Translations under genes and position numbers: made by a program
Assembly (NCBI RefSeq): GCF_044647545.1
Contig: NZ_CP172818.1
Source of the DNA: Escherichia coli
GTDB taxonomy: Bacteria > Pseudomonadota > Gammaproteobacteria > Enterobacterales > Enterobacteriaceae
Length of the DNA: 64,000 bases
Direction: 5' to 3' (one strand)
Shown here: positions 1 to 64,000 of the stretch, in pieces
Layout of the letters: each line of letters begins with the position of its first letter
Position numbering within the stretch: position 1 is the first letter of the stretch
Notes under the pieces: generated by a model
Told to the model about the DNA's origin: nothing
The model's database searches: none
The model's input: only the letters and a program-made list of their open reading frames with translations

Positions 1-317
1 AAACGGTACTCAATAGTATGGACGGCTTTTTTACCCGCTATGGTAAACACACCATTCTGGTATGCCGATTATTGCCTTTTGTCCCTTTCGATCCAATCAG
101 CTATGCTGCCGGTTTGACTTCAATACGTTTTCGCTCGTTTTTTATCGCCACCGGGCTTGGTCAGTTACCGGCAACTATTGTTTATTCCTGGGCGGGCAGC
201 ATGTTAACAGGCGGTACTTTCTGGTTTGTCACCGGACTGTTTATTCTGTTTGCCCTGACCGTGGTGATTTTTATGGCGAAGAAAATATGGCTTGAGCGCC
301 AGAAGAGGAATGCCTGA
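1..317 (+). CDS. ydjZ: TVP38/TMEM64 (DedA-related) inner membrane protein, C-terminal part; gene begins upstream of window
   Basis: Open frame runs from window edge to stop at 315-317; hydrophobic sequence; position immediately upstream of ynjA as in K-12 order. Confidence 0.7.
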   Translation, partial: TVLNSMDGFFTRYGKHTILVCRLLPFVPFDPISYAAGLTSIRFRSFFIATGLGQLPATIVYSWAGSMLTGGTFWFVTGLFILFALTVVIFMAKKIWLERQKRNA

Positions 318-865
318 TGGGTTTACCGCCGCTTAGCAAAATTCCTTTCATTTTACGTCCGCAGGCGTGGCTGCATCGTCGCCATTACGGCGAGGTGCTA
401 AGCCCCATTCGCTGGTGGGGGCGGATCCCGTTTATCTTTTATCTGGTGTCGATGTTTGTCGGCTGGCTGGAGCGCAAACGCTCACCGCTCGATCCGGTAG
501 TGCGATCGCTTGTCAGCGCGCGCATTGCGCAAATGTGCCTGTGTGAGTTTTGCGTGGATATCACCAGTATGAAAGTCGCCGAGCGTACCGGCAGCACCGA
601 TAAACTGCTGGCAGTGGCTGACTGGCGGCAAAGCCCGCTCTTTAGCGATGAAGAACGGCTGGCGCTGGAGTACGCCGAAGCCGCAAGCGTCACACCGCCA
701 ACGGTCGATGATGCCCTGCGTACCCGACTGGCTACCCATTTTGACGCTCAGGCACTCACCGAACTGACGGCATTGATCGGCCTGCAAAATCTGTCAGCCC
801 GTTTTAATTCTGCCATGGACATTCCCGCTCAGGGGCTGTGCCGTATTCCTGACAAACGTTCTTAA
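317..865 (+). CDS. ynjA: AhpD-like / carboxymuconolactone decarboxylase family protein
   Basis: 182 aa ORF; CxxC-containing motif QMCLCEFC; ATG overlaps upstream stop (TGATG); synteny. Confidence 0.85.
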   Translation: MGLPPLSKIPFILRPQAWLHRRHYGEVLSPIRWWGRIPFIFYLVSMFVGWLERKRSPLDPVVRSLVSARIAQMCLCEFCVDITSMKVAERTGSTDKLLAVADWRQSPLFSDEERLALEYAEAASVTPPTVDDALRTRLATHFDAQALTELTALIGLQNLSARFNSAMDIPAQGLCRIPDKRS

Positions 866-874
866 GGAGAGATG

Positions 875-2041
875 ATGCGCCATTGTGTATGGTTGCTGGG
901 ATTGTTATCGCTGTTTTCTTTGGCAACACATGCCAGTGACTGGCAGGAAATTAAAAATGAGGCCAAAGGGCAAACCGTCTGGTTTAACGCCTGGGGCGGC
1001 GATACCGCAATTAACCGCTATCTCGACTGGGTTAGCGGCGAGATGAAAACCCATTACGCTATAAACCTGAAGATTGTTCGTCTCGCGGATGCCGCAGACG
1101 CGGTGAAGCGCATTCAGACCGAAGCTGCTGCCGGACGCAAAACAGGCGGTTCGGTGGATCTGCTCTGGGTGAACGGCGAAAACTTCCGCACCTTAAAAGA
1201 GGCCAATTTATTACAAACGGGCTGGGCGGAGACTCTGCCCAACTGGCGCTATGTCGACACACAGCTTCCGGTGCGGGAAGATTTTTCAGTGCCTACAGAA
1301 GGGGCTGAATCGCCCTGGGGCGGCGCACAACTGACGTTTATCGCCCGCCGCGATGTTACGCCACAGCCACCACAAACGCCGCAAGCCTTACTGGAGTTTG
1401 CTAAAGCCAATCCCGGCACGGTTACCTATCCGCGCCCACCGGACTTTACTGGCACCGCATTTCTTGAACAGTTACTGATTATGCTGACGCCAGATCCCGC
1501 AGCATTAAAAGAAGCACCGGACGATGCGACTTTCGCCCGTGTCACTACGCCCTTGTGGCAATATCTTGATGCACTGCATCCGTATTTGTGGCGCGAAGGA
1601 AAAGATTTCCCGCCTTCACCCGCGCGGATGGATGCGCTGCTGAAAGCTAACACATTGCGCCTGTCGCTGACCTTTAACCCTGCACATGCGCAGCAAAAAA
1701 TCGCCAGCGGCGATTTGCCTGCAAGCAGTTACAGTTTTGGTTTTCGCGAGGGGATGATTGGCAACGTCCATTTCGTCACCATTCCTGCCAACGCGAATGC
1801 CAGTGCTGCGGCGAAGGTAGTTGCCAATTTCTTGCTCTCACCCGATGCGCAACTGCGTAAAGCAGATCCCGCTGTCTGGGGCGATCCTTCTGTTCTCGAT
1901 CCGCAAAAACTGCCTGACGGGCAGCGCGAATCCTTGCAATCAAGAATGCCGCAAGATCTGCCGCCGGTACTGGCTGAACCGCACGCAGGTTGGGTAAATG
2001 CGCTGGAACAAGAATGGCTACACCGTTACGGTACGCATTAA
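875..2041 (+). CDS. ynjB: ABC transporter periplasmic substrate-binding protein
   Basis: 388 aa from second ATG; N-terminal signal peptide; SD aaggagag at 864-871; synteny. Confidence 0.85.
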   Translation: MRHCVWLLGLLSLFSLATHASDWQEIKNEAKGQTVWFNAWGGDTAINRYLDWVSGEMKTHYAINLKIVRLADAADAVKRIQTEAAAGRKTGGSVDLLWVNGENFRTLKEANLLQTGWAETLPNWRYVDTQLPVREDFSVPTEGAESPWGGAQLTFIARRDVTPQPPQTPQALLEFAKANPGTVTYPRPPDFTGTAFLEQLLIMLTPDPAALKEAPDDATFARVTTPLWQYLDALHPYLWREGKDFPPSPARMDALLKANTLRLSLTFNPAHAQQKIASGDLPASSYSFGFREGMIGNVHFVTIPANANASAAAKVVANFLLSPDAQLRKADPAVWGDPSVLDPQKLPDGQRESLQSRMPQDLPPVLAEPHAGWVNALEQEWLHRYGTH

Positions 2042-3549
2042 TCTTTTTGCTGTGGGCGATGGTGGCGGTGATTTATGCACCGCTGATCCCGGCAACTCTC
2101 ACGCTGATATCGCCTGCTTTATCGTTGACACACTGGCAGGCGTTATTTGCCGATCCACAGTTACCGCAGGCATTACTGGCAACGCTGGTGTCGACAACCA
2201 TCGCGGCGGTCGGGGCGTTGTTGATTGCCTTGCTGGTGATTGTGGCGCTGTGGCCTGGGCCGAAATGGCAGCGTATGTGCGCCCGTCTGCCGTGGCTGCT
2301 CGCCATTCCCCATGTGGCTTTTGCCTCCAGCGCCCTTCTGCTCTTTGCTGACGGAGGGCTGCTTTATGACTATTTCCCGTATTTCACTCCGCCAATGGAC
2401 AAATTGGGTATTGGGCTGGGCCTCACCCTGGCGGTGAAAGAAAGCGCATTTCTGCTGTGGATCTTAGCGGCAGTATTGAGCGAAAAACGGCTGTTGCAGC
2501 AAGTTATTGTGCTGGATTCACTGGGCTACAGCCGCTGGCAATGTTTGAAGTGGCTGCTTTTGCCCTCTGTCGCGCCTGCGCTGGCAATGGCGATGCTGGC
2601 GATTGTAGCCTGGTCGCTGTCGGTCGTGGATGTGGCGATTACCCTTGGGCCAGGTAATCCCCCGACGCTGGCAGTAATTAGCTGGCAGTGGTTAACTCAG
2701 GGCGACGCCGATCAACAAACGAAAGGCGCACTCGCCAGCCTGCTGCTGATGCTGTTACTCGCCGCCTACGTTTTGCTGGGCTATCTGCTATGGCGTAGCT
2801 GGCGGCGTACTATTCCCCGCGTAGATGGCGTTCGTAAGCCTGCCACGCCTTTATTGCCAGGCATTACGCTGGCGAGTTTTTTACCCTTAACCGGTGTGCT
2901 GTGTGTGGTTCTGCTGGCGATCCTCGCGGATCAGTCGACGATCAATAGTGAAGCGCTCATCAACAGCCTGACAATGGGGCTGGTGGCGACATTCATCGCT
3001 TTGCTCCTGTTACTGCTGTGGCTGGAATGGGGGCCACAGCGTCGCCAGTTGTGGCTATGGTTGCCCATTTTATTACCCGCTCTGCCACTGGTGGCGGGCC
3101 AGTACACGCTGGCGCTATGGCTGAACCTGGATGGAAGCTGGACGGCGGTGGTCTGGGGGCATCTGCTGTGGGTAATGCCGTGGATGCTGTTTATCCTGCA
3201 ACCCGCCTGGCAGCGCATTGATTCACGGTTAATTTTGATTGCGCAAACACTGGGCTGGTCGCGGGCCAAAATCTTCTTTTACGTAAAATGCCCACTCATG
3301 TTGCGCCCTGCGCTGATTGCCTTCGCGGTGGGATTTTCAGTCAGTATTGCGCAGTATATGCCGACGCTGTGGCTGGGCGCGGGGCGTTTTCCGACGCTCA
3401 CCACTGAAGCGGTGGCATTAAGCAGCGGCGGCAGCAACGGTATTCTCGCCGCCCAGGCTTTATGGCAACTGCTGTTACCGCTTATTATTTTTGCCCTGAC
3501 CGCGTTAGTCGCAAAATGGGTAGGTTATGTCAGACAAGGACTCCGCTAA
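2014..3549 (+). CDS. ynjC: ABC transporter permease (two fused transmembrane domains)
   Basis: 511 aa from ATG at 2014; highly hydrophobic, multi-TM; synteny. Confidence 0.85.
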   Translation: MATPLRYALIFLLWAMVAVIYAPLIPATLTLISPALSLTHWQALFADPQLPQALLATLVSTTIAAVGALLIALLVIVALWPGPKWQRMCARLPWLLAIPHVAFASSALLLFADGGLLYDYFPYFTPPMDKLGIGLGLTLAVKESAFLLWILAAVLSEKRLLQQVIVLDSLGYSRWQCLKWLLLPSVAPALAMAMLAIVAWSLSVVDVAITLGPGNPPTLAVISWQWLTQGDADQQTKGALASLLLMLLLAAYVLLGYLLWRSWRRTIPRVDGVRKPATPLLPGITLASFLPLTGVLCVVLLAILADQSTINSEALINSLTMGLVATFIALLLLLLWLEWGPQRRQLWLWLPILLPALPLVAGQYTLALWLNLDGSWTAVVWGHLLWVMPWMLFILQPAWQRIDSRLILIAQTLGWSRAKIFFYVKCPLMLRPALIAFAVGFSVSIAQYMPTLWLGAGRFPTLTTEAVALSSGGSNGILAAQALWQLLLPLIIFALTALVAKWVGYVRQGLR

Positions 3550-4202
3550 TGCTCTGCGTGAAAAATGTTTCGCTACGTTTACCAGAAAGCCGCTTGCTGA
3601 CAAACGTTAACTTTACGGTGGATAAAGGTGACATTGTCACGTTAATGGGGCCGTCTGGCTGTGGAAAATCTACACTGTTTTCATGGATGATTGGTGCGCT
3701 GGCCGGACAGTTTTCTTGTACAGGTGAGCTATGGCTCAATGAGCAACGGATTGACATGCTACCCACCGCAGAGCGTCAGATTGGCATTCTTTTCCAGGAT
3801 GCACTGTTATTTGACCAGTTCAGCGTCGGGCAAAATTTACTGCTGGCTCTGCCAGCGGCACTCAAAGGTGTTGCAAGGCGCGATGCGGTAAATGATGCGC
3901 TGGAGCGTGCGGGGCTTGGCGGTATGTTCCATCAGGATCCTGCCACTTTGTCTGGCGGTCAGCGAGCGCGCGTTGCTCTGCTGCGCGCCCTTCTCGCTCA
4001 GCCAAAAGCGTTGCTACTGGATGAGCCATTCAGCCGTCTTGATGTGGCTCTGCGCGATAATTTTCGCCAGTGGGTGTTCAGCGAAGTTCACGCCCTGGCG
4101 ATCCCCGTCGTTCAGGTAACGCACGATCTCCAGGATGTTCCTGCTGATAGTTCTGTTCTGGATATGGCGCAGTGGTCAGAAAATTACAACAAACTGCGAT
4201 AA
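3549..4202 (+). CDS. ynjD: ABC transporter ATP-binding protein
   Basis: Walker A GPSGCGKST and ABC signature LSGGQRARV; TAATG stop/start overlap with ynjC. Confidence 0.9.
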   Translation: MLCVKNVSLRLPESRLLTNVNFTVDKGDIVTLMGPSGCGKSTLFSWMIGALAGQFSCTGELWLNEQRIDMLPTAERQIGILFQDALLFDQFSVGQNLLLALPAALKGVARRDAVNDALERAGLGGMFHQDPATLSGGQRARVALLRALLAQPKALLLDEPFSRLDVALRDNFRQWVFSEVHALAIPVVQVTHDLQDVPADSSVLDMAQWSENYNKLR

Positions 4203-4268
4203 CGCAAAGTTTTTCTCAATGCGTCAGTTCAGAATGGCGCACTCAAAACTACAATGTCGGGATTTTCG

Positions 4269-5576
4269 ATGAAACGTGTTTCTCAAATGACCGCGCTGGC
4301 AATGGCTTTAGGGCTGGCTTGCGCTTCTTCGTGGGCCGCTGAACTGGCGAAGCCTCTTACACTTGACCAGCTTCAACAACAAAATGGCAAAGCGATAGAT
4401 ACTCGCCCCAGCGCGTTTTATAACGGCTGGCCACAAACCTTAAATGGCCCTTCTGGTCATGAACCTGCCGCCTTAAACCTCTCTGCCAGCTGGCTCGACA
4501 AAATGAGCACCGAACAGCTCAACGCGTGGATCAAGCAACATAACCTGAAAGCCGATGCTCCGGTGGCGCTGTACGGTAATGACAAAGATGTCGACGCCGT
4601 CAAAACGCGACTGCAAAAAGCAGGTTTTACGCATATCTCCATTCTGAGTGACGCGCTAAGCGAACCTTCCCGTCTGCAAAAACTGCCGCATTTTGAGCAG
4701 CTGGTTTATCCGCAATGGCTGCACGACCTGCAACAAGGTAAAGAGGTTACGGCGAAACCTGCCGGTGACTGGAAAGTCATTGAAGCGGCCTGGGGCGCTC
4801 CTAAGCTTTACCTTATCAGCCATATTCCCGGCGCTGACTACATCGATACCAACGAAGTGGAAAGCGAACCGCTGTGGAACAAAGTTTCTGATGAACAACT
4901 GAAAGCGATGCTGGCAAAACACGGCATTCGCCATGACACCACGGTCATTCTGTACGGGCGTGACGTATACGCTGCAGCGCGTGTGGCACAAATTATGCTC
5001 TACGCTGGCGTGAAAGATGTCCGCCTGCTGGACGGCGGCTGGCAAACCTGGTCCGACGCGGGACTGCCCGTTGAGCGCGGAACGCCACCGAAAGTGAAAA
5101 CGGAACCGGATTTCGGCGTGAAGATCCCGGCACAACCGCAACTGATGCTTGATATGGAACAGGCGCGTGGACTGCTGCATCGCCAGGACGCCTCGCTGGT
5201 GAGTATTCGTTCGTGGCCGGAGTTTATCGGTACGACCAGTGGTTACAGCTATATTAAACCAAAAGGTGAAATAGCCGGAGCACGTTGGGGACACGCTGGT
5301 AGCGACTCGACGCATATGGAAGATTTCCATAACCCGGATGGCACCATGCGCAGCGCCGATGATATTACGGCTATGTGGAAAGCATGGAATATCAGACCAG
5401 ATCAGCAAGTTTCATTCTACTGCGGCACCGGCTGGCGCGCGTCCGAAACCTTTATGTACGCACGAGCAATGGGCTGGAATAACGTCTCCGTTTACGACGG
5501 CGGCTGGTACGAATGGAGCAGCGATCCAAAAAATCCGGTAGCAACCGGTGAACGCGGCCCGGACAGCAGCAAATAA
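4269..5576 (+). CDS. ynjE: periplasmic multi-domain rhodanese (thiosulfate sulfurtransferase)
   Basis: Signal peptide; rhodanese active-site loop CGTGWRAS near C-terminus; 435 aa. Confidence 0.9.
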   Translation: MKRVSQMTALAMALGLACASSWAAELAKPLTLDQLQQQNGKAIDTRPSAFYNGWPQTLNGPSGHEPAALNLSASWLDKMSTEQLNAWIKQHNLKADAPVALYGNDKDVDAVKTRLQKAGFTHISILSDALSEPSRLQKLPHFEQLVYPQWLHDLQQGKEVTAKPAGDWKVIEAAWGAPKLYLISHIPGADYIDTNEVESEPLWNKVSDEQLKAMLAKHGIRHDTTVILYGRDVYAAARVAQIMLYAGVKDVRLLDGGWQTWSDAGLPVERGTPPKVKTEPDFGVKIPAQPQLMLDMEQARGLLHRQDASLVSIRSWPEFIGTTSGYSYIKPKGEIAGARWGHAGSDSTHMEDFHNPDGTMRSADDITAMWKAWNIRPDQQVSFYCGTGWRASETFMYARAMGWNNVSVYDGGWYEWSSDPKNPVATGERGPDSSK

Positions 5577-5584
5577 CATTGCAA

Positions 5585-6205
5585 TTACTGACGCTGGAGC
5601 GACTTCAGCGTCAGATACCCACTCCACACCCGCGTAAAGGTCGTCATCCAGCACAACGCACCAAATACCCACGCAAACCACGGAAAACAGGCCGGAAAGA
5701 GGCAACTCAGAACAAACAGCAAAATCGTCTCGCTGCCTTCGGTTAACCCGCCCAGATAATAAAACGATTTATGCGCATAACCAGGATTATCAATCTGATG
5801 TTTCGCCGCCAGCGCAGCAAAAGCGAGAAAACTGCTGCCCGTGCCGATAAACGCAAACAGCAGCCAGCCGCCTGCCAGCGCATTTTGCTCCGGTGCAGCA
5901 AGAATAAAACCAAACGGCACCAGCGCGTAAAAGAGAAAATCGAGAGAAATATCGAGAAAGCCGCCCGCGTCGGTAAGCCCTCTGCGCCGCGCCAGCGCAC
6001 CGTCCAGACCATCAAGCAGCCTGTTCAACAAAATGGCGACTAGCGCCGCCAGATACCAGCCCAGCGCCAGAAAAGGCAGTGCCAGCACGCCGATGGCAAA
6101 TCCCACTAATGTTAAACCATCTGGCGTAATGCCCGGTTTATCAAGAACCCGCACGCACTGATGCAACAACGGTTTAATCCGGGGATGAAGATGGCGGTCT
6201 AGCAC
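5585..6205 (-). CDS. ynjF: CDP-alcohol phosphatidyltransferase family membrane protein
   Basis: Motif DGLDGALARRRG...D...D matching the CDP-alcohol phosphatidyltransferase signature; start taken at second GTG to match the 206 aa K-12 length. Confidence 0.8.
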   Translation of the reverse strand: MLDRHLHPRIKPLLHQCVRVLDKPGITPDGLTLVGFAIGVLALPFLALGWYLAALVAILLNRLLDGLDGALARRRGLTDAGGFLDISLDFLFYALVPFGFILAAPEQNALAGGWLLFAFIGTGSSFLAFAALAAKHQIDNPGYAHKSFYYLGGLTEGSETILLFVLSCLFPACFPWFAWVFGALCWMTTFTRVWSGYLTLKSLQRQ

Positions 6206-6291
6206 AGGCACTCCTTAAATATAAAGCCTTTCTGATTGAGCAACAGTGCGGATATTATGGCATTTTTCGCTTATCTGCCCGTGTGTAATTT

Positions 6292-6699
6292 ATGAAAATG
6301 ATTGAAGTTGTTGCCGCCATCATCGAACGTGATGGCAAAATTTTACTCGCGCAACGCCCTGCCCATAGCGATCAGGCGGGATTATGGGAGTTTGCCGGTG
6401 GTAAAGTCGAGCCGGATGAAAGCCAGCGGCAGGCGCTGGTGCGTGAGTTACGCGAAGAACTGGGCATCGAAGCAGCTGTGAGTGAATATGTTGCCAGCCA
6501 TCAGCGAGAAGTTTCGGGGCGGATTATCCATCTTCATGCCTGGCACGTACCCGACTTCCACGGGACGTTACAGGCACATGAACATCAGGCGCTGGTCTGG
6601 TGCTCACCTGAAGAGGCGCTGCAATATCCGCTGGCCCCTGCTGACATTCCACTATTAGAGGCGTTTATGGCTTTACGCGCCGCCAGACCAGCGGATTAG
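6292..6699 (+). CDS. nudG: Nudix CTP / 5-methyl-dCTP pyrophosphohydrolase
   Basis: 135 aa; Nudix box GGKVEPDESQRQALVRELREELGI. Confidence 0.9.
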   Translation: MKMIEVVAAIIERDGKILLAQRPAHSDQAGLWEFAGGKVEPDESQRQALVRELREELGIEAAVSEYVASHQREVSGRIIHLHAWHVPDFHGTLQAHEHQALVWCSPEEALQYPLAPADIPLLEAFMALRAARPAD

Positions 6700-6937
6700 T
6701 GCTAAGGGTTTTGTCATCACGCTGGCATTGCAGCAGTATTCCTTCGGCTTTAATTACCGCCCCTTCAGAATAATTTTGATCCTGATAAACGCAGCACTGA
6801 GTACAGGGCTGCGCTGACTGCCCGCCTGAACTGAACACTTCTGGCGGTACGTTTACCTCCACGTCCGGATGATAATGCGGGTTAGCCAGTGCAATTAATG
6901 GAAATGCTAATACTACGGCGAACAATGCTCGACTCAC
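6665..6937 (-). CDS. ynjH: DUF1496 secreted small protein
   Basis: 90 aa with signal peptide; convergent overlap with nudG; synteny. Confidence 0.8.
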   Translation of the reverse strand: MSRALFAVVLAFPLIALANPHYHPDVEVNVPPEVFSSGGQSAQPCTQCCVYQDQNYSEGAVIKAEGILLQCQRDDKTLSTNPLVWRRVKP

Positions 6938-7172
6938 AGGGAACTCCTTAACGTTATTGTCTCTGCTACTAATAACGGTAGCCGGGCGGCATAACTTTAG
7001 CGTCTGAGTTATCGCATTTGGTTATGAGATTACTCTCGTTATTAATTTGCTTTCCTGGGTCATTTTTTTCTTGCTTACCGTCACATTCTTGATGGTATAG
7101 TCGAAAACTGCAAAAGCACATGACATAAACAACATAAGCACAATCGTATTAATATATAAGGGTTTTATATCT

Positions 7173-8516
7173 ATGGATCAGACATATTCTCTGGAGTCAT
7201 TCCTCAACCATGTCCAAAAGCGCGACCCGAATCAAACCGAGTTCGCGCAAGCCGTTCGTGAAGTAATGACCACACTCTGGCCTTTTCTTGAACAAAATCC
7301 AAAATATCGCCAGATGTCATTACTGGAGCGTCTGGTTGAACCGGAGCGCGTGATCCAGTTTCGCGTGGTATGGGTTGATGATCGCAACCAGGTACAGGTC
7401 AACCGTGCATGGCGTGTGCAGTTCAGCTCTGCCATCGGCCCGTACAAAGGCGGTATGCGCTTCCATCCGTCAGTTAACCTTTCCATTCTCAAATTCCTCG
7501 GCTTCGAACAAACCTTCAAAAATGCCCTGACTACTCTGCCGATGGGCGGTGGTAAAGGCGGCAGCGATTTCGATCCGAAAGGAAAAAGCGAAGGTGAAGT
7601 GATGCGTTTTTGCCAGGCGCTGATGACTGAACTGTATCGCCACCTGGGCGCGGATACCGACGTTCCGGCAGGTGATATCGGCGTTGGTGGTCGTGAAGTC
7701 GGCTTTATGGCGGGGATGATGAAAAAGCTCTCCAACAATACCGCCTGCGTCTTCACCGGTAAGGGCCTTTCATTTGGCGGCAGTCTTATTCGCCCGGAAG
7801 CTACCGGCTACGGTCTGGTTTATTTCACAGAAGCAATGCTAAAACGCCACGGTATGGGTTTTGAAGGAATGCGCGTTTCCGTTTCTGGCTCCGGCAACGT
7901 CGCCCAATACGCTATCGAAAAAGCGATGGAATTTGGTGCTCGTGTGATCACTGCGTCAGACTCCAGTGGCACTGTAGTTGATGAAAGCGGATTCACGAAA
8001 GAGAAACTGGCACGTCTTATCGAAATCAAAGCCAGCCGCGATGGTCGAGTGGCAGATTACGCCAAAGAATTTGGTCTGGTCTATCTCGAAGGCCAACAGC
8101 CGTGGTCTGTACCGGTTGATATCGCCCTGCCTTGCGCCACCCAGAACGAACTGGATGTTGACGCCGCGCATCAGCTTATCGCCAATGGCGTTAAAGCCGT
8201 CGCCGAAGGAGCAAATATGCCGACCACCATCGAAGCGACTGAACTGTTCCAGCAGGCAGGCGTACTGTTTGCACCGGGTAAAGCGGCTAATGCTGGCGGT
8301 GTAGCAACATCGGGCCTGGAAATGGCGCAAAACGCTGCGCGCCTGGGCTGGAAAGCCGAGAAAGTTGACGCACGTTTGCATCACATCATGCTGGATATCC
8401 ACCATGCCTGTGTTGAGCATGGTGGTGAAGGTGATCAAACCAACTACGTGCAGGGCGCGAACATTGCCGGTTTTGTGAAGGTTGCGGATGCGATGTTAAG
8501 CCAGGGCGTGATTTAA
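7173..8516 (+). CDS. gdhA: NADP-specific glutamate dehydrogenase
   Basis: 447 aa; Glu/Leu/Phe/Val dehydrogenase active-site region GGGKGGSDFDPKGKS. Confidence 0.97.
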   Translation: MDQTYSLESFLNHVQKRDPNQTEFAQAVREVMTTLWPFLEQNPKYRQMSLLERLVEPERVIQFRVVWVDDRNQVQVNRAWRVQFSSAIGPYKGGMRFHPSVNLSILKFLGFEQTFKNALTTLPMGGGKGGSDFDPKGKSEGEVMRFCQALMTELYRHLGADTDVPAGDIGVGGREVGFMAGMMKKLSNNTACVFTGKGLSFGGSLIRPEATGYGLVYFTEAMLKRHGMGFEGMRVSVSGSGNVAQYAIEKAMEFGARVITASDSSGTVVDESGFTKEKLARLIEIKASRDGRVADYAKEFGLVYLEGQQPWSVPVDIALPCATQNELDVDAAHQLIANGVKAVAEGANMPTTIEATELFQQAGVLFAPGKAANAGGVATSGLEMAQNAARLGWKAEKVDARLHHIMLDIHHACVEHGGEGDQTNYVQGANIAGFVKVADAMLSQGVI

Positions 8517-8570
8517 GTGCCGGATACAGCGCAAACGCCTACTTCAGTATCAGATGGTTGAAAAGAACCT

Positions 8571-10547
8571 TTATATTATCACTCCATTAAGAAGAAAATC
8601 GCCCCGCCCCCGACCTCTTCTGATGGCGGGCTTTTTTTCGGCGCTCTCTTGCGTGGCGAATCCTTTTTCTTCCCCTTCTCCACCGCCGGGAGCCATTATT
8701 CCCCGAAACTGCCTTACCGACGTGCGCTTTGCCTGATCAATCAACTGGTACAATGTCCCCACCAGCGGCTGCATAAAGTCCTGGTAGCGACACTGCTTTT
8801 CGCTGATTTGCGTCAGCACCGATTCCCAGTGCGCGGTCATGTCCGGTCGCGTCGCCATTTCTGGCAGCGAATGGAATAGCGCTTTTCCGGCGTCGGTGGA
8901 GTGGATATAGCGCCCTTTTTTGGTCAGGAAACCACGCTTGAACAACAGTTCAATAATCCCGGCACGGGTTGCTTCTGTCCCCAGACCATCGGTCGCACGA
9001 AGGATCTTTTTCAGATCTTTGTCCTGCACAAAGCGTGCGATCCCGGTCATCGCCGAAAGCAGTGTTGCATCGGTAAAATGGCGCGGCGGCTGGGTTTGCC
9101 GCTCTACCACTTCACCTTTTTCGCACAACAATTCATCGCCTTTCGCCACCACAGGCAGCGGCATGCCGTCGTTTTCTTCATCGCGCTCTTTGCTGCCTAA
9201 CAGCGTGCGCCAGCCTGCTTCAGCAAGAAAACGGGCTTTAGCGACAAATTTGCCTTTGGCAATGTCCAGTTCGATAACACACTTGCGGAACACCGCATCC
9301 GGGCAGAACTGCATCAAGTACTGACGGGCAATCAGGTTATAGACCTTCGCTTCGTTCTCCGTCAGGTTGATCGCAGAACTCCGTGCGGTCGGAATGATGG
9401 CGTGGTGCGCATCGACCTTTTTGTCATCCCAACAGCGGTTGCGTATATCTGGATCTACCACTGGCTGCGGCAACAGATCCGGTGCATGAACGCTGATAGC
9501 ATTCATCACCGCGTGGCGTCCGGCAAAATGTTCTTCTGGCAAATAGCGGCAATCGGAACGCGGATAAGTGATTAGCTTGTGCGTTTCGTACAGCTTCTGG
9601 CAGATATCAAGCACGTTCTGCGCGCTCAGACCAAAACGTTTAGCCGCTTCAATCTGCAACGCCGAAAGCGAAAAAGGAAGCGGCGCGGATTCTGATTCCC
9701 GTTTATCGTTATAGCTGGTGACAATAGCTGGTTGACCACTAATGCGGTTAACCACATGCTCCGCCAGTGGACGATGTAACAAGCGCCCTTCTTCATCCTG
9801 GTACGGTTCACACGCTTCGCTCGGTTGCCAGATAGCGGTAAACCGCTCATCGGCAGGTGTCACGATATGTGCTTTGACTTCAAAGAAATCTTTCGCCACG
9901 AAGTTTTCAATCTCTTCGTCGCGGCGCACCACCAGTCCGAGTACGGGCGTCTGCACGCGTCCCACGGAAAGTACGCCCTGATAACCGGCATTGCGACCGA
10001 GAATGGTGTAAGCGCGGGTCATATTGATGCCGTACAGCCAGTCAGCTCGGGCTCGCGCCAGTGCAGAAACGCACAGCGGTACAAACTCGCTATTGGAGCG
10101 AAGACGATCGATCGCCCGCTCAACCGCCTGCGGGTTCAGGTCGTTTATCAAACAACGCTGTACCTGCTGGCGCTTTTCCGGTGCCAGTTGCAGGTAGTCC
10201 AGCACTTCATCCACCAGCAGTTGCCCTTCGCGATCCGGGTCTCCGGCGTGAACGATTTCGCTGGCTTCATGCAGGAAGCGTTTGATGACATTAAGTTGTT
10301 TAGTCACGGAGGGTCGGGGCTGTAATTGCCACTTTTCCGGGACAATTGGCAAATCCGCAAGATTCCAGCGCGCATAGCGGCTGTCGTAGGCGTCTGGCTG
10401 CGCCTGCTCAAGCAGGTGACCGATACACCAGGTCACCACCTGACCATTACCGCACTCGATAAAGCCATCGCCTTTCCGGTGCGGTTTAGGCAGGACATCA
10501 GCAATGGCGCGCGCCAGACTCGGTTTTTCGGCAATAAACAACCGCAT
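8571..10547 (-). CDS. topB: DNA topoisomerase III
   Basis: Starts [16 protein letters not shown] (Toprim); about 658 aa versus the recalled 653 aa K-12 length; the C-terminal 21 codons are encoded by a GC hairpin plus T-run sequence. Confidence 0.9.
8600..8639 (+). terminator. candidate gdhA terminator lying inside the topB 3' coding end
   Basis: GC-rich cccgcc...ggcggg pairing followed by T7 on the plus strand, 85 nt after gdhA stop. Confidence 0.4.
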
Positions 10548-10551
10548 TGAA

Positions 10552-11595
10552 TTAACGGATCTCAACCATGGCACGACCGCCGCGCGCTGGCACCAGTTCG
10601 CCAATCGCCGTCAGTTCAATGCCAAACTCGGCGGCTGTAGCTTTGACCTCATTTTCTGCTTCCGGCATGACCGCCAGCAGCAAACCGCCAGAAGTTTGCG
10701 GATCGCACAGCAGATCGCGCACTTCACGCGGCATTTCACCCATCAGATGACCGTAGCTGGCAAAGTTACGTTCGGTGCCGCCAGGCACTGCGCCCAACTT
10801 AATGTACTCTTCAACCCCAGGCAATTTCGGGATCGCGTCATAGTCGACGCGCGCCTGCACACCTGCGCCCTGACACATTTCGCTTAAATGCCCCAGCAAA
10901 CCAAAACCCGTAACGTCTGTCATCGCTTTTACGCCTTCGATGTTGGCAAAGGACGCGCCTGCGATGTTCATCCGGCACATCACTTCCGTCGCCAATCCCT
11001 GATGTTCTGGTTTAAGCAGTGATTTTTTCTCAGCCGTGGTAAGAACGCCAATCCCCAGCGGTTTCGTCAGGAACAGTTTGCATCCGGCTTGTGCGGTACT
11101 GTTTTTCTTCACCCGCTCGGTCGGTACGATCCCCGTTACCGCCAGACCAAAAATCGGCTCCGGCGCATCGATGGAGTGACCGCCAGCCAGCGCAATACCC
11201 GCCTGACGGCATGCATAGCGTCCACCTTCGGTCACTTCGCGGGCAATTTCCGGGGAAAGTTTGTTAATCGGCCAGCCGAGGATCGCAATCGCCATAATCG
11301 GTTTGCCGCCCATTGCGAAGATATCGCTGATGGCGTTAGTCGCCGCAATGCGGCCAAAATCGAAAGGATTATCAACGATCGGCATAAAGAAGTCGGTGGT
11401 ACTGATAACGCTGGTGCCATTGCCCAGATCGTACACCGCCGCATCGTCGCGGGTTTCATTACCCACAAGCAAATTCGGATCAACAAACTTCGCCTGCTCA
11501 CTGTGCAGGATGGTTTCCAACACTTTTGGGGAAATTTTACAGCCGCAACCAGCGCCGTGGCTGTATTGGGTCAAACGAATCGAGTTCTCGCTCAT
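10552..11595 (-). CDS. selD: selenide, water dikinase (selenophosphate synthetase)
   Basis: N-terminus [23 protein letters not shown]; 347 aa; 4 nt gap to topB start. Confidence 0.95.
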
Positions 11596-11711
11596 GGACA
11601 TCTCCTGTCAATGCAATCCGGGTATGGTAACCCTCATTCCATGAAGTGATAAGTGAGAGTGTCTGAATTCCTGCGCCTTTGCTCACAATCCAGACAGTTT
11701 CGCGACAATTA

Positions 11712-12263
11712 TCAGAAATAAGTCACAAACGGCGTCGGGTCCGGGACGTTTATCGACGTAGATGCTTTCAACTGCGGCGTACCGAGGTAGAGAAAACCGA
11801 CAATTTTATCCTGCTCACGGCAACCGAATGCTTCACGCACTACCGGACTTTCAGTTAATGCACCACTGCGCCAGATGCCGCCAAACCCCTGGGCAACTGC
11901 TGCCATTTGCATCGCCATGACCGCGCATCCCGCAGACATTTCCTGTTCCCAGCGCGGGACTTTATGATTTTCTTCGCATTTCGCCACCACCGTTATGATG
12001 AGCGGTGCGCGGAACGGCGCATTACGCGCTTTGTCGATGGCTTTGTTATCACTACCGGCAGCAATCGCCCCCTGCTCCAGTACAGCGCTGAAACGCTCGC
12101 GCCCTTCCCCTTCAATTACAAAGAAATGCCACGGTTGCATGGACTTATGGTCCGGCGCACGCATACCCGCACGCAGGATGTTTTGCAGTTGTTCACCCGT
12201 TGGCGCGGGTTCAGCCAGGCGGGAGGCGCTACGGCGATTGATCAATAGTTCGAGTGCATCCAT
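11712..12263 (-). CDS. ydjA: NAD(P)H nitroreductase
   Basis: 183 aa from [13 protein letters not shown]; nitroreductase fold family. Confidence 0.9.
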
Positions 12264-12423
12264 TTGATTAACTCCTGTCATGATATTTATTCACAAAATT
12301 AACACGAGAGTGGATTTTGTTACAGCCCAGTCCGCAATTCCTGCTGACAAGTGCCGGTTGGGTCATTACGATAACCACATCTATTGCGCCTGAGACAGGT
12401 GTGACCTTAAGTTGGGAGAATAC

Positions 12424-14280
12424 ATGCGAACCCTTTGGCGATTTATTGCCGGATTTTTTAAATGGACGTGGCGTCTGCTGAATTTCGTCCGTGAAATGGT
12501 ACTTAACCTGTTCTTTATTTTTCTCGTGCTGGTTGGTGTGGGGATCTGGATGCAGGTCAGTGGTGGTGATTCGAAAGAAACGGCCAGTCGTGGCGCACTG
12601 CTGCTGGACATTTCTGGTGTGATCGTCGATAAACCCGACAGTTCTCAGCGGTTTAGTAAATTAAGCCGCCAGCTGCTTGGTGCCAGTTCCGATCGTCTGC
12701 AGGAAAACTCACTGTTTGATATCGTCAACACCATTCGCCAGGCGAAGGACGACCGCAATATCACCGGTATTGTGATGGATCTGAAAAACTTCGCAGGCGG
12801 CGACCAGCCGTCTATGCAGTACATCGGCAAAGCTCTGAAAGAGTTTCGTGACAGCGGGAAACCGGTTTATGCCGTTGGCGAGAACTACAGCCAGGGGCAA
12901 TATTATCTCGCCAGTTTCGCCAATAAAATTTGGCTGTCACCGCAAGGCGTGGTGGATCTGCACGGCTTTGCCACCAACGGTCTGTACTACAAATCGTTGC
13001 TGGATAAGCTGAAAGTTTCCACCCATGTGTTCCGCGTGGGTACGTATAAATCTGCCGTTGAACCGTTTATTCGTGATGATATGTCGCCGGCAGCCCGCGA
13101 AGCTGACAGCCGCTGGATTGGTGAGCTGTGGCAAAACTATCTGAATACTGTTGCCGCTAACCGGCAGATCCCTGCTCAGCAGGTATTCCCTGGCGCGCAA
13201 GGGTTGCTTGAGGGTTTAACCAAAACCGGTGGCGATACCGCGAAATATGCGCTGGAAAACAAGCTGGTCGATGCACTGGCATCGAGTGCCGAAATCGAAA
13301 AAACTCTGACCAAAGAGTTCGGCTGGAGCAAGACTGATAAAAATTATCGCGCCATCAGTTATTACGATTACGCATTGAAAACGCCGGCAGATACCGGTGA
13401 CAGCATCGGAGTCGTCTTCGCTAATGGCGCAATTATGGATGGCGAGGAAACTCAGGGGAATGTTGGCGGTGATACCACTGCGGCACAAATCCGCGACGCT
13501 CGCCTTGACCCGAAAGTGAAAGCGATTGTCCTGCGTGTTAATAGCCCAGGCGGCAGCGTTACCGCGTCTGAAGTGATTCGCGCTGAACTGGCAGCAGCCC
13601 GGGCAGCGGGTAAGCCTGTGGTTGTATCGATGGGCGGCATGGCGGCATCTGGTGGTTACTGGATTTCCACGCCAGCTAATTACATTGTGGCTAACCCCAG
13701 CACCCTGACCGGTTCTATCGGTATCTTCGGCGTGATCACCACCGTAGAAAATAGTCTGGATTCGATTGGTGTTCATACTGATGGTGTCTCAACTTCACCG
13801 CTGGCGGATGTTTCTATCACCAGGGCACTGCCGCCGGAAGCGCAGCAGATGATGCAGTTAAGCATTGAGAATGGCTATAAACGCTTTATCACGCTGGTTG
13901 CTGATGCGCGTCATTCAACGCCGGAGCAGATTGATAAAATCGCCCAGGGCCACGTCTGGACCGGTCAGGATGCAAAAGCTAACGGGCTGGTCGATAGTCT
14001 CGGGGATTTCGATGATGCGGTCGCCAAAGCCGCAGAGCTGGCAAAAGTGAAACAGTGGCATCTGGAATACTACGTTGATGAACCGACCTTCTTCGACAAA
14101 GTGATGGACAACATGTCTGGTTCTGTCCGGGCAATGTTGCCAGATGCGTTCCAGGCCATGTTACCTGCACCGCTGGCCTCGGTAGCCTCTACCGTTAAAA
14201 GTGAAAGCGACAAGCTGGCCGCGTTTAACGACCCACAAAACCGTTATGCGTTTTGCCTGACCTGCGCCAACGTGCGTTAA
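12424..14280 (+). CDS. sppA: protease IV (signal peptide peptidase A)
   Basis: 618 aa; N-terminal TM segment then tandem ClpP/crotonase-like peptidase S49 domains. Confidence 0.95.
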
Positions 14281-14292
14281 GTCATGTACTAA

Positions 14293-14325
14293 GTGGCCGA
14301 CAGATCGTCGGCCACATTACTTTTT
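14293..14325 (+). terminator. rho-independent terminator of sppA
   Basis: gtggccgac-agatc-gtcggccac followed by attacttttt. Confidence 0.8.
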
Positions 14326-14446
14326 ACGTCGACGAATCCTCTTCCCGCTGTCTCGCCCCATATTTCCTTATCCGCATAGTATCAGGTGCGCTCCCCCTGC
14401 CTCACGTATATACTTTTGCTCTTTCGATATCATTCATATCAATATC

Positions 14447-15463
14447 ATGCAAAAGAAATCAATTTACGTCGCCTACACGGGCGGGACCATCGGGATGCAG
14501 CGTTCCGAGCAGGGTTATATTCCGGTGTCAGGTCATCTACAGCGCCAACTGGCGCTGATGCCGGAATTCCATCGCCCGGAGATGCCAGATTTCACCATTC
14601 ATGAATATACGCCATTGATGGATTCTTCTGATATGACGCCAGAAGACTGGCAGCATATTGCTGAAGATATTAAAGCGCATTATGACGACTATGATGGTTT
14701 TGTCATTCTGCACGGCACCGACACGATGGCGTATACCGCCTCTGCACTGTCGTTCATGCTCGAGAATCTCGGTAAACCGGTTATTGTGACAGGGTCACAA
14801 ATCCCGCTAGCTGAGTTACGCTCTGACGGACAAATTAATCTGCTGAATGCGTTGTACGTTGCGGCGAATTATCCTATCAACGAAGTAACTCTCTTTTTTA
14901 ATAATCGACTTTATCGTGGCAACCGTACCACCAAAGCCCATGCCGATGGTTTTGATGCGTTTGCCTCTCCAAACCTTCCTCCGTTACTGGAAGCAGGTAT
15001 CCATATTCGTCGTTTGAATACGCCACCCGCCCCGCACGGTGAAGGGGAATTGATCGTTCATCCAATCACCCCACAACCGATTGGCGTAGTGACGATTTAT
15101 CCAGGGATTTCTGCTGACGTCGTGCGCAATTTTCTGCGCCAACCGGTGAAAGCATTGATTCTGCGCTCATATGGCGTGGGTAATGCGCCACAAAACAAAG
15201 CCTTCCTGCAAGAATTACAAGAAGCCAGCGATCGCGGTATTGTGGTAGTCAACCTGACACAATGTATGTCCGGTAAAGTGAATATGGGTGGTTATGCCAC
15301 CGGTAACGCCCTCGCCCATGCCGGCGTTATTGGCGGTGCAGATATGACTGTAGAAGCCACACTAACCAAACTGCATTACCTGCTTAGCCAGGAACTGGAT
15401 ACTGAAACCATTCGCAAGGCCATGAGCCAAAACCTGCGCGGCGAACTGACGCCGGATGATTAA
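14447..15463 (+). CDS. ansA: cytoplasmic L-asparaginase I
   Basis: 338 aa; asparaginase N-terminal motif YTGGTIGM. Confidence 0.95.
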   Translation: MQKKSIYVAYTGGTIGMQRSEQGYIPVSGHLQRQLALMPEFHRPEMPDFTIHEYTPLMDSSDMTPEDWQHIAEDIKAHYDDYDGFVILHGTDTMAYTASALSFMLENLGKPVIVTGSQIPLAELRSDGQINLLNALYVAANYPINEVTLFFNNRLYRGNRTTKAHADGFDAFASPNLPPLLEAGIHIRRLNTPPAPHGEGELIVHPITPQPIGVVTIYPGISADVVRNFLRQPVKALILRSYGVGNAPQNKAFLQELQEASDRGIVVVNLTQCMSGKVNMGGYATGNALAHAGVIGGADMTVEATLTKLHYLLSQELDTETIRKAMSQNLRGELTPDD

Positions 15464-15473
15464 GGAGACTGCA

Positions 15474-16115
15474 ATGCCCCCTCGCGCCCTGTTACTGGTC
15501 GATTTACAAAATGATTTCTGTGCTGGTGGCGCGCTCGCCGTGCCGGAAGGTGACAGTACGGTGGATGTCGCTAACCGCCTGATTGACTGGTGCCAGTCGC
15601 GCGGTGAAGCGGTTATCGCCAGTCAGGACTGGCACCCGGCGAATCACGGCAGTTTTGCCAGTCAGCACGGTGTAGAGCCTTATACGCCAGGCCAACTCGA
15701 CGGTTTGCCACAAACCTTCTGGCCAGATCACTGTGTGCAGAACAGTGAAGGCGCACAATTACATCCGTTACTGAACCAAAAAGCGATCGCAGCGGTGTTC
15801 CATAAAGGCGAAAATCCTTTAGTTGACAGTTACAGTGCCTTTTTTGATAACGGCCGTCGGCAGAAAACTGCGCTCGATGACTGGTTGCGCGCTCATGTAA
15901 TCAATGAATTGATCGTTATGGGTCTGGCTACTGACTATTGCGTGAAGTTTACCGTGCTGGACGCGTTACAGTTAGGCTATAAGGTGAACGTGATTACCGA
16001 TGGTTGTCGTGGCGTAAATATCCAGCCACAGGACAGTGCGCACGCGTTTATGGAAATGTCAGCCGCTGGGGCAACGCTATATACGCTGGCAGACTGGGAA
16101 GAAACGCAGGAGTAA
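15474..16115 (+). CDS. pncA: nicotinamidase / pyrazinamidase
   Basis: 213 aa; isochorismatase-like; SD aaggag 6 nt upstream of ATG; 10 nt after ansA stop. Confidence 0.95.
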   Translation: MPPRALLLVDLQNDFCAGGALAVPEGDSTVDVANRLIDWCQSRGEAVIASQDWHPANHGSFASQHGVEPYTPGQLDGLPQTFWPDHCVQNSEGAQLHPLLNQKAIAAVFHKGENPLVDSYSAFFDNGRRQKTALDDWLRAHVINELIVMGLATDYCVKFTVLDALQLGYKVNVITDGCRGVNIQPQDSAHAFMEMSAAGATLYTLADWEETQE

Positions 16116-16122
16116 TTTTACG

Positions 16123-16157
16123 CTGGCCTACAATTCTGTACTGGCATTGTAGGCCAG
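16123..16157. terminator. 12-bp perfect inverted repeat between convergent pncA and ydjE (bidirectional terminator / REP-like hairpin)
   Basis: ctggcctacaat-N11-attgtaggccag read directly. Confidence 0.6.
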
Positions 16158-16207
16158 ATAAAACACATCAGTGATACATCTGGTAATTGACGCCATCAAC
16201 GAAAGAT

Positions 16208-17566
16208 TTAATTCACCTCAGAAATCTCTTCCAGCGACACCTTCCGCGTTTCGATGCCAAAAATGGAGAGAACCAGCGCACAGAGCACTAACATGACACC
16301 AAGCACCATAAACACCGTGATCGACCCATAATGTGTTAATAATGCCGCAACGCCATAGGGCGTGAAGACTGCGACGATCCGTCCGACGGCATTAACGAAA
16401 CCCGAACCGCGCAAGCGTAAATGCGTTGGCCAAAGTTCCGGGATATAAACCGCCGACGCGAAGCACACATACATGTATAAAAAGAAGATCATCACCAGGC
16501 CATAGATTAAAATCGCCCACTCTGTAGTCTGAATTGAATAGATATAGCCTAACACAGCAATAATAATAAGTAAGGCAGAGCCAAATAATCGACGAGGAAA
16601 ATGATCAATAATTAATGCCGCAATAAATATCCCTACCGGAGCGCCAATCATAATAACAGCGGTCATTAATATTGATTTATCAACATCAATGCCGGAGTTA
16701 ACAAATATGGTCGGTATCCATACGGTGATGGTATAAAGCGAAATGTTCATTGCAATTAAAACAGTAATCGCGACTAATGTACGTCGTAACATTTCCCCTT
16801 TAAACAGGAGCCAGAAGGTACCCTTGATTACCTTAACCTTGCTGTTGCTCTGGTTCAAAGTAAGCGGGGGTAAACGAACACTCTTCTCTCTTTCAATTTG
16901 CTGCTCTACTTCACGAAGTTGGCTTTCTGCACCTGCGATTTGTCCTTTCCCCGCCAACCATCGAGGCGACTCAATAAAGTATTTACCTGAGAGAAACCAG
17001 GCTAACAGTATGCCAATACCACCCAGCAGAAACATTATCCGCCAACTAAAAAAAGCGATAACCACCACGCCTATCGCCGCAGACAACATGGGCGACCAGT
17101 TACCGACAAATGAGAGCCGCGCGGACCATTTTCCACGCACCGTCGCGGGGATAAACTCCGTAAATGAGGCATAGCCAACCATAATCAGCGCCCCCATTCC
17201 TGTTCCCATCAGGAAGCGAAAGAAGATGAGCCAGTACATATCAGGGACAAAAGCGGCCCCTGTTGCCGCAATACCGACGATGAGAAGATTTATGCGAAAC
17301 GCCCTGCGCCGCCCAAAGTAGTCACCAATAAACCCACCGGTAAGAGAGCCGATGAAATAACCAAACATTAATGCCGAGGTAAAGGCGGCATTGAGAAAAT
17401 TATTTGACCATCCATTGCTTACCAGCTTTGCTAAAACAACATTGCCTGAATAACTCAAAAAACCCGTTAATAACAGACTAAAGCTTATAATACCAAATAT
17501 ACGATAATGAAACCGGGCCAAAGGCAAGCGGTCCAGTCTTGCGCCAATTTGATCATATTGTTCCAT
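16208..17566 (-). CDS. ydjE: MFS sugar(-acid) transporter
   Basis: 452 aa, 12-TM MFS; paralog of ydjK. Confidence 0.9.
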   Translation of the reverse strand: MEQYDQIGARLDRLPLARFHYRIFGIISFSLLLTGFLSYSGNVVLAKLVSNGWSNNFLNAAFTSALMFGYFIGSLTGGFIGDYFGRRRAFRINLLIVGIAATGAAFVPDMYWLIFFRFLMGTGMGALIMVGYASFTEFIPATVRGKWSARLSFVGNWSPMLSAAIGVVVIAFFSWRIMFLLGGIGILLAWFLSGKYFIESPRWLAGKGQIAGAESQLREVEQQIEREKSVRLPPLTLNQSNSKVKVIKGTFWLLFKGEMLRRTLVAITVLIAMNISLYTITVWIPTIFVNSGIDVDKSILMTAVIMIGAPVGIFIAALIIDHFPRRLFGSALLIIIAVLGYIYSIQTTEWAILIYGLVMIFFLYMYVCFASAVYIPELWPTHLRLRGSGFVNAVGRIVAVFTPYGVAALLTHYGSITVFMVLGVMLVLCALVLSIFGIETRKVSLEEISEVN

Positions 17567-17682
17567 TAGGTGCCTCGGATTTGCTAAAAAGGTAGCAATT
17601 GCGGCAAATTCACTTGCCGCATCTTTATCATCATTTTATTTCCAGGCGCAGGAACAAATAATATTGACAACGTGTGCTTAAA

Positions 17683-18441
17683 TTACCACACCAGCTGGAT
17701 ATTATTGTCTTTGCAAAATGCTATCCACTCTGCACCCGGTGATTTATCAGTTATTATGTAATTAATATGACTAAAGTCAGCTAACTGGACAAAAGCTTTG
17801 CGATCAAACTTAGAGTGATCAACCAATAACGCAACTTCTGTCGCCTGACGGATCATTGTCTTTTTGATTTCAGCTTCCGCTTCGTTAGAGTCCAGCGCGC
17901 CGCTGTTAATATCAAGACCTTTACAACTCATTACCATGATATCGACATGGTAGCGGCTGATGATCTCTTTAGTAATTCTTCCTTGCAGGGAAAGTGTATT
18001 TTTGTTTAGTTCCCCACCCGTTGAAACGACTTTAATTTCTGACTGAGCCAGAACATGAATCGCTTCCGCCGAGTTGGTTAGCAACGTCAGGTCACTACGG
18101 TCCTGTAACAATTTGAGCAATTCCATTACGGTACTACTGGAATCGGCTGCCATGGTGGTTTTATTGTCGATAAAGGGTAATGCCTTGCGTGCAATAAGCT
18201 GCTTCTCTTCATAAAACGATGAAGCGCGCTTATAAAAATGGATATTCTCCGTCAACATCGCTGTATTTAAAACAGCACCACCATAGGTTCTGGTCAAAAA
18301 GCCTTCATCTTCCAGCTTCTCAAGATCGCGGCGAATGGTTTCTTCGGTTACCTGAAAAATCCCACTCAAATTTGAGACTGTCACCTTTTTATCGTTGGCA
18401 ACCATTTGCTTAATTGCCTGAATCCTGTCTTTTGCCGCCAC
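17683..18441 (-). CDS. ydjF: DeoR-family transcriptional regulator
   Basis: 252 aa; N-terminal HTH plus DeoR C-terminal sugar-binding domain. Confidence 0.9.
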   Translation of the reverse strand: MAAKDRIQAIKQMVANDKKVTVSNLSGIFQVTEETIRRDLEKLEDEGFLTRTYGGAVLNTAMLTENIHFYKRASSFYEEKQLIARKALPFIDNKTTMAADSSSTVMELLKLLQDRSDLTLLTNSAEAIHVLAQSEIKVVSTGGELNKNTLSLQGRITKEIISRYHVDIMVMSCKGLDINSGALDSNEAEAEIKKTMIRQATEVALLVDHSKFDRKAFVQLADFSHINYIITDKSPGAEWIAFCKDNNIQLVW

Positions 18442-18577
18442 GATTACACCCCTGTATCTTTTTACATCACATTAGCGCGATTATCGCATAATTGATGTTT
18501 ACTTTCAAAATAACCTGTTTGAATCACAGATTTTCATCACAGTTTTCACAGAAACAGAGGTGAATCGTGTTGAGTAT

Positions 18578-19558
18578 TTAACGCTCCAGGGCCTCTGCCA
18601 TTTCCCTCATCAATGTTGCGTCTGCATCCGATAAGTTGATATTCAATGCCGCGACATTTTCGCGTACCTGTTCCGGTGCAGTAGCCCCACTAAGAATGGA
18701 GATTAAATCACTCTGTTTTAATATCCACGCCAGTGCCAGAGTGGGAATTGTGCACTGATAACGAGCACAGAGTGGCTGCCACTGTTCAAGCATATCAATC
18801 ACTTTCAGCATGTTTTCACGCTGGAACCAGACTTTATTTGCCCGAGCGCCGCCCGGAACGTAATCACGAGTGATGGTACCGGTCAACAATCCCTGCTCTA
18901 GCGGGGAATAAACCTGTACCACAATGCCATTATCACGACATAGCGGCAGCAGTTCGCTTTCCATTGCCCGGTCGAGGATACTGTATTTCGCCTGAATAAT
19001 ATCCAGTTCACCATATTGTAGATACTCGCGGATATGGTCAGCATCGACGTTAGCAGCGCCTATAGCGCGAATTTTCCCTTCGGCCTTTAACTCATTGAGC
19101 ACTGCGACAGTTTCAGCGATCGGCGTAAAAAATGGCGGCACCGACTGCCAGTGCGTCATGTAGATATCGATGTAATCAATACCCAGACGTTGCAAGCTGG
19201 CTTCTACCTCTTCGCGGATAGATTCAGGGGAAAGGTTTTTATACAACTGCCGATCGCCAACTTTGTTGAATAAACTCCCTTTTCGTTCCCAGACAATGCC
19301 GCATTTGGTTTCTACTACAACCTGTTCACGGGGCAGTTTTTTTAACGCCTGACCGACGATAACTTCACTATTGCCAAAGTTATATCCTGGCGCAGTATCA
19401 ATCAGATTAATGCCACAACGATGGGCTTCAAGAATCGTATCAATACATATTTGCCGATCGAGATCGCCATTCCATGCAGGACCGCCGCCAATGGCCCATG
19501 TCCCCAACCCCATTCGCGAAAGCGTAATATCCGTTGTGCCTAAAGGTATCTTTTTCAT
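18578..19558 (-). CDS. ydjG: NADH-dependent aldo-keto reductase
   Basis: 326 aa AKR family. Confidence 0.9.
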   Translation of the reverse strand: MKKIPLGTTDITLSRMGLGTWAIGGGPAWNGDLDRQICIDTILEAHRCGINLIDTAPGYNFGNSEVIVGQALKKLPREQVVVETKCGIVWERKGSLFNKVGDRQLYKNLSPESIREEVEASLQRLGIDYIDIYMTHWQSVPPFFTPIAETVAVLNELKAEGKIRAIGAANVDADHIREYLQYGELDIIQAKYSILDRAMESELLPLCRDNGIVVQVYSPLEQGLLTGTITRDYVPGGARANKVWFQRENMLKVIDMLEQWQPLCARYQCTIPTLALAWILKQSDLISILSGATAPEQVRENVAALNINLSDADATLMREMAEALER

Positions 19559-19567
19559 TTGCCTTCA

Positions 19568-20515
19568 TTATCCTTCGTATTCTTCCAGCAATTGTTCGAC
19601 CAGTTTTCTGTTTTTTACACCGGTGGTGGCACCGACGCTCAAAACAGAGATAGCCGCCGTTGCATTGGCAAAGCGTGCGCATTCACGCAGATTTTTGCCT
19701 TCTAACAGAGCCGCTATAAAGCCAGAAGCAAAGTTATCGCCTGCGCCAATAGTGTCGATGGCGGTTATTCCTGCGACCGCCGGCACCTTCATCGTCATGT
19801 CACCACGCTTGATAAAGCAGCCGTCTTTACCCGTTTTAATCACCACCGTTTTTACGCCGCACGCAAGAAAGCAGTCAGCAATTTCATCCAGTGTCTCTTT
19901 CCCGGTGAGTAATTTTGCCTCGGCAAAATTAGGAAACAGATAATCGACATAACTCAATGCTTCGCAAATATCATCCAGCGTTTCATTCAACCGCGGTTTG
20001 ATCATATCGGCACAGATAATCATCTGCCGGGCTTTAGCTTGCGTAAAAATTTCTGTTAGCGCTTTACCATCCAATAGAGGACTGTTGAAAATACTGGCCA
20101 GAGATAATAATTTCGCCTGAGAAAACCGCGAAAAATCAACATCGTCAATATTCAATTTCCACAGACTGCCGTTACGGTTTGTGACAAACGTCCGCTCGCC
20201 ATCCTCCGTCACCAGTCCAACGTTAATTGAGGTATCTATGCTGACGTCCTGCTTCAGGCTTTGAATATCAATATTCTCTTTGCGGCAATGGTCGAGAATA
20301 AATTGCCCGGCGGCATCTTTACCAATACGACTCATTAATGCTGTGCGATGGCCCAGACGAGAAATAATTGTTGCTTCATTTATTGCATCACCCCCGGTGG
20401 TCATTGCGATTCTTTCAAGAGGATAAGAATCCACATCAAAGATATTTTTACTGACCGGTTGCAATGGAATATCAACAATAGCGGCACCTATACAAATAAC
20501 GTCGAGATTATCCAT
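19568..20515 (-). CDS. ydjH: PfkB-family sugar kinase
   Basis: 315 aa from second Met; ribokinase-like GAGD motif near C-terminus (IGAGDNFASGF). Confidence 0.85.
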   Translation of the reverse strand: MDNLDVICIGAAIVDIPLQPVSKNIFDVDSYPLERIAMTTGGDAINEATIISRLGHRTALMSRIGKDAAGQFILDHCRKENIDIQSLKQDVSIDTSINVGLVTEDGERTFVTNRNGSLWKLNIDDVDFSRFSQAKLLSLASIFNSPLLDGKALTEIFTQAKARQMIICADMIKPRLNETLDDICEALSYVDYLFPNFAEAKLLTGKETLDEIADCFLACGVKTVVIKTGKDGCFIKRGDMTMKVPAVAGITAIDTIGAGDNFASGFIAALLEGKNLRECARFANATAAISVLSVGATTGVKNRKLVEQLLEEYEG

Positions 20516-20519
20516 ATCA

Positions 20520-21356
20520 TTATTCCGCTTTGCCATCAGAACCGAACAGTTTAATTTTTTCCAATGCCCGTTCTTTTACAGCTTTACGTACTTCACGTTC
20601 TAAATGCAGGAAAGGCTGATCCTGGTTTTCTTTCACTGCTACCATTGCGGCCTGACAGAGCTCCGTATGAATGTTGATTTTCGCAATACCCAACGAAATT
20701 GCAGTTTTAATGTCGGCATCACTGATCCCCGATGCGCCGTGCAAAACCAGCGGAACAGAAACAGCATCGCGTACGCGTTTGACGACCTCAAAGTTCAATT
20801 GTGGCTCTGACGTATAAACCCCATGCTGGTTGCCGATGGCGACAGCCAATGAGTCACAGCCCGTACGTTCAACAAATTCAGCCGCCTGGTCAGGATCGGT
20901 ATAGTGATAGCCCGCCAGCGCTTCCTCATAAACGGTTTCATTACCGACATGCCCTAATTCCGCCTCTACCGGAATACCCAGCGGATGGAAGAAATCAACA
21001 GCCTCTTTGGTTAAACGAATATTTTCTTCGAAATCAAATGCGGAAGCATCACGCATTAATGAATTCATACCATGAGTCCAGGCGTTATGAATAATTTCCA
21101 TACTCCGACCATGATCCCAATGAGTTATTACCGGCACCGTTGCTTTTTTTGCCATTGATACCATCATGTGAGAGAAATCTTCAAATGAGGTGTTCCCGAC
21201 AAAACCTGTACCAAAAGAAATAATAACCGGTGATTTCGCTTCTTCGGCTGCGTCGATAACGCCCATCAACATTTCTGCATTCCATACGTTAAAATGGGCA
21301 ATTGCATAATGTTTATTTGTGGCATCGTTTTCCCAATATCTGATATCTGCGAGCAT
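20520..21356 (-). CDS. ydjI: class II (zinc) ketose-phosphate aldolase
   Basis: 278 aa; FbaA/GatY-like class II aldolase. Confidence 0.9.
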   Translation of the reverse strand: MLADIRYWENDATNKHYAIAHFNVWNAEMLMGVIDAAEEAKSPVIISFGTGFVGNTSFEDFSHMMVSMAKKATVPVITHWDHGRSMEIIHNAWTHGMNSLMRDASAFDFEENIRLTKEAVDFFHPLGIPVEAELGHVGNETVYEEALAGYHYTDPDQAAEFVERTGCDSLAVAIGNQHGVYTSEPQLNFEVVKRVRDAVSVPLVLHGASGISDADIKTAISLGIAKINIHTELCQAAMVAVKENQDQPFLHLEREVRKAVKERALEKIKLFGSDGKAE

Positions 21357-21376
21357 ATTCTGTTCTCCCGTATTAA

Positions 21377-22420
21377 TTAATCGCTAATTTTAATAACGCC
21401 TTTAATAATGTCGCGTTTGTTGTTAACTGACTCTTCAAATGCCTGTTGTACATCCCGATAATCGTAAATATGCGTCACCATCGATTTCACATCGAATCGC
21501 CCTGAAGAAATAGCTTCAATCGTGACCGGATAACGATTGGCATAGCGGAATACCGTCTGGATAGTGACTTCGCGATTGATTTTGAGGAAATTGATTGCCG
21601 AATCGCCCGGTACAGTACCAACAATCATAATTTTACCGCCGCGCATTACCAGATAAGGTGCCTGTTTAACGGTGACCGCAGAACCTGCTGTTTCGAAAAC
21701 AATATCTGCGCCCATTTCTTCGGTAAATTGCTGACAGCGTGCAATAGTGTCTTCTTTTGCGCCGTTAATAACCACTGTCGCGCCGAGCTGTTCCGCCATT
21801 GTCAGACGTTTTTCCAGCACATCAACGACGGCAATATCCGTAGCTCCCAGGCATTTGCACGCTTGCAACGTCATCAAACCAATACAACCTGCTCCCAGAA
21901 TAATTATCTTCTTACCCGGTTTAACATCTGCCAGCATCGCGGCATGCATCCCGACTGCGGCAGGCTCCACCAGCGCCCCTTCCATCGTGTCCATATTGTC
22001 GGGCAGTTTGTAAGTAAAGCTCTCCGGATGACACAGATAGTGCGTTAATGCGCCGCGGTAGTTGGGTTGTGTCGCCATAAAATCAACGTCCGGGCAGATG
22101 TTATATTTGCCTTCCAGACAGTAACGACAGTGACCGCAAGGAACGCCAGGTTCGATATTTACCCGATCCCCCGCTTTAAATTTGCGCACACGGCTTCCCA
22201 CAGCCACAACCGTCCCGGCGCATTCATGACCCAGGCCAATTTCTTGATTTGGGTCTTTAGGCGGAATAAACGGGCCTGATTCGAAACCATGTACATCTGA
22301 ACCACAAATACCGACATATTCCACTTTAATCAAAACTTCATCTTCTTTAGGCACAGGTATTTCTGCTGAAATAATTTTCATTGTGCCCGGCACCTGCAAT
22401 ATTGCTTTTGAATTTTTCAT
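21377..22420 (-). CDS. ydjJ: zinc-dependent medium-chain alcohol/polyol dehydrogenase
   Basis: 347 aa; GHECAG zinc-binding motif and CGHCRYC structural zinc motif. Confidence 0.9.
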   Translation of the reverse strand: MKNSKAILQVPGTMKIISAEIPVPKEDEVLIKVEYVGICGSDVHGFESGPFIPPKDPNQEIGLGHECAGTVVAVGSRVRKFKAGDRVNIEPGVPCGHCRYCLEGKYNICPDVDFMATQPNYRGALTHYLCHPESFTYKLPDNMDTMEGALVEPAAVGMHAAMLADVKPGKKIIILGAGCIGLMTLQACKCLGATDIAVVDVLEKRLTMAEQLGATVVINGAKEDTIARCQQFTEEMGADIVFETAGSAVTVKQAPYLVMRGGKIMIVGTVPGDSAINFLKINREVTIQTVFRYANRYPVTIEAISSGRFDVKSMVTHIYDYRDVQQAFEESVNNKRDIIKGVIKISD

Positions 22421-22436
22421 TTTGAATCCACCAGTA

Positions 22437-35626: not shown

Positions 35627-37117
35627 ATGAAATTGCACCATAGAATGCTCCGGCATTTTATCGCCGCAAGTGTCATTGTGCTGACATCTTCCTTCCTTAT
35701 TTTTGAACTTGTCGCCAGTGACAGAGCAATGAGTGCCTATCTGCGCTATATCGTGCAGAGAGCAGACTCCTCCTTTCTTTATGATAAGTATCAGAATCAG
35801 AGTATTGCCGCGCATGTGATGCGCGCGCTCGCTGCTGAGCAGTCGGAAGTGTCGCCAGAACAGCGGCGCGCCATCTGCGAGGCTTTTGAGTCTGCCAATA
35901 ATACCCATGGCTTAAACCTGACTGCCCATAAATACCCTGGCTTACGCGGCACACTACAAACCGCATCCACTGACTGCGACACAATTGTGGAAGCTGCTGC
36001 ACTATTACCCGCTTTTGATCAGGCAGTGGAAGGCAACCGCCACCAGGATGATTACGGTTCAGGTCTTGGGATGGCCGAAGAGAAATTTCACTATTATCTC
36101 GATCTCAATGACCGCTATGTCTATTTTTATGAGCCGGTTAATGTTGAGTACTTTGCGATGAATAACTGGTCCTTCCTGCAGTCAGGAAGTATTGGCATCG
36201 ATCGCAAAGATATTGAAAAGGTATTTACCGGGCGTACCGTATTATCGAGCATTTACCAGGATCAGCGTACTAAACAGAACGTGATGAGTTTGCTGACGCC
36301 GGTATATGTCGCAGGGCAGCTAAAAGGGATTGTGCTGCTGGATATTAACAAAAACAATCTGCGGAATATCTTTTACACTCATGACCGCCCTCTCCTCTGG
36401 CGTTTTCTCAATGTCACGCTAACTGATACAGATTCGGGGCGCGACATTATCATCAACCAGAGCGAAGATAATCTGTTCCAGTATGTCAGTTACGTCCATG
36501 ACTTACCGGGCGGCATTCGTGTCTCGTTATCCATTGATATTCTTTACTTTATCACGTCTTCGTGGAAAAGCGTTCTGTTCTGGATTTTGACGGCGTTAAT
36601 TTTGCTGAATATGGTGCGGATGCACTTCCGTTTATACCAAAATGTGTCGCGAGAAAATATTAGTGATGCGATGACTGGACTCTATAATCGCAAAATTTTA
36701 ACCCCTGAACTGGAGCAGCGGTTGCAGAAGCTGGTGCAATCCGGTTCTTCGGTGATGTTTATTGCAATTGACATGGACAAGTTAAAGCAAATAAATGACA
36801 CCCTTGGTCATCAGGAGGGGGATTTAGCGATTACGTTATTAGCGCAGGCGATTAAACAGTCGATTCGTAAAAGTGATTATGCCATCCGACTCGGTGGCGA
36901 TGAATTCTGCATCATTCTTGTCGATTCGACACCGCAAATTGCAGCACAACTGCCTGAACGTATCGAAAAACGTCTGCAACATATCGCGCCGCAGAAAGAG
37001 ATCGGCTTCTCTTCCGGTATTTACGCGATGAAAGAAAACGATACGTTACATGATGCGTATAAAGCTTCCGATGAGCGTTTATATGTCAATAAGCAGAACA
37101 AAAACAGCCGTTCATGA
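35627..37117 (+). CDS. dgcJ: diguanylate cyclase with periplasmic sensor domain
   Basis: 496 aa from ATG with SD aggag; intact GGDEF motif (RLGGDEFCIIL). Confidence 0.9.
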   Translation: MKLHHRMLRHFIAASVIVLTSSFLIFELVASDRAMSAYLRYIVQRADSSFLYDKYQNQSIAAHVMRALAAEQSEVSPEQRRAICEAFESANNTHGLNLTAHKYPGLRGTLQTASTDCDTIVEAAALLPAFDQAVEGNRHQDDYGSGLGMAEEKFHYYLDLNDRYVYFYEPVNVEYFAMNNWSFLQSGSIGIDRKDIEKVFTGRTVLSSIYQDQRTKQNVMSLLTPVYVAGQLKGIVLLDINKNNLRNIFYTHDRPLLWRFLNVTLTDTDSGRDIIINQSEDNLFQYVSYVHDLPGGIRVSLSIDILYFITSSWKSVLFWILTALILLNMVRMHFRLYQNVSRENISDAMTGLYNRKILTPELEQRLQKLVQSGSSVMFIAIDMDKLKQINDTLGHQEGDLAITLLAQAIKQSIRKSDYAIRLGGDEFCIILVDSTPQIAAQLPERIEKRLQHIAPQKEIGFSSGIYAMKENDTLHDAYKASDERLYVNKQNKNSRS

Positions 37118-37159
37118 TAACCTTCTGTAGTTGTTTGCTTGTAATCTCAGGAGCATGAA

Positions 37160-37663
37160 ATGACTGAAATGGCTAAAGGAAGCGTGACGCATCAGCGGTT
37201 AATCGCTTTATTATCGCAAGAAGGTGCTAACTTCCGCGTCGTTACCCATGAAGCGGTAGGTAAATGTGAAGCGGTGTCAGAAATTCGTGGCACCGCTTTA
37301 GGCCAGGGGGCTAAGGCACTGGTATGTAAAGTCAAAGGCAATGGCGTAAATCAACATGTTCTGGCGATCCTCGCGGCCGATCAACAGGCCGATCTGAGCC
37401 AACTTGCCAGCCATATAGGCGGATTACGCGCTTCGTTGGCCAGCCCGGCGGAAGTCGATGAACTCACAGGCTGTGTCTTCGGCGCGATCCCCCCTTTCAG
37501 CTTCCATCCAAAACTCAAACTGGTTGCCGACCCCCTACTCTTCGAACGATTTGATGAAATCGCCTTCAATGCAGGCATGCTGGATAAATCCGTTATTTTG
37601 AAAACCGCGGATTATTTGCGCATTGCGCAACCAGAACTGGTCAATTTCCGCCGCACTGCGTAA
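37160..37663 (+). CDS. yeaK: YbaK/ProX-like aminoacyl-tRNA deacylase domain protein
   Basis: 167 aa; synteny. Confidence 0.85.
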   Translation: MTEMAKGSVTHQRLIALLSQEGANFRVVTHEAVGKCEAVSEIRGTALGQGAKALVCKVKGNGVNQHVLAILAADQQADLSQLASHIGGLRASLASPAEVDELTGCVFGAIPPFSFHPKLKLVADPLLFERFDEIAFNAGMLDKSVILKTADYLRIAQPELVNFRRTA

Positions 37664-37768
37664 CTAGCCTGTCCGTTCGATAAGAAGAACGGACAAAACC
37701 AGCACAACAGCAATGGCAAAAAACGATGACGTGATAATCAGTGTCTCGACGAACATTTGATCGTTCAT
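37664..37768 (-). CDS. yoaI: 34-aa small inner membrane protein
   Basis: Read by hand: [34 protein letters not shown]; below the ORF-track cutoff. Confidence 0.75.
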
Positions 37769-37937
37769 AGTATGCCCCCGGGAGATAGCTGTTTTCACGT
37801 TATTGTTAACGTGCACAAATGGCAGTTTGATGACAGTTCGCCTGATTTTTTATGCAAAAAACGTAAAGATTTTCTACTTCCTTCCTGCAGCAAGCGTAAA
37901 GTAAGCAGGCTTATTATTCTTTGGCAAGGAAACCACG

Positions 37938-38384
37938 ATGTTTGATGTCACTTTGCTGATCCTGCTCGGGTTAGCTGCGCTGGGCTTTATCAGTCATAAC
38001 ACCACTGTCGCCGTTTCAATTCTGGTGTTAATCATTGTCCGCGTCACACCGTTAAGCACCTTTTTCCCGTGGATTGAAAAACAGGGGCTAAGTATCGGGA
38101 TAATCATTCTGACGATTGGTGTTATGGCTCCCATCGCCAGCGGGACGCTACCGCCCTCAACCCTGATTCACTCGTTTCTGAACTGGAAATCGCTGGTGGC
38201 AATTGCAGTCGGCGTTATTGTCTCCTGGCTGGGAGGGCGCGGCGTGACGTTAATGGGCAGCCAGCCGCAACTGGTCGCCGGGTTGCTGGTGGGCACTGTT
38301 TTAGGCGTGGCGCTGTTTCGCGGCGTACCGGTTGGCCCGCTTATTGCCGCGGGTCTGGTTTCGCTGATTGTGGGGAAACAGTAG
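37938..38384 (+). CDS. yeaL: DUF441 (UPF0756) inner membrane protein
   Basis: 148 aa; hydrophobic, multi-TM. Confidence 0.85.
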
Positions 38385-39162
38385 TTAATCCCGCAATATA
38401 TCGGCCTGGCGTTTGCCCCAGGCCTTTCTTAAACATAGTAATAAAGGCCGTTGTTGAATCATACCCCAGCGTATGAGCAACTTTCTGTACAGTATCGCCT
38501 TTCACTAATCCCTGAAGCGCCATAATCAGCTGTAACTGCTGACGCCACTGGCGAAAACTCAACCCCGTCTCTTTCACTATCAGCCGGGCAAGATTGCGTT
38601 CACTCATCGCAAAAAAGCGAGCCCATTGCCCCAATGACCCCCACTCGACGGGCTCTTTCGCCATCATCTCCACCATCGCGCGGATTTTAGGATGAGAAGA
38701 AACGGGTAGGTGCAGCTGTTGTTGTGGCTGCTGAGGGAGTTCATCAAACAGGACCTGAATTAATCTGCGGGTCATCGGCTCAGCACGCTGAGTCGTCGTC
38801 CTGTTTGCCAGGGTTAAAATTAATTCCCGGCATAAGGGCGATATTTTCAATGTGCAACAGGTTGTCGGCATTGTCACTGCGCTGGGTTCGATAAACAGAA
38901 AACAGAGTTCGGCGTTAGCTGTCACTTGATTGCTATGTTCCACCCCTCCCGGTATCCAAACCGCATATTGCGGCGGCACCATCCACAAAGCATTTTCCAC
39001 CGTACAGGTAATTGCACCATGTAGCGCCAGTATCAGCTGTCCTTTGCGGTGCTGATGTACAGGACTGGTTAACTCATCCGTTCCGGCGTGAATACAAAAT
39101 GCGACCGCGGCTTCATGGTGTCGGTCGGGTTCATAGCCATTGAGATTCAACCTGTGCATCAT
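38341..39162 (-). CDS. nimR: AraC-family transcriptional regulator (2-nitroimidazole resistance)
   Basis: 273 aa; cupin N-domain plus AraC HTH C-domain; divergent from nimT. Confidence 0.9.
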
Positions 39163-39258
39163 TTTGTCCGAATTTAGCGATAATTTGTCATTTTAGCTTG
39201 ATTCAACATAACACTAAAAACGGTAAGGTACAGCCTCGTTTGTAACAATGAGAAGCAT

Positions 39259-40440
39259 ATGACCTGTTCAACTTCATTAAGCGGCAAAAACAGGATTGTC
39301 CTTATCGCTGGTATTCTGATGATTGCCACAACATTACGCGTCACCTTTACCGGCGCAGCACCGTTACTGGATACGATTCGTTCCGCTTACTCGCTGACGA
39401 CGGCGCAAACCGGCTTATTGACCACCCTGCCATTATTAGCCTTTGCGCTAATCTCACCGCTGGCCGCCCCGGTGGCGCGACGTTTTGGTATGGAACGTAG
39501 CCTGTTTGCCGCGTTACTTTTGATCTGTGCAGGTATCGCAATTCGCTCTCTCCCTTCGCCTTACTTATTATTTGGCGGTACAGCGGTCATTGGCGGTGGG
39601 ATTGCATTAGGCAATGTCTTACTGCCAGGATTAATTAAACGCGATTTCCCTCATTCCGTCGCCAGACTTACCGGCGCATATTCCCTGACAATGGGAGCTG
39701 CGGCGGCACTGGGATCGGCTATGGTAGTGCCGCTGGCTTTGAACGGTTTTGGCTGGCGAGGCGCGTTGCTCATGCTGATGTGTTTTCCTCTGCTGGCTCT
39801 TTTTTTATGGCTGCCACAGTGGCGAAGCCAACAACATGCAAATTTGAGTACTTCACGCGCCTTACATACTCGGGGTATCTGGCGTTCGCCGCTTGCCTGG
39901 CAGGTAACATTGTTTCTTGGGATCAACTCACTGGTCTATTACGTGATTATTGGCTGGCTTCCGGCGATCCTCATCAGTCACGGCTATAGCGAAGCACAGG
40001 CGGGTTCACTGCATGGTTTGCTGCAACTAGCCACAGCAGCTCCCGGTTTGCTGATCCCACTTTTCTTACACCATGTGAAAGATCAGCGTGGTATTGCAGC
40101 GTTCGTTGCCTTGATGTGCGCAGTGGGCGCGGTTGGGCTCTGCTTTATGCCAGCGCACGCGATCACCTGGACTCTGCTTTTCGGCTTTGGTTCCGGCGCA
40201 ACAATGATACTGGGGTTGACGTTCATTGGTCTGCGGGCAAGTTCTGCGCATCAGGCGGCGGCACTCTCGGGGATGGCACAATCCGTCGGGTATTTGCTGG
40301 CAGCCTGTGGGCCGCCGCTGATGGGTAAAATACACGATGCTAACGGTGACTGGTCCGTACCACTGATGGGTGTTGCAATACTTTCACTACTGATGGCGAT
40401 TTTCGGACTTTGCGCCGGGAGAGACAAAGAAATTCGCTAA
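39259..40440 (+). CDS. nimT: MFS efflux transporter
   Basis: 393 aa; 12-TM MFS. Confidence 0.9.
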   Translation: MTCSTSLSGKNRIVLIAGILMIATTLRVTFTGAAPLLDTIRSAYSLTTAQTGLLTTLPLLAFALISPLAAPVARRFGMERSLFAALLLICAGIAIRSLPSPYLLFGGTAVIGGGIALGNVLLPGLIKRDFPHSVARLTGAYSLTMGAAAALGSAMVVPLALNGFGWRGALLMLMCFPLLALFLWLPQWRSQQHANLSTSRALHTRGIWRSPLAWQVTLFLGINSLVYYVIIGWLPAILISHGYSEAQAGSLHGLLQLATAAPGLLIPLFLHHVKDQRGIAAFVALMCAVGAVGLCFMPAHAITWTLLFGFGSGATMILGLTFIGLRASSAHQAAALSGMAQSVGYLLAACGPPLMGKIHDANGDWSVPLMGVAILSLLMAIFGLCAGRDKEIR

Positions 40441-40494
40441 TATCCGGTGCTATAGTGACGTGACAAATCATGCGTGAAAGGGAGAACAAACACG

Positions 40495-40842
40495 ATGAAT
40501 ATTCAGTGCAAACGCGTTTATGATCCGGCTGAACAGAGCGATGGTTATCGCGTACTGGTCGACCGCCTCTGGCCGCGCGGTATCAAAAAAACCGATTTAG
40601 CCCTTGATGAGTGGGATAAAGAAATCACGCCGTCAACGGAACTGCGCAAAGCCTTTCACGGCGAAGTCGTCGATTTTGCAACCTTTCGCGAGCAATATCT
40701 TGCAGAACTGGCGCAACACGAGCAAGAAGGAAAGCGGCTGGCGAACATCGCCAAAAAACAGCCGCTGACCCTGCTCTACTCAGCAAAAAACACCACGCAG
40801 AACCATGCGCTGGTGCTGGCAGACTGGCTACGTAGCTTGTGA
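40495..40842 (+). CDS. yeaO: DUF488 protein
   Basis: 115 aa from MNIQCKRVYDP. Confidence 0.85.
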   Translation: MNIQCKRVYDPAEQSDGYRVLVDRLWPRGIKKTDLALDEWDKEITPSTELRKAFHGEVVDFATFREQYLAELAQHEQEGKRLANIAKKQPLTLLYSAKNTTQNHALVLADWLRSL

Positions 40843-40863
40843 TTTTAGTACGCCATCCGGCGG

Positions 40864-41118
40864 TTATTTTTCACCAGCCGGATGGTCCCGTCGCCACAAT
40901 GCCCATTCATCAATCGTTTCACCGCCCGGTAATTTGCAATTGTTGCTGACCCCTTGCGCTGTCTGCACTGGAATGAGCGTCCCGCCCTTCTGCTGGCAAT
41001 AGACCGACGCCGGATTTGCCATACCAATCTGTGGCGGTTTAGGTGCTTCTGGCTGAGAAGGGGTTGAACAACCAGCCAGGACCAGCAAGCAAGGCAGAAC
41101 AAAACTGATAATTTTCAT
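40864..41118 (-). CDS. yoaF: DUF333 lipoprotein
   Basis: 84 aa; lipobox LAGC. Confidence 0.85.
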   Translation of the reverse strand: MKIISFVLPCLLVLAGCSTPSQPEAPKPPQIGMANPASVYCQQKGGTLIPVQTAQGVSNNCKLPGGETIDEWALWRRDHPAGEK

Positions 41119-41300
41119 TTATTGATCTCACATATTTATCCAGACTTAGAGTATCGCGGTATCGTTTTGTTTTGCAGCACTATTTTTATTACATTCACTC
41201 AAAACATATTACGCCTTGTTTCATCTTTGTTGATGATGTTTTATCATGCCTGCAAAGATTAAATAATCAGCATTTACCCGCCGTATCCTGGAGTTGTTTC

Positions 41301-42326
41301 GTGTCAGATCAGATTATCGCCCGCGTCTCGCAATCCCTTGCCAAAGAACAGTCACTGGAAAGTCTGGTTCGACAGCTTCTGGAGATGCTGGAAATGGTCA
41401 CTGATATGGAATCAACCTACCTGACCAAAGTGGATGTCGAAGCGCGCCTGCAGCATATAATGTTTGCCCGTAACAGCCAGAAAATGCACATCCCGGAGAA
41501 TTTTACCGTCTCGTGGGATTACTCGTTATGCAAACGCGCCATTGATGAAAACTGCTTTTTCAGCGATGAAGTCCCCGACCGTTGGGGCGACTGTATTGCG
41601 GCACGCAATCTTGGCATCACCACATTTCTGAGCACGCCAATTCACTTACCGGATGGATCATTCTATGGCACGCTTTGCGCCGCCAGCAGTGAGAAGCGCC
41701 AGTGGAGTGAACGCGCGGAACAGGTTTTGCAGTTATTCGCCGGACTGATTGCACAATATATTCAAAAAGAGGCGCTGGTAGAACAGCTGCGCGAAGCCAA
41801 TGCCGCACTGATAGCGCAATCGTATACCGACTCGTTAACCGGGCTACCGAATCGGCGGGCGATTTTTGAAAATCTGACGACGCTGTTTTCTCTCGCCCGG
41901 CATCTTAACCATAAGATAATGATCGCGTTTATCGACCTGGATAACTTCAAATTAATCAACGATCGTTTTGGTCATAATAGTGGCGATCTGTTTCTCATTC
42001 AGGTTGGCGAGCGCCTTAATACGCTCCAGCAAAATGGCGAAGTTATTGGTCGTCTCGGCGGTGATGAGTTTTTGGTTGTTTCACTGAACAACGAGAATAC
42101 GGATATTTCGTCGCTGCGAGAACGTATTCAACAGCAAATACGTGGAGAATATCACTTAGGTGATGTTGATTTGTATTATCCCGGTGCCAGTCTTGGCATA
42201 GTAGAAGTCGATCCTGAAACGACCGATGCAGACAGTGCCCTGCATGCTGCCGATATCGCGATGTATCAGGAGAAAAAACACAAACAGAAAACACCTTTTG
42301 TCGCGCATCCAGCGCTACATTCCTGA
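41301..42326 (+). CDS. dgcP: GAF-domain diguanylate cyclase
   Basis: 341 aa from GTG (VSDQIIARV); intact GGDEF motif (RLGGDEFLVV). Confidence 0.85.
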   Translation: MSDQIIARVSQSLAKEQSLESLVRQLLEMLEMVTDMESTYLTKVDVEARLQHIMFARNSQKMHIPENFTVSWDYSLCKRAIDENCFFSDEVPDRWGDCIAARNLGITTFLSTPIHLPDGSFYGTLCAASSEKRQWSERAEQVLQLFAGLIAQYIQKEALVEQLREANAALIAQSYTDSLTGLPNRRAIFENLTTLFSLARHLNHKIMIAFIDLDNFKLINDRFGHNSGDLFLIQVGERLNTLQQNGEVIGRLGGDEFLVVSLNNENTDISSLRERIQQQIRGEYHLGDVDLYYPGASLGIVEVDPETTDADSALHAADIAMYQEKKHKQKTPFVAHPALHS

Positions 42327-42358
42327 GGCGTATTCACATCCTTTTGATTGGTGATAAC

Positions 42359-42457
42359 ATGCGAATCGGTATTATTTTTCCGGTTGTAATCTTTATTACA
42401 GCGGTCGTATTTTTAGCATGGTTTTTTATTGGCGGCTATGCTGCCCCGGGAGCATAA
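42359..42457 (+). CDS. yoaK: 32-aa small membrane protein
   Basis: Read by hand: MRIGIIFPVVIFITAVVFLAWFFIGGYAAPGA. Confidence 0.7.
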   Translation: MRIGIIFPVVIFITAVVFLAWFFIGGYAAPGA

Positions 42458-42459
42458 AG

Positions 42460-42534
42460 ATGAAAAAAACAACGATTATTATGATGGGTGTGGCGATTAT
42501 TGTCGTACTCGGCACTGAGCTGGGATGGTGGTAA
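42460..42534 (+). CDS. yoaJ: 24-aa small membrane protein
   Basis: Read by hand: MKKTTIIMMGVAIIVVLGTELGWW; starts 2 nt after yoaK stop. Confidence 0.7.
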   Translation: MKKTTIIMMGVAIIVVLGTELGWW

Positions 42535-42592
42535 CGTCACATCTAGAAAATAGCAAAGGCTGCCTGTGTGCAGCCTTTGTGCAATTTACGCG

Positions 42593-42841
42593 TTAACTTT
42601 TAATCTTTCTGTAGATAAACAGCACGACAATCGCGCCAATAACGGCAACCACGAAGCTGCCAAAATTGAAGCCATCGACTTTACCAAAGCCAAACAGCGT
42701 GCTGATCCATCCGCCGACTACGGCACCGACTATCCCCAGCAGGATAGTCATAAAGAATCCACCACCATCTTTACCTGGCATGATCCACTTCGCCAGAATA
42801 CCGGCAATAAGCCCAAAAATAATCCATGACAGAATGCCCAT
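42593..42841 (-). CDS. yeaQ: GlsB/YeaQ/YmgE-family small membrane protein
   Basis: 82 aa; Gly-rich transmembrane segments. Confidence 0.85.
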   Translation of the reverse strand: MGILSWIIFGLIAGILAKWIMPGKDGGGFFMTILLGIVGAVVGGWISTLFGFGKVDGFNFGSFVVAVIGAIVVLFIYRKIKS

Positions 42842-42988
42842 TGTTTCCTCACTTATCTGTTTTGCATTAGCGGGTTAGTCGCTGATAAAAAGCATAGCAC
42901 AACATCGGGAGGGCAAGATTTGTGACGAGCATCACGGAGGAATTTTTTGCGATGGCGCAGAAATTGCGCCATCAACGATCAGTGATAA

Positions 42989-43171
42989 TTACCAACCACA
43001 AACATCATGTTCGTTTTCCGTGTCATAAGAACGCACGGTATTCACCAGATCTTTTATCACTTCAGCCGCCACTTCTGGTACCAGCAAAGTCATCGGCGTC
43101 TCTGTTTCATAATCGACAGAAACGCCATTGCTGTTATTGGTGACGGTCACGGTATACGTTGCTTTGCCCAT
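42989..43171 (-). CDS. yoaG: DUF1869 small protein
   Basis: 60 aa; immediately downstream of yeaR (4 nt gap). Confidence 0.8.
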   Translation of the reverse strand: MGKATYTVTVTNNSNGVSVDYETETPMTLLVPEVAAEVIKDLVNTVRSYDTENEHDVCGW

Positions 43172-43174
43172 GAT

Positions 43175-43534
43175 TCATTTCCCGTTATGAATGACTTTCC
43201 GTTGTTGCGCGCCTTCCATCAGGACTTCAGGAGCAACGAAGAAGTCAATGTTGAAATAAGTGTCGTCAGTCATGGCTTCAATGTTGTGCCACTTTTCTGG
43301 AGGGAACACCGCAAACTGCCCCGCTTCGATAAGGATCACTTGATCAGGCTCTGCACTGTGTTCATCAGCGTAGCCGAGATATTTGACCGCCCCATGCATA
43401 ACGGAAAGGCGTGGGTAAACCCCCGGGCGCGTTCCTTTATCAAGATGACGTTCGAATATTCCGGCAGGCGCAGTTTGTTTATTCCAGAAAGGCGTTGAGC
43501 GCGTATGAATATAATTCTGTGGGATTTGCAGCAT
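43175..43534 (-). CDS. yeaR: DUF1971 (tellurite-resistance-related) protein
   Basis: 119 aa; synteny. Confidence 0.85.
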   Translation of the reverse strand: MLQIPQNYIHTRSTPFWNKQTAPAGIFERHLDKGTRPGVYPRLSVMHGAVKYLGYADEHSAEPDQVILIEAGQFAVFPPEKWHNIEAMTDDTYFNIDFFVAPEVLMEGAQQRKVIHNGK

Positions 43535-43600
43535 CCTTTTCCCTCCTTCGGTGAATGCGCTGAAAACGGTTTATTCCAGCCGTTTCAGGGTACGCCTGAT

Positions 43601-43623
43601 AATTTGCATTTTAAATACCATTT
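43601..43623 (-). promoter_or_regulatory. candidate NsrR-type operator upstream of yeaR-yoaG
   Basis: aatttgcattttaaataccattt, an AT-rich imperfect palindrome resembling the NsrR consensus (recalled). Confidence 0.35.
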
Positions 43624-43706
43624 ATTGGTTACTTTTTAGCACCGTATCAGAGAAGAATCAGGGAGGATTACAGATGGGAAGCCCGCGACAACGCGGGCTG
43701 AAAGCA

Positions 43707-44414
<708 letters not shown>

Positions 44415-44471
44415 TTAGAAAGGAGAAAATCAGGTTTTAACCCGATATCAACGCGATAATTGAATCATTAA

Positions 44472-45395
44472 TCAGGCATGCTCCAGTGAAAAATTCGGGT
44501 AGTGCTCGGCAAAATACTGGCGTAAAAATTCTACCGTTATCCGCACTTTCGCTGACGTCGCCAGCCTTGAAACATAAACGGCCCAGACGTTCGCTGGCTG
44601 GTAATATTCCGGTAGCACTTGCACTAAATGACCACTGGCAATGTTTTCGCTAACATCCCACCAGGAGCGCAGAGCAATCCCCTGCCCATCGAGACACCAC
44701 TGATGGACAATTTCTCCATGATTAGACGACAGTGGGCCGGTAACTTTAATCGCATGGTGGCCTTCTTTATTGCGTAATTGCCAGACACCAAAAGGATGAT
44801 CGCGCTCTTTAATGACCAGGCACGGCAATGCAGAAAGATCGGTTAAATGTTTCGGCGCGCCATGTTGCGCAATAAATTCCGGTGACGCGCAGAGAATGCG
44901 ATAATTGGTCGCCAGTTTGCGGGCGATTAAATTAGGGGCGATATCATCGCCAATGCGAATATCGAGATCGACACCTTCATTGACCAAATCGACCAACCGG
45001 TCTTCCACATCAAAACGTAATTCCAGTTGCGGATACGCCTTCGCCAGCGCTGATAACGCCGGAGCCACCACCTGTCGTCCAAAACCAAAGCTGCTGATAA
45101 TACGCAGCATCCCCTGTGGCACCTGACGCACGTCAGAAAGTTCGTCCATCATCTGACCGACATCCTGCAAAATCCGCTGCGCCCATTCATAAATCCGCTC
45201 TCCTTCTTCGGTAATGGTGACGCGGCGGGTGGTGCGGTGTAACAACACCACGTTTAGCGTTTGCTCCAGCAAGGCGATGCGCTTGCTGACGAACGCCGGA
45301 GAAACGCCCAATTCTTCTGCCACGGCGGCAAAACCAGCCCGGCGAGCCACCAGCATAAAGACGCGCAAATCGTTCAGCAGCGGTAAATTATTCAT
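44472..45395 (-). CDS. dmlR: LysR-family transcriptional regulator of D-malate degradation
   Basis: 307 aa; N-terminal LysR HTH; divergent from dmlA. Confidence 0.9.
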   Translation of the reverse strand: MNNLPLLNDLRVFMLVARRAGFAAVAEELGVSPAFVSKRIALLEQTLNVVLLHRTTRRVTITEEGERIYEWAQRILQDVGQMMDELSDVRQVPQGMLRIISSFGFGRQVVAPALSALAKAYPQLELRFDVEDRLVDLVNEGVDLDIRIGDDIAPNLIARKLATNYRILCASPEFIAQHGAPKHLTDLSALPCLVIKERDHPFGVWQLRNKEGHHAIKVTGPLSSNHGEIVHQWCLDGQGIALRSWWDVSENIASGHLVQVLPEYYQPANVWAVYVSRLATSAKVRITVEFLRQYFAEHYPNFSLEHA

Positions 45396-45497
45396 GATTC
45401 GTGTTTTATGTTTCACCAGTTACAGGGATTAATTCCTTTTCAGTCAATTATAGGATGGTGATGTTGTCAATTTTGATGGTCAGGAAGTGAGAACCCA

Positions 45498-46583
45498 ATG
45501 ATGAAAACGATCCGTATTGCTGCGATCCCGGGAGACGGGATTGGCAAAGAAGTCCTTCCTGAAGGGATTCGCGTGTTAAAGGCTGCCGCTGAGCGCTGGG
45601 GCTTCGCCTTGAGTTTTGAGCAAATGGAGTGGGCGAGCTGCGAGTATTACAGCCATCACGGTAAAATGATGCCGGACGACTGGCATGAGCAACTTAGCCG
45701 TTTCGACGCCATCTATTTTGGTGCCGTCGGCTGGCCGGATACCGTTCCGGACCATATTTCGTTGTGGGGTTCGCTGCTGAAATTTCGTCGTGAGTTCGAC
45801 CAGTACGTCAACCTGCGCCCGGTTCGTCTCTTTCCTGGCGTTCCCTGCCCGCTGGCGGGAAAACAGCCTGGCGACATCGATTTTTACGTGGTCAGGGAAA
45901 ACACCGAAGGCGAATATTCCTCGCTCGGCGGTAGAGTGAATGAAGGTACAGAGCATGAAGTCGTCATTCAGGAATCGGTATTTACGCGTCGTGGTGTCGA
46001 TCGCATTTTGCGTTATGCCTTTGAACTTGCACAAAGCCGCCCACGTAAGACGCTAACTTCTGCCACTAAATCGAACGGTTTAGCCATCAGCATGCCGTAC
46101 TGGGATGAGCGAGTGGAAGCAATGGCCGAGAATTACCCGGAGATCTGCTGGGACAAGCAGCATATTGATATTCTCTGCGCGCGTTTTGTGATGCAGCCGG
46201 AACGCTTCGATGTGGTGGTGGCGTCCAATTTGTTTGGCGATATCCTTTCCGATCTTGGCCCGGCCTGCACCGGTACCATTGGCATTGCCCCATCCGCCAA
46301 CCTGAATCCGGAACGCACTTTCCCGTCGCTCTTCGAGCCTGTCCACGGTTCCGCGCCGGATATCTACGGGAAAAATATTGCTAACCCTATCGCCACAATT
46401 TGGGCCGGTGCAATGATGCTCGATTTTCTCGGCAATGGCGATGAGCGTTTCCAACAAGCGCATAACGGTATTCTGGCCGCGATTGAAGAAGTGATTACTC
46501 ACGGGCCGAAAACACCTGATATGAAAGGCAATGCCACCACGCCACAGGTTGCCGACGCGATTTGCAAAATTATTTTGCGTTAA
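45498..46583 (+). CDS. dmlA: D-malate / tartrate dehydrogenase (decarboxylating)
   Basis: 361 aa; isocitrate/isopropylmalate dehydrogenase family. Confidence 0.95.
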   Translation: MMKTIRIAAIPGDGIGKEVLPEGIRVLKAAAERWGFALSFEQMEWASCEYYSHHGKMMPDDWHEQLSRFDAIYFGAVGWPDTVPDHISLWGSLLKFRREFDQYVNLRPVRLFPGVPCPLAGKQPGDIDFYVVRENTEGEYSSLGGRVNEGTEHEVVIQESVFTRRGVDRILRYAFELAQSRPRKTLTSATKSNGLAISMPYWDERVEAMAENYPEICWDKQHIDILCARFVMQPERFDVVVASNLFGDILSDLGPACTGTIGIAPSANLNPERTFPSLFEPVHGSAPDIYGKNIANPIATIWAGAMMLDFLGNGDERFQQAHNGILAAIEEVITHGPKTPDMKGNATTPQVADAICKIILR

Positions 46584-46602
46584 GGTCAAACCAGTTTATT
46601 TG

Positions 46603-46628
46603 AACCGCGTCACTGACGCGGTTTTTTT
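46603..46628 (+). terminator. rho-independent terminator of dmlA
   Basis: aaccgcgt-cactg-acgcggtt followed by T7. Confidence 0.85.
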
Positions 46629-46940
46629 ATTCGTTCTTTTCAGTAAATAACCTGCGTCATTTCACCTTTTATTGTTTCCGTTTCGTGTTTTATGGCTTTC
46701 CGTATTCTTAATTGTTTAATTTATGTAACATGCAAATAATCAATTTGTTAAACACAACATACAACTCATTACCCTGCAAATAATTACAACTGGCAAAAGC
46801 CAGAGACGGGTTTTTATGCCCAGGAGATGACTCATATAGCAATGTTAAAAAAAAAGATGGCTAAAAATTTTTTTTTTAACTTTTCCCCAAAAAAACCCAA
46901 AAATTTTGTTACGCGTACGTTAGGTTCCGCCGTACAGGTA

Positions 46941-48386
46941 TTGGTTTTGCTGGCAATGGGACTGGTGATTTATTTAGCCACCAGTAAATACGGCAATATT
47001 CGTCTTGGCGAAGGAAAACCGGAATACAGCACGCTCTCCTGGCTGTTTATGTTTATTTGTGCCGGTTTAGGTTCTTCTACGCTTTATTGGGGGGTTGCTG
47101 AATGGGCCTATTATTATCAAACCCCTGGATTAAATATCGCACCGCGTTCACAACAGGCACTCGAATTTAGCGTCCCTTACTCCTTCTTCCACTGGGGCAT
47201 CAGCGCCTGGGCAACTTATACGCTGGCCTCATTAATCATGGCTTATCACTTTCATGTGCGGAAAAATAAGGGGCTGAGCCTTTCCGGCATTATTGCTGCT
47301 ATTACCGGCGTTCGCCCGCAAGGCCCATGGGGAAAACTGGTCGATTTGATGTTCCTGATCGCCACTGTCGGCGCACTGACCATTTCCCTTGTTGTCACCG
47401 CAGCAACCTTTACCCGTGGGCTTTCCGCGCTGACCGGTTTACCCGATAATTTCACCGTGCAGGCATTTGTGATCCTGCTTTCCGGCGGCATTTTTTGCCT
47501 AAGCTCGTGGATTGGTATCAACAACGGTTTGCAACGTCTGAGCAAAATGGTTGGCTGGGGCGCGTTCCTGCTGCCATTACTGGTGCTCATTGTCGGCCCA
47601 ACCGAATTTATTACCAACAGCATCATCAATGCCATCGGCCTGACCACGCAAAACTTCCTGCAAATGAGCTTATTCACCGATCCGCTTGGCGATGGTTCAT
47701 TTACCCGCAACTGGACCGTTTTCTACTGGCTGTGGTGGATCTCATACACCCCTGGCGTAGCAATGTTTGTCACCCGCGTTTCCCGCGGTCGTAAGATTAA
47801 AGAAGTTATCTGGGGACTGATCCTCGGCAGCACCGTCGGTTGCTGGTTCTTCTTCGGCGTAATGGAAAGCTATGCCATTCACCAGTTTATCAATGGCGTA
47901 ATCAACGTCCCACAGGTGCTGGAAACACTGGGCGGCGAGACAGCTGTGCAGCAAGTTCTGATGTCGTTGCCAGCCGGTAAATTGTTCCTCGCCGCATACC
48001 TGGGCGTGATGATTATTTTCCTTGCCTCGCATATGGATGCAGTGGCCTACACCATGGCGGCAACCAGTACGCGTAATCTCCAGGAAGGTGACGATCCTGA
48101 CCGTGGGCTGCGTCTTTTCTGGTGCGTGGTAATTACCTTGATCCCGCTTTCAATTCTTTTCACTGGCGCGTCGCTGGAAACGATGAAAACCACCGTCGTA
48201 CTCACAGCCCTTCCGTTCCTCGTCATTTTACTGGTGAAAGTCGGCGGATTTATTCGCTGGCTGAAACAGGATTACGCCGACATTCCGGCTCATCAAGTTG
48301 AACATTATCTCCCGCAGACACCGGTTGAAGCCCTGGAAAAAACACCAGTGCTCCCTGCGGGAACCGTATTCAAAGGCGACAACTGA
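46941..48386 (+). CDS. yeaV: BCCT-family betaine/carnitine/choline transporter
   Basis: BCCT fold, multi-TM; start uncertain (TTG 46941 gives 481 aa, ATG 46956 gives 476 aa); frame stays open upstream through an A/T homopolymer region to 46827. Confidence 0.8.
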
Positions 48387-48417
48387 GCGCCATCATCCTA
48401 ACGATAAAGGTATCCCT

Positions 48418-49542
48418 ATGAGCAATCTGAGCCCTGACTTTATACTACCCGAAAATTTTTGCGCTAACCCGCAGGAGGCGTGGACCATTCCTGCCCGTTT
48501 TTATACCGATCAGAACGCCTTTGAACACGAAAAAGAGAACGTCTTCGCCAAAAGCTGGATTTGCGTCGCTCATAGCAGCGAACTGGCGAATGCCAATGAT
48601 TATGTGACGCGTGAGATCATTGGCGAAAGCATCGTGCTGGTACGCGGTCGTGATAAGGTTTTGCGCGCGTTCTATAACGTGTGTCCGCACCGTGGTCATC
48701 AGTTGTTGAGCGGTGAAGGAAAAGCGAAAAATGTGATTACCTGCCCGTATCACGCCTGGGCATTCAAACTCGATGGCAACCTGGCCCATGCACGTAACTG
48801 CGAAAACGTCGCCAATTTCGATAGCGACAAAGCGCAACTGGTTCCGGTGCGTCTGGAAGAATATGCCGGATTCGTCTTCATCAACATGGACCCTAACGCC
48901 ACCAGCGTAGAAGATCAGTTACCCGGTCTGGGCGCGAAAGTGCTGGAAGCCTGCCCGGAAGTCCACGATCTGAAACTGGCGGCCCGCTTTACCACCCGCA
49001 CGCCTGCCAACTGGAAGAACATTGTCGATAACTATCTCGAGTGCTATCACTGTGGTCCGGCGCATCCAGGTTTCTCCGACTCCGTACAGGTTGATCGTTA
49101 CTGGCACACCATGCACGGTAACTGGACGCTGCAGTACGGTTTCGCCAAACCGTCCGAACAGTCTTTCAAATTCGAAGAGGGCACGGATGCGGCATTCCAC
49201 GGTTTCTGGCTGTGGCCGTGCACGATGCTGAACGTTACCCCAATCAAAGGGATGATGACGGTCATTTATGAATTCCCGGTGGATTCTGAAACTACCCTGC
49301 AAAACTACGATATTTACTTCACCAATGAAGAGTTAACCGACGAGCAAAAATCGCTGATTGAGTGGTATCGCGATGTGTTCCGTCCGGAAGATTTACGTCT
49401 GGTTGAAAGCGTACAGAAAGGGCTGAAATCGCGTGGCTATCGTGGTCAGGGGCGCATCATGGCCGACAGTAGCGGTAGCGGAATTTCCGAACATGGTATC
49501 GCCCATTTCCATAATCTGCTGGCGCAGGTGTTTAAGGACTAA
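48418..49542 (+). CDS. yeaW: Rieske 2Fe-2S oxygenase subunit (carnitine monooxygenase type)
   Basis: 374 aa; Rieske motif CPHRGH...CPYHAW. Confidence 0.9.
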   Translation: MSNLSPDFILPENFCANPQEAWTIPARFYTDQNAFEHEKENVFAKSWICVAHSSELANANDYVTREIIGESIVLVRGRDKVLRAFYNVCPHRGHQLLSGEGKAKNVITCPYHAWAFKLDGNLAHARNCENVANFDSDKAQLVPVRLEEYAGFVFINMDPNATSVEDQLPGLGAKVLEACPEVHDLKLAARFTTRTPANWKNIVDNYLECYHCGPAHPGFSDSVQVDRYWHTMHGNWTLQYGFAKPSEQSFKFEEGTDAAFHGFWLWPCTMLNVTPIKGMMTVIYEFPVDSETTLQNYDIYFTNEELTDEQKSLIEWYRDVFRPEDLRLVESVQKGLKSRGYRGQGRIMADSSGSGISEHGIAHFHNLLAQVFKD

Positions 49543-49597
49543 TGACATCAGCGGCGGTATTTTCCGCCGCTGGGCTGATTTTTGATGGAGTACAGCA

Positions 49598-50563
49598 ATG
49601 TCAGACTATCAAATGTTTGAAGTACATGTGAACCAAATTGAACCGCTTACCGAACAGGTGAAACGCTTCACGCTGGTGGCAACCGATGGCAAACCATTAC
49701 CTACGTTTACCGGAGGAAGTCACGTCATTGTGCAGATGAGCGATGGTGATAACGAGTACAGCAATGCGTATTCACTACTGAGTTCGCCGCATGACACCTC
49801 TTGTTATCAGATTGCCGTTCGGCTGGAAGAACACTCGCGCGGCGGTTCCCGCTTTTTACATCAGCAGGTAAAAGTGGGCGATCGGTTAACGATTTCAACG
49901 CCTAATAACCTGTTTGCGCTAATTCCCTCGGCCAGAAAGCATCTGTTTATCGCGGGCGGTATTGGTATCACCCCTTTCCTGTCGCACCTGGCAGAGTTGC
50001 AATACAGCGACGTCGACTGGCAGTTACATTACTGCTCACGAAATCCAGAAAGTTGCGCATTTCGTGATGAGCTAGTCCAGCATCCGCAGGCTGAGAAAGT
50101 TCATTTTCATCACTCATCAACCGGAACACGACTGGAATTAGCGCGATTATTGGCGGATATCGAACCTGGCACACATGTTTATACCTGTGGCCCCGAGGCG
50201 CTAAATGAGGAGGTAAGAAGTGAAGCTGCGCGTCTGGACATCGCCGCCGATACGATGCACTTTGAACAATTTGCGATTGAAGACAAAACCGGCGATGCAT
50301 TTACCCTGGTGCTTGCCCGTTCCGGAAAAGAGTTTGTGGTGCCGGAAGAGATGACTATTTTGCAGGTTATTGAAAATAATAAAGCAGCGAAAGTGGAATG
50401 TTTATGTCGTGAAGGGGTATGCGGAACCTGCGAGACGGCAATACTGGAAGGTGAAGCTGACCATCGGGATCAGTATTTTAGCGATGAAGAGCGTGCCAGC
50501 CAGCAAAGTATGTTGATCTGTTGTTCGCGCGCGAAGGGTAAACGCCTGGTGTTGGATTTGTAG
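49598..50563 (+). CDS. yeaX: oxygenase reductase subunit (FNR-like domain plus 2Fe-2S ferredoxin)
   Basis: 321 aa; C-terminal CxxxxCxxC...C ferredoxin motif. Confidence 0.9.
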   Translation: MSDYQMFEVHVNQIEPLTEQVKRFTLVATDGKPLPTFTGGSHVIVQMSDGDNEYSNAYSLLSSPHDTSCYQIAVRLEEHSRGGSRFLHQQVKVGDRLTISTPNNLFALIPSARKHLFIAGGIGITPFLSHLAELQYSDVDWQLHYCSRNPESCAFRDELVQHPQAEKVHFHHSSTGTRLELARLLADIEPGTHVYTCGPEALNEEVRSEAARLDIAADTMHFEQFAIEDKTGDAFTLVLARSGKEFVVPEEMTILQVIENNKAAKVECLCREGVCGTCETAILEGEADHRDQYFSDEERASQQSMLICCSRAKGKRLVLDL

Positions 50564-50567
50564 TTTG

Positions 50568-50610
50568 CCGAAGCCGGATGTGGCGCTGAGCGCACCCAGT
50601 CCGGCTTCGG
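50568..50610. terminator. 11-bp inverted repeat between convergent yeaX and rnd
   Basis: ccgaagccgga-N21-tccggcttcgg. Confidence 0.55.
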
Positions 50611-50616
50611 AAGATT

Positions 50617-51744
50617 TTACTGCGGATATTCCTGCAATAAATTGTGTAATGCTTCCGCCATCAGCTCACCACGCCAGCCGGAAATCAGCTCCGGCAAATT
50701 GTTCTGCGGTTTCAGTTTCCAGTGCCAGTTCAGCAGTTGGTTGATTTGCCGACGCGATGCCAGCAATTCGGCGCTGATCTTGTGCGTTTCGCTCACGTCA
50801 GTAATCAGCGACTTAATCGCTTTAAACGCTTTACGATAACCCGGCATGTCCATCAGGTTAAGCATCGGCTGCGGTAAGGCCTCTTCCGGCAATGTCTGCG
50901 CTTTTTCCACCAGCGCCAGCAGCGTTTTACCGTGAAAGCGGATTTCGCTACCGGATAAACCCAGGCTGTCCAGTTCGCCTAAACTTCCCGGCATATAACG
51001 CGCTACAGACCACAAATGCTCTTCACGCACGACAAAGTTCACTGCCAGATCGCGCTCCCGAGCCTTGCGCAGTCGCCAATCGGCTAACAGTTGCAGACAG
51101 GCCAGTTGGCGTGTGCGTAACTGCCAGGCATTGGTGATATCACGCCAGGCATCTTCCGGTGCAACGACTTCCTGACGACGCATTTGCATCAGGCGGCATT
51201 CATCCAGCGCCGCAGGTAGCCAGCCGGAGGCCTCCGTTTCTACCATAAGTTTTGCGGTGATCGGTAACAGATACCAGACATCCGCCGCTGCGTATTCACA
51301 CTGACGTTCGGTCAGCGGTCTGGCCAGCCAGTCGGTGCGCGATTCACTCTTGTCCAGCGTAACGCCGGAATACTCTTCCACCATGGAAGCGAAACCCCAT
51401 GACATCGGGCGTCCGCAGAAGGCAGCAAGGATTTGCGTGTCAATCAAGGGTTGTGGTAATTCGCCAAAGACATTGAGGAACACTTCCAGATCTTCACTGC
51501 CTGCATGGAGAAATTTTGTGATGGACGGATCGCGCAGGATCGCTTTCAGTGGTGACCAGTCGGAGATCCCGAGAGGATCAATTAGCGCCAGATGCTCACC
51601 ATCAAAAAGTTGAATTAGACCCAGTTGCGGGTAATAGGTGCGCGTACGAACAAATTCAGTATCCAGGGCTATCGCCGGAAAGGCACGGACGGCTTCACAC
51701 AAAGAAGCCAGCGCATCGTCCGTGGTAATCATTTGGTAATTCAA
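50617..51744 (-). CDS. rnd: ribonuclease D
   Basis: 375 aa; 3'-5' exonuclease DEDDy domain plus HRDC. Confidence 0.95.
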   Translation of the reverse strand: MNYQMITTDDALASLCEAVRAFPAIALDTEFVRTRTYYPQLGLIQLFDGEHLALIDPLGISDWSPLKAILRDPSITKFLHAGSEDLEVFLNVFGELPQPLIDTQILAAFCGRPMSWGFASMVEEYSGVTLDKSESRTDWLARPLTERQCEYAAADVWYLLPITAKLMVETEASGWLPAALDECRLMQMRRQEVVAPEDAWRDITNAWQLRTRQLACLQLLADWRLRKARERDLAVNFVVREEHLWSVARYMPGSLGELDSLGLSGSEIRFHGKTLLALVEKAQTLPEEALPQPMLNLMDMPGYRKAFKAIKSLITDVSETHKISAELLASRRQINQLLNWHWKLKPQNNLPELISGWRGELMAEALHNLLQEYPQ

Positions 51745-51768
51745 ATTGTATTCTCTTTAGTGGGCGTC

Positions 51769-51794
51769 AAAAAAAACGCCGGATTAACCGGCGT
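51769..51794 (-). terminator. rho-independent terminator after fadD
   Basis: Minus strand acgccgg-ttaat-ccggcgt followed by U8. Confidence 0.85.
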
Positions 51795-51855
51795 CTGACG
51801 ACTGACTTAACGCTCAGGCTTTATTGTCCACTTTGCCGCGCGCTTCGTCACGTAA
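51769..51855 (-). ncRNA. sroD: candidate 3'UTR-derived small RNA at the fadD 3' end
   Basis: Recalled that an ~86 nt sRNA named sroD was mapped between rnd and fadD in K-12; 3' end placed at the terminator U-tract, 5' end approximate. Confidence 0.35.
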
Positions 51856-53499
51856 TTCTCGTCGCAAAATTTTTCCGACGTTAGATTTCGGTAACTCATC
51901 ACGAAACTCCACCAGCTTCGGTACTTTGTAGCCCGTGAGCTGACGGCGGCAAAAGGTCACCAGTGACTCTTCGGTAAGCGATGGATCTTTTTTCACTACG
52001 AAGATTTTCACCGCTTCACCACTGGAGCCGGAAGGTACGCCAACAGCCGCGACTTCCTGTACGCCAGGATGCTGCATGACGACATCTTCAATCTCGTTGG
52101 GATAGACGTTAAAACCGGAAACCAGAATCATGTCTTTTTTACGATCGACAATGCGCAGGAATCCTTCTTCATCCATCACCGCGATGTCGCCGGTGTGTAA
52201 CCAGCCATTTTTGATGATTTCATCGGTAGCATCCGGACGCTGCCAGTAACCCAGCATCACCTGCGGTCCTTTGACACAAAGCTCACCTGGTTGACCCGGT
52301 GGTACTTCGTTGTCGTCGTCATCCACCAGTTTGGCTTCCGTCGACGGCACCGGCAAACCGATGCTACCACTATGATAATCAATATCATACGGGTTAACGC
52401 TGACCAGCGGCGCACACTCGGTCAGGCCATAACCTTCCAGCAGATACTGTCCAGTCAGTTTCACCCAACGTTCTGCCACCACTTGCTGAACAGGCATCCC
52501 TCCGCCTGCGGAAAGATGCAGACTGGAGAAATCCAGCTGCTGGAACTCTTTATTGTTCAGCAACGCATTGAACAAGGTGTTAACGCCAGTGATAGCGGTA
52601 AACGGATATTTCGCTAACTCTTTTACCAACCCTGGAATATCGCGCGGGTTAGTGATAAGCAGGTTCTGCCCACCCAGTTCGATAAACAGCAGGCAGTTAA
52701 TGGTCAGGGCAAAAATGTGATACAGCGGCAGCGCCGTCACCACCAGCTCTTTGCCCGGATGCAACAGCGGACCATAGGTCGCGTTAACCTGTTCCAGGTT
52801 CGCCAGCATATTGCGGTGAGTCAGCATCGCGCCTTTCGCCACACCAGTGGTACCGCCGGTGTATTGCAGGAAAGCTAAATCTTCCGGCACCAGTTCGGGT
52901 TTGACGTACTGCATCCGGTAGCCGCTGTGCAGGGCGCTACGAAATGAAATGGCATCTGGCAGATGGTATTTCGGCACCAGACGCTTGATGTATTTAACAA
53001 CGAAATTGACTACCGTGCCTTTTGCCGTAGATAGCTGATCGCCCATACGGGTCAGAATTACGTGCTGAACGGCGGTTTTATCAACCACTTTTTCCAGAGT
53101 GTGGGCAAAGTTAGACACGATAACAATCGCCGATGCGCCGCTATCGTTAAGCTGATGCTCAAGTTCACGCGGGGTATACAACGGGTTAACGTTTACGACA
53201 ATCATCCCGGCACGCAAAATGCCAAACAGCGCCACCGGATATTGCAATAAATTAGGCATCATCAACGCAACGCGATCGCCTTTCTTCAGTCCCAACCCTT
53301 GTTGCAAATAAGCGGCAAACGCGCGACTGCGTTCTTCCAGTTTGCGGAAGGTCATCACCTCCCCCATATTCACAAACGCGGGTTGATCGGCGTAGCGCGC
53401 GACCGACTGCTCAAACATATCTACCAGAGATTGATAACGGTCAGGGTTGATCTCCGTCGGAACGTCCGCGGGATAACGGTTAAGCCAAACCTTCTTCAA
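51814..53499 (-). CDS. fadD: long-chain fatty acyl-CoA synthetase
   Basis: 561 aa from TTG start with SD gaggtgaag; AMP-binding motif [12 protein letters not shown]. Confidence 0.95.
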
Positions 53500-53571
53500 T
53501 TCTTCACCTCTAAAATGCGTGTTCGTCGTCATCGCAACCCCAAATGATATACATGTTGTTAACATAATATT

Positions 53572-53588
53572 AACTCATCATACCAGCT
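53572..53588 (-). promoter_or_regulatory. FadR operator in the fadD promoter region
   Basis: Minus strand reads AGCTGGTATGATGAGTT, matching the FadR operator consensus class. Confidence 0.7.
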
Positions 53589-53657
53589 TGATAATTACCC
53601 AACGAAAAGGTTGCGAAGCGCGTCACTATTTATTTTTATCTTTACCGTAAGAATGCA

Positions 53658-53690
53658 GAAACAGCGGACCAGCCGCTGTTTCTTTTTCTT
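53658..53690 (+). terminator. plus-strand GC hairpin with T-run in the fadD-yeaY intergenic region; no plus-strand gene upstream
   Basis: gaaacagcgg-accag-ccgctgtttc followed by ttttt. Confidence 0.5.
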
Positions 53691-53703
53691 TAAAAACAAG
53701 CAA

Positions 53704-54285
53704 TTATTCAGTTACAACTGTTTGTACTCTCGCGGGGCCGGGATTATACCAGCCCCATCCGCCGTAGCCATAGGGCCAGCCACGACCGCCATAAAACCAT
53801 GGATCAATCGGCTGAGGCGGCATAATCACCTGCTGGGTTAAATGCCAACGTTTGTAACCTGTTGCCTGCATCACCATAAATTTATAGGGCGTGTTGCCGA
53901 TTTTTCCGTCAACCGTACCGGTGATTGGCCCGACAACTGTCACCAGCTGCCCACGGAAATCGACCGGATCAAGAAAACCATTCACATCGGCATAAATGCG
54001 GCCGCGAGAAGGTTCTCCCAGCGTCGGTCTGGCTCCGCTGTCCAGTGGTACGGTGGCAATTTCCAGGCGGGTTTTCCCTTGCTGGTTTTGTACCGCAACC
54101 ACTTTGCCGCCAAAGCGTGCCTCCTGACCAACGTACAGCTGCGGCGCACTCATCACCCGAACTAAATCTTGTTGCGGCGTGGGACTGCTGCCTTTAATGG
54201 CGTCCGGCACAGTAACACAACCGCTGAGCATTAGCGCAAACGTACCTGCCAGTATGCCTTTGATAACATTCTTTTGAACCGCCAT
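53704..54285 (-). CDS. yeaY: Slp-family outer membrane lipoprotein
   Basis: 193 aa; lipobox LSGC. Confidence 0.9.
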
Positions 54286-54323
54286 GATGCGACTCCTTTT
54301 TTCTCAGGGCATACTCTTAAGAT

Positions 54324-55019
54324 TCATTCTTTGCCCGGAAGTTTCTTCCATGCGACGTTGTTACGTAAATAAACCGGTTCGGCATGTTCCACCGCCACCG
54401 TTTTACCCTCGGCAAACATCTGGCAGGCAATCGGCAGCATATCTTCTGCAGCGGGCAGTAACACTTCGCCATCGCACAGGGCCAAACCGCTCTCTTTACC
54501 GAGATCCGGCCAGGCTTGCCAGCCCGTCCCTACCGTCACCCATTCGCCGGAAAGCTGTTGCATCCGTTCATGAACGAGTTCAGGTTTGAGTACGGCTTCG
54601 GTTTCTTCACCGTGCCAGATACCGTTTTCATCACGCTGATATTCGGCCCAGTAAACTTCGCCCATTCGCGCGTCAATGGCTGCCAGCACGCGTGTTGCGC
54701 CGTTTTTGCGCCACGCCCCTTGCGCCATCGTCATTAGCGTGGAGACGCCAATCATCGGTAATTCCGCGCCAAGCGCCAGCCCTTGCGCGATGCCAATACC
54801 AATGCGCACGCCAGTAAAGCTACCGGGGCCGCGCCCGTAAGCCAGAGCATTTATGTCCGTCAGGGAAGTTCCACTGGTGGTCAGGATATCCTGCACCATC
54901 GGTAAGATTCGTTGAGTATGTTCACGAGGGCAAAGCTCAAAATGAGCGTTGACAGTACCGTCGTTCCACAGGGCGACAGAGCAGGCCTCTGTCGCGGTAT
55001 CGATAGCCAGAATTCGCAT
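54324..55019 (-). CDS. tsaB: tRNA t6A37 threonylcarbamoyltransferase subunit
   Basis: 231 aa; starts [17 protein letters not shown]. Confidence 0.95.
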
Positions 55020-55076
55020 GGGTCTTCGTGCTTAGATCAATAAAAAGGCGCGCATCATACCATACTCCATCACAAA

Positions 55077-56987
55077 TTACCTGGAGGATGGTATCGCAAG
55101 GAAACGAACCGCACGGGCAATGTCACGGGTGCGCGGCGCTGGCGGCAGACTGGCGAGAAACGTCGCGCCGTAAGGGCGCATCACCAGCCGATTGTCGCAA
55201 ATCACTAACACGCCGCGATCGTCGGCGTCGCGAATCAATCGCCCTACCCCCTGCTTGAGAGTAATGACCGCATCCGGCAGTTGTACTTCATCGAACGGAT
55301 CACCACCGCGCAAACGGCAATCTTCCATGCGTGCTTTTAATAGTGGATCATCCGGCGAGGTAAACGGCAATTTGTCGATAATCACCAATGACAATGTATC
55401 GCCACGCACGTCCACCCCTTCCCAGAAACTGCTGGTTGCCACAAGAAGCGCGTTACCGGCGCTGACAAATTGCTGCAACAGTTGCCCTTTGCTGGTTTCC
55501 CCCTGCAACAAAACGGGAAGCGTCATGGTAGCGCGGAACTGCTCGGCCAGATCGCGCATCATGGCGTGCGAGGTACAAAGCATAAAACAACGACCGTTGT
55601 TAGCTTCGATGATCGGTCGCAGCATTGCCGCCAGTTGCCGTGCGGAACCCGGTTGATTGGTTTGCGGCAGGTTGCGCGGCACACAGAGTAACGCCTGGCG
55701 GCTGTAATCAAAGGGGCTGGGTAACAGCAACGACTCTGCCTGTTCAATGCCAAGCCGCGAGGTGAAATGATGCAGATCGTCGTTCACCGACAGCGTTGCT
55801 GAGGTAAAGATCCAGCTACCGGGTTTTTGCGCCATTAACTCTTTGAATTTATCCGCCACGCTGAGCGGCGTGAGTGCCAGAGTAAAATGGCGCGAAGTGC
55901 ATTCGTACCAGTAGCTGTAGCCCGGCTGATTGATCTCTTTTAGCCGTTTCAGCCGCGTACGATACAACGTGGCGCGCTCAAATGCCGCATCCAGCAAGGC
56001 GGAACGCCCCAGCGACAGTTTCGCCACGTCATAACAAAGTTCCAGGGTGTCATCGAGCAGTAAAAACGCCCGTTGAATTTGCGGATTAGCTAACAGTTCG
56101 CGCAGGTTGCCACGATAACCAGGCTCACCGAGTTGCAGGCGAAAATCCTGCGCGCTCTGGGCAAGGCGGTCGGCGCACTTTTGTAACTGCTGAGTATCTT
56201 TTAATTCGGTGCGATAGGCGATGGTGATGTCTTTTGCCAGGTCGAGCAGTTGTCGACTGGAGAGTGACTGACCAAAATACTGGCTGGCAATGTCGGGCAG
56301 TTGGTGGGCTTCGTCGAAGATCATGACGTCCGCTTCCGGGATCAGTTCGCCAAAACCGCTCTCTTTCACCACCATATCCGCCAGAAACAGATGATGATTC
56401 ACCACCACCACATCGGCGTCCATCGCTTTTTTGCGTGCTTTGACCACAAAGCAATCTTTATACATCGGGCAGTCGCTGCCAAGGCAGTTATCGTTGGTGC
56501 TGGTGACCAGCGGCCACGCCTGTGAATCTTCCGCCACGCTGACGCAGGTGCTGATATCACCATCGACTGTTTGATTAGACCAGGAGCGCAGCAGGATCAC
56601 ATCGCTTAAGATTTGTACCGGCAGATCGCCCCCCGCCAGCGCCTGCTGTTCGAGACGTTCGAGGCAGAGGTAGTTTGAGCGCCCTTTCAGCAACGCCACG
56701 TTGCCCGTGTATTTCAATGCCTTTGAGACCGTTGGCAAATCGCGGCTGTAGAGCTGATCCTGCAACGCTTTTGAACCGGTCGAGATAATGACTTTCTTTT
56801 TCGCCCGCAGCGCAGGAGCCAGGTAAGCGTAGGTTTTGCCCGTACCGGTTCCTGCTTCCACCACCAGCGGCTGGCCTTTTTCTATCGCCTGGGTGACGGC
56901 TACCGCCATCTGTCGCTGTGGTTCTCGCGGCTTAAAGCCTGGTATCGCTTTCGCCAGCTGACCATCTGGTGCAAAATCGTCCGTCAC
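55077..56987 (-). CDS. yoaA: DinG-family ATP-dependent DNA helicase
   Basis: 636 aa; Walker A AGTGTGKT; DEAH box (FDEAHQL). Confidence 0.95.
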   Translation of the reverse strand: MTDDFAPDGQLAKAIPGFKPREPQRQMAVAVTQAIEKGQPLVVEAGTGTGKTYAYLAPALRAKKKVIISTGSKALQDQLYSRDLPTVSKALKYTGNVALLKGRSNYLCLERLEQQALAGGDLPVQILSDVILLRSWSNQTVDGDISTCVSVAEDSQAWPLVTSTNDNCLGSDCPMYKDCFVVKARKKAMDADVVVVNHHLFLADMVVKESGFGELIPEADVMIFDEAHQLPDIASQYFGQSLSSRQLLDLAKDITIAYRTELKDTQQLQKCADRLAQSAQDFRLQLGEPGYRGNLRELLANPQIQRAFLLLDDTLELCYDVAKLSLGRSALLDAAFERATLYRTRLKRLKEINQPGYSYWYECTSRHFTLALTPLSVADKFKELMAQKPGSWIFTSATLSVNDDLHHFTSRLGIEQAESLLLPSPFDYSRQALLCVPRNLPQTNQPGSARQLAAMLRPIIEANNGRCFMLCTSHAMMRDLAEQFRATMTLPVLLQGETSKGQLLQQFVSAGNALLVATSSFWEGVDVRGDTLSLVIIDKLPFTSPDDPLLKARMEDCRLRGGDPFDEVQLPDAVITLKQGVGRLIRDADDRGVLVICDNRLVMRPYGATFLASLPPAPRTRDIARAVRFLAIPSSR

Positions 56988-57118
56988 ACTACCCCCTGTT
57001 GATTTGAACAGGGATTATGTCAGGATGAGGGCGCTTTCGCCAGTTGAAGTGGTGACGGCGACCTCACATTGTGGCAGTCTTTGCAGCACGAAAATGGAAG
57101 TATAATGAGGACAAAATG

Positions 57119-57463
57119 ATGACTATCGTTCGTATCGATGCTGAAGCCCGCTGGTCTGATGTGGTGATCCACAACAACACGCTCTACTACACTGGTGTAC
57201 CGGAAAACCTCGACGCCGATGCTTTCGAGCAAACTGCCAACACGCTGGCGCAAATTGACGCCGTGCTGGAAAAACAGGGCAGCAATAAATCGAGCATTCT
57301 GGATGCCACCATTTTCCTGGCCGATAAAAACGACTTCGCGGCGATGAATAAAGCCTGGGATGCCTGGGTTGTCGCGGGTCATGCGCCGGTGCGCTGCACG
57401 GTACAAGCGGGTTTAATGAACCCGAAGTATAAAGTTGAAATTAAGATTGTGGCTGCAGTGTAA
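57119..57463 (+). CDS. yoaB: RutC/YjgF (RidA) family protein
   Basis: 114 aa; SD gagga upstream of tandem ATGs. Confidence 0.85.
   Translation: MTIVRIDAEARWSDVVIHNNTLYYTGVPENLDADAFEQTANTLAQIDAVLEKQGSNKSSILDATIFLADKNDFAAMNKAWDAWVVAGHAPVRCTVQAGLMNPKYKVEIKIVAAV

Positions 57464-64000: not shown

Follow-up and report, generated by a model that had tools for sequence, protein, structure and literature searches.

The window analysed here, a stretch of 64,000 nt, is part of the Escherichia coli chromosome, and the genes at its start are, with near certainty, ydjXYZ-ynjABCD, ynjE and ynjF of this species (Table 1), a locus present in 5413 of 5426 complete E. coli genomes. Direct reading of the sequence confirmed all ynjABCDEF genes, overlaps and motifs, and the gene calls are identical in the RefSeq annotation of a 100% identical E. 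coli genome; a chance origin is excluded by the long ORFs, the Pfam domains scoring above threshold and the conservation across genomes. The ynj locus itself was already known, while the conserved module around YnjBCD and YnjF reported below appears to be undescribed. Two start/stop overlaps had been read in the first-pass annotation as coupling ynjA through ynjD. TAATG does join ynjC to ynjD, but TGATG, although real, joins ydjZ to ynjA, and the operon therefore begins upstream, as ydjXYZ-ynjABCD, with the rest of ydjZ and the operon start (ydjX and ydjY) lying upstream of the window. Two details had been missed: the 28-nt overlap of ynjB and ynjC (2014-2041), and the separation of ynjA from ynjB, which do not overlap, by a 9-nt spacer containing GGAG. 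The convergence of ynjE and ynjF stood, since ynjF is on the minus strand and the two stop codons are 8 nt apart. Located 4.3 kb past ynjF, selD is a possibly associated neighbour outside the finding proper.

Table 1. Features of the ydjZ-ynjF region and selD, with positions in the window
Feature	Position	Strand	Description	Evidence
ydjZ 3' end	1-317	+	COG0398 DedA / TVP38-TMEM64 membrane protein	ORF 18-317; Pfam VTT 54.9 bits; RefSeq ydjZ
TGATG junction	315-319	+	ydjZ stop TGA overlapping ynjA start ATG	Sequence and annotation
ynjA	317-865	+	AhpD-like (CMD family) protein	Pfam CMD 36.7 bits
ynjB	875-2041	+	Periplasmic substrate-binding protein, cluster D fold	NF008633 560 bits; Pfam SBP_bac_8
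ynjC	2014-3549	+	Fused double permease	Pfam BPD_transp_1 in C-terminal half
TAATG junction	3547-3551	+	ynjC stop overlapping ynjD start	Direct sequence reading
ynjD	3549-4202	+	Short ABC ATPase, 217 aa, without C-terminal regulatory domain	Pfam ABC_tran 104 bits
ynjD-ynjE spacer	4203-4268	+	Region of reported separate FNR-dependent ynjE promoter	
ynjE	4269-5576	+	Secreted three-domain rhodanese	Three Pfam Rhodanese domains
ynjF	5585-6205	-	Six-helix CDP-alcohol phosphatidyltransferase family enzyme	Pfam PF01066 42.4 bits
selD	10552-11601	-	Selenide, water dikinase	Window ORF; RefSeq annotation

The proposal that the tightly packed ynjA to ynjD are co-transcribed agrees with FNR ChIP and RNA-seq, by which ydjXYZ-ynjABCD is transcribed as one unit from an FNR-activated promoter and ynjE is activated by FNR separately, with a site at -41.5 of its own promoter (PMC3688515). 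The former unit includes ydjX and ydjZ, the two DedA genes at its upstream end. An FNR-like box, TTGAGaaaaATCAA, was found upstream of ydjX; a consensus scan of the ynjD-ynjE spacer did not recover a good one. A single anaerobic iModulon holds ydjXYZ-ynjABCD, ynjE, yedEF and yjiLM (PMC7888660).

YnjB, YnjC and YnjD almost certainly form a binding-protein-dependent ABC importer that is induced anaerobically by FNR. YnjB has a signal peptide (...SLATHA/SD), and the structure prediction suggested as a check in the first pass (AF2 model, pLDDT 95) bears out a cluster D binding-protein fold, matching PhnS, PotD, FbpA and TbpA; by fold and profile comparison, the ligands of its nearest relatives differ widely (2-aminoethylphosphonate, polyamines, iron, sugar phosphates and thiamine). 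The protein shows strong conservation, has many Trp, Asp, Glu and Asn residues and is closest to proteins that bind polyamines and opines; with this composition and kinship, its pocket looks more like one for an organic ligand than for a bare oxyanion. The N- and C-terminal halves of YnjC are homologous (hhalign probability 96.8%, E 2e-10), and YnjD carries the Walker A, signature and Walker B motifs, its nearest NCBIfam models (PhnT2, CysA and ThiQ) all falling below their cut-offs. In line with the first-pass annotation, no substrate assignment for YnjBCD was found in the literature searched. Across 12 aligned members of the YnjA family, a CxFC motif and the cysteine of a C-terminal QG[LF]C never vary. 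In Citrobacter, Enterobacter and Kluyvera, ynjF is immediately preceded by a YnjA-like gene, and in Photobacterium and two metagenomic loci such a gene lies upstream of the DedA fusion.

The most conserved partner of ynjBCD is ynjF and not the rhodanese gene. Earlier regarded as no more than a neighbour, ynjF comes immediately after ynjD, and on its strand, in 35 of the 51 non-enteric loci with ynjD (gaps of -19 to +116 nt), across Beta-, Gamma- and Deltaproteobacteria-type lineages, and lies upstream in four further non-enteric ynjBCD loci. Seen from the other side, ynjBCD is present in 37 of the 47 metagenomic ynjF loci that were informative, and ynjBCD and/or DedA in 39/47. The coupling is not obligatory, since ynjF is missing from 12/51 ynjBCD loci, mostly of marine and soil Alphaproteobacteria, and the transporter from 8/47 ynjF loci. 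Genome-context comparison, as the first-pass annotation had recommended, brought out a conserved ynjBCD context, but one centred on ynjF and with no YnjE link outside Enterobacteriaceae. YnjA-like CxxC proteins, rhodaneses, SelD and a flavoprotein family otherwise fused to SelD recur as well, and so do YdjX/YdjZ-type DedA proteins, which frequently form a fusion with an NAD(P)H disulfide reductase. DedA or its fusion to the flavoprotein disulfide reductase occurs in at least 19 genome loci and in 32 loci overall; COG0398 DedA proteins are predicted phospholipid scramblases and, where fused, are most often joined to this oxidoreductase (bioRxiv 10.1101/2023.01.04.522824). The TIGR03169 'N-terminal-to-SelD' flavoprotein is present in 10 genome and 7 metagenome loci, and SelD or PNDR::SelD fusions adjoin the module in 7 non-enteric loci, recurring in Burkholderiales genomes and metagenomic loci; redox and selenium partners are found in part of the loci only, and these counts overstate independent events because many loci are from related Burkholderiales. 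The ynjF-selD distance seen in the window is that of enterics. The clusters of two Vibrio species also hold a secreted rhodanese, an Hdr-like FeS flavoprotein and a CCG protein.

YnjF is, as had been assigned, a member of the CDP-alcohol phosphatidyltransferase family, with the complete eight-residue motif (D65xxD68G69xxA72R73x7G81xxxD85xxxD89) and a fold nearest to PIP synthases, AF2299 and DIPPS. Phosphatidylinositol-phosphate and archaetidylinositol-phosphate synthases and DIPP synthase (6H59, 5D92, 6WM5, 4MND, 4O6M) share its six-helix fold and the full D1xxD2G1xxAR...G2xxxD3xxxD4 motif and are its best profile and structural matches, at 21-24% identity, but YnjF scores far below the inositol-lipid synthase family cut-offs (60.7 against 180 bits and 40.4 against 170 bits) and is set apart from these enzymes by two membrane cysteines, C168 and C185, that are invariant in the family alignment. 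One stand-alone ynjF orthologue lies inside a psd-pssA-ynjF lipid operon. Kinship to enzymes using inositol-1-phosphate fits poorly with an amine-type binding protein, and to our knowledge E. coli has no inositol-1-phosphate synthase.

We propose, with a probability of about 0.4, that the module is induced anaerobically and imports a small solute, with YnjF joining this solute, or a derivative of it, to CDP-diacylglycerol and DedA redistributing the product, and that thiol and selenium redox helpers link the module to sulfur or selenium handling. The first-pass annotation had instead suggested that periplasmic sulfur-transfer chemistry of YnjE feeds the transporter; on that model, YnjE would make a persulfide- or thiosulfate-derived compound that YnjBCD then imports. 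Its description of YnjE as a secreted rhodanese with an intact CGTGWR loop held good: the protein has a signal peptide (MKRVSQMTALAMALGLACASSWA/AE), three domains and the catalytic Cys385 in the loop C385-G-T-G-W-R390, and, a few strain differences aside, is identical to the protein solved in 3IPO and 2WLR. After these, the next best match is EanB (300 bits, full length, about 40% identity), the anaerobic ergothioneine sulfurtransferase (6KTV, 6H98) that forms C-S bonds from polysulfide, and such kinship favours the feeding model: YnjE aligns with it across all three rhodanese-like domains, shares the FYCGTGWR loop and an SGY(S/N)Y tyrosine matching EanB Tyr353, and keeps the Tyr411-Cys412 equivalents, although YnjE is secreted, has Thr at the position of EanB Tyr375 and, in contrast to EanB, has no hercynine pathway partner near its gene. 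Also in its favour are the adjacency of the genes in Enterobacteriaceae, their common FNR activation and iModulon, and the secreted rhodanese clustered with the module in the two Vibrio species. However, these two are the only ones of 64 non-enteric loci with a rhodanese, and theirs is another, two-domain protein of weak similarity to YnjE. A YnjE homologue is linked to ynjBCD in Enterobacteriaceae only, where ynjE, which has a separate promoter, appears to have been inserted between ynjD and ynjF, the latter being inverted. Moreover, the purified protein is almost inactive towards both thiosulfate and 3-mercaptopyruvate (PMC10215317), and Moco-dependent phenotypes are normal in the ynjE deletion (PMC3831636). 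YnjE is an addition peculiar to Enterobacteriaceae, under a promoter of its own, and not the core partner; that it feeds the transporter is very unlikely.

That YnjBCD imports an ordinary nutrient, be it thiamine-related, polyamine-like or aminophosphonate-like in keeping with KEGG-style labels, and that ynjE and ynjF of E. coli are functionally unrelated to it, is distinctly improbable as well. The type I importers ThiBPQ, PotABCD/PotFGHI and PhnSTUV are the best fold and profile neighbours of YnjBCD (TbpA, PotD and PhnS in the case of YnjB) and likewise consist of a secreted cluster D binding protein, a BPD_transp_1 permease and a short ATPase; ThiP and PhnU2 are fused double permeases as YnjC is, a combination with a short ATPase also seen in ThiBPQ, weak profile matches reach ThiQ, PhnT2 and PhnU2, and JGI labels some homologues 'putative thiamine transport system'. 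Yet identity is only 12-18%, YnjB has its own subfamily model (NF008633), and the substrate-specific NCBIfam models, those of the ThiQ/PhnT2/PhnU2 type included, all score far below their cut-offs. In contrast to that group, no Rfam element, TPP riboswitch included, is found in the 18.7 kb around the ynj locus. Genes of thiamine, polyamine or phosphonate metabolism are not recurrent in ynj neighbourhoods. We know of none of these importers that is operonic with a CDP-alcohol phosphatidyltransferase and DedA, as ynjBCD is, and we reckon the two-way ynjF linkage to be beyond coincidence. The same linkage makes us regard as unlikely a system for selenium or sulfane-sulfur acquisition, which would leave YnjF, the tightest partner, unexplained: YnjBCD would be a high-affinity importer of selenite or organic selenium, the cytoplasmic disulfide reductases, YnjA and the rhodanese would convert it to selenide for SelD, in supply of the anaerobic formate-dehydrogenase selenoproteins, and YnjF and DedA would be merely auxiliary at the membrane. 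It agrees with the presence, in the operons of Rhizobiales, Deefgea, Hydrogenophaga and Limnohabitans, of the TIGR03169 flavoprotein that is a SelD fusion partner elsewhere, with the PNDR::SelD fusions and SelU-like rhodanese protein adjoining the module in two loci (L090 and L138), with selD in the window and with FNR control, as expected for anaerobic selenoproteins. Within the FNR/ArcA-dependent iModulon, the ynj operon is co-expressed with YedE/YedF, a YeeE/YedE-family sulfur/selenium transporter and a TusA-like protein that comparative genomics ties to selenium metabolism (PMC5322559), and the iModulon study put forward a part in the use of molybdenum and selenium (PMC7888660); another article mentions an unidentified specific selenite carrier in E. 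coli (PMC2744661). YedE/YedF are of an unrelated family, encoded elsewhere on the chromosome, and cysteine-dependent, unlike YnjBCD. Against the acquisition of selenium or sulfane sulfur, YnjB, YnjC and YnjD have no conserved cysteines, the YnjB pocket looks like that of an organic-ligand binder, and SelD proximity is limited to a minority of phylogenetically clustered loci.

Returning to import followed by coupling to CDP-diacylglycerol, the conserved functional unit would be YnjBCD, YnjF and YdjX/YdjZ-type DedA, aided by thiol-redox proteins. The structure of the genes, their domains and motifs, the regulation as published and the linkage in both directions are established; from them we infer, by guilt by association for every step beyond 'ABC importer', that flow runs from the transporter towards YnjF and that the product is a lipid, as well as the part played by DedA and the sulfur/selenium link. 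YnjB would capture a small polar periplasmic solute, probably organic and amine-, polyol- or sugar-like, possibly bearing sulfur or selenium, which YnjC and YnjD would import. At the inner membrane face, YnjF would move phosphatidyl from CDP-diacylglycerol to a hydroxyl of the solute or of a reduced or phosphorylated derivative, yielding a minor head-group phospholipid that the DedA proteins, as predicted scramblases, would spread across the bilayer. NAD(P)H disulfide reductases, YnjA (AhpD-like, CxxC) and rhodaneses may keep a sulfur or selenium group reduced, be it in the solute or lipid or at the two invariant cysteines of YnjF, and would tie the module to the anaerobic sulfur/selenium economy, as yedEF co-expression and selD proximity suggest. 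Against this, we know of no report of an extra phospholipid class from E. coli.

Head-group import followed by condensation has a precedent in phosphatidylcholine synthase (Pcs), which condenses choline imported by ChoXWV with CDP-diacylglycerol. Here the imported alcohol would similarly join CDP-diacylglycerol directly, through a small CDP-alcohol phosphatidyltransferase, so that no cytidylyltransferase would be needed, and none recurs across ynj neighbourhoods. YnjF is not Pcs, given its fold, and neither Pcs nor PgsA models are among the four NCBIfam families matching it at E <= 0.001; the ynj system also differs in having transporter and synthase in one operon and redox partners. The DedA::reductase fusions beside ynjBCDF recall MerT/MerP-MerA, in which the substrate goes from a membrane entry protein to a class I flavoprotein disulfide reductase. 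They carry the GGxCxNxGC redox-active disulfide and the HxxPTxSE interface motif of such reductases, but have neither the C-terminal cysteine pair nor the NmerA domain and score 355 bits against the 454-bit MerA cut-off, and E. coli differs from this logic in having unfused DedA proteins and an AhpD-like protein instead. The constant partnership of the transporter with YnjF, together with DedA and sulfur/selenium redox proteins, gives a concrete route by which the function of the system can be tested.

It can be considered secure that YnjBCD is an ABC importer under FNR activation, that its conserved partners are YnjF and DedA proteins of COG0398, and that its thiol/selenium redox helpers are variable. 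The importer is one of the orphans of the best-studied bacterium, and the grouping of YnjBCD, YnjF and the COG0398 DedA proteins in one conserved module, which is induced in the absence of oxygen and has links to redox enzymes for thiols and selenium, brings three separate "y-gene" problems into a single testable hypothesis. If the lipid or selenium link is true, E. coli physiology in the gut would gain either a membrane lipid pathway that is new or a route of selenium uptake that has been missing. The module is composed solely of known families and the ynj locus has long been known; in the literature searched, we found no description of the ynjBCD-ynjF-DedA(::reductase) module, in which DedA::reductase denotes a fusion protein, or of its selenium-linked neighbors.

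The RefSeq gene order is ydjZ (3' end), ynjA, ynjB, ynjC, ynjD, ynjE, ynjF, nudG, ynjH, gdhA, topB and selD. Several E. coli chromosomes are 100% identical to the first 6.7 kb of the window, and the locus is present in 5413 of 5426 complete E. coli genomes (at least 80% coverage). All the features listed in the first-pass annotation, such as the rhodanese loop of YnjE and the inverted ynjF with its phosphatidyltransferase motif, were borne out by the ORFs and the raw sequence. The TGATG that it took as a sign of translational coupling from ynjA through ynjD is indeed present, and it joins the ydjZ stop to the ynjA start, which places ynjA inside a longer operon. There is no overlap between ynjA and ynjB, which are separated by a 9-nt gap containing GGAG, while 28 nt are common to ynjB and ynjC, and a TAATG joins ynjC to ynjD. 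The nudG gene, divergent from ynjF across an 86-bp spacer, encodes an enzyme whose substrate and product (CTP and CMP) belong to the nucleotide side of CDP-alcohol chemistry, and its pairing with ynjF is found in enterics only (13 loci). The 3' ends of nudG and ynjH overlap by 35 nt, and this pair is a convergent excludon candidate according to a published list (PMC12288877). In a simple scan, 29 terminator-like hairpins were counted in the first 7200 nt of the window, against 9.4 +/- 3.5 in shuffled sequences, and most of them lie within coding sequence. In one ENA contig, a gene call of 574 aa (P0002) combines CMD and SBP_bac_8 domains, with 98% identity to YnjB; this apparent ynjA-ynjB fusion is probably a frameshift or gene-calling artefact.

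Features of the ynj locus and of selected homologous loci (positions refer to the window or, where a locus is named, to that locus)
Feature	Position	Strand	Assignment	Source
YdjZ			VTT / DedA	Pfam + NCBIfam
ydjZ stop/ynjA start (TGATG)	315-319			raw sequence
YnjA			CMD / AhpD-like	Pfam + NCBIfam
YnjB			SBP_bac_8 + own subfamily model NF008633	Pfam + NCBIfam
YnjC			BPD_transp_1	Pfam + NCBIfam
ynjC-ynjD junction (TAATG)	3547-3551			raw sequence
YnjD			ABC_tran	Pfam + NCBIfam
YnjE			three rhodanese domains	Pfam + NCBIfam
YnjF		minus	CDP-OH_P_transf	Pfam + NCBIfam
ynjF-nudG spacer and nudG	6206-6699	plus	CTP pyrophosphohydrolase	
nudG/ynjH 3' overlap	6665-6699	plus/minus		
topB, selD, ydjA	8571-12281	minus	just past the ynj locus	
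APH-family phosphotransferase gene	L023 847-1908		directly 5' of ynjB	
psd-pssA-ynjF operon	L100 1711-4016		stand-alone ynjF orthologue	
Vibrio rhodanese, FeS and CCG genes	L079 5350-9664		directly 5' of dedA-ynjBCDF	

The linkage of the importer to ynjF was approached from both sides, with gene calls in foreign loci made from crude ORF calls and tblastn, and the resulting counts include related genomes, kinship being ignored. On the YnjB side, an alignment of 11 closer sequences, used with one genome per species, yielded 80 loci, among which Enterobacteriaceae keep the E. coli arrangement and the other loci have no YnjE homologue. A ynjF orthologue (46-63% identity) lies on the same strand, from -19 to +116 nt of the ynjD end, in 35 of the 51 loci with ynjD, including those of Deefgea, Rhodoferax, Hydrogenophaga, Limnohabitans, Methylobacillus, Vibrio, Photobacterium, Salinivibrio, an Oceanospirillaceae genome and Desulfosediminicola. 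Four Rhizobiales loci have ynjF some kilobases 5' of ynjB; in Pseudorhizobium and Rhizobium the two genes point the same way, in Aureimonas they lie on opposite strands. From 12 of the 51, mostly in Alphaproteobacteria, ynjF is missing. On the YnjF side, a metagenome scan with the YnjF alignment gave another 80 loci, 47 of them flanked on either side by at least 700 nt; ynjBCD was found in 37 of these 47, in the orders B-C-D-F, F-B-C-D or divergent, and ynjBCD and/or DedA beside ynjF in 39. Taken together, the two counts make the linkage a two-way one that extends across several proteobacterial classes; the enteric ynjE has the look of a gene inserted between ynjD and a ynjF in inverted orientation. 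One of the eight exceptions (locus L100) has a stand-alone ynjF orthologue in an operon with psd, for phosphatidylserine decarboxylase, and a pssA of the CDP-alcohol type, an arrangement that supports a putative role of YnjF in phospholipid synthesis.

YnjF matches PF01066 at 42.4 bits (cut-off 22) and carries the motif D1xxD2G1xxAR...G2xxxD3xxxD4 over helices 2-3 of a six-helix core. Residues D65, D68, G69, A72, R73, G81, D85 and D89 are invariant among 22 family members, and the family alignment adds K146, Y149, E156, E159, T160, C168, C185 and R192. Two invariant membrane cysteines are unusual in the CDP-alcohol phosphatidyltransferase family, and those of YnjF are compatible with redox partners. 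The AF2 model (pLDDT 83) matches the structures of PIP synthases, AF2299 and DIPP synthase, and by both profile and model YnjF is clearly more distant from PgsA and choline phosphotransferase than from these three. It falls under the curated cut-offs of every named family; a PIP or archaetidylinositol-phosphate synthase identity was not supported, at 60.7 vs 180 bits for NF040950 and 40.4 vs 170 bits for NF045883. YnjF and PgsA are the only two E. coli enzymes known in this family, and the literature searched contained no YnjF enzymology and no assigned product.

The transporter itself has the make-up of a type I, binding-protein-dependent ABC importer: genes for a secreted binding protein, for a BPD_transp_1 permease and for an ABC ATPase stand side by side. 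YnjB has a signal peptide and, besides SBP_bac_8, matches NF008633 at 560 bits; YnjC is an internally duplicated double permease, its N-terminal half aligning with the C-terminal one in hhalign at 96.8% (E 2e-10); and YnjD scores 104 bits against ABC_tran and displays the motifs GPSGCGKST, LSGGQ and LLLDEP. We found no substrate assignment for YnjBCD in the literature searched, and its COG annotation is that of an uncharacterised transport system (PMC9207381). A sequence search of the PDB returned no relative of YnjB, so that its neighbors come from profile and fold searches. The AF2 model (pLDDT 95) is that of a cluster D binding protein, whose top structural match is PhnS/STM0429 (TM 0.82), followed by PotD, FbpA/FutA, AfuA and TbpA, all at 12-18% identity; with the family profile, the nearest proteins are the polyamine binders Lmo0810, SpuD/E, PotD and PotF and an agropine binder (E 1e-7 to 1e-6), and all substrate-specific NCBIfam models remain far under threshold. 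Approximately 110 of the 388 positions are at least 90% conserved in 62 homologues, and because these are rich in Trp, Asp, Glu, Asn and His and include no Cys, they suggest that the ligand may be a defined organic molecule rather than a bare oxyanion. Conserved cysteines, as would serve a YeeE-like sulfur relay, were sought in YnjB, YnjC and YnjD and none was found. As for ThiBPQ and thiamine, ThiQ scored 130 bits vs a cut-off of 245, ThiB and sfuA scored no higher than 18.5 bits among homologues of YnjB and left E. coli YnjB unmatched even at E up to 10, and an Rfam search of 18.7 kb around the locus returned no hit at all, whether a TPP riboswitch or any other.

The DedA partner is represented in the window by the YdjZ fragment, whose VTT domain scores 54.9 bits and places it in the DedA superfamily; RefSeq assigns both YdjX and YdjZ to the TVP38/TMEM64 family, and YdjZ is the COG0398 example in a survey which argued that these DedAs scramble phospholipids and do not flip undecaprenyl phosphate (10.1101/2023.01.04.522824). 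Scores against UptA-type flippase models were far under the cut-offs. In 19 genome loci, and in 32 loci overall, a YdjX/YdjZ-type DedA is fused to a class I flavoprotein disulfide reductase with GGDCLNYGC (approximately 720 residues), for which the best models are Lpd, MerA and GR, all under cut-off; this DedA::reductase is the commonest COG0398 fusion and had already been noted in the same survey (10.1101/2023.01.04.522824). Seventeen loci contain the "N-terminal-to-SelD" flavoprotein TIGR03169 (366 bits vs a cut-off of 310), found after ynjD in three Rhizobium-type loci and before the DedA fusion in Deefgea. Seven non-enteric loci, mostly of Burkholderiales with kinship ignored, have SelD or a PNDR::SelD fusion (721-789 residues) next to the module, and one of the seven also has a SelU-like rhodanese protein. 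The same neighbor is found in 12 enteric loci, the distance between selD and ynjF in the window being 4.3 kb. SelD and its fusions recur near the module in Burkholderiales genomes and metagenomic loci.

The thiol partners are more diverse. YnjA falls in the redox-active branch of the AhpD-like/carboxymuconolactone decarboxylase superfamily (CMD 36.7 bits, cut-off 23; 101 vs 310 bits for the YciW-related model, under its cut-off), and YnjA-like proteins share an invariant CxFC and a third invariant Cys. In Photobacterium and in two metagenomic loci, a gene of this type lies 5' of the DedA fusion; Citrobacter, Enterobacter and Kluyvera have one directly 5' of ynjF and in the same orientation. 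Two Vibrio species, V. rotiferianus and V. mexicanus (L079 and L059), encode three further proteins directly 5' of dedA-ynjBCDF: a rhodanese that is secreted and has two domains, an FeS flavoprotein of 598 aa with Fer4_20 and Pyr_redox_2 domains, and a CCG-domain (HdrB-like) protein. Taken as a group, the three resemble a heterodisulfide-reductase-like set. A secreted DUF3047 protein follows ynjF in 17 loci; its equation with the E. coli lipoprotein YdjY was rejected, as the two have no similarity.

Regulation ties much of the locus to anaerobiosis. The ydjXYZ-ynjABCD operon is directly activated by FNR from a site at -60.5, and ynjE is activated separately and directly from a site at -41.5 (PMC3688515). 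Outside the window, upstream of ydjX, we located an FNR box with one mismatch, TTGAGaaaaATCAA; a consensus scan of the ynjD-ynjE spacer allowing up to two mismatches returned no box, so for the ynjE site we rely on the published work (PMC3688515). Independent component analysis of E. coli transcriptomes groups ydjXYZ-ynjABCD, ynjE, yedEF and yjiLM in an uncharacterised, anaerobically active iModulon, for which the authors proposed a role in molybdenum and selenium usage (PMC7888660). In addition, ynjABCD is weakly induced by BaeR overexpression (PMC2731931), and ynjE-ynjF is among the convergent pairs with overlapping transcription (PMC12288877).

YnjE has three Rhodanese domains and the CX4R loop C385GTGWR390, and its sequence matches the solved structures 3IPO and 2WLR. 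Its next PDB match is EanB, at 300 bits over the full length. EanB is a polysulfide-dependent enzyme that forms the C-S bond of ergothioneine, and the residues by which it can be compared are the catalytic Cys, Tyr353, Tyr375 and Tyr411. Both proteins have the FYCGTGWR loop and equivalents of Tyr353 and Tyr411-Cys412, although YnjE, unlike EanB, has Thr at the Tyr375 equivalent. Given the likeness in the loop and at Tyr353, the chemistry of YnjE could be wider than the shuttling of sulfur. The protein showed no apparent thiosulfate:GSH activity and poor 3-mercaptopyruvate activity (PMC10215317), and a ynjE deletion had normal chlorate and hydroxylaminopurine phenotypes (PMC3831636).

We tentatively favor, with a probability of roughly 0.4, a pathway in which solute import is followed by coupling through YnjF and redistribution by DedA, assisted by sulfur/selenium redox helpers. 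A small solute would be imported, YnjF would join it or a derivative to CDP-diacylglycerol, the resulting lipid would be redistributed by DedA, and the reductase, the AhpD-like protein and the rhodanese would act on a sulfur- or selenium-containing group. When all neighboring ORFs were clustered, none of the enzymes that could pin down the chemistry (a cytidylyltransferase, a kinase or a phosphatase) proved recurrent, and CDP-diacylglycerol is favored as the donor because no cytidylyltransferase recurs nearby. A much more specific proposal, which we regard as a long shot, is that the YnjF product is a new phospholipid whose head group bears a thiol, selenol or other redox-active chalcogen and derives from the YnjBCD solute; DedA would carry this lipid from one face of the inner membrane to the other, and its recycling would fall to the dedicated NAD(P)H disulfide reductase, the AhpD-like protein and the rhodanese, so that it would serve as a membrane-anchored sulfur/selenium carrier for anaerobic selenoprotein or sulfur-cofactor synthesis.

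The main rival, itself unlikely, is a selenium acquisition route feeding SelD, which accounts for the regulation and the SelD-related partners but leaves YnjF unexplained. A plain nutrient importer with unrelated neighbors fits the data more poorly, and we consider it improbable. The same poorer fit applies to the proposal of the first-pass annotation that the rhodanese YnjE feeds the transporter, which appears very improbable; outside enterics, nothing links YnjE chemistry to the importer.

Homologues of YnjB also occur in other settings. Five loci (L030, L036, L049, L071 and L073) have lone homologues with approximately 50% identity and neither ynjC nor ynjD within 10 kb; these genes adjoin M16 peptidase genes in the Burkholderiales/Comamonadaceae loci, as they do in Hafnia, with ftsY near in L036, and they could encode orphan binding proteins, or else paralogues that serve a different function. 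A kinase-like gene of the APH phosphotransferase family is found directly 5' of ynjB in L023 and in L028 (Comamonadaceae); in L035, from Rhodoferax, it lies downstream of ynjD and faces the other way. Its product could act on the imported solute by phosphorylation. A distant YnjB-like subfamily with 35% identity (P0187, in locus L083) has two separate permeases, and the locus also encodes an inosine-uridine nucleoside hydrolase and an ADP-ribosylglycohydrolase, so that the ligand of this branch may be of a nucleoside or ribose type.

Follow-up and report, generated by a model that had tools for sequence, protein, structure and literature searches.

The aberrant 3' end of topB, the gene for DNA topoisomerase III, in this Escherichia coli record is very probably a consensus or assembly artefact in which two haplotypes were blended, an explanation that we infer from sequence comparison. 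The chromosome is of the common ynjI-less type, a haplotype whose convergent gdhA and topB are separated by about 76 nt. Over the window (the whole stretch of 64,000 nucleotides that was analysed) it matches ECONIH1 at 100%, save for two scrambled patches; outside these patches, no differences were found in 8.5 kb, 38 kb and 17 kb. Patch 1 (8517-8672) covers the gdhA-topB spacer and the 3' end of topB, and patch 2 lies at the 5' end of yeaV. The features concerned are the following.

7173-8516, plus strand: gdhA, NADP-specific glutamate dehydrogenase, intact (open reading frame; 100% identical to FDAARGOS_497 and ECONIH1, where it is annotated as such)
8517-8570, no strand: gdhA-topB intergenic spacer, 54 nt here versus 76 nt in all close relatives
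8517-8540, plus strand: incomplete REP palindrome, of which the left arm and loop remain and the right arm TATCCGGCC is missing (fold, alignment)
8561-8564, plus strand: run of four A versus three in relatives, a +1 homopolymer change (alignment)
8571-10547, minus strand: topB, DNA topoisomerase III, 658 codons and stop (open reading frame, TIGR01056 and PDB matches)
8589-8613, plus strand: 25 nt, AAGAAGAAAATCGCCCCGCCCCCGA, in place of the GCCCG of relatives, net +20 nt (alignment)
8589-8672, minus strand: frame-shifted codons 626-653 of topB, in which 28 residues replace the normal 21
8598-8613, plus strand: K-12-type topB tail sequence in the insert, ATCGCCCCGCCCCCGA versus ATCGCCCCGCTTCCGA in K-12, 14/16 identical
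8601-8638, plus strand: degraded hairpin and T7 run inside the topB 3' end (folds)
8672-8675, plus strand: run of four C versus three in relatives, a +1 frameshift at topB codon 626 (alignment)
46811-46905, plus strand: patch 2, scrambled yeaV 5' end, start codons destroyed, 100 nt reduced to 44 nt of homopolymer-rich sequence

The gdhA-topB junction

The first-pass annotation had placed the stops of gdhA and topB 54 nt apart and had noted that ynjI is missing relative to the K-12 order gdhA-ynjI-topB. Both statements hold. The gdhA stop ends at 8516 and the topB stop codon occupies 8571-8573 on the minus strand, and ynjI is not present between them. In K-12, ynjI (b1762, annotated as a DUF1266 protein) lies between gdhA and a topB of 653 aa; neither the spacing nor the TopB tail of K-12 is that of the window.

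Adjacent gdhA and topB with nothing between them were found in 1514 of 5426 complete E. coli genomes, each as a single match spanning both genes; examples are FDAARGOS_497 (NZ_CP033850.1), ECONIH1 (NZ_CP009859.1), ST648 and E2348/69. The window shares this layout, its two genes being convergent and adjacent without an intervening gene. Judged by these genomes, the absence of ynjI is ordinary and marks a common, already annotated E. coli haplotype. The ynjI-less genomes have a 76-nt spacer with a complete REP palindrome, and a 651-aa TopB with a lysine/arginine-rich tail.

The conserved 205-nt junction of this haplotype, consisting of the REP and the topB 3' end, is where the window departs from it, matching at only 81.8% because of five indels. 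This is the best identity reached over 8517-8720, and genomes lacking all five changes attain it as well. Of 1550 genomes, 1478 match the 205 nt of ECONIH1 at 99% identity or more, and the full-length matches among the matches listed all have the same length. Many genomes match the flanks on either side (1-8516 and 8721-20000) at 100.0%.

Patch 1 contains five indel events in 156 nt and zero clean substitutions. The first two fall in the spacer, where GACAATT is missing immediately 3' of the gdhA stop and a further 16 nt, the REP right arm, are missing (TATCCGGCCATAAAA and a T, relative to the relatives' spacer); the spacer also holds the one extra A. Only the 25-nt replacement and the extra C fall within topB. 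None of the five changes is shared by any of the 5426 complete E. coli genomes.

The loss of the arm is reflected in folding. An REP palindrome has both arms (GCCGGATA...TATCCGGC), and the window is without the right one; the reference REP folds at -19.5 kcal/mol (z = -3.55), as against -6.6 kcal/mol (z = +0.66) in the window.

A G+C-rich inverted repeat at about 8601-8631 was also affected. Its right arm GGCGGGC (8625-8631) and the T7 run (8632-8638) are intact, and its left arm is disrupted by the 25-nt insert. The last codons of topB had been described as lying over a GC-rich hairpin plus T7 resembling the gdhA terminator. The overlap is there, but in the window the hairpin has no folding advantage over shuffled sequence (z = -0.66) and is not called as a terminator. 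It is not a product of the junction, since the normal ynjI-less allele contains it in cleaner form: GCCCGCC-N9-GGCGGGC followed by U7, folding at -17.5 kcal/mol (z = -2.96). In that intact allele, the hairpin and U7 are likely the gdhA intrinsic terminator, to judge from the fold. Simple terminator and promoter scans called the hairpin in neither the window nor the intact allele, because its loop or bulge lies outside the rules of the terminator consensus scan. A search of 8300-8900 for known RNA families (Rfam) returned none at E up to 1.

These comparisons bear on the idea that a deletion removing ynjI ran into the 3' end of topB and fused it to the gdhA terminator, thereby creating a new tail. 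The absence of ynjI and the overlap of the tail with the hairpin and T7 would fit such a fusion. It is refuted by the 1514 ynjI-less genomes, which have a normal tail together with the same hairpin and T7. The T7 run represents conserved KK codons and occurs in K-12 too. K-12 and ECONIH1 share no alignable sequence in the stretch that opens immediately past the gdhA stop and closes at roughly the stop of topB; the haplotype boundary spans this stretch, and therefore the ynjI polymorphism leaves the topB frame untouched. Two small edits to the normal ynjI-less allele, moreover, fully explain the new tail. The probability left to a fusion is next to nil. Thus, the earlier proposal of an indel junction that reshaped the TopB tail is right in that indels changed the tail, and wrong in tracing the change to the absence of ynjI.

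The cargo of the site differs among strains. K-12 carries ynjI, ETEC4067 an IS1397 transposase, and ECE170 Hsp70 and J-domain genes, which lie beside IS1 at a place where gdhA is not adjacent. On this comparison, the gdhA-topB site is an insertion and replacement hotspot flanked by REP elements.

TopB and its altered tail

The TopB of the window has 658 aa, counted from MRLFIAEK (start 10547), compared with 653 aa in K-12 and 651 aa in the ynjI-less allele; the first-pass estimate of about 5 codons beyond 653 was accurate. It is a type IA TopB by TIGR01056 (NCBIfam), scoring 1009.9 bits over residues 1-628 against a curated cut-off of 515.75 bits. The Topo III structures PDB 1d6m and 2o19 match residues 1-641, with a collinear catalytic core. 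The active-site Tyr328 (...LITYPRSD...) is present, and T327, Y328, P329 and R330 are invariant in a five-allele alignment. Residues 1-625 are identical to those of the ECONIH1/FDAARGOS_497 allele. By these alignments, the catalytic core of TopB is untouched.

The change is confined to the C-terminus. The extra C shifts the topB frame at codon 626, the net gain of 20 nt restores it, and the protein still ends in NGVII; when the two topB edits were applied to the reference gene, the protein of the window was reproduced exactly. Thus, the tail is aberrant because of the extra C (8672-8675) and the replacement of 5 nt by 25 nt (8589-8613), both unique to this record. In consequence, the tail differs from P14294-type TopB, as had been suspected, and residues 626-653 are read in a frame that no other allele uses there, so that a lysine/arginine-rich C-terminal tail homologous to those of other E. 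coli alleles is absent. The net charge of the replaced segment is +2 in the window (28 residues) versus +5 in the normal allele (21 residues). For Topo III, a contribution of the basic C-terminal tail to the binding of substrate and single-stranded DNA is reported (Zhang & DiGate 1994, J Biol Chem 269:9052; Zhang et al. 1996, J Biol Chem 271:9039; both as cited in PMC4678816 and PMC3753633).

Tails were compared at positions 8571-8680 of the window and at three further loci (L002, 3500-3620; L004, 2871-2990; L016, 1794-1900). The final approximately 30 residues of TopB vary naturally while staying basic: ATCC 43896 ends in ...ADEAGGGAIA, the ynjI-less allele in ...SEEAGNGVII and ECE170 in ...KPKTDNTDSAN, and the end of the K-12 tail likewise differs from those of other haplotypes. 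The tail evolves much faster than the core, which is 96-100% identical. The tails of K-12 and of the ynjI-less allele are collinear, diverged homologues.

The window can be set beside three known forms. With K-12 Topo III (b1763, 653 aa; PDB 1D6M) it shares a core that is about 96% identical, Tyr328 and the position at which the tail begins; K-12 differs in having its own tail sequence and ynjI downstream of topB. With the ynjI-less alleles of ECONIH1 and others it shares gene order, flanks, TopB residues 1-625 and the final NGVII, and these differ in their 76-nt spacer, in the presence of the REP right arm and in their 21 in-frame tail residues. Finally, it resembles compensated (double) frameshift alleles, because +1 followed by +20 restores the frame and recodes only the stretch between; unlike them, it gives no sign of stepwise evolution, and its topB edits belong to a cluster of five indels.

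The exact 658-aa TopB was found on 1 contig, as against at least 1000 contigs for the normal allele, and it carries no NCBI protein accession. Single-edit intermediates (the extra C only, or the 25-nt replacement only) gave 0 matches in a protein collection of about 15 billion proteins. A 27-mer of the insert had 0 hits in GTDB species representatives and 0 in JGI metagenomes, and the insert sequence had 0 hits elsewhere in the 64-kb window. The change is therefore a singleton, absent from all independent records, as expected of an artefact.

Scrambled patches at haplotype breaks

Over the 64 kb, K-12 and ECONIH1 are collinear but for two breaks, at 8518-8617 (the ynjI site) and at 46739-46962, the latter representing 225 nt absent in K-12; their comparison contains one further indel, of 17 nt. 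Both scrambled patches sit exactly on these two breaks. Patch 1 opens with the base that follows the gdhA stop, and the right edge of patch 2 coincides with that of the K-12 deletion. The chance that two patches of approximately 150 nt would hit both breaks was estimated at about 5e-5.

Patch 1 also contains sequence of the other haplotype. The 16-mer ATCGCCCCGCCCCCGA in the insert agrees with its K-12 counterpart in strand and in lying 18 nt from the T7 run (P = 0.0065 against shuffles), and the translation of the window around the insert in the unshifted frame resembles the K-12 tail. No counterpart of ATCGCCCCGCCCCCGA was found in ynjI-less haplotypes. ynjI-positive alleles vary naturally in this motif, ATCC 43896 having ATCGCCCCGCCTCCGG. 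Because K-12-type tail sequence lies in register within the insert, patch 1 is read as a blend of two haplotypes. The anomalies thus fall on structural differences between haplotypes and carry the sequence of the other haplotype, a combination that points to an artefact.

Patch 2 lies within the 225-nt segment absent from K-12 and shares the right edge of that segment. Here the yeaV start ATGATGAGC has become ATATAGC, a G inside an A-run has become A, and 100 nt have been replaced by GCTAAAAATTTTTTTTTTAACTTTTCCCCAAAAAAACCCAAAAATTTT. Judged on its letters, patch 2 is homopolymer-rich nonsense and not credible as biology. Approximately 1,400 complete genomes of K-12 type are without the 225 nt, which cover the yeaV start and N-terminal codons. 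In RefSeq, yeaV is shorter in MG1655 (b1801; 1446 nt versus 1611 nt) and is a pseudogene lacking the N-terminus in KLY; the K-12 yeaV may be a truncated allele.

The same interval is scrambled in BS-04 (NZ_CP172819.1; locus L007, 301-546), an unrelated complete genome and the only other such assembly at the yeaV site among 4368 genomes. There CCCACAACAATCGG has become CCCAAAAAAATCGG, and PGAP calls yeaV a pseudogene. BS-04 resembles the window in the interval, the right edge, the direction of collapse into A/T homopolymers and the destruction of the yeaV N-terminus; it differs in being a ynjI-positive strain, and the scrambled strings are similar, not identical. On this likeness, the yeaV scramble appears to be an error of the consensus that recurs at a structural polymorphism. 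Since BS-04 has ynjI and retains the 225 nt, scrambling at yeaV only is what blending of haplotypes would predict, and its gdhA-ynjI-topB region is normal. As a second case for the gdhA-topB junction, BS-04 was considered and set aside as uninformative, since it has ynjI.

Two further places in the window deserve mention. At 62073, downstream of sdaA, a 17-nt deletion (CGGATGGGCGAATTTAT) relative to FDAARGOS_497 and K-12 has removed the right arm and T-tail of a hairpin. It is common (100%) to 11 complete genomes including ECONIH1, which makes it a real lineage marker; with the version of the window folding at only -1.9 kcal/mol, it probably disables the sdaA terminator hairpin. In both FDAARGOS_497 and ECONIH1, the MFS transporter gene ydjK (about 22438-23816) bears the annotation of a frameshifted pseudogene; the window, which matches the two exactly over this stretch, has the same frameshift, and ydjK of K-12 is intact.

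Hairpins could also have acted as mutagens in vivo, by template switching or slipped mispairing at the REP and terminator palindromes, with one arm deleted and the other copied. The missing 16 nt are indeed the REP right arm, the insert abuts the terminator stem, and the deletion at 62073 demonstrates that loss of a hairpin arm occurs naturally. As for the copying step, no significant copy of neighbouring ECONIH1-type sequence, inverted or direct, was found in the insert; an origin by inverted copying or template switching was rejected, the best local match being no better than shuffles (P = 0.24). In addition, 31 other hairpins in the 64 kb with dG of -10 kcal/mol or lower are untouched, and patch 2 is not at a notable hairpin. 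Hairpin-driven mutagenesis is accordingly very improbable as the source of patch 1. Ascribing all three differences from FDAARGOS_497 to hairpin artefacts was likewise rejected, given the 11 genomes that share the 62073 deletion and the 31 strong hairpins left untouched.

Origin and meaning of the changes

If two haplotypes were blended, the five indels at 8517-8672 would be consensus errors and not mutations in the organism. Sequence of a second, K-12-like haplotype would have been mixed into the assembled consensus, its source being either another strain, whether co-sequenced, co-cultured or contaminating, or a reference that served to guide or polish the assembly. Along collinear stretches the majority base would win, giving perfect sequence. 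At spots where the haplotypes differ structurally, such as the ynjI site and the 225-nt indel at the yeaV 5' end, read alignments would break down and the consensus would be scrambled, with segments lost, homopolymers changed in length, and fragments of the other haplotype left in. That the topB reading frame remains open is due only to the absence of a stop in the alternative frame and to a net coding change that happens to be 21 nt.

Several findings speak against an artefact. Selection acting on a real allele would likewise bring topB back into frame, as is seen here; with the alternative frame open, however, roughly one in three arbitrary net indels would do so, and the last five TopB residues vary between alleles, so that selection would not be expected to recover them. 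Between the K-12-like 16-mer and K-12 itself there are two mismatches. The 17-nt deletion of a hairpin arm at 62073 is real, so such deletions do occur naturally, and the yeaV-site scramble is seen in just one other assembly of the 4368.

The sequence could instead be real, the outcome of homeologous or illegitimate recombination of a ynjI-positive, K-12-type fragment into a ynjI-less recipient that left a messy junction; this we consider unlikely. A +1 slip in the topB G-run, compensated by the net insertion of 20 nt, would then have yielded a viable Topo III. Its lysine-rich tail would have been recoded into an arginine/glycine-rich, RGG-like one (RRGRGRG), with the REP destroyed and the gdhA terminator weakened, an outcome to which we likewise give a low probability. 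In favour of a real allele, the reading frame is open and returns to the native NGVII end, and the insert carries K-12-type sequence in register; the site is a genuine hotspot with different cargo per strain, and TopB tails do vary naturally among alleles. Against this, the allele stands alone among 5426 genomes and about 15 billion proteins and has no intermediates, and it consists of five indels with no clean substitution. Recombination should also have brought K-12-type SNPs into the flanks, which are 100% ECONIH1, and it fails to explain either the homopolymer nonsense of patch 2 or the parallel scramble in BS-04. Blending of two haplotypes in the consensus would cover both patches.

The biological weight of the altered topB end is small: the ynjI-less layout is common and already annotated, and the core of the enzyme is untouched. 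The case does call for caution, because a plausible reshaped tail at an indel junction can stem from consensus errors. Such errors concentrate where co-sequenced or reference haplotypes differ structurally, and they can leave the open reading frame open and so escape frameshift filters. Should the allele be real after all, it would provide a modest natural experiment on tail sequence versus charge in Topo III.

Follow-up and report, generated by a model that had tools for sequence, protein, structure and literature searches.

Results

The yoaK-yoaJ pair and its surroundings

The window, that is, the whole 64,000-nucleotide stretch of Escherichia coli DNA that was analyzed, contains two very short genes, yoaK and yoaJ, placed one directly after the other between the diguanylate cyclase gene dgcP and the convergent gene yeaQ. 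Two other small genes, yoaI and yoaH, are present elsewhere in the window. The features are the following, numbered from the first nucleotide of the window:

41301 to 42326, plus strand: dgcP (yeaP), diguanylate cyclase (RefSeq annotation mapped onto the window)
42350 to 42354, plus strand: Shine-Dalgarno sequence of yoaK, GGTGA, weak (read from the sequence)
42359 to 42457, plus strand: yoaK, 32 aa, MRIGIIFPVVIFITAVVFLAWFFIGGYAAPGA (ATG at 42359, TAA at 42455-42457)
42448 to 42452, plus strand: Shine-Dalgarno sequence of yoaJ, GGGAG, 7 nt before the ATG and within the yoaK-terminal Gly-Ala codons
42460 to 42534, plus strand: yoaJ, 24 aa, MKKTTIIMMGVAIIVVLGTELGWW (ATG at 42460, TAA at 42532-42534)
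42553 to 42580, no strand assigned: 11-bp, GC-rich stem-loop between yoaJ and yeaQ (terminator scan and RNA fold)
42593 to 42841, minus strand: yeaQ, GlsB/YeaQ/YmgE family membrane protein, 82 aa, a convergent neighbor outside the unit
37664 to 37768, minus strand: yoaI, small membrane protein, 34 aa in its ATG form, inside a longer GTG-started ORF
58304 to 58483, minus strand: yoaH, UPF0181 protein, 59 aa (ORF, NF003476, PF03701, b1811)

The start codon of yoaK lies 32 nt after the dgcP stop codon. A spacer of 2 nt (AG) separates yoaK from yoaJ, the two ORFs being in different frames, and the yoaJ stop codon is 58 nt away from the 3′ end of yeaQ.

The short ORFs are known E. coli genes

The four genes have counterparts in K-12 MG1655 (yoaK, b4676; yoaJ, b4675; yoaI, b1788; yoaH, b1811), with the same order and spacing as in the window. 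The window is not K-12 itself: over 12 kb it shares about 98.2% identity with K-12, and with strain FDAARGOS_497 the identity is 99.9%. Within the yoaK and yoaJ ORFs, the sole difference from K-12 is one synonymous change, at position 42394 in yoaK, and YoaK, YoaJ and YoaI have the same amino acid sequences as in K-12 MG1655. For the pair, RefSeq gives the labels "yoaK: YoaK family small membrane protein" and "yoaJ: protein YoaJ", with coordinates that coincide with those of the ORFs, and it also annotates yoaI and yoaH at their sites in the window. A search of 5426 complete E. coli genomes found a match (at least 95% identity) to the 1.2-kb region in 5418 of them, and 5417 matched a 231-bp stretch spanning both yoaK and yoaJ.

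All four proteins were compared with NCBIfam equivalog models, which have curated cutoffs. In these profile HMM comparisons YoaK scored 69.1 bits against NF033821 (cutoff 32; residues 1-32 of 32), YoaJ 60.4 bits against NF011343 (cutoff 54; residues 1-24 of 24), YoaI 79.8 bits against NF041475 (cutoff 45) and YoaH 114.2 bits against NF003476 (cutoff 72); the latter also matched PF03701 (UPF0181) with an E-value of 2.8e-29. Thus, yoaK and yoaJ are already catalogued E. coli genes; yoaI and yoaH, too, are real genes with an annotation.

These results bear on the original prediction, which had described ORFs of 32 and 24 aa lying 2 nt apart with dgcP and yeaQ on either side. Its coordinates for the pair were exact to the base, and the minus-strand ORFs that it had assigned to yoaI and yoaH were both found where it had placed them. 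It had regarded the ORFs as small-protein genes known from K-12 rather than as novel genes, with which the K-12 annotation, the identity of the peptides and the NCBIfam models all agree. Its further statement, that an ORF track with a 60-aa cutoff misses real genes, was borne out, since four genuine annotated genes with products of 32, 24, 34 and 59 aa, all below that cutoff, were hidden in the window. Furthermore, its list of small genes was complete, as yoaK, yoaJ, yoaI and yoaH are the only CDSs shorter than 60 aa annotated across the whole equivalent region, both in K-12 and in the 99.9%-identical genome.

Both frames are maintained as coding sequence

We considered the possibility that yoaK and yoaJ are chance frames in the 3′ UTR of dgcP or in the terminator region, from which no protein is made. 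Short ORFs are indeed plentiful: 30 ORFs of at least 20 aa overlap the 1.3-kb stretch around the pair, and the window as a whole contains 397 ATG-started ORFs of 20-59 aa. By themselves, the yoaK and yoaJ ORFs are therefore not above chance; it is their conservation, together with their annotation, that raises them above it.

Scanning a single genome from each bacterial species yielded 113 loci with a YoaK relative, 80 of which were fetched and analyzed. The genera represented include Escherichia, Salmonella, Citrobacter, Enterobacter, Lelliottia, Leclercia, Klebsiella, Raoultella, Kluyvera, Kosakonia and Pluralibacter. Of these 80 loci, 79 carried yoaK as an intact ORF of 31-34 codons; the remaining one came from a frameshifted assembly of Citrobacter amalonaticus. 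A yoaJ homolog followed directly in 64 of the 80; it was nearly always 24 aa long and ended with GWW, apart from a GCW variant, a form of 25 aa and, in C. sedlakii, a problem with the start frame.

The frames were then compared by pooled pairwise Nei-Gojobori estimates of pN/pS on the distinct sequences (75 for yoaK and 60 for yoaJ). For yoaK, pN/pS amounted to 0.18 in the annotated frame, as compared with 1.6 and 2.7 in the other two frames of the same strand; for yoaJ, the corresponding values were 0.28 in the annotated frame and 1.1 and 1.8 in the other two. In both genes the variation fell mostly on the third codon position, and no in-frame stop was present in any sequence. These findings indicate that both frames are kept as coding sequence. 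The original prediction had named the conservation of the reading frames in related genomes as the test on which it should stand or fall, and the frames are conserved.

Conservation was also evident at the level of the peptides. An exhaustive HMMER search with YoaK led to 25 representative clusters, which have in common the core M[RK].G..FP..[IV]F..A..F..WF..GGYA.P; P8, A15, W21, F22 and A28 were invariant in the alignment of these representatives. Among the 75 distinct sequences, the invariant residues were G4, F7, P8, F12, A15, F18, L19, W21, F22, G25, G26, Y27, A28 and P30. The YoaJ peptide of the window conforms to the pattern M[KR]K[TS]T...A....G...GWW, and K3, T5, A12, G18, G22 and W24 were invariant in the 60 distinct YoaJ sequences.

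Chance frames do not account for low pN/pS values that hold over dozens of species while the other same-strand frames are mostly above 1 and contain stops, nor for a conserved Shine-Dalgarno sequence (see below) and matches above cutoff to curated family models. Moreover, tagged YoaK and YoaJ proteins have been detected in published work. We consider the likelihood of mere chance frames to be close to negligible.

YoaK and YoaJ are hydrophobic peptides, whereas YoaH is not

In both peptides, basic residues (Arg2 of YoaK; Lys2-Lys3 of YoaJ) come before a single hydrophobic helix. The GRAVY index of YoaK is 1.88, and among the 397 short ORFs of the window only YoaK and YoaI reached a value of at least 2.5 in a 19-residue Kyte-Doolittle window, the best such values being 2.79 for YoaK, 2.72 for YoaI, 1.95 for YoaJ and 0.81 for YoaH. 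The basic N-terminus followed by a single helix fits a predicted single-pass topology in the inner membrane, N-in/C-out, for both YoaK and YoaJ. Two other hydrophobic short ORFs are found at 46740-46835 and 54752-54850, both on the minus strand and both devoid of annotation.

The published data on these proteins can be summarized as follows. YoaJ is described in one study as integrally associated with the membrane with a type II, N-in/C-out topology (PMC4597795) and in another as induced by diamide (PMC12542507). The purified intramembrane protease RseP cleaves both YoaK and YoaJ, with results that vary according to the tag and the assay and that are tag-dependent in vivo (PMC10470546).

As to the two other small genes of the window, yoaI has a strong Shine-Dalgarno sequence (−8.6 kcal/mol), and its product is reported to link PhoR-PhoB to EnvZ-OmpR, activating EnvZ-OmpR (PMC11429745). 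In its title, the original prediction had counted yoaH among the small membrane-protein genes, which did not hold: YoaH, a UPF0181 protein, is hydrophilic (GRAVY −0.47) and devoid of a hydrophobic segment. It is a soluble protein, not a membrane protein, yet its gene is a real one below the cutoff.

The pair probably lies at the end of a dgcP transcript and is conserved independently of its neighbors

In K-12, yeaP(dgcP)-yoaK-yoaJ has been called as a three-gene operon from RNA-seq (PMC4620388). Across species, yoaK directly follows dgcP wherever dgcP is present, and a dgcP ortholog is found upstream in most of the syntenic genera. Salmonella and some Citrobacter have no dgcP at this place and keep yoaK-yoaJ-yeaQ; Klebsiella and Kluyvera keep dgcP-yoaK-yoaJ and are without yeaQ, a gene that adjoins the pair in Escherichia, Salmonella, Citrobacter and Enterobacter. 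Since dgcP or yeaQ is missing in some genera, the conserved unit is the yoaK-yoaJ pair itself, and neither neighbor is obligatory. The absence of dgcP in Salmonella and in some Citrobacter also means that the pair can be expressed without dgcP and that it functions independently of DgcP.

The stem-loop at 42553-42580 had a folding energy of −21.1 kcal/mol (z = −2.5), and the terminator scan gave a match there on the minus strand (42579 to 42554). On the plus strand, the U-tract that follows the hairpin is weak (UGUGCAAUUU). This hairpin is probably a bidirectional intrinsic terminator common to yoaJ and yeaQ, at which plus-strand transcripts would also end. We infer that, in this strain too, dgcP, yoaK and yoaJ would be transcribed together, with the pair in the 3′ part of an RNA that finishes at the hairpin.

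The promoter scan returned 2 promoter-like matches, as compared with 4.2 in shuffled sequence. The plus-strand match, at 42333-42360, overlaps the start codon of yoaK, and we therefore took it to be due to chance. The minus-strand match, which is sigma-70-like, is located inside yoaJ (42506 to 42478) and is of interest with respect to another possibility, namely that yoaK and/or yoaJ encode peptides of the kind of the type I toxins Ibs, Ldr, Hok and TisB, silenced by an antisense RNA. The size and the hydrophobicity of YoaK and YoaJ do resemble those of type I toxins, and RseP also degrades Hok toxins, which were screened together with YoaJ and YoaK (PMC10470546). Yet the promoter-like matches did not exceed those in shuffled sequence, and an Rfam scan of 41000-43500, limited as it is to known families, gave no match at E ≤ 1. 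Furthermore, type I loci are repeated and patchy in their distribution, whereas the present locus occurs in a single copy and keeps its synteny from genus to genus, and its genes come last in an operon, with a Shine-Dalgarno sequence, not behind a long structured leader. Finally, YoaJ and YoaK have been tagged and overproduced with no toxicity reported, though the toxicity of HokB was a focus of the PMC10470546 study. Taken together, these data make a type I toxin very unlikely.

The junction between yoaK and yoaJ points to translational coupling

The distance between the two genes varied with the lineage. Escherichia, Salmonella and many Citrobacter have a gap of +2 nt, and the C. amalonaticus group has one of +3 nt. 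The two genes abut (0 nt; TAAATG or TAAGTG) in Enterobacter, Lelliottia and Leclercia, whereas they overlap by one nucleotide (−1 nt; TAATG) in Klebsiella spallanzanii and by four (−4 nt; ATGA or GTGA) in Kluyvera, Pseudocitrobacter and the other Klebsiella/Raoultella-like loci. The relative frame of yoaK and yoaJ thus shifts between lineages while both peptides are kept, which excludes a YoaJ extended at its N-terminus as well as a conserved programmed fusion. One such extended form, a 38-aa YoaJ starting at the ATG at 42418, was discarded because its frame relative to yoaK varies by genus and because, in Enterobacter, the yoaK stop codon directly precedes the yoaJ ATG.

We then assessed the Shine-Dalgarno sequences through the energy of their duplex with the anti-Shine-Dalgarno sequence. 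For yoaJ, this energy amounted to −6.6 kcal/mol in the window; its mean was −7.3 kcal/mol over 62 loci, 97% of which were at −4 or lower, as compared with −2.1 at random positions of the same loci. In the 16 loci that have only yoaK, the mean at the equivalent site was −2.75 kcal/mol, with the Pro-Gly residues of YoaK retained. As these loci lack the Shine-Dalgarno sequence and still keep Pro-Gly, the motif tracks the presence of yoaJ and not the protein sequence of YoaK. The Shine-Dalgarno sequence of yoaK was weaker (−2.8 kcal/mol in the window; mean of −4.8 over 80 species versus −2.1 at random positions). This weak GGTGA fits the published low expression of YoaK: the chromosomally tagged protein is reported to be detectable only in small amounts and to rank with the more poorly expressed of the small proteins (bioRxiv 10.1101/511675).

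The RNA from the end of dgcP to the start of yoaJ did not fold more stably than shuffled sequences (z = −0.8), and we therefore make no claim that the Shine-Dalgarno sequence is masked by structure. In the window, the stop codon of yoaK and the start codon of yoaJ are within a few nucleotides of each other, and the downstream Shine-Dalgarno sequence is inside the upstream ORF, as is typical of coupled pairs. This geometry, and a Shine-Dalgarno sequence that is present only along with yoaJ, point to translational coupling of the two genes. Ribosomes that finish translating yoaK would then most likely re-initiate at yoaJ or unmask it.

Relatives of YoaK recur beside the repressor genes of prophages

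The more divergent members of the YoaK family are not housekeeping copies of the chromosome. Two such representatives were located in the immunity regions of prophages, 12-48 nt downstream of a Peptidase_S24 repressor gene. An HTH_3 domain was reported for the repressor in one of these two loci, and hicAB-type genes came after the YoaK-like ORF. A tblastn search of phage genomes detected a YoaK-like ORF in the lambdoid phages HK106, mEp234 and mEp506 and in a Klebsiella phage; the GenBank records of HK106, mEp234 and mEp506 carry no annotation under the match. In HK106, the order is PRM, the repressor gene, a 32-codon ORF (MRIGIVFPILVFIVAMGFMAWFIIDGYATPSG), hicA-hicB and PL. The slot held by this ORF is the one in which phage lambda carries rexA-rexB, and RexB is an inner-membrane protein.

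A scan of viral contigs provided 86 YoaK relatives. Of 80 viral-contig matches, 31 turned out to be dgcP-yoaK flanks of the host at the edges of predicted proviruses, not phage genes, and were excluded. This left 53 phage or provirus loci, a number that includes the two prophage loci and the phage records. The YoaK ORF was situated 12-172 nt downstream of a CI-type repressor gene, on the same strand, in 46 of the 53, the repressor carrying HTH_3 either alone or together with Peptidase_S24. The phage copies pass the NF033821 cutoff and are under purifying selection, with a pN/pS of 0.27 (33 distinct sequences). A yoaJ partner was never found next to them.

YoaK-type peptides are not represented by any family in the PHROGs collection. 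The prophage copy is already recognized by annotation, as the NCBI pipeline names it "YoaK family small membrane protein" in six E. coli genomes; among the papers that our literature search covered, none discussed it.

The recurrence of the family in prophages suggests that it may have a membrane function that is expressed in lysogens. At its broadest, this would make YoaK a mobile peptide whose home includes the lambdoid immunity region, where it would be co-transcribed with CI and act at the membrane, either in phage exclusion or in the physiology of the lysogen, the chromosomal pair being a domesticated version that gained yoaJ later. We put this forward tentatively and consider it more doubtful than probable by a wide measure. 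A stronger version, in which YoaK is at root a prophage-borne gene expressed in lysogens, possibly for superinfection exclusion or defense, and in which the domesticated chromosomal pair has a related role at the level of the membrane and is not a partner of DgcP, appears to us still less likely. The position of the ORF just downstream of a CI-type repressor gene in most of the phage loci, its location in HK106, after the repressor gene driven by PRM and before hicAB, the purifying selection and the NF033821 match of the phage copies, and the persistence of yoaK-yoaJ without dgcP in Salmonella all speak for it. Yet the phage copies are never accompanied by yoaJ, the chromosomal copies are vertically stable, and adjacency to a repressor gene indicates likely expression in the lysogen rather than what the peptide does.

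Discussion

The present analysis leads to the following account, to which we assign a probability of about 0.9: yoaK and yoaJ are known genes encoding single-pass peptides of the inner membrane with a cytoplasmic N-terminus, they would be expressed from a dgcP-yoaK-yoaJ transcript, their translation is most likely coupled, and their products may modulate a membrane protein. The part that concerns the role of the peptides is drawn by analogy with other small membrane proteins, according to which YoaK and YoaJ may bind a larger membrane protein and modulate it; binding and tuning of such a protein is, in our opinion, their most likely function.

With respect to K-12, there is nothing biologically new in the yoaK-yoaJ pair of the window. 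The value of the analysis is in the comparative picture of the pair, i.e. purifying selection on both frames, a coupled junction that varies between lineages and a Shine-Dalgarno sequence that tracks the presence of yoaJ, and in a functional lead. This lead is the recurrence of YoaK beside prophage repressor genes, which does not change the verdict that the pair was already known. The analysis also illustrates the cost of a 60-aa threshold in an ORF track, as four annotated genes were hidden in a single 64-kb window, all of which could be recovered from the raw sequence.

The closest known system is the K-12 locus itself, in which the peptides, the gene order, the 2-nt spacing and the neighbors dgcP and yeaQ are the same as in the window. 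There is no difference of substance between the two, the window simply representing another E. coli lineage.

Type I toxins such as Ibs, Ldr, Hok and ShoB are, like YoaK and YoaJ, short hydrophobic peptides of the inner membrane, some of which are substrates of RseP. Unlike them, the present pair is without a match to an antisense RNA family, single-copy and syntenic, placed last in an operon and devoid of reported toxicity.

The phage relatives of YoaK resemble rexA-rexB of lambda in their placement, since in HK106 the ORF, adjacent to hicAB, is flanked by the repressor gene on one side and has PL beyond it. This likeness is one of position and applies to the phage relatives; in sequence, the 32-aa peptide with its single helix is unrelated to the Rex proteins.

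Translationally coupled gene pairs are known with ATGA, TAATG and TAAATG junctions, and these are exactly the forms that the yoaK-yoaJ junction takes from one genus to another, with the Shine-Dalgarno sequence inside the upstream ORF. Escherichia differs from the overlapping pairs in having a 2-nt gap instead of an overlap, and the proposed coupling is deduced from the geometry of the sequence.

Finally, YoaK and YoaJ resemble the small proteins of the MgrB-PhoQ, AcrZ-AcrB and YoaI-EnvZ systems: all have at most 50 aa and a single transmembrane helix, are linked to stress or to the stationary phase, and are missed by ORF cutoffs. MgrB, AcrZ and YoaI each have a partner, and for YoaK and YoaJ this likeness offers, by analogy, the working hypothesis that they too may act on one.

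The dgcP-yoaK-yoaJ junction

The start of dgcP, the gene preceding yoaK, is placed at 41301 (341 aa) in the RefSeq and K-12 annotations, whereas mechanical translation extends it to an upstream TTG:

41172..42326, dgcP, mechanical ORF with TTG start, 384 aa

In E. coli RS571 (NZ_CP034389.1 2214342..2216318), the 1.2-kb yoaK-yoaJ stretch is interrupted by IS1A and is otherwise 100% identical; the annotated dgcP pieces suggest that the insertion falls within dgcP.

Frameshifts occur occasionally near the yoaK-yoaJ junction. In Citrobacter amalonaticus AUH_CA_2023_1 (locus L014, from 3001), yoaK reads through to 62 aa, and in C. sedlakii (L009, ~3103) the start of yoaJ is out of frame, near an AAAAA run. 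Fused YoaK-YoaJ forms also exist among the database proteins (P0002, P0008). These frameshifts and fusions are probably assembly errors at homopolymers.

Two differences from K-12 were observed in the window. At 8519..8597, the ~1.3-kb ynjI-bearing segment found between gdhA and topB in K-12 is missing, as it is in strain FDAARGOS_497. Conversely, ~160 bp (46738..46900) of the AT-rich intergenic region between dmlA and yeaV are not found in K-12; this segment contains many A/T homopolymers, differs in length from that of FDAARGOS_497, and includes one hydrophobic ORF that is probably due to chance:

46740..46835, minus strand, hydrophobic ORF, 31 aa

Predicted proviruses bordering dgcP-yoaK

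About 30 predicted IMG/VR proviruses (L139-L167, ~38 kb), carrying a YoaK of the Klebsiella type, terminate precisely with the stop codon of yoaK; the host dgcP lies immediately 5' of that gene. The provirus calls therefore take in host flank, and a prophage commonly adjoins dgcP-yoaK in those genomes. Evidently, the IMG/VR pipeline did not call yoaJ as a gene.

YoaK-family ORFs in phage immunity regions

YoaK-family ORFs are also carried by the immunity regions of lambdoid prophages and phages (L084-L087 and L089-L137), for instance:

L084 3001..3105, YoaK-family ORF, prophage/phage
L085 3001..3099, YoaK-family ORF, prophage/phage
L086 2501..2599, YoaK-family ORF, phage HK106

A CI-type repressor gene lies 12-172 nt upstream on the same strand in 46 of the 53 phage and prophage loci, and hicAB follows 3' in some of them, including HK106. 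No yoaJ partner was found beside these ORFs, and PHROG holds no family for them. Their pN/pS of 0.27 indicates purifying selection.

The GenBank records of three phages have no feature annotated at the 32-codon YoaK-like ORF:

HK106, JQ086369.1/NC_019768.1, 30464..30559
mEp234, NC_019715.1, 28168..28263
mEp506, PV340542.1, 6991..7086

In six E. coli prophages, PGAP gives the same sequence the label 'YoaK family small membrane protein'.

Chromosomal yoaK-like genes without yoaJ

Sixteen species (L062-L077; Kosakonia, Pluralibacter and related species) possess a yoaK-like gene with neither yoaJ nor the internal Shine-Dalgarno sequence. These genes are chromosomal and non-syntenic, their neighbours being a YejM-like sulfatase gene, ecotin or transporter genes, and their sequences resemble the phage-type copies more closely than the dgcP-linked type.

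What the first reader, a model, noticed from the sequence alone, without database searches (positions are those of the whole stretch)
43535..43706. Candidate NsrR-type operator in the yeaR-yoaG upstream region
The site aatttgcattttaaataccattt (43601-43623) is an AT-rich imperfect palindrome about 70 nt upstream of the yeaR start, consistent with the nitrosative-stress regulation I recall for this operon.
Basis: partly seen in the sequence, partly recalled or inferred. Interest (0 to 1): 0.15.

Follow-up and report, generated by a model that had tools for sequence, protein, structure and literature searches.

The report
Known NsrR operator at yeaR promoter

Summary
The window is E. coli chromosome. 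The region 43535-43706 is exactly the leuE-yeaR intergenic region, and yeaR-yoaG lies on the minus strand. The quoted 23-mer is at 43601-43623. Read on the yeaR strand it is AAATGGTATTTAAAATGCAAATT, the same sequence published as the yeaR NsrR 11-1-11 site (Mehta et al. 2015, PMC5320621, Table 4: ln P -17.05, cut-off -14.28).

I built a position-weight matrix from 16 ChIP-positive NsrR sites, leaving yeaR out. It ranks this site first of 63,978 window positions at 21.0 bits (P = 3.9e-8 per position). None of 200 simulated windows reached that score.

The published NarL 7-2-7 site (TAACCAATAAATGGTA, centre -43.5) maps to 43616-43631. That places +1 at 43580 and the NsrR site at -43 to -21, centre -32. 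The site therefore overlaps the proximal NarL heptamer and the -35 element.

In 25 of 26 orthologous loci (Escherichia, Citrobacter, Salmonella, Silvania) the best matrix hit in about 5.3 kb is at the homologous position. It sits inside a conserved island from -51 to -7.

Verdict: observation confirmed, interpretation supported, already known. Caveat: the CFT073 ChIP-seq saw no NsrR peak here, which its authors call a probable false negative.

The parts
43601..43623 (-). NsrR operator, an 11-1-11 inverted repeat AAATGGTATTT-A-AAATGCAAATT. It spans -43 to -21 (centre -32) relative to the inferred yeaR transcription start.
   Evidence: Matrix score 21.0 bits, rank 1 in the window, P 3.9e-8. Identical to the published yeaR site. 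The homologous site is the best hit in 25 of 26 orthologous loci.
43616..43631 (-). NarL 7-2-7 activator site TAACCAA-TA-AATGGTA, centred at -43.5. Its promoter-proximal heptamer lies inside the left arm of the NsrR site.
   Evidence: Sequence and position quoted in PMC10853779. Located in the window. Heptamers match TACYYMT at 5/7 and 5/7, and the 16-mer is unchanged in most Citrobacter and Salmonella orthologues.
43610..43615 (-). Inferred weak -35 hexamer TTTAAA (-35 to -30), inside the NsrR site.
   Evidence: Inferred from the -43.5 anchor and a 17-bp spacer to the -10 element. PMC10853779 says the NarL site is 'just upstream of the -35 element' and calls the -35 'intrinsically weak'. The consensus promoter scan finds nothing here, as expected for an activator-dependent promoter.
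43587..43592 (-). Inferred -10 hexamer TACCCT (-12 to -7).
   Evidence: Position follows from the -43.5 anchor. GCGTA(A/C)CCT is conserved across genera, with 0.85 mean identity.
43580..43580 (-). Inferred transcription start (+1, G), giving a 46-nt leader.
   Evidence: Arithmetic from the published NarL centre at -43.5 and the window coordinates. Not measured here.
43542..43548 (-). Shine-Dalgarno sequence AAGGAGG of yeaR.
   Evidence: Read directly from the sequence. Conserved as AGAGGGAAG in the orthologues.
43175..43534 (-). yeaR (119 aa, DUF1971), first gene of the regulated operon.
   Evidence: ORF list. RefSeq annotation of an identical E. coli locus.
42989..43171 (-). yoaG (60 aa, DUF1869), second gene of the operon.

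Best explanation
The 23-bp element at 43601-43623 is the operator of the nitric-oxide-sensitive Rrf2-family repressor NsrR in the sigma-70 promoter of the E. coli yeaR-yoaG operon. An NsrR dimer carrying its iron-sulfur cluster binds the 11-1-11 inverted repeat at -43 to -21. That span covers the weak -35 hexamer and the promoter-proximal heptamer of the NarL 7-2-7 activator site (-51 to -36). Bound NsrR should therefore exclude RNA polymerase sigma region 4 and phospho-NarL. Nitric oxide nitrosylates the cluster, NsrR leaves the DNA, and phospho-NarL (nitrate/nitrite signal through NarX/NarQ) can then recruit polymerase through the alpha C-terminal domain. The promoter integrates nitrate/nitrite and NO. 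Shown here: motif match, position, overlap geometry and cross-genus conservation. Taken from the literature: NsrR-dependent repression, and NarL binding and activation. Inferred: steric competition as the mode of repression.
For: The exact 23-mer is published as the yeaR NsrR site, and yeaR is stated to be NsrR-regulated (PMC5320621). The leave-yeaR-out matrix scores it 21.0 bits, rank 1 of 63,978, P 3.9e-8, with 0 of 200 simulated windows reaching it. The NarL site at -43.5 (PMC10853779) maps to 43616-43631, which puts the NsrR centre at -32. The homologous site is the best hit in the whole ~5.3-kb locus in 25 of 26 orthologous loci, at 73-84 nt from the ATG, with scores of 15.9-24.2. There is a conserved island from -51 to -7 (identity 0.83-0.85) against flanks of 0.43-0.49. 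In the C. sedlakii clade 5 of 11 left-arm bases differ, yet the score holds at 21.1-21.6. In Silvania the NarL site is not recognisable (3/7 and 4/7) and a TTGACA follows the site, yet the palindrome is closer to consensus at 23.2 bits. That argues for selection on the NsrR motif itself. The 71-bp core is present at 95% identity or more in 5,416 of 5,426 complete E. coli genomes. yeaR and yoaG were induced about 160-fold by nitrate in CFT073 alongside other NsrR targets.
Against: NsrR ChIP-seq in CFT073 found no peak at yeaR, although the site there is identical. The authors call this a probable false negative. The site overlaps the NarL site and the -35 element, so much of the conservation could come from those elements. 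The right arm is weak in Salmonella arizonae and diarizonae (4.2 and 0.1 bits; totals 15.9 and 11.4). The primary papers with operator mutations (Lin et al. 2007; Filenko et al. 2007) could not be read here. The '-32' statement therefore rests on my memory plus my own coordinate arithmetic.
Confidence: 0.92

Rival explanations
1. The resemblance to the NsrR motif is a by-product of the NarL site and the AT-rich -35 region. On this view NsrR affects yeaR only indirectly, and the conserved block reflects promoter and NarL constraints alone.
For: No NsrR ChIP-seq peak at yeaR in CFT073. The left arm coincides with the NarL proximal heptamer and the centre with the -35 element. Palindromy of 8/11 is common, with 105 such positions in the window.
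Against: A matrix trained without yeaR gives P 3.9e-8 and rank 1. Silvania keeps a better NsrR palindrome although the NarL site is unrecognisable and the -35 lies elsewhere. The C. sedlakii clade rewrites the overlap yet keeps the score. The literature states that yeaR is NsrR-regulated.
Confidence: 0.04
2. Only one 11-bp half-site is the functional NsrR target (the single-motif mode proposed by Partridge et al. 2009, cited in PMC5320621), and the other arm matters only as part of the NarL site.
For: The left arm (AAATGGTATTT) is invariant wherever the NarL site is kept, so its conservation is confounded. In Salmonella arizonae and diarizonae one arm is near zero (0.1-4.2 bits). Single-motif binding is discussed.
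Against: In E. coli both arms score well (11.5 and 9.8 bits). Both arms stay positive in all Escherichia and Citrobacter loci and in Silvania. The fixed 11-1-11 spacing is kept in every locus.
Confidence: 0.04

Closest known systems
NsrR operators of E. coli ytfE, hcp, hmp and ygbA (11-1-11 inverted repeat, consensus AAGATGCATTT-N-AAATGCATCTT)
   Same: Same 23-bp architecture and spacing. The matrix score (21.0 bits) falls within and above the middle of the range for ChIP-validated sites (13.0-31.1, median 17.9). It overlaps core promoter elements, as a repressor site would.
   Different: It is more degenerate than ytfE, which is a perfect consensus. It is fused to an activator site, so the left arm doubles as the proximal NarL heptamer. 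No ChIP-seq peak was seen in CFT073.
yeaR-yoaG promoter as described by Lin, Bledsoe & Stewart 2007, Squire et al. 2009 and the NarL cryo-EM study (PMC10853779)
   Same: It is the same locus. The NarL 7-2-7 sequence TAACCAATAAATGGTA quoted in the cryo-EM paper is present unchanged at 43616-43631. The derived operator centre of -32 agrees with what I recall from the Lin et al. abstract.
   Different: No difference was detected. The window carries the same promoter sequence as the published one over the stretches that could be compared.
E. coli ogt promoter (NarL-dependent, Fnr-independent)
   Same: NarL alone activates it from a 7-2-7 site abutting the -35 element (PMC7419079).
   Different: ogt needs two tandem NarL sites. 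The papers read here describe no NsrR operator for it. yeaR has one NarL site plus the overlapping NsrR operator.

Membership tests
NsrR (Rrf2-family) operator, E. coli type | 23-bp 11-1-11 inverted repeat matching the NsrR position-weight matrix above the accepted threshold | tested here: met
   21.0 bits with a matrix built from 16 ChIP-positive sites excluding yeaR; ln P -17.05; rank 1 of 63,978. The published PatSer ln P is -17.05 against a cut-off of -14.28.
NsrR (Rrf2-family) operator, E. coli type | Placed where a repressor can block initiation, overlapping the core promoter or an activator site | tested here: met
   It spans -43 to -21 when anchored on the published NarL centre at -43.5, overlapping the -35 hexamer and the proximal NarL heptamer. 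The transcription start itself is inferred, not measured.
NsrR (Rrf2-family) operator, E. coli type | Motif retained at the orthologous promoter in related species | tested here: met
   Best hit of the locus at the homologous position in 25 of 26 loci from four genera. Retained where the NarL overlap is rewritten or lost.
NsrR (Rrf2-family) operator, E. coli type | NsrR occupancy in vivo or binding in vitro | not testable with these tools
   In the literature, the CFT073 ChIP-seq found no peak at yeaR, judged a probable false negative by its authors. No binding assay could be read here.
NsrR (Rrf2-family) operator, E. coli type | Downstream operon derepressed in an nsrR mutant or by NO, and by operator mutations | not testable with these tools
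   PMC5320621 and PMC4959519 state this, citing Filenko 2007 and Lin 2007. The primary papers are not held.
NarL 7-2-7 activator site | Two inverted TACYYMT heptamers separated by 2 bp, near -43.5, with NarL bound | tested here: met
   TAACCAA-TA-AATGGTA at 43616-43631, heptamers 5/7 and 5/7. The identical sequence is reported as the NarL site in the 3.2 A cryo-EM complex.

The most novel reading that the evidence does not exclude
The overlapping NarL/NsrR operator may be a lineage-specific overlay on an older, stand-alone NsrR-controlled yeaR promoter. Silvania has a near-consensus NsrR palindrome followed directly by TTGACA and no recognisable NarL 7-2-7 site. The Citrobacter sedlakii clade has rewritten the shared 8 bp (TGCCCCTTTTGGTGTA) while keeping both motifs. 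If this reading holds, the locus would be a small natural example of co-evolution of two regulators reading the same bases.
Probability: 0.3. Interest if true: 0.2.

Novelty: already known. Interest (0 to 1): 0.05.

Why it matters
It matters little beyond correct annotation. The site is a textbook-level, published cis-element. It explains why yeaR-yoaG responds to both nitrate/nitrite (NarL) and nitric oxide (NsrR). The same promoter is used as a nitrate/inflammation biosensor part (PMC11611042, PMC6561318). The check shows that the first-stage reader can locate a real operator from sequence and memory alone, but it adds no new biology.

Tried and rejected
- **Primary papers not held.** I tried Lin et al. 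2007 (PMC2168752), Filenko et al. 2007 (PMC1913375), Bodenmiller & Spiro 2006 (PMC1347358) and Karlinsey et al. 2012 (PMC3438343); none is held. The experimental operator mapping is therefore cited second-hand and from memory.
- **Scaffold sequence unavailable.** The supplement of the NarL cryo-EM paper, which gives the scaffold sequence, is not held.
- **Consensus promoter scan.** It finds no sigma-70 promoter in 43450-43800. That is expected for a weak, activator-dependent promoter and is not evidence against one.
- **RNA element rejected.** Rfam with permissive thresholds finds nothing in 42500-44500, so a structured RNA in the intergenic region is rejected.
- **Palindromy alone rejected as evidence.** 105 positions in the window are at least as palindromic.
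- **Literature searches for the operator centre.** Searches for a held paper quoting the operator centre returned only secondary mentions.

Full report
**Identity of the locus.** A 1.5-kb stretch around the finding is 100% identical to many complete E. coli chromosomes. The RefSeq annotation of one of them gives the gene order dgcP, yoaK, yoaJ, yeaQ, yoaG, yeaR, leuE, dmlR, dmlA. In the window, yeaR is 43534..43175, yoaG is 43171..42989 and leuE is 44345..43707, all on the minus strand. The finding's interval 43535-43706 is therefore exactly the 172-bp leuE-yeaR intergenic region. The operon is read from right to left.

**The observation.** The quoted 23-mer is present at 43601-43623. On the yeaR strand it reads AAATGGTATTT-A-AAATGCAAATT. 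It is 83% A+T, and 8 of 11 arm positions are self-complementary. It lies 67-89 nt upstream of the ATG. Palindromy alone is unremarkable, because 105 window positions do as well.

**Matrix test.**
- I built a symmetrised position-weight matrix from the 16 distinct 11-1-11 sites that carry an NsrR ChIP-seq peak in Table 4 of Mehta et al. 2015 (PMC5320621). yeaR was left out.
- The site scores 21.0 bits, against a training range of 13.0-31.1 and a median of 17.9.
- It is the best of 63,978 positions in the window. P is 3.9e-8 per position, which is 0.0025 expected in the window and about 0.2 in a whole genome.
- With a 75% A+T background P is still 1.3e-6.
- None of 200 second-order-Markov simulated windows reached the score; their mean maximum was 13.3 and their highest 19.6.

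**Documented site.**
- Table 4 of PMC5320621 lists the yeaR NsrR site as AAATGGTATTTAAAATGCAAATT, ln P -17.05, above the authors' precision-recall cut-off of -14.28.
- The paper states that yeaR is known to be NsrR-regulated, citing Lin et al. 2007 and Filenko et al. 2007.
- The NarL cryo-EM paper (PMC10853779) gives the NarL 7-2-7 site of the yeaR promoter as TAACCAATAAATGGTA, centred at -43.5 and just upstream of a weak -35 element.
- That 16-mer is at 43631..43616 on the minus strand. Position +1 is therefore 43580, the inferred -10 is TACCCT (43592..43587) and the inferred -35 is TTTAAA (43615..43610).
- The NsrR 23-mer then spans -43 to -21 with its centre at -32.
- From memory, the abstract of Lin et al. 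2007 says the NsrR operator is centred at -32. I could not open that paper. The agreement is with my recollection, not with a text I read here.

**Conservation.**
- A scan of one genome per species with YeaR returned 26 usable loci: Escherichia (5), Citrobacter (18, counting one MAG labelled Raoultella), Salmonella enterica subsp. arizonae and diarizonae, and Silvania.
- In 25 of 26 loci the best matrix hit in the whole ~5.3-kb locus is at the homologous position, 73-84 nt from the ATG, with scores of 15.9-24.2. The exception is S. diarizonae at 11.4.
- An alignment of 14 non-redundant upstream regions shows a sharp conserved island from -51 to -7. Mean identity to the E. coli base is 0.83 for the NarL site, 0.84 for the NsrR site, 0.83 for the NsrR part outside the NarL site and 0.85 for the -10 element.
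- The flanks are much less conserved: 0.43 further upstream and 0.49 in the leader.

**Separating NsrR from NarL and the -35 element.** The operator overlaps both, so conservation alone cannot tell them apart. Two lineages help.
- In the C. sedlakii group the shared segment is rewritten as TGCCCCTTTTGGTGTA. The left arm becomes TTGGTGTATTT, 5 of 11 bases changed. Both a NarL-like 7-2-7 site (6/7 and 5/7) and the NsrR score (21.1-21.6) persist.
- In Silvania, where YeaR is 72% identical, no NarL 7-2-7 site is recognisable at the homologous offset (3/7 and 4/7). A consensus TTGACA follows the site, yet the palindrome is closer to the NsrR consensus: AAGTCGCATTTTAAATGCATTTT, 23.2 bits.
- Together these argue that the NsrR motif itself is under selection.
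- Within E. coli, the 71-bp core is present at 95% identity or more in 5,416 of 5,426 complete genomes.

**Mechanism.**
- Shown here: sequence match, geometry and conservation.
- From the literature: NsrR is an NO-sensitive iron-sulfur repressor that recognises the 11-1-11 repeat. NarL bound at -43.5 activates the promoter through the alpha C-terminal domain without Fnr. yeaR and yoaG are among the genes most strongly induced by nitrate in CFT073, about 160-fold, together with ytfE and hcp.
- Inferred: NsrR covers the -35 hexamer and the proximal NarL heptamer, so it should repress by excluding both polymerase and NarL. NO releases NsrR, making the promoter an AND-like integrator of nitrate/nitrite and NO.
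- From memory only: Squire et al. 2009 add a Fis site overlapping the NarL site that lowers expression in rich medium.

**Caveats.**
- The CFT073 ChIP-seq did not detect NsrR at yeaR although the site is identical. The authors regard this as a false negative.
- The right arm is weak in the two non-enterica Salmonella subspecies.
- The transcription start and the hexamers are derived, not measured.

**Alternatives rejected.** No Rfam family matches the region. The consensus promoter scan is silent, as expected for a weak, activator-dependent promoter.

**Verdict.** The element is already known and published at these bases. Interest is low.

Noticed in passing
window 21425-21447: This is the second-best NsrR-matrix hit in the window: AACTGACTCTTCAAATGCCTGTT, 17.1 bits. 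It lies inside the 3' end of the ydjJ-like dehydrogenase ORF (21377..22420, minus strand), about 70-90 nt upstream of the next ORF start at 21356. 9 of 200 simulated windows reach this score, so it may be chance.
   Followed up: partly
window 43680-43699 (minus strand): A GC-rich hairpin, AGCCCGCG-TTGT-CGCGGGCT, sits just after the leuE stop codon. RNA free energy is -18.9 kcal/mol with z -5.1. It has no T-run, so the terminator scan did not call it. Citrobacter and Salmonella have a hairpin with a different stem sequence at the same place. It is probably the leuE terminator or a 3'-end stabiliser that insulates the yeaR promoter.
   Followed up: partly
window 43560-43588 (minus strand): The inverted repeat CTGAAACGG / CCGTTTTCAG spans -8 to +21 of the inferred yeaR promoter. 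It is present in Escherichia but not conserved in Citrobacter or Salmonella. Most of the 5' arm lies upstream of +1, so it is unlikely to form an RNA hairpin. Its significance is unknown.
   Followed up: no
L027:2395-2460 (Silvania hatchlandensis); L007, L015, L024 (Citrobacter sedlakii group): The promoter architecture differs between lineages. Silvania has a near-consensus NsrR palindrome abutting TTGACA and no recognisable NarL 7-2-7 site. The C. sedlakii group rewrote the NarL/NsrR overlap (TGCCCCTTTTGGTGTA) while keeping both motifs.
   Followed up: partly
L018:66-88 (Salmonella enterica subsp. diarizonae): In this locus the best NsrR-matrix hit (17.3 bits) is about 2.4 kb upstream of yeaR rather than at the yeaR promoter, where the site scores only 11.4. 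I did not identify the gene next to it.
   Followed up: no

Follow-up and report, generated by a model that had tools for sequence, protein, structure and literature searches.

SroD at the fadD–rnd junction of Escherichia coli, a probable by-product of the fadD mRNA that overlaps the promoter and leader of rnd

The junction between fadD and rnd in Escherichia coli raises the question of whether the small RNA that maps to it, SroD, is conserved for a role of its own or for the functions of the genes on either side. The question is addressed here in a stretch of 64,000 nucleotides of contig NZ_CP172818.1, hereafter the window, which is E. coli DNA and not K-12 overall. An initial annotation of this DNA, made from the letters alone, had placed a strong minus-strand terminator in a 69-nt spacer between the two genes and had named an RNA of about 86 nt, SroD, mapped to this junction in K-12, that would extend over the last ~40 nt of fadD and whose function was said to be unknown. 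The two genes are arranged in tandem, as follows.

51814..53499, minus strand: fadD coding sequence, 561 aa from the annotated TTG (reading frame and annotation); its mRNA is the parent of SroD.
51816..51814, minus strand: fadD stop codon TGA (reading frame).
51745..51813, minus strand: fadD–rnd spacer, 69 nt.
51742..51757, minus strand: rnd ribosome-binding region, with the Shine-Dalgarno sequence AAGAGA at 51757..51752 and the TTG start codon at 51744..51742.
50617..51744, minus strand: rnd reading frame, 375 aa, TTG start (list of reading frames and annotation).

The spacer thus has the length first given for it. By BLAST, the fadD–rnd stretch is present in 5425 of 5426 complete E. coli genomes, where it is annotated as fadD and rnd. 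Between 51700 and 51900 the window differs from K-12 strain MG1655 by a single base, at 51750, which lies outside SroD, so the SroD sequence here is identical to the K-12 copy; MG1655 coordinates are obtained by adding 1836247 to those of the window. The longest fadD reading frame begins at an ATG at 53565 and would encode 583 aa. A published capped 5′ end of fadD at 1889807, equivalent to window position 53560 (SMRT-Cappable-seq, PMC6131387 supplementary file 4), lies downstream of this ATG and thus favours the annotated TTG at 53499 (561 aa), an arrangement in which both fadD and rnd are TTG-started. In an alignment of 66 distinct junctions the rnd start codon is TTG in 62 sequences and GTG in the other four, and alignment positions A102 and G103 of the ribosome-binding region are invariant in all 66.

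The feature at the junction is SroD, an already catalogued E. coli small RNA, and the identification itself adds nothing new.

51770..51855, minus strand: SroD RNA, 86 nt (full-length match to Rfam RF00370, Term-seq 3′ ends, identical to K-12).

The Rfam sroD model, RF00370, matches 51855..51770 of the minus strand over model positions 1–86 of 86 with 115.2 bits (gathering score 50 bits; E = 1.4e-22), and is the sole Rfam match above threshold in the window, all 64 kb of which was scanned. The model therefore puts SroD where it had been predicted and not elsewhere, at the 3′ end of fadD, upstream of rnd and on the same strand; it also scores above threshold in 18 of 20 diverse Enterobacteriaceae loci tested. 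The RNA consists of the last 39 coding nucleotides of fadD, the TGA stop codon and 44 nt of 3′ untranslated region reaching to the U-tail, which bears out both the size given for it and the overlap with fadD, and it occupies 1888017..1888102 in MG1655 coordinates. Term-seq recorded 3′ ends at 1888017, 1888018 and 1888020 on the minus strand under three conditions, labelled sroD/fadD (Adams 2021 supplements), which map to window positions 51770, 51771 and 51773; the same ends are tabulated 27–29 nt upstream of the rnd reading frame in file 3 of that study. In sequence (86 nt), position between fadD and rnd, and mapped 3′ end, the RNA shows no difference from the K-12 sroD of RF00370 and EcoCyc (G0-9384). 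RefSeq records of E. coli, including that of MG1655 (NC_000913.3, 1888017..1888102), carry fadD and rnd only and no sroD feature; sroD is present as G0-9384 in EcoCyc-based tables. Term-seq also recorded, in one condition, an internal 3′ end inside rnd at 1887883 (window 51636, minus strand), ~108 nt into the coding sequence.

SroD is probably a stable by-product of the termination and decay of the fadD mRNA, with no role of its own demonstrated and at most a minor role in trans. Among the evidence for this reading, the stretch of sequence that belongs to SroD alone is unconserved, the helices proposed for its 5′ part lack covariation, and its behaviour as a small RNA is weak. In the pathway envisaged, transcription of fadD stops at the intrinsic terminator formed by the hairpin at 51796..51774 and the eight U residues that follow, giving the 3′ ends at 51770–51773, a step that the Term-seq data document directly. 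An endonucleolytic cut 39 nt before the stop codon would then create the 5′ end at 51855; the site, GAA|UUA, fits the preference of RNase E for U at +2. The terminator hairpin would shield the fragment from 3′ exonucleases, and SroD would accumulate briefly when fadD is induced through loss of FadR repression and at entry into stationary phase. Its conservation would come mainly from the functions of its neighbours, namely the C-terminus of FadD, the promoter of rnd and the rnd leader, in which the U-run would act as the reported translational enhancer and the hairpin and U-run would be enclosed by a covarying outer helix. That the 5′ end is a processed end is something we infer, and this counts against the by-product reading.

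The terminator on which this pathway depends comprises two elements.

51774..51796, minus strand: hairpin of 9 bp with the loop UUAAU, serving both as the intrinsic terminator shared by fadD and SroD and as a segment of the rnd leader (terminator scan, folding, covariation, RNAalifold).
51769..51776, minus strand: U8 tract, the terminator tail and 3′ end of SroD and most likely the U-rich translational enhancer of rnd (from the sequence; an A-run on the plus strand).

A terminator scan returned one minus-strand site, with a stem at 51796..51774 of nine pairs (six of them G-C), a loop of 5 nt and then eight U; the hairpin alone has a folding energy of -14.9 kcal/mol. In the 1-kb region the simple terminator pattern is not above chance (1 site vs 1.2 +/- 1.1 in shuffled sequence), and the terminator noted in the initial annotation is accepted as real because of the covariance-model match (E = 1.4e-22), the covarying stem and the Term-seq 3′ ends. 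Across the 66 distinct sequences the stem is 99.4% paired with compensatory changes at two pairs, and RNAalifold also recovers the hairpin. The longest T run measures 5–9 in all 66 sequences and is 6 or 8 in 62 of them. The site thus has a G+C-rich stem-loop with a U-tract directly after it and RNA 3′ ends within the tract, as an intrinsic terminator does.

The origin of the conservation of SroD was examined in 80 Enterobacteriaceae loci collected via RNase D. In all 78 loci with upstream DNA, fadD lies directly upstream of rnd, usually across a spacer of 67–74 nt, and the hairpin and U-run are kept. In the alignment of the 66 distinct junctions (A1), invariant columns are concentrated in the parts of SroD that are shared with a neighbouring gene: 18 of 39 columns in the fadD coding part, 8 of 23 in the stem and loop of the hairpin, and 4 of 6 in the rest of the U-run. 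From the stop codon to the hairpin, which holds the only part private to SroD (nt 43–55), none of the 23 columns is invariant and seven contain gaps. The sequence 3′ of the U-run, beyond SroD, is also conserved.

The 5′ part of SroD shows little sign of a selected structure. This wider sample of Enterobacteriaceae gives poor support to the two 5′ helices in the Rfam consensus, which are only 72% paired, have one pair broken in 33 of the 66 sequences and show no covariation. RNAalifold predicts no structure within nt 1–59, and the fold of nt 1–60 is not unusually stable (z = -1.3). A conserved 5′ domain, whether as the Rfam helices or as the minimum-energy fold, was accordingly rejected (69–73% paired, no RNAalifold support, z = -1.3).

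Much of the constraint on the coding part of SroD can be traced to a promoter of rnd that is embedded in the end of fadD.

51846..51851, minus strand: -35-like hexamer GTGACG, in fadD codons -12/-11 and SroD nt 5–10, invariant in the 66 sequences.
51823..51828, minus strand: -10-like hexamer GACAAT, SroD nt 28–33, 17 nt after the -35-like hexamer.
51816, minus strand: rnd transcription start, at the first base of the fadD TGA, 7 nt after GACAAT and 72 nt before the TTG.

The start was mapped by SMRT-Cappable-seq as the 5′ end, at 1888063 on the reverse strand, of a transcription unit that contains b1804 (rnd) alone; the same file lists fadD units from 1889807 and 1891294 and no fadD–rnd unit (PMC6131387 supplementary file 4). 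Position 1888063 corresponds to 51816 in the window, and relative to it GTGACG occupies -35 to -30. The 17-nt spacing of the hexamers and the distance of 7 nt from the -10 to the start are those of a sigma-70 promoter, and the hexamers match the consensus at 8 of 12 positions. No promoter was called in 51400..52400 by the default scan, the cut-off of which is 9/12, and this weakness of the rnd promoter (8/12, uncalled) is a further point against the by-product reading. The invariance of GTGACG extends to the synonymous sites T6 and C9. In GACAAT, neither the A at position 2 nor the T at position 6 ever varies; the motif persists as AACAAT in Cedecea and Siccibacter, where residues of the FadD tail differ, and in another reading frame in locus L080.

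The same signal is evident in codon usage. Among 76 Enterobacteriaceae species, codon choice is frozen for 8 of the 13 degenerate codons that fall within the final 15 of fadD, vs 3 of 425 in the preceding 485 codons (Fisher p = 6.5e-12). The frozen bases fall into two blocks, CGAGAA...CGTGACGAAGC and AAAGTRGACAATAA, which contain GTGACG and GACAAT. The promoter and transcription start of rnd therefore lie within SroD and explain much of the nucleotide constraint, but not all of it. Frozen synonymous sites outside the hexamers speak against the by-product reading, as does the fact that the invariant nt 4–14 are contiguous and unpaired, as a seed would be.

Other details of the frozen codons can be noted. 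The sites outside both hexamers are CGA GAA (codons -15/-14), GAA (codon -10) and AAA (codon -6), and the second Arg is encoded by the rare CGA throughout. Of the 68 species with Asp at the corresponding position, 67 use GAC, and GAT never occurs there, though GATAAT would be a stronger -10, which is another point against the by-product reading.

Downstream of this start, the terminator of fadD becomes part of the leader of rnd, and this point, like the presence of the rnd promoter and start inside SroD, was absent from the initial annotation. According to passages of PMC7769764 and PMC5934652 that cite Zhang & Deutscher 1992, the UUG-initiated rnd mRNA carries a U-rich translational enhancer, which those passages give without coordinates; the U-run is cited as being needed for binding of the 30S subunit and for synthesis of RNase D. 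Along the rnd leader in the window, the start at 51816 is followed by the hairpin (51796..51774), the U8 tract (51776..51769) and the TTG at 51744, with the hairpin and U-run lying 25 nt before the TTG, an order that fits the enhancer layout as cited. Zhang and Deutscher are said to have described, in 1992, a G+C-rich hairpin and then eight U between the rnd promoter and the start codon; the element found here likewise has a G+C-rich hairpin and U8 between the rnd start and the UUG. The tract at 51769..51776, which we take to be the U-rich element of Zhang and Deutscher, is thus most likely the reported translational enhancer. As far as the citing passages convey it, Zhang and Deutscher treated the element as part of the rnd mRNA, whereas here it is also the terminator and 3′ end of the fadD mRNA and of SroD.

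The leader contains one further element: the hairpin and U-run are enclosed by an outer helix that goes without mention in the literature found on the rnd leader element.

51796..51800, minus strand: 5′ arm of the outer helix, CGUCA, SroD nt 56–60.
51765..51769, minus strand: 3′ arm of the outer helix, UGACG, beginning at the last U of the tract and extending beyond the SroD 3′ end.

The outer helix is 86% paired in alignment A1, and four of its five pairs are changed on both sides. Its arms read CGUC/GACG in Escherichia, CGCC/GGCG in most genera, UGCC/GGCA in Kluyvera, CACUC/GGGUG in locus L037 and CGUUC/GGACG in locus L043. Together, the helix and hairpin contain six pairs with double changes vs 3.0 +/- 1.0 in shuffles, of which 5 of 500 reach six, and slid controls give 0–2; RNAalifold, unprompted, recovers three of the outer-helix pairs. 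Because the 3′ arm lies beyond the 3′ end of SroD, the outer helix can form only in RNA that has read through the terminator, that is, in the rnd leader.

Rearranged loci point in the same direction. In the Citrobacter loci L010 and L017, an insert of ~160 nt separates the hairpin from the U-run, with duplication of the hairpin; the copy on the fadD side has no U-run, the copy on the rnd side retains U8, and the outer helix is disrupted in these insertion-bearing lineages. L080 has a different terminator after fadD, with the canonical hairpin and a U6 tract adjoining rnd, and in L008 the canonical hairpin is preceded by an additional one. In all four loci (L008, L010, L017, L080) the hairpin with its U-run stays beside rnd, and the element therefore belongs to rnd too. 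We infer from these comparisons that the conservation of SroD is largely borrowed from the coding function of fadD and from the expression signals of rnd.

The principal rival to the by-product reading is that SroD is a 3′-UTR-derived, Hfq-dependent RNA that base-pairs in trans, with a seed at nt 4–14 (CGUGACGAAGC), and that on release during fadD induction it adjusts other mRNAs during fatty-acid use or entry into stationary phase. Small RNAs of this kind that are processed from a parent mRNA include CpxQ, from cpxP, and SroC, from the gltIJKL mRNA. Like them, SroD uses the terminator of its parent, follows the regulator of the parent promoter, has its 5′ end in the parent coding sequence and ends in a U-rich tail. 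It departs from the class in lacking a reported target, a proven dependence on Hfq and a conserved non-coding seed, and in that its conserved bases overlap the promoter of the next gene.

Published observations bear on both sides of this comparison. In favour of a function in trans, nt 4–14 form an invariant, contiguous and unpaired block of 11 nt that extends past the -35 hexamer, the terminator is strong and ends in a U8 tail, and an ARN motif has been reported at nt 31–54 (PMC5575007). SroD also accumulates in a growth-phase-specific manner, being up in the transition phase in fermenters, and it occurs in chimeras from Hfq RIL-seq, a re-analysis of which lists 31 and 20 chimeric fragments for sroD and a U-tract of 8. 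Its presence in Hfq chimeras and an 8-U tail typical of Hfq-binding small RNAs likewise weigh against the by-product reading. On the other side, these fragments involve a single partner, and the sRNA scores of 0.041 and 0.025 fall under the authors' candidate cut-off of 0.1. The RNA is absent from the portion of the Hfq CLASH supplementary text that could be consulted and goes without mention in the accessible main text of the RIL-seq paper of 2016, and the literature found assigns it no target. Overexpression of SroD gave no biofilm or motility phenotype, although a few negative screens leave room for a function, and the -35 region of the mapped rnd start falls on the invariant block.

Published accounts class SroD as a processed product of fadD. 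The sroD sequence is encoded at the fadD 3′ end and is dispensable for a fadD-dependent PldA phenotype (PMC5874903). SroD has been listed among small RNAs processed from longer transcripts, as 'generated from 3′ UTR' and with its function entered as 'Unknown', in agreement with what the initial annotation had stated, and its level is raised in a mutant of fadR, the product of which represses fadD (PMC8313858). Taken with the evidence above, a dedicated trans-acting role for SroD is rather unlikely, and the by-product reading is preferred.

A second rival treats the hairpin, U-run and outer helix as a single device of the rnd leader with two jobs, ending transcripts that arrive from fadD (and so releasing SroD) while passing those begun at the rnd promoter for translation from the UUG, with the invariant 11 nt in the 5′ part of SroD as a possible seed in trans. 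Were this so, the device would couple the synthesis of RNase D to the activity of fadD. The behaviour it supposes resembles the read-through of terminators that depends on the transcription start site (Yan et al. 2018, PMC6131387), in which transcripts from two starts likewise run into a single terminator; in the transcription units of that study the fadD units end before rnd and the unit from 51816 runs through into rnd. Read-through fractions for the fadD–rnd junction do not appear in the part of that work consulted. The literature found mentions no outer helix here and no dependence of this terminator on the start site, and the combined proposal is doubtful.

That SroD is instead a primary transcript, made independently of the fadD mRNA from its own promoter inside fadD with a start near 51855, is highly improbable. 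The sequence GAGAAT (51860..51855) resembles a -10 element and the CGA GAA codons there are invariant, but it has no -35 partner, the promoter scan found nothing, and a start directed by it would fall ~7 nt downstream of 51855. In the many species that use CTN codons for Leu, C replaces the last T of GAGAAT, with loss of the key T at -7, and SroD both follows FadR, the regulator of the fadD promoter, and is listed as a processed small RNA (PMC8313858). As a -10 for SroD, GAGAAT at 51860..51855 was rejected on two of these counts, the missing -35 and the loss of the final T with CTN Leu codons.

There is equally slight reason to regard the RNA ending at 51770 as a prematurely terminated rnd leader with the hairpin as an attenuator of rnd, since although the rnd start at 51816 lies only 20 nt before the hairpin and rnd-started RNAs stopping within the U-run would have the 3′ ends seen by Term-seq, such RNAs would measure 44–47 nt and not ~86 nt, the Rfam model begins 39 nt upstream of the rnd start, and SroD rises in the fadR mutant (PMC8313858). 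An attenuated rnd leader of 44–47 nt may coexist with SroD.

The by-product reading carries a modest caution for catalogues of small RNAs: where an RNA family lies at a gene end, its conservation may be due entirely to signals of neighbouring genes that overlap it. At this locus the overlapping signals are the leader element of rnd and a promoter concealed within the final 15 fadD codons, and where conservation comes from such signals it is, by itself, no argument that the RNA regulates anything. The locus also shows, in compact form, a single hairpin and U-tract that terminates one gene and most likely enhances translation of the next. The points added here, namely a promoter within a small RNA, a probable dual-use terminator and enhancer, and a covarying outer helix, are of local value only.

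Two features of the spacer in other genera were also recorded. In genera other than Escherichia and Citrobacter, the U-run has the sequence UUUUUUAUGGGCGC and thereby gains an AUG ~30 nt before rnd (loci L023–L027 and other Enterobacter loci). The ATG of UUUUUUAUGGGCGC was considered as an alternative start of rnd and rejected, as it is in frame in Enterobacter, runs into a stop codon in Klebsiella and is absent in Escherichia; judged from the sequences, the AUG is probably not a start codon. The second feature is the Citrobacter insert. In L010 (2770..3000) and L017 (2770..3000), the 20-nt hairpin sequence ACGCCGGGTGAATCCGGCGT is directly duplicated on both sides of the insert, which itself contains the inverted repeat GAGGTGATC...GATCACCTC and a second hairpin, and L008 (2890..3000) has only the second half of the insert. 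The insert has the appearance of a small mobile element or repeat for which the hairpin was the target.

Follow-up and report, generated by a model that had tools for sequence, protein, structure and literature searches.

A conserved hairpin in the yeaY-fadD spacer of Escherichia coli is very probably the leaky terminator of the tsaB-yeaY unit and coincides with the distal FadR operator of fadD

A stem-loop between yeaY and fadD in Escherichia coli resembles several described systems. The closest are the E. coli intrinsic terminators that combine an A-tract with an imperfect U-tract. With these it shares a GC-cored stem-loop positioned 20 nt past a stop codon, a U-rich tail, an A-tract able to pair with that tail, RNA ends 3-7 nt past the stem and partial read-through. 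It departs from typical intrinsic terminators in that the Escherichia U-tract (GCAUUCUU) is unusually interrupted, and the opposite strand therefore looks the better terminator. The second class consists of the FadR operators of the fad and fab regulons, since the same DNA includes a published site, GGCTGGTCCGCTGTTTC, which binds FadR in vitro and from which long-chain acyl-CoA releases the protein. This distal site of fadD, which we take to be the OD2 of the older literature, is unlike other FadR operators in its position, some 100 bp ahead of the start and not over the -10/+1 region, in its poor right half (2/6) and in being embedded, as a whole, in the terminator hairpin. Its left half is conserved only in Escherichia, Salmonella and some members of Citrobacter, Klebsiella and Phytobacter.

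Bidirectional terminators between convergent genes provide a further comparison. They also present a symmetric hairpin with A-rich and U-rich flanks that is predicted to work both ways, but here the genes are in tandem, only one direction has recorded ends and the constraint falls on one strand. Lastly, sroD (RF00370) is a small RNA feature at the fadD locus that likewise ends at an intrinsic terminator. sroD, however, is a recognised family whose 3′ end has been mapped, whereas the hairpin has no counterpart among RNA families and shows no sign of a transcript of its own.

The window, that is the whole stretch of DNA analysed, comprises 64,000 nt of E. coli contig NZ_CP172818.1. A window coordinate equals the NC_000913.3 (K-12 MG1655) coordinate minus 1836247, and this offset recovers the yeaY stop codon at 53704, the fadD TTG start at 53499 and the sroD 3′ end at 51770. 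A 401-bp query around the hairpin is 100% identical to many complete E. coli genomes in which the neighbours are annotated as fadD and yeaY; the element is single-copy and is found in 5425 of 5426 complete E. coli genomes. Both neighbours lie on the minus strand, in tandem and not convergent. The features of the locus are as follows.

53704-54285, minus strand: yeaY coding sequence (b1806, Slp-family lipoprotein), from the ORF list and RefSeq; K-12 1889951-1890532.
53704-53706, minus strand: yeaY stop codon TAA, from the ORF list; yeaY transcripts have their 3′ end at the hairpin.
53684-53691, minus strand: A-tract AAAGAAAA in the yeaY 3′ UTR, adjoining the 5′ side of the stem.
53657-53683, minus strand: hairpin of the probable terminator, with a perfect 11-bp stem and a 5-nt loop; minus-strand RNA AGAAACAGCGG-CUGGU-CCGCUGUUUCU.
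53648-53656, minus strand: interrupted U-rich tail GCAUUCUUA of the probable yeaY terminator, from the sequence and the comparative table.
53650-53654, minus strand: RNA 3′ ends, K-12 1889897, 1889899 and 1889901 (PMC10687069, PMC6131387).
53658-53674, minus strand: distal FadR operator GGCTGGTCCGCTGTTTC, matched to an EMSA probe; about -98/-99 to -114/-115.
53612-53626, minus strand: putative core GTGACGCGCTTCGCA of the fadD class I CRP site, centred about -60; position inferred from the CRP consensus and from the published mention of such a site (PMC3460868).
53572-53588, minus strand: proximal FadR operator AGCTGGTATGATGAGTT, EMSA probe 'fadD-FadR2'; about -12/-13 to -28/-29.
53559-53560, minus strand: start of fadD transcription, 60 bp ahead of the start codon (PMC3460868); SMRT-Cappable-seq TSS 1889807 = 53560.
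K-12 1888061-1889746, minus strand: fadD, from RefSeq; the TTG start at window 53499 is the same as in the K-12 annotation.
51770-51855, minus strand: sroD small RNA (Rfam RF00370, 115 bits), from the Rfam search; at the fadD 3′ end.

The published term-seq 3′ ends of sroD, K-12 1888017/1888020, correspond to window 51770-51773.

On the plus strand 53657-53683 reads AGAAACAGCGG-ACCAG-CCGCTGTTTCT and is followed by TTTTCTTTAA, or T5CT3 if the last T of the stem is counted. Six of the 11 base pairs are G-C and the estimated stability is about -16 to -20 kcal/mol. In the window the stem-loop begins 20 nt past the yeaY TAA, and with respect to the fadD start site it occupies about -97 to -124. A 64-kb dinucleotide shuffle is expected to contain about 0.07 perfect stems of at least 11 bp with a loop of 3-8 nt; the hairpin is therefore not a chance feature. 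An initial annotation of this DNA had described a plus-strand terminator with a 10-bp stem. The hairpin and the plus-strand T-run are both real, but the stem is of 11 bp. The same annotation was right to call the minus-strand U-tract poor, as the GCAUUCUUA that follows the stem is interrupted; in E. coli the yeaY-sense tract GCAUUCUU carries 4 U in 8 and fails a simple terminator scan on the minus strand. In the predicted fold the A-tract pairs with the 3′ UUCUU.

Two other stems in the window are recorded here for completeness. At 27371-27398 a hairpin whose 12-bp stem is flanked by A5/T5, AAAAAGAGCGAC-TTCG-GTCGCTCTTTTT, resembles a symmetric, bidirectional terminator, and at 24582-24618 there is a perfect stem of 16 bp (CAAGGTGATTTTCTGT…ACAGAAAATCACCTTG).

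By sequence the plus strand carries a textbook terminator: an 11-bp stem of about -20 kcal/mol with a folding z-score of -4.8, compared to -3.4 for the minus strand, and then UUUUUCUUU, a much better tail than the yeaY-sense one. Read this way, the hairpin would end a short divergent or antisense transcript, or a small RNA, driven from a rightward promoter in or near the fadD regulatory region, which was the leading suggestion of the initial annotation. The predicted stabilities do not help, being about equal between the strands, which stands against the minus-strand assignment as the poor yeaY-sense tract does. A choice of strand by thermodynamic stability was dropped, the alifold value being -16.9 kcal/mol on both. 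As stability does not discriminate, the strand argument drawn from the comparison of genomes is carried solely by the count of G·U against A·C pairs considered below.

Directly mapped RNA ends are on the minus strand and sit 3-7 nt past the stem. The TRS analysis of term-seq and RNAtag-seq data in PMC10687069 gives a minus-strand terminus at 1889897/1889899 as 'primary' for yeaY, with a 55-nt 3′ UTR, and draws exactly this hairpin at -19.8 kcal/mol. In its coordinate-sorted lists the next entries are 1891771 (minus) and 1893783 (plus), with no plus-strand terminus at the hairpin. SMRT-Cappable-seq (PMC6131387) provides full-length capped reads from the TSS at 1891294 to a reverse-strand TTS at 1889901, spanning b1807|b1806 (tsaB-yeaY), and of its TTSs at 18899xx none is on the forward strand. 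At the hairpin neither strand has an end in the curated term-seq lists of PMC7815308, an absence that is uninformative because those lists comprise the strongest ends only. The mapped ends thus go largely against the plus-strand terminator first proposed, with yeaY ends on the minus strand and no ends on the plus strand, an outcome that is read from absence in called lists and not from strand-specific coverage.

The minus-strand starts that feed yeaY in the SMRT-Cappable-seq data are at window 54313 (K-12 1890560), immediately upstream of yeaY, and window 55047 (K-12 1891294), upstream of tsaB.

Termination at the hairpin is incomplete. Of the M9 reads at TTS 1889901 (window 53654), 19 stop at the TTS itself, 3 stop no more than 50 bp beyond it and 16 continue past it (median 1459 nt); in rich medium the corresponding values are 24, 110 and 5 (PMC6131387). 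A read-through unit b1807|b1806|b1805 (tsaB-yeaY-fadD) is recorded in the same data set (PMC6131387). The yeaY gene is a reported member of the sigmaE regulon (PMC2731931). On sigmaE induction yeaY rises 2.8-fold, fadD 2.2-fold and rnd 1.5-fold, the four genes b1807-b1804 being grouped as one unit, and a rise that extends across yeaY, fadD and rnd fits a leaky terminator. Read-through seems condition-dependent, 16 of 38 reads in M9 as opposed to 5 of 139 in rich medium, with the caution that the numbers are small and that long reads carry a length bias.

Taken with the comparative evidence below, we consider it very probable that the minus-strand tsaB-yeaY unit has its intrinsic (Rho-independent) terminator in the stem-loop at 53657-53683. 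RNA polymerase would copy first the A-tract, then the GC-cored hairpin and last the interrupted U-rich tail UGCAUUCUU, with release of the RNA at 53650-53654. Some polymerases would continue into fadD to give the tsaB-yeaY-fadD transcript, and we infer that the weak, interrupted U-tract is the cause of this leakiness. We presume that the mapped ends arise by hairpin-dependent release rather than by exonucleolytic trimming back to the hairpin, though some of them could be exonuclease-trimmed products that the hairpin has stabilised. The conspicuous plus-strand T-run is accounted for as the complement of the terminator's upstream A-tract. The element could, judged by its sequence, also stop polymerases travelling on the plus strand.

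Support for such plus-strand traffic was sought in several ways. A promoter scan found no plus-strand sigma70-like site upstream of the hairpin, the only plus-strand match in 52500-55000 being at 54260, which is downstream, and the SMRT-Cappable-seq TSSs near the locus are all reverse-strand and none forward; the absence of a plus-strand TSS rests on these two sources. An Rfam search of 51500-54500 at permissive E-values returned sroD and noise and nothing at the hairpin, RefSeq annotates no RNA there, and none of the three data sets (TRS, SMRT-Cappable-seq and the curated term-seq lists) has a forward-strand 3′ end at 18899xx. Moreover, the 69 bp between the two FadR operators are already taken up by conserved elements of the fadD promoter. 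Plus-strand small ORFs at 53519-53650 and 53611-53841 were set aside as purely mechanical frames across conserved DNA of the promoter and the terminator. The element could be tied to no promoter, gene or RNA end on the plus strand, and there is no sign of selection on that strand. Together with the substitution pattern, in which the plus-strand RNA acquires A·C mismatches, these results lead us to abandon the divergent transcript of the initial annotation and the small RNA or promoter-associated antisense RNA that it also envisaged. As a plus-strand terminator the element is extremely unlikely, its textbook appearance notwithstanding.

A scan based on YeaY returned 80 Enterobacteriaceae loci. 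In all 77 scanned loci where both genes were located yeaY and fadD are tandem neighbours, and in 73 of the 77 the spacer is 202-208 nt. Adding the window to these 77 gives 78 spacers for comparison. The core CAGCGG-N5-CCGCTG is unchanged in 78 of 78, and the hairpin starts 23-37 nt from the first base of the yeaY stop codon across the 78 loci. The 'AAAG' that precedes the stem in the yeaY sense is at least 90% conserved. Variation is found in the outer stem, with the pairs AGAAAC/GTTTCT, AGAGAC/GTCTCT, AGAAGC/GCTTCT, ACAAAC/GTTTGT and ACAGAC/GTCTGT. Over 42 distinct sequences 98.9% of cells are paired, three outer pairs are changed on both sides and the covariation score is reached by 0 of 500 shuffles. 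In this covariance analysis across Enterobacteriaceae, which had been proposed as a check on the hairpin, the outer stem covaries through three compensatory pairs.

The changes confined to one side of the stem discriminate between the strands. Among 34 distinct hairpins all 13 such changes leave a wobble pair (G·U or U·G) when the RNA is read in the yeaY sense; none does so on the plus strand, where the same 13 are A·C mismatches. Strand-symmetric mutation would give an expectation of 50:50; the count corresponds to an estimated nine or so independent events, which are not strictly independent phylogenetically. Such asymmetry in aligned sequences would indicate selection at the level of the minus-strand RNA, and argues against selection for a palindrome in the DNA.

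In Enterobacter, Lelliottia and relatives the yeaY-sense tail is canonical (GUUUUUUU / GUUUUUUUA / GTTTTTTT), and it is weak in Escherichia, Salmonella and Citrobacter. The plus-strand T-run is reduced to CTTTCC or CTTTTAC in Enterobacter and Citrobacter, a further point against a plus-strand terminator. These observations also bear on whether the element is truly bidirectional and is selected, in addition, to block pervasive antisense-to-fadD transcription from entering yeaY and tsaB. The hairpin is symmetric, with an A-tract on one side and a U-rich tract on the other, Escherichia has a strong predicted termination signal on the plus strand, and Kluyvera and Klebsiella have a long upstream A-run too. 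Such an A-tract is nonetheless a normal part of one-way terminators, and many genera have only a short one. The genes on either side are arranged in tandem and do not converge, the recorded ends are on the minus strand only and the substitutions show no constraint on a plus-strand RNA. We regard dual selection as unlikely. Of the earlier suggestion of a bidirectional terminator for yeaY, the assignment to yeaY stands on the minus-strand ends and the bidirectional part is not borne out.

Two loci have an enlarged spacer. Insertions of 126 bp (L036) and 157 bp (L041) separate the hairpin from the fadD CRP block, and in both the hairpin is still 23-24 nt from the yeaY stop codon. The first, at L036:3088-3422 in the MAG Proteobacteria CTSoil_132, which is Kosakonia-like, places the insertion at about 55-190 of the spacer and contains …CCCCAGTCACTTACTGAAGTAAGCTCCTGGGGATTCAC…; we presume it to be related to the ERIC/IRU repeat, which it resembles. 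The second, at L041:3079-3444 in Intestinirhabdus alba, has the insertion at the same place and a degenerate proximal FadR operator (AACGGGTAGGTTAAGTT). On the sequence of that operator FadR control of fadD may be weakened in Intestinirhabdus alba.

The DNA that encodes the hairpin is at the same time the published distal FadR operator of the fadD promoter, some 100 bp ahead of the start site and with a perfect CTGGTC half-site, a feature overlooked in the initial annotation. The operator covers the 3′ arm minus its last base, the loop and the two loop-adjacent bases of the 5′ arm. The EMSA probe 'fadD-FadR1', GAAACAGCGGCTGGTCCGCTGTTTCTGCATTCT (PMC4259882), is the minus strand of the hairpin letter for letter. 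Two FadR sites 68 bp apart are described in the fadD promoter, and oleoyl-CoA frees FadR from both (PMC3460868); measured in the window their spacing is 69 bp. The promoter also has a class I CRP site (PMC3460868), with which the CRP-like sequence in the window is consistent; that sequence belongs to a stretch between the two operators that hardly varies within the family. Genomic SELEX peaks in the yeaY-fadD spacer have been assigned to the fadD promoter. A 2022 review (PMC9329746) describes a FadR site at -100 as 'surprising' for a repressor and notes that there has been no in vivo test of the site.

The proximal operator was correctly placed at 53572-53588 by the initial annotation, reading AGCTGGTATGATGAGTT on the minus strand. 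In 70 of 78 loci it reads AACTGGTACGCTGAGTT and it keeps CTGGTA in nearly all; being nearly invariant, it implies that FadR specificity has not drifted. With a crude PWM built on five sites the proximal operator scores 13.1 bits, tied best in the window, and the distal operator 6.7 bits, a score equalled or exceeded by 92 of the 17-mers in the window. Against the 17-bp consensus aaCTGGTCnGACC(T/A)Gtt the distal site matches 6/6 in the left half and 2/6 in the right. The suggestion that the distal site is the one of higher affinity was withdrawn, as PMC3460868 and PMC4259882 number the two sites inconsistently. The two papers also seem at odds on which is the better FadR site, one giving 'site 2 >10-fold weaker'.

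Might the palindrome be mainly a protein-binding site in DNA, for FadR at the distal operator or for another dimeric regulator, with the RNA hairpin and the 3′ end as by-products? In EMSA FadR does bind exactly this sequence and comes off it with acyl-CoA, and earlier DNase I footprints are cited in PMC3460868. The geometry does not fit well, however. The operator is centred at 53666 and the hairpin dyad at 53670, 4 bp apart, and FadR therefore does not need the 11-bp inverted repeat. The only half-site of consensus quality, CTGGTC, consists of the loop and one stem base, and the loop is the least conserved part of the hairpin: CTGGT in Escherichia, Salmonella, C. koseri, C. amalonaticus, Klebsiella spallanzanii and Phytobacter, CTCGT in the C. 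freundii group, CTCAG in Enterobacter and CTAGC in Kluyvera. Drift in FadR specificity does not explain this loss, since nearly all of the same genomes hold CTGGTA at the proximal operator. The intermediates restricted to G·U indicate selection on RNA, and the insertions part the hairpin from the promoter and never from yeaY. A primary role as a DNA site is in our judgement very improbable. The conserved operator half, CCGCTGTTTC, appears to be kept for being a stem arm, and the pattern of conservation suggests that in some lineages the distal operator is a recent overlay of a FadR half-site on an older yeaY terminator.

With the element assigned to yeaY termination, a functional link between its two uses deserves mention. 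The leaky terminator would pass transcription driven by sigmaE or from tsaB on to fadD, and FadR bound at the hairpin DNA, or its displacement by polymerases reading through, would tune how much of this transcription enters fadD. The higher read-through in M9 (16/38) than in rich medium (5/139) and the 2.2-fold rise of fadD on sigmaE induction are hints in this direction. Against it, many genera keep the hairpin without the FadR half-site, and ends caused by a FadR roadblock would be expected upstream of the hairpin, near 53690, where none is recorded. We consider such tuning quite unlikely; if it were true, the puzzling FadR site at -100 would have a role and envelope stress would be coupled to fatty-acid activation. 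A roadblock by FadR as the source of the mapped 3′ ends was itself rejected on geometry, because the hairpin can be transcribed only once polymerase is already past the site.

The analysis mainly removes a false lead, in that the spacer between fadD and yeaY hides no plus-strand RNA gene, and it carries the lesson that T-runs alone are insufficient to assign the strand of a terminator. The yeaY terminator and the distal operator are each already in the literature and their coincidence may have gone unremarked. That the 'surprising' FadR site at -100 coincides with the yeaY terminator hairpin is a small point which may be new. Within the family, the FadR half-site is specific to certain lineages, whereas the hairpin is family-wide.
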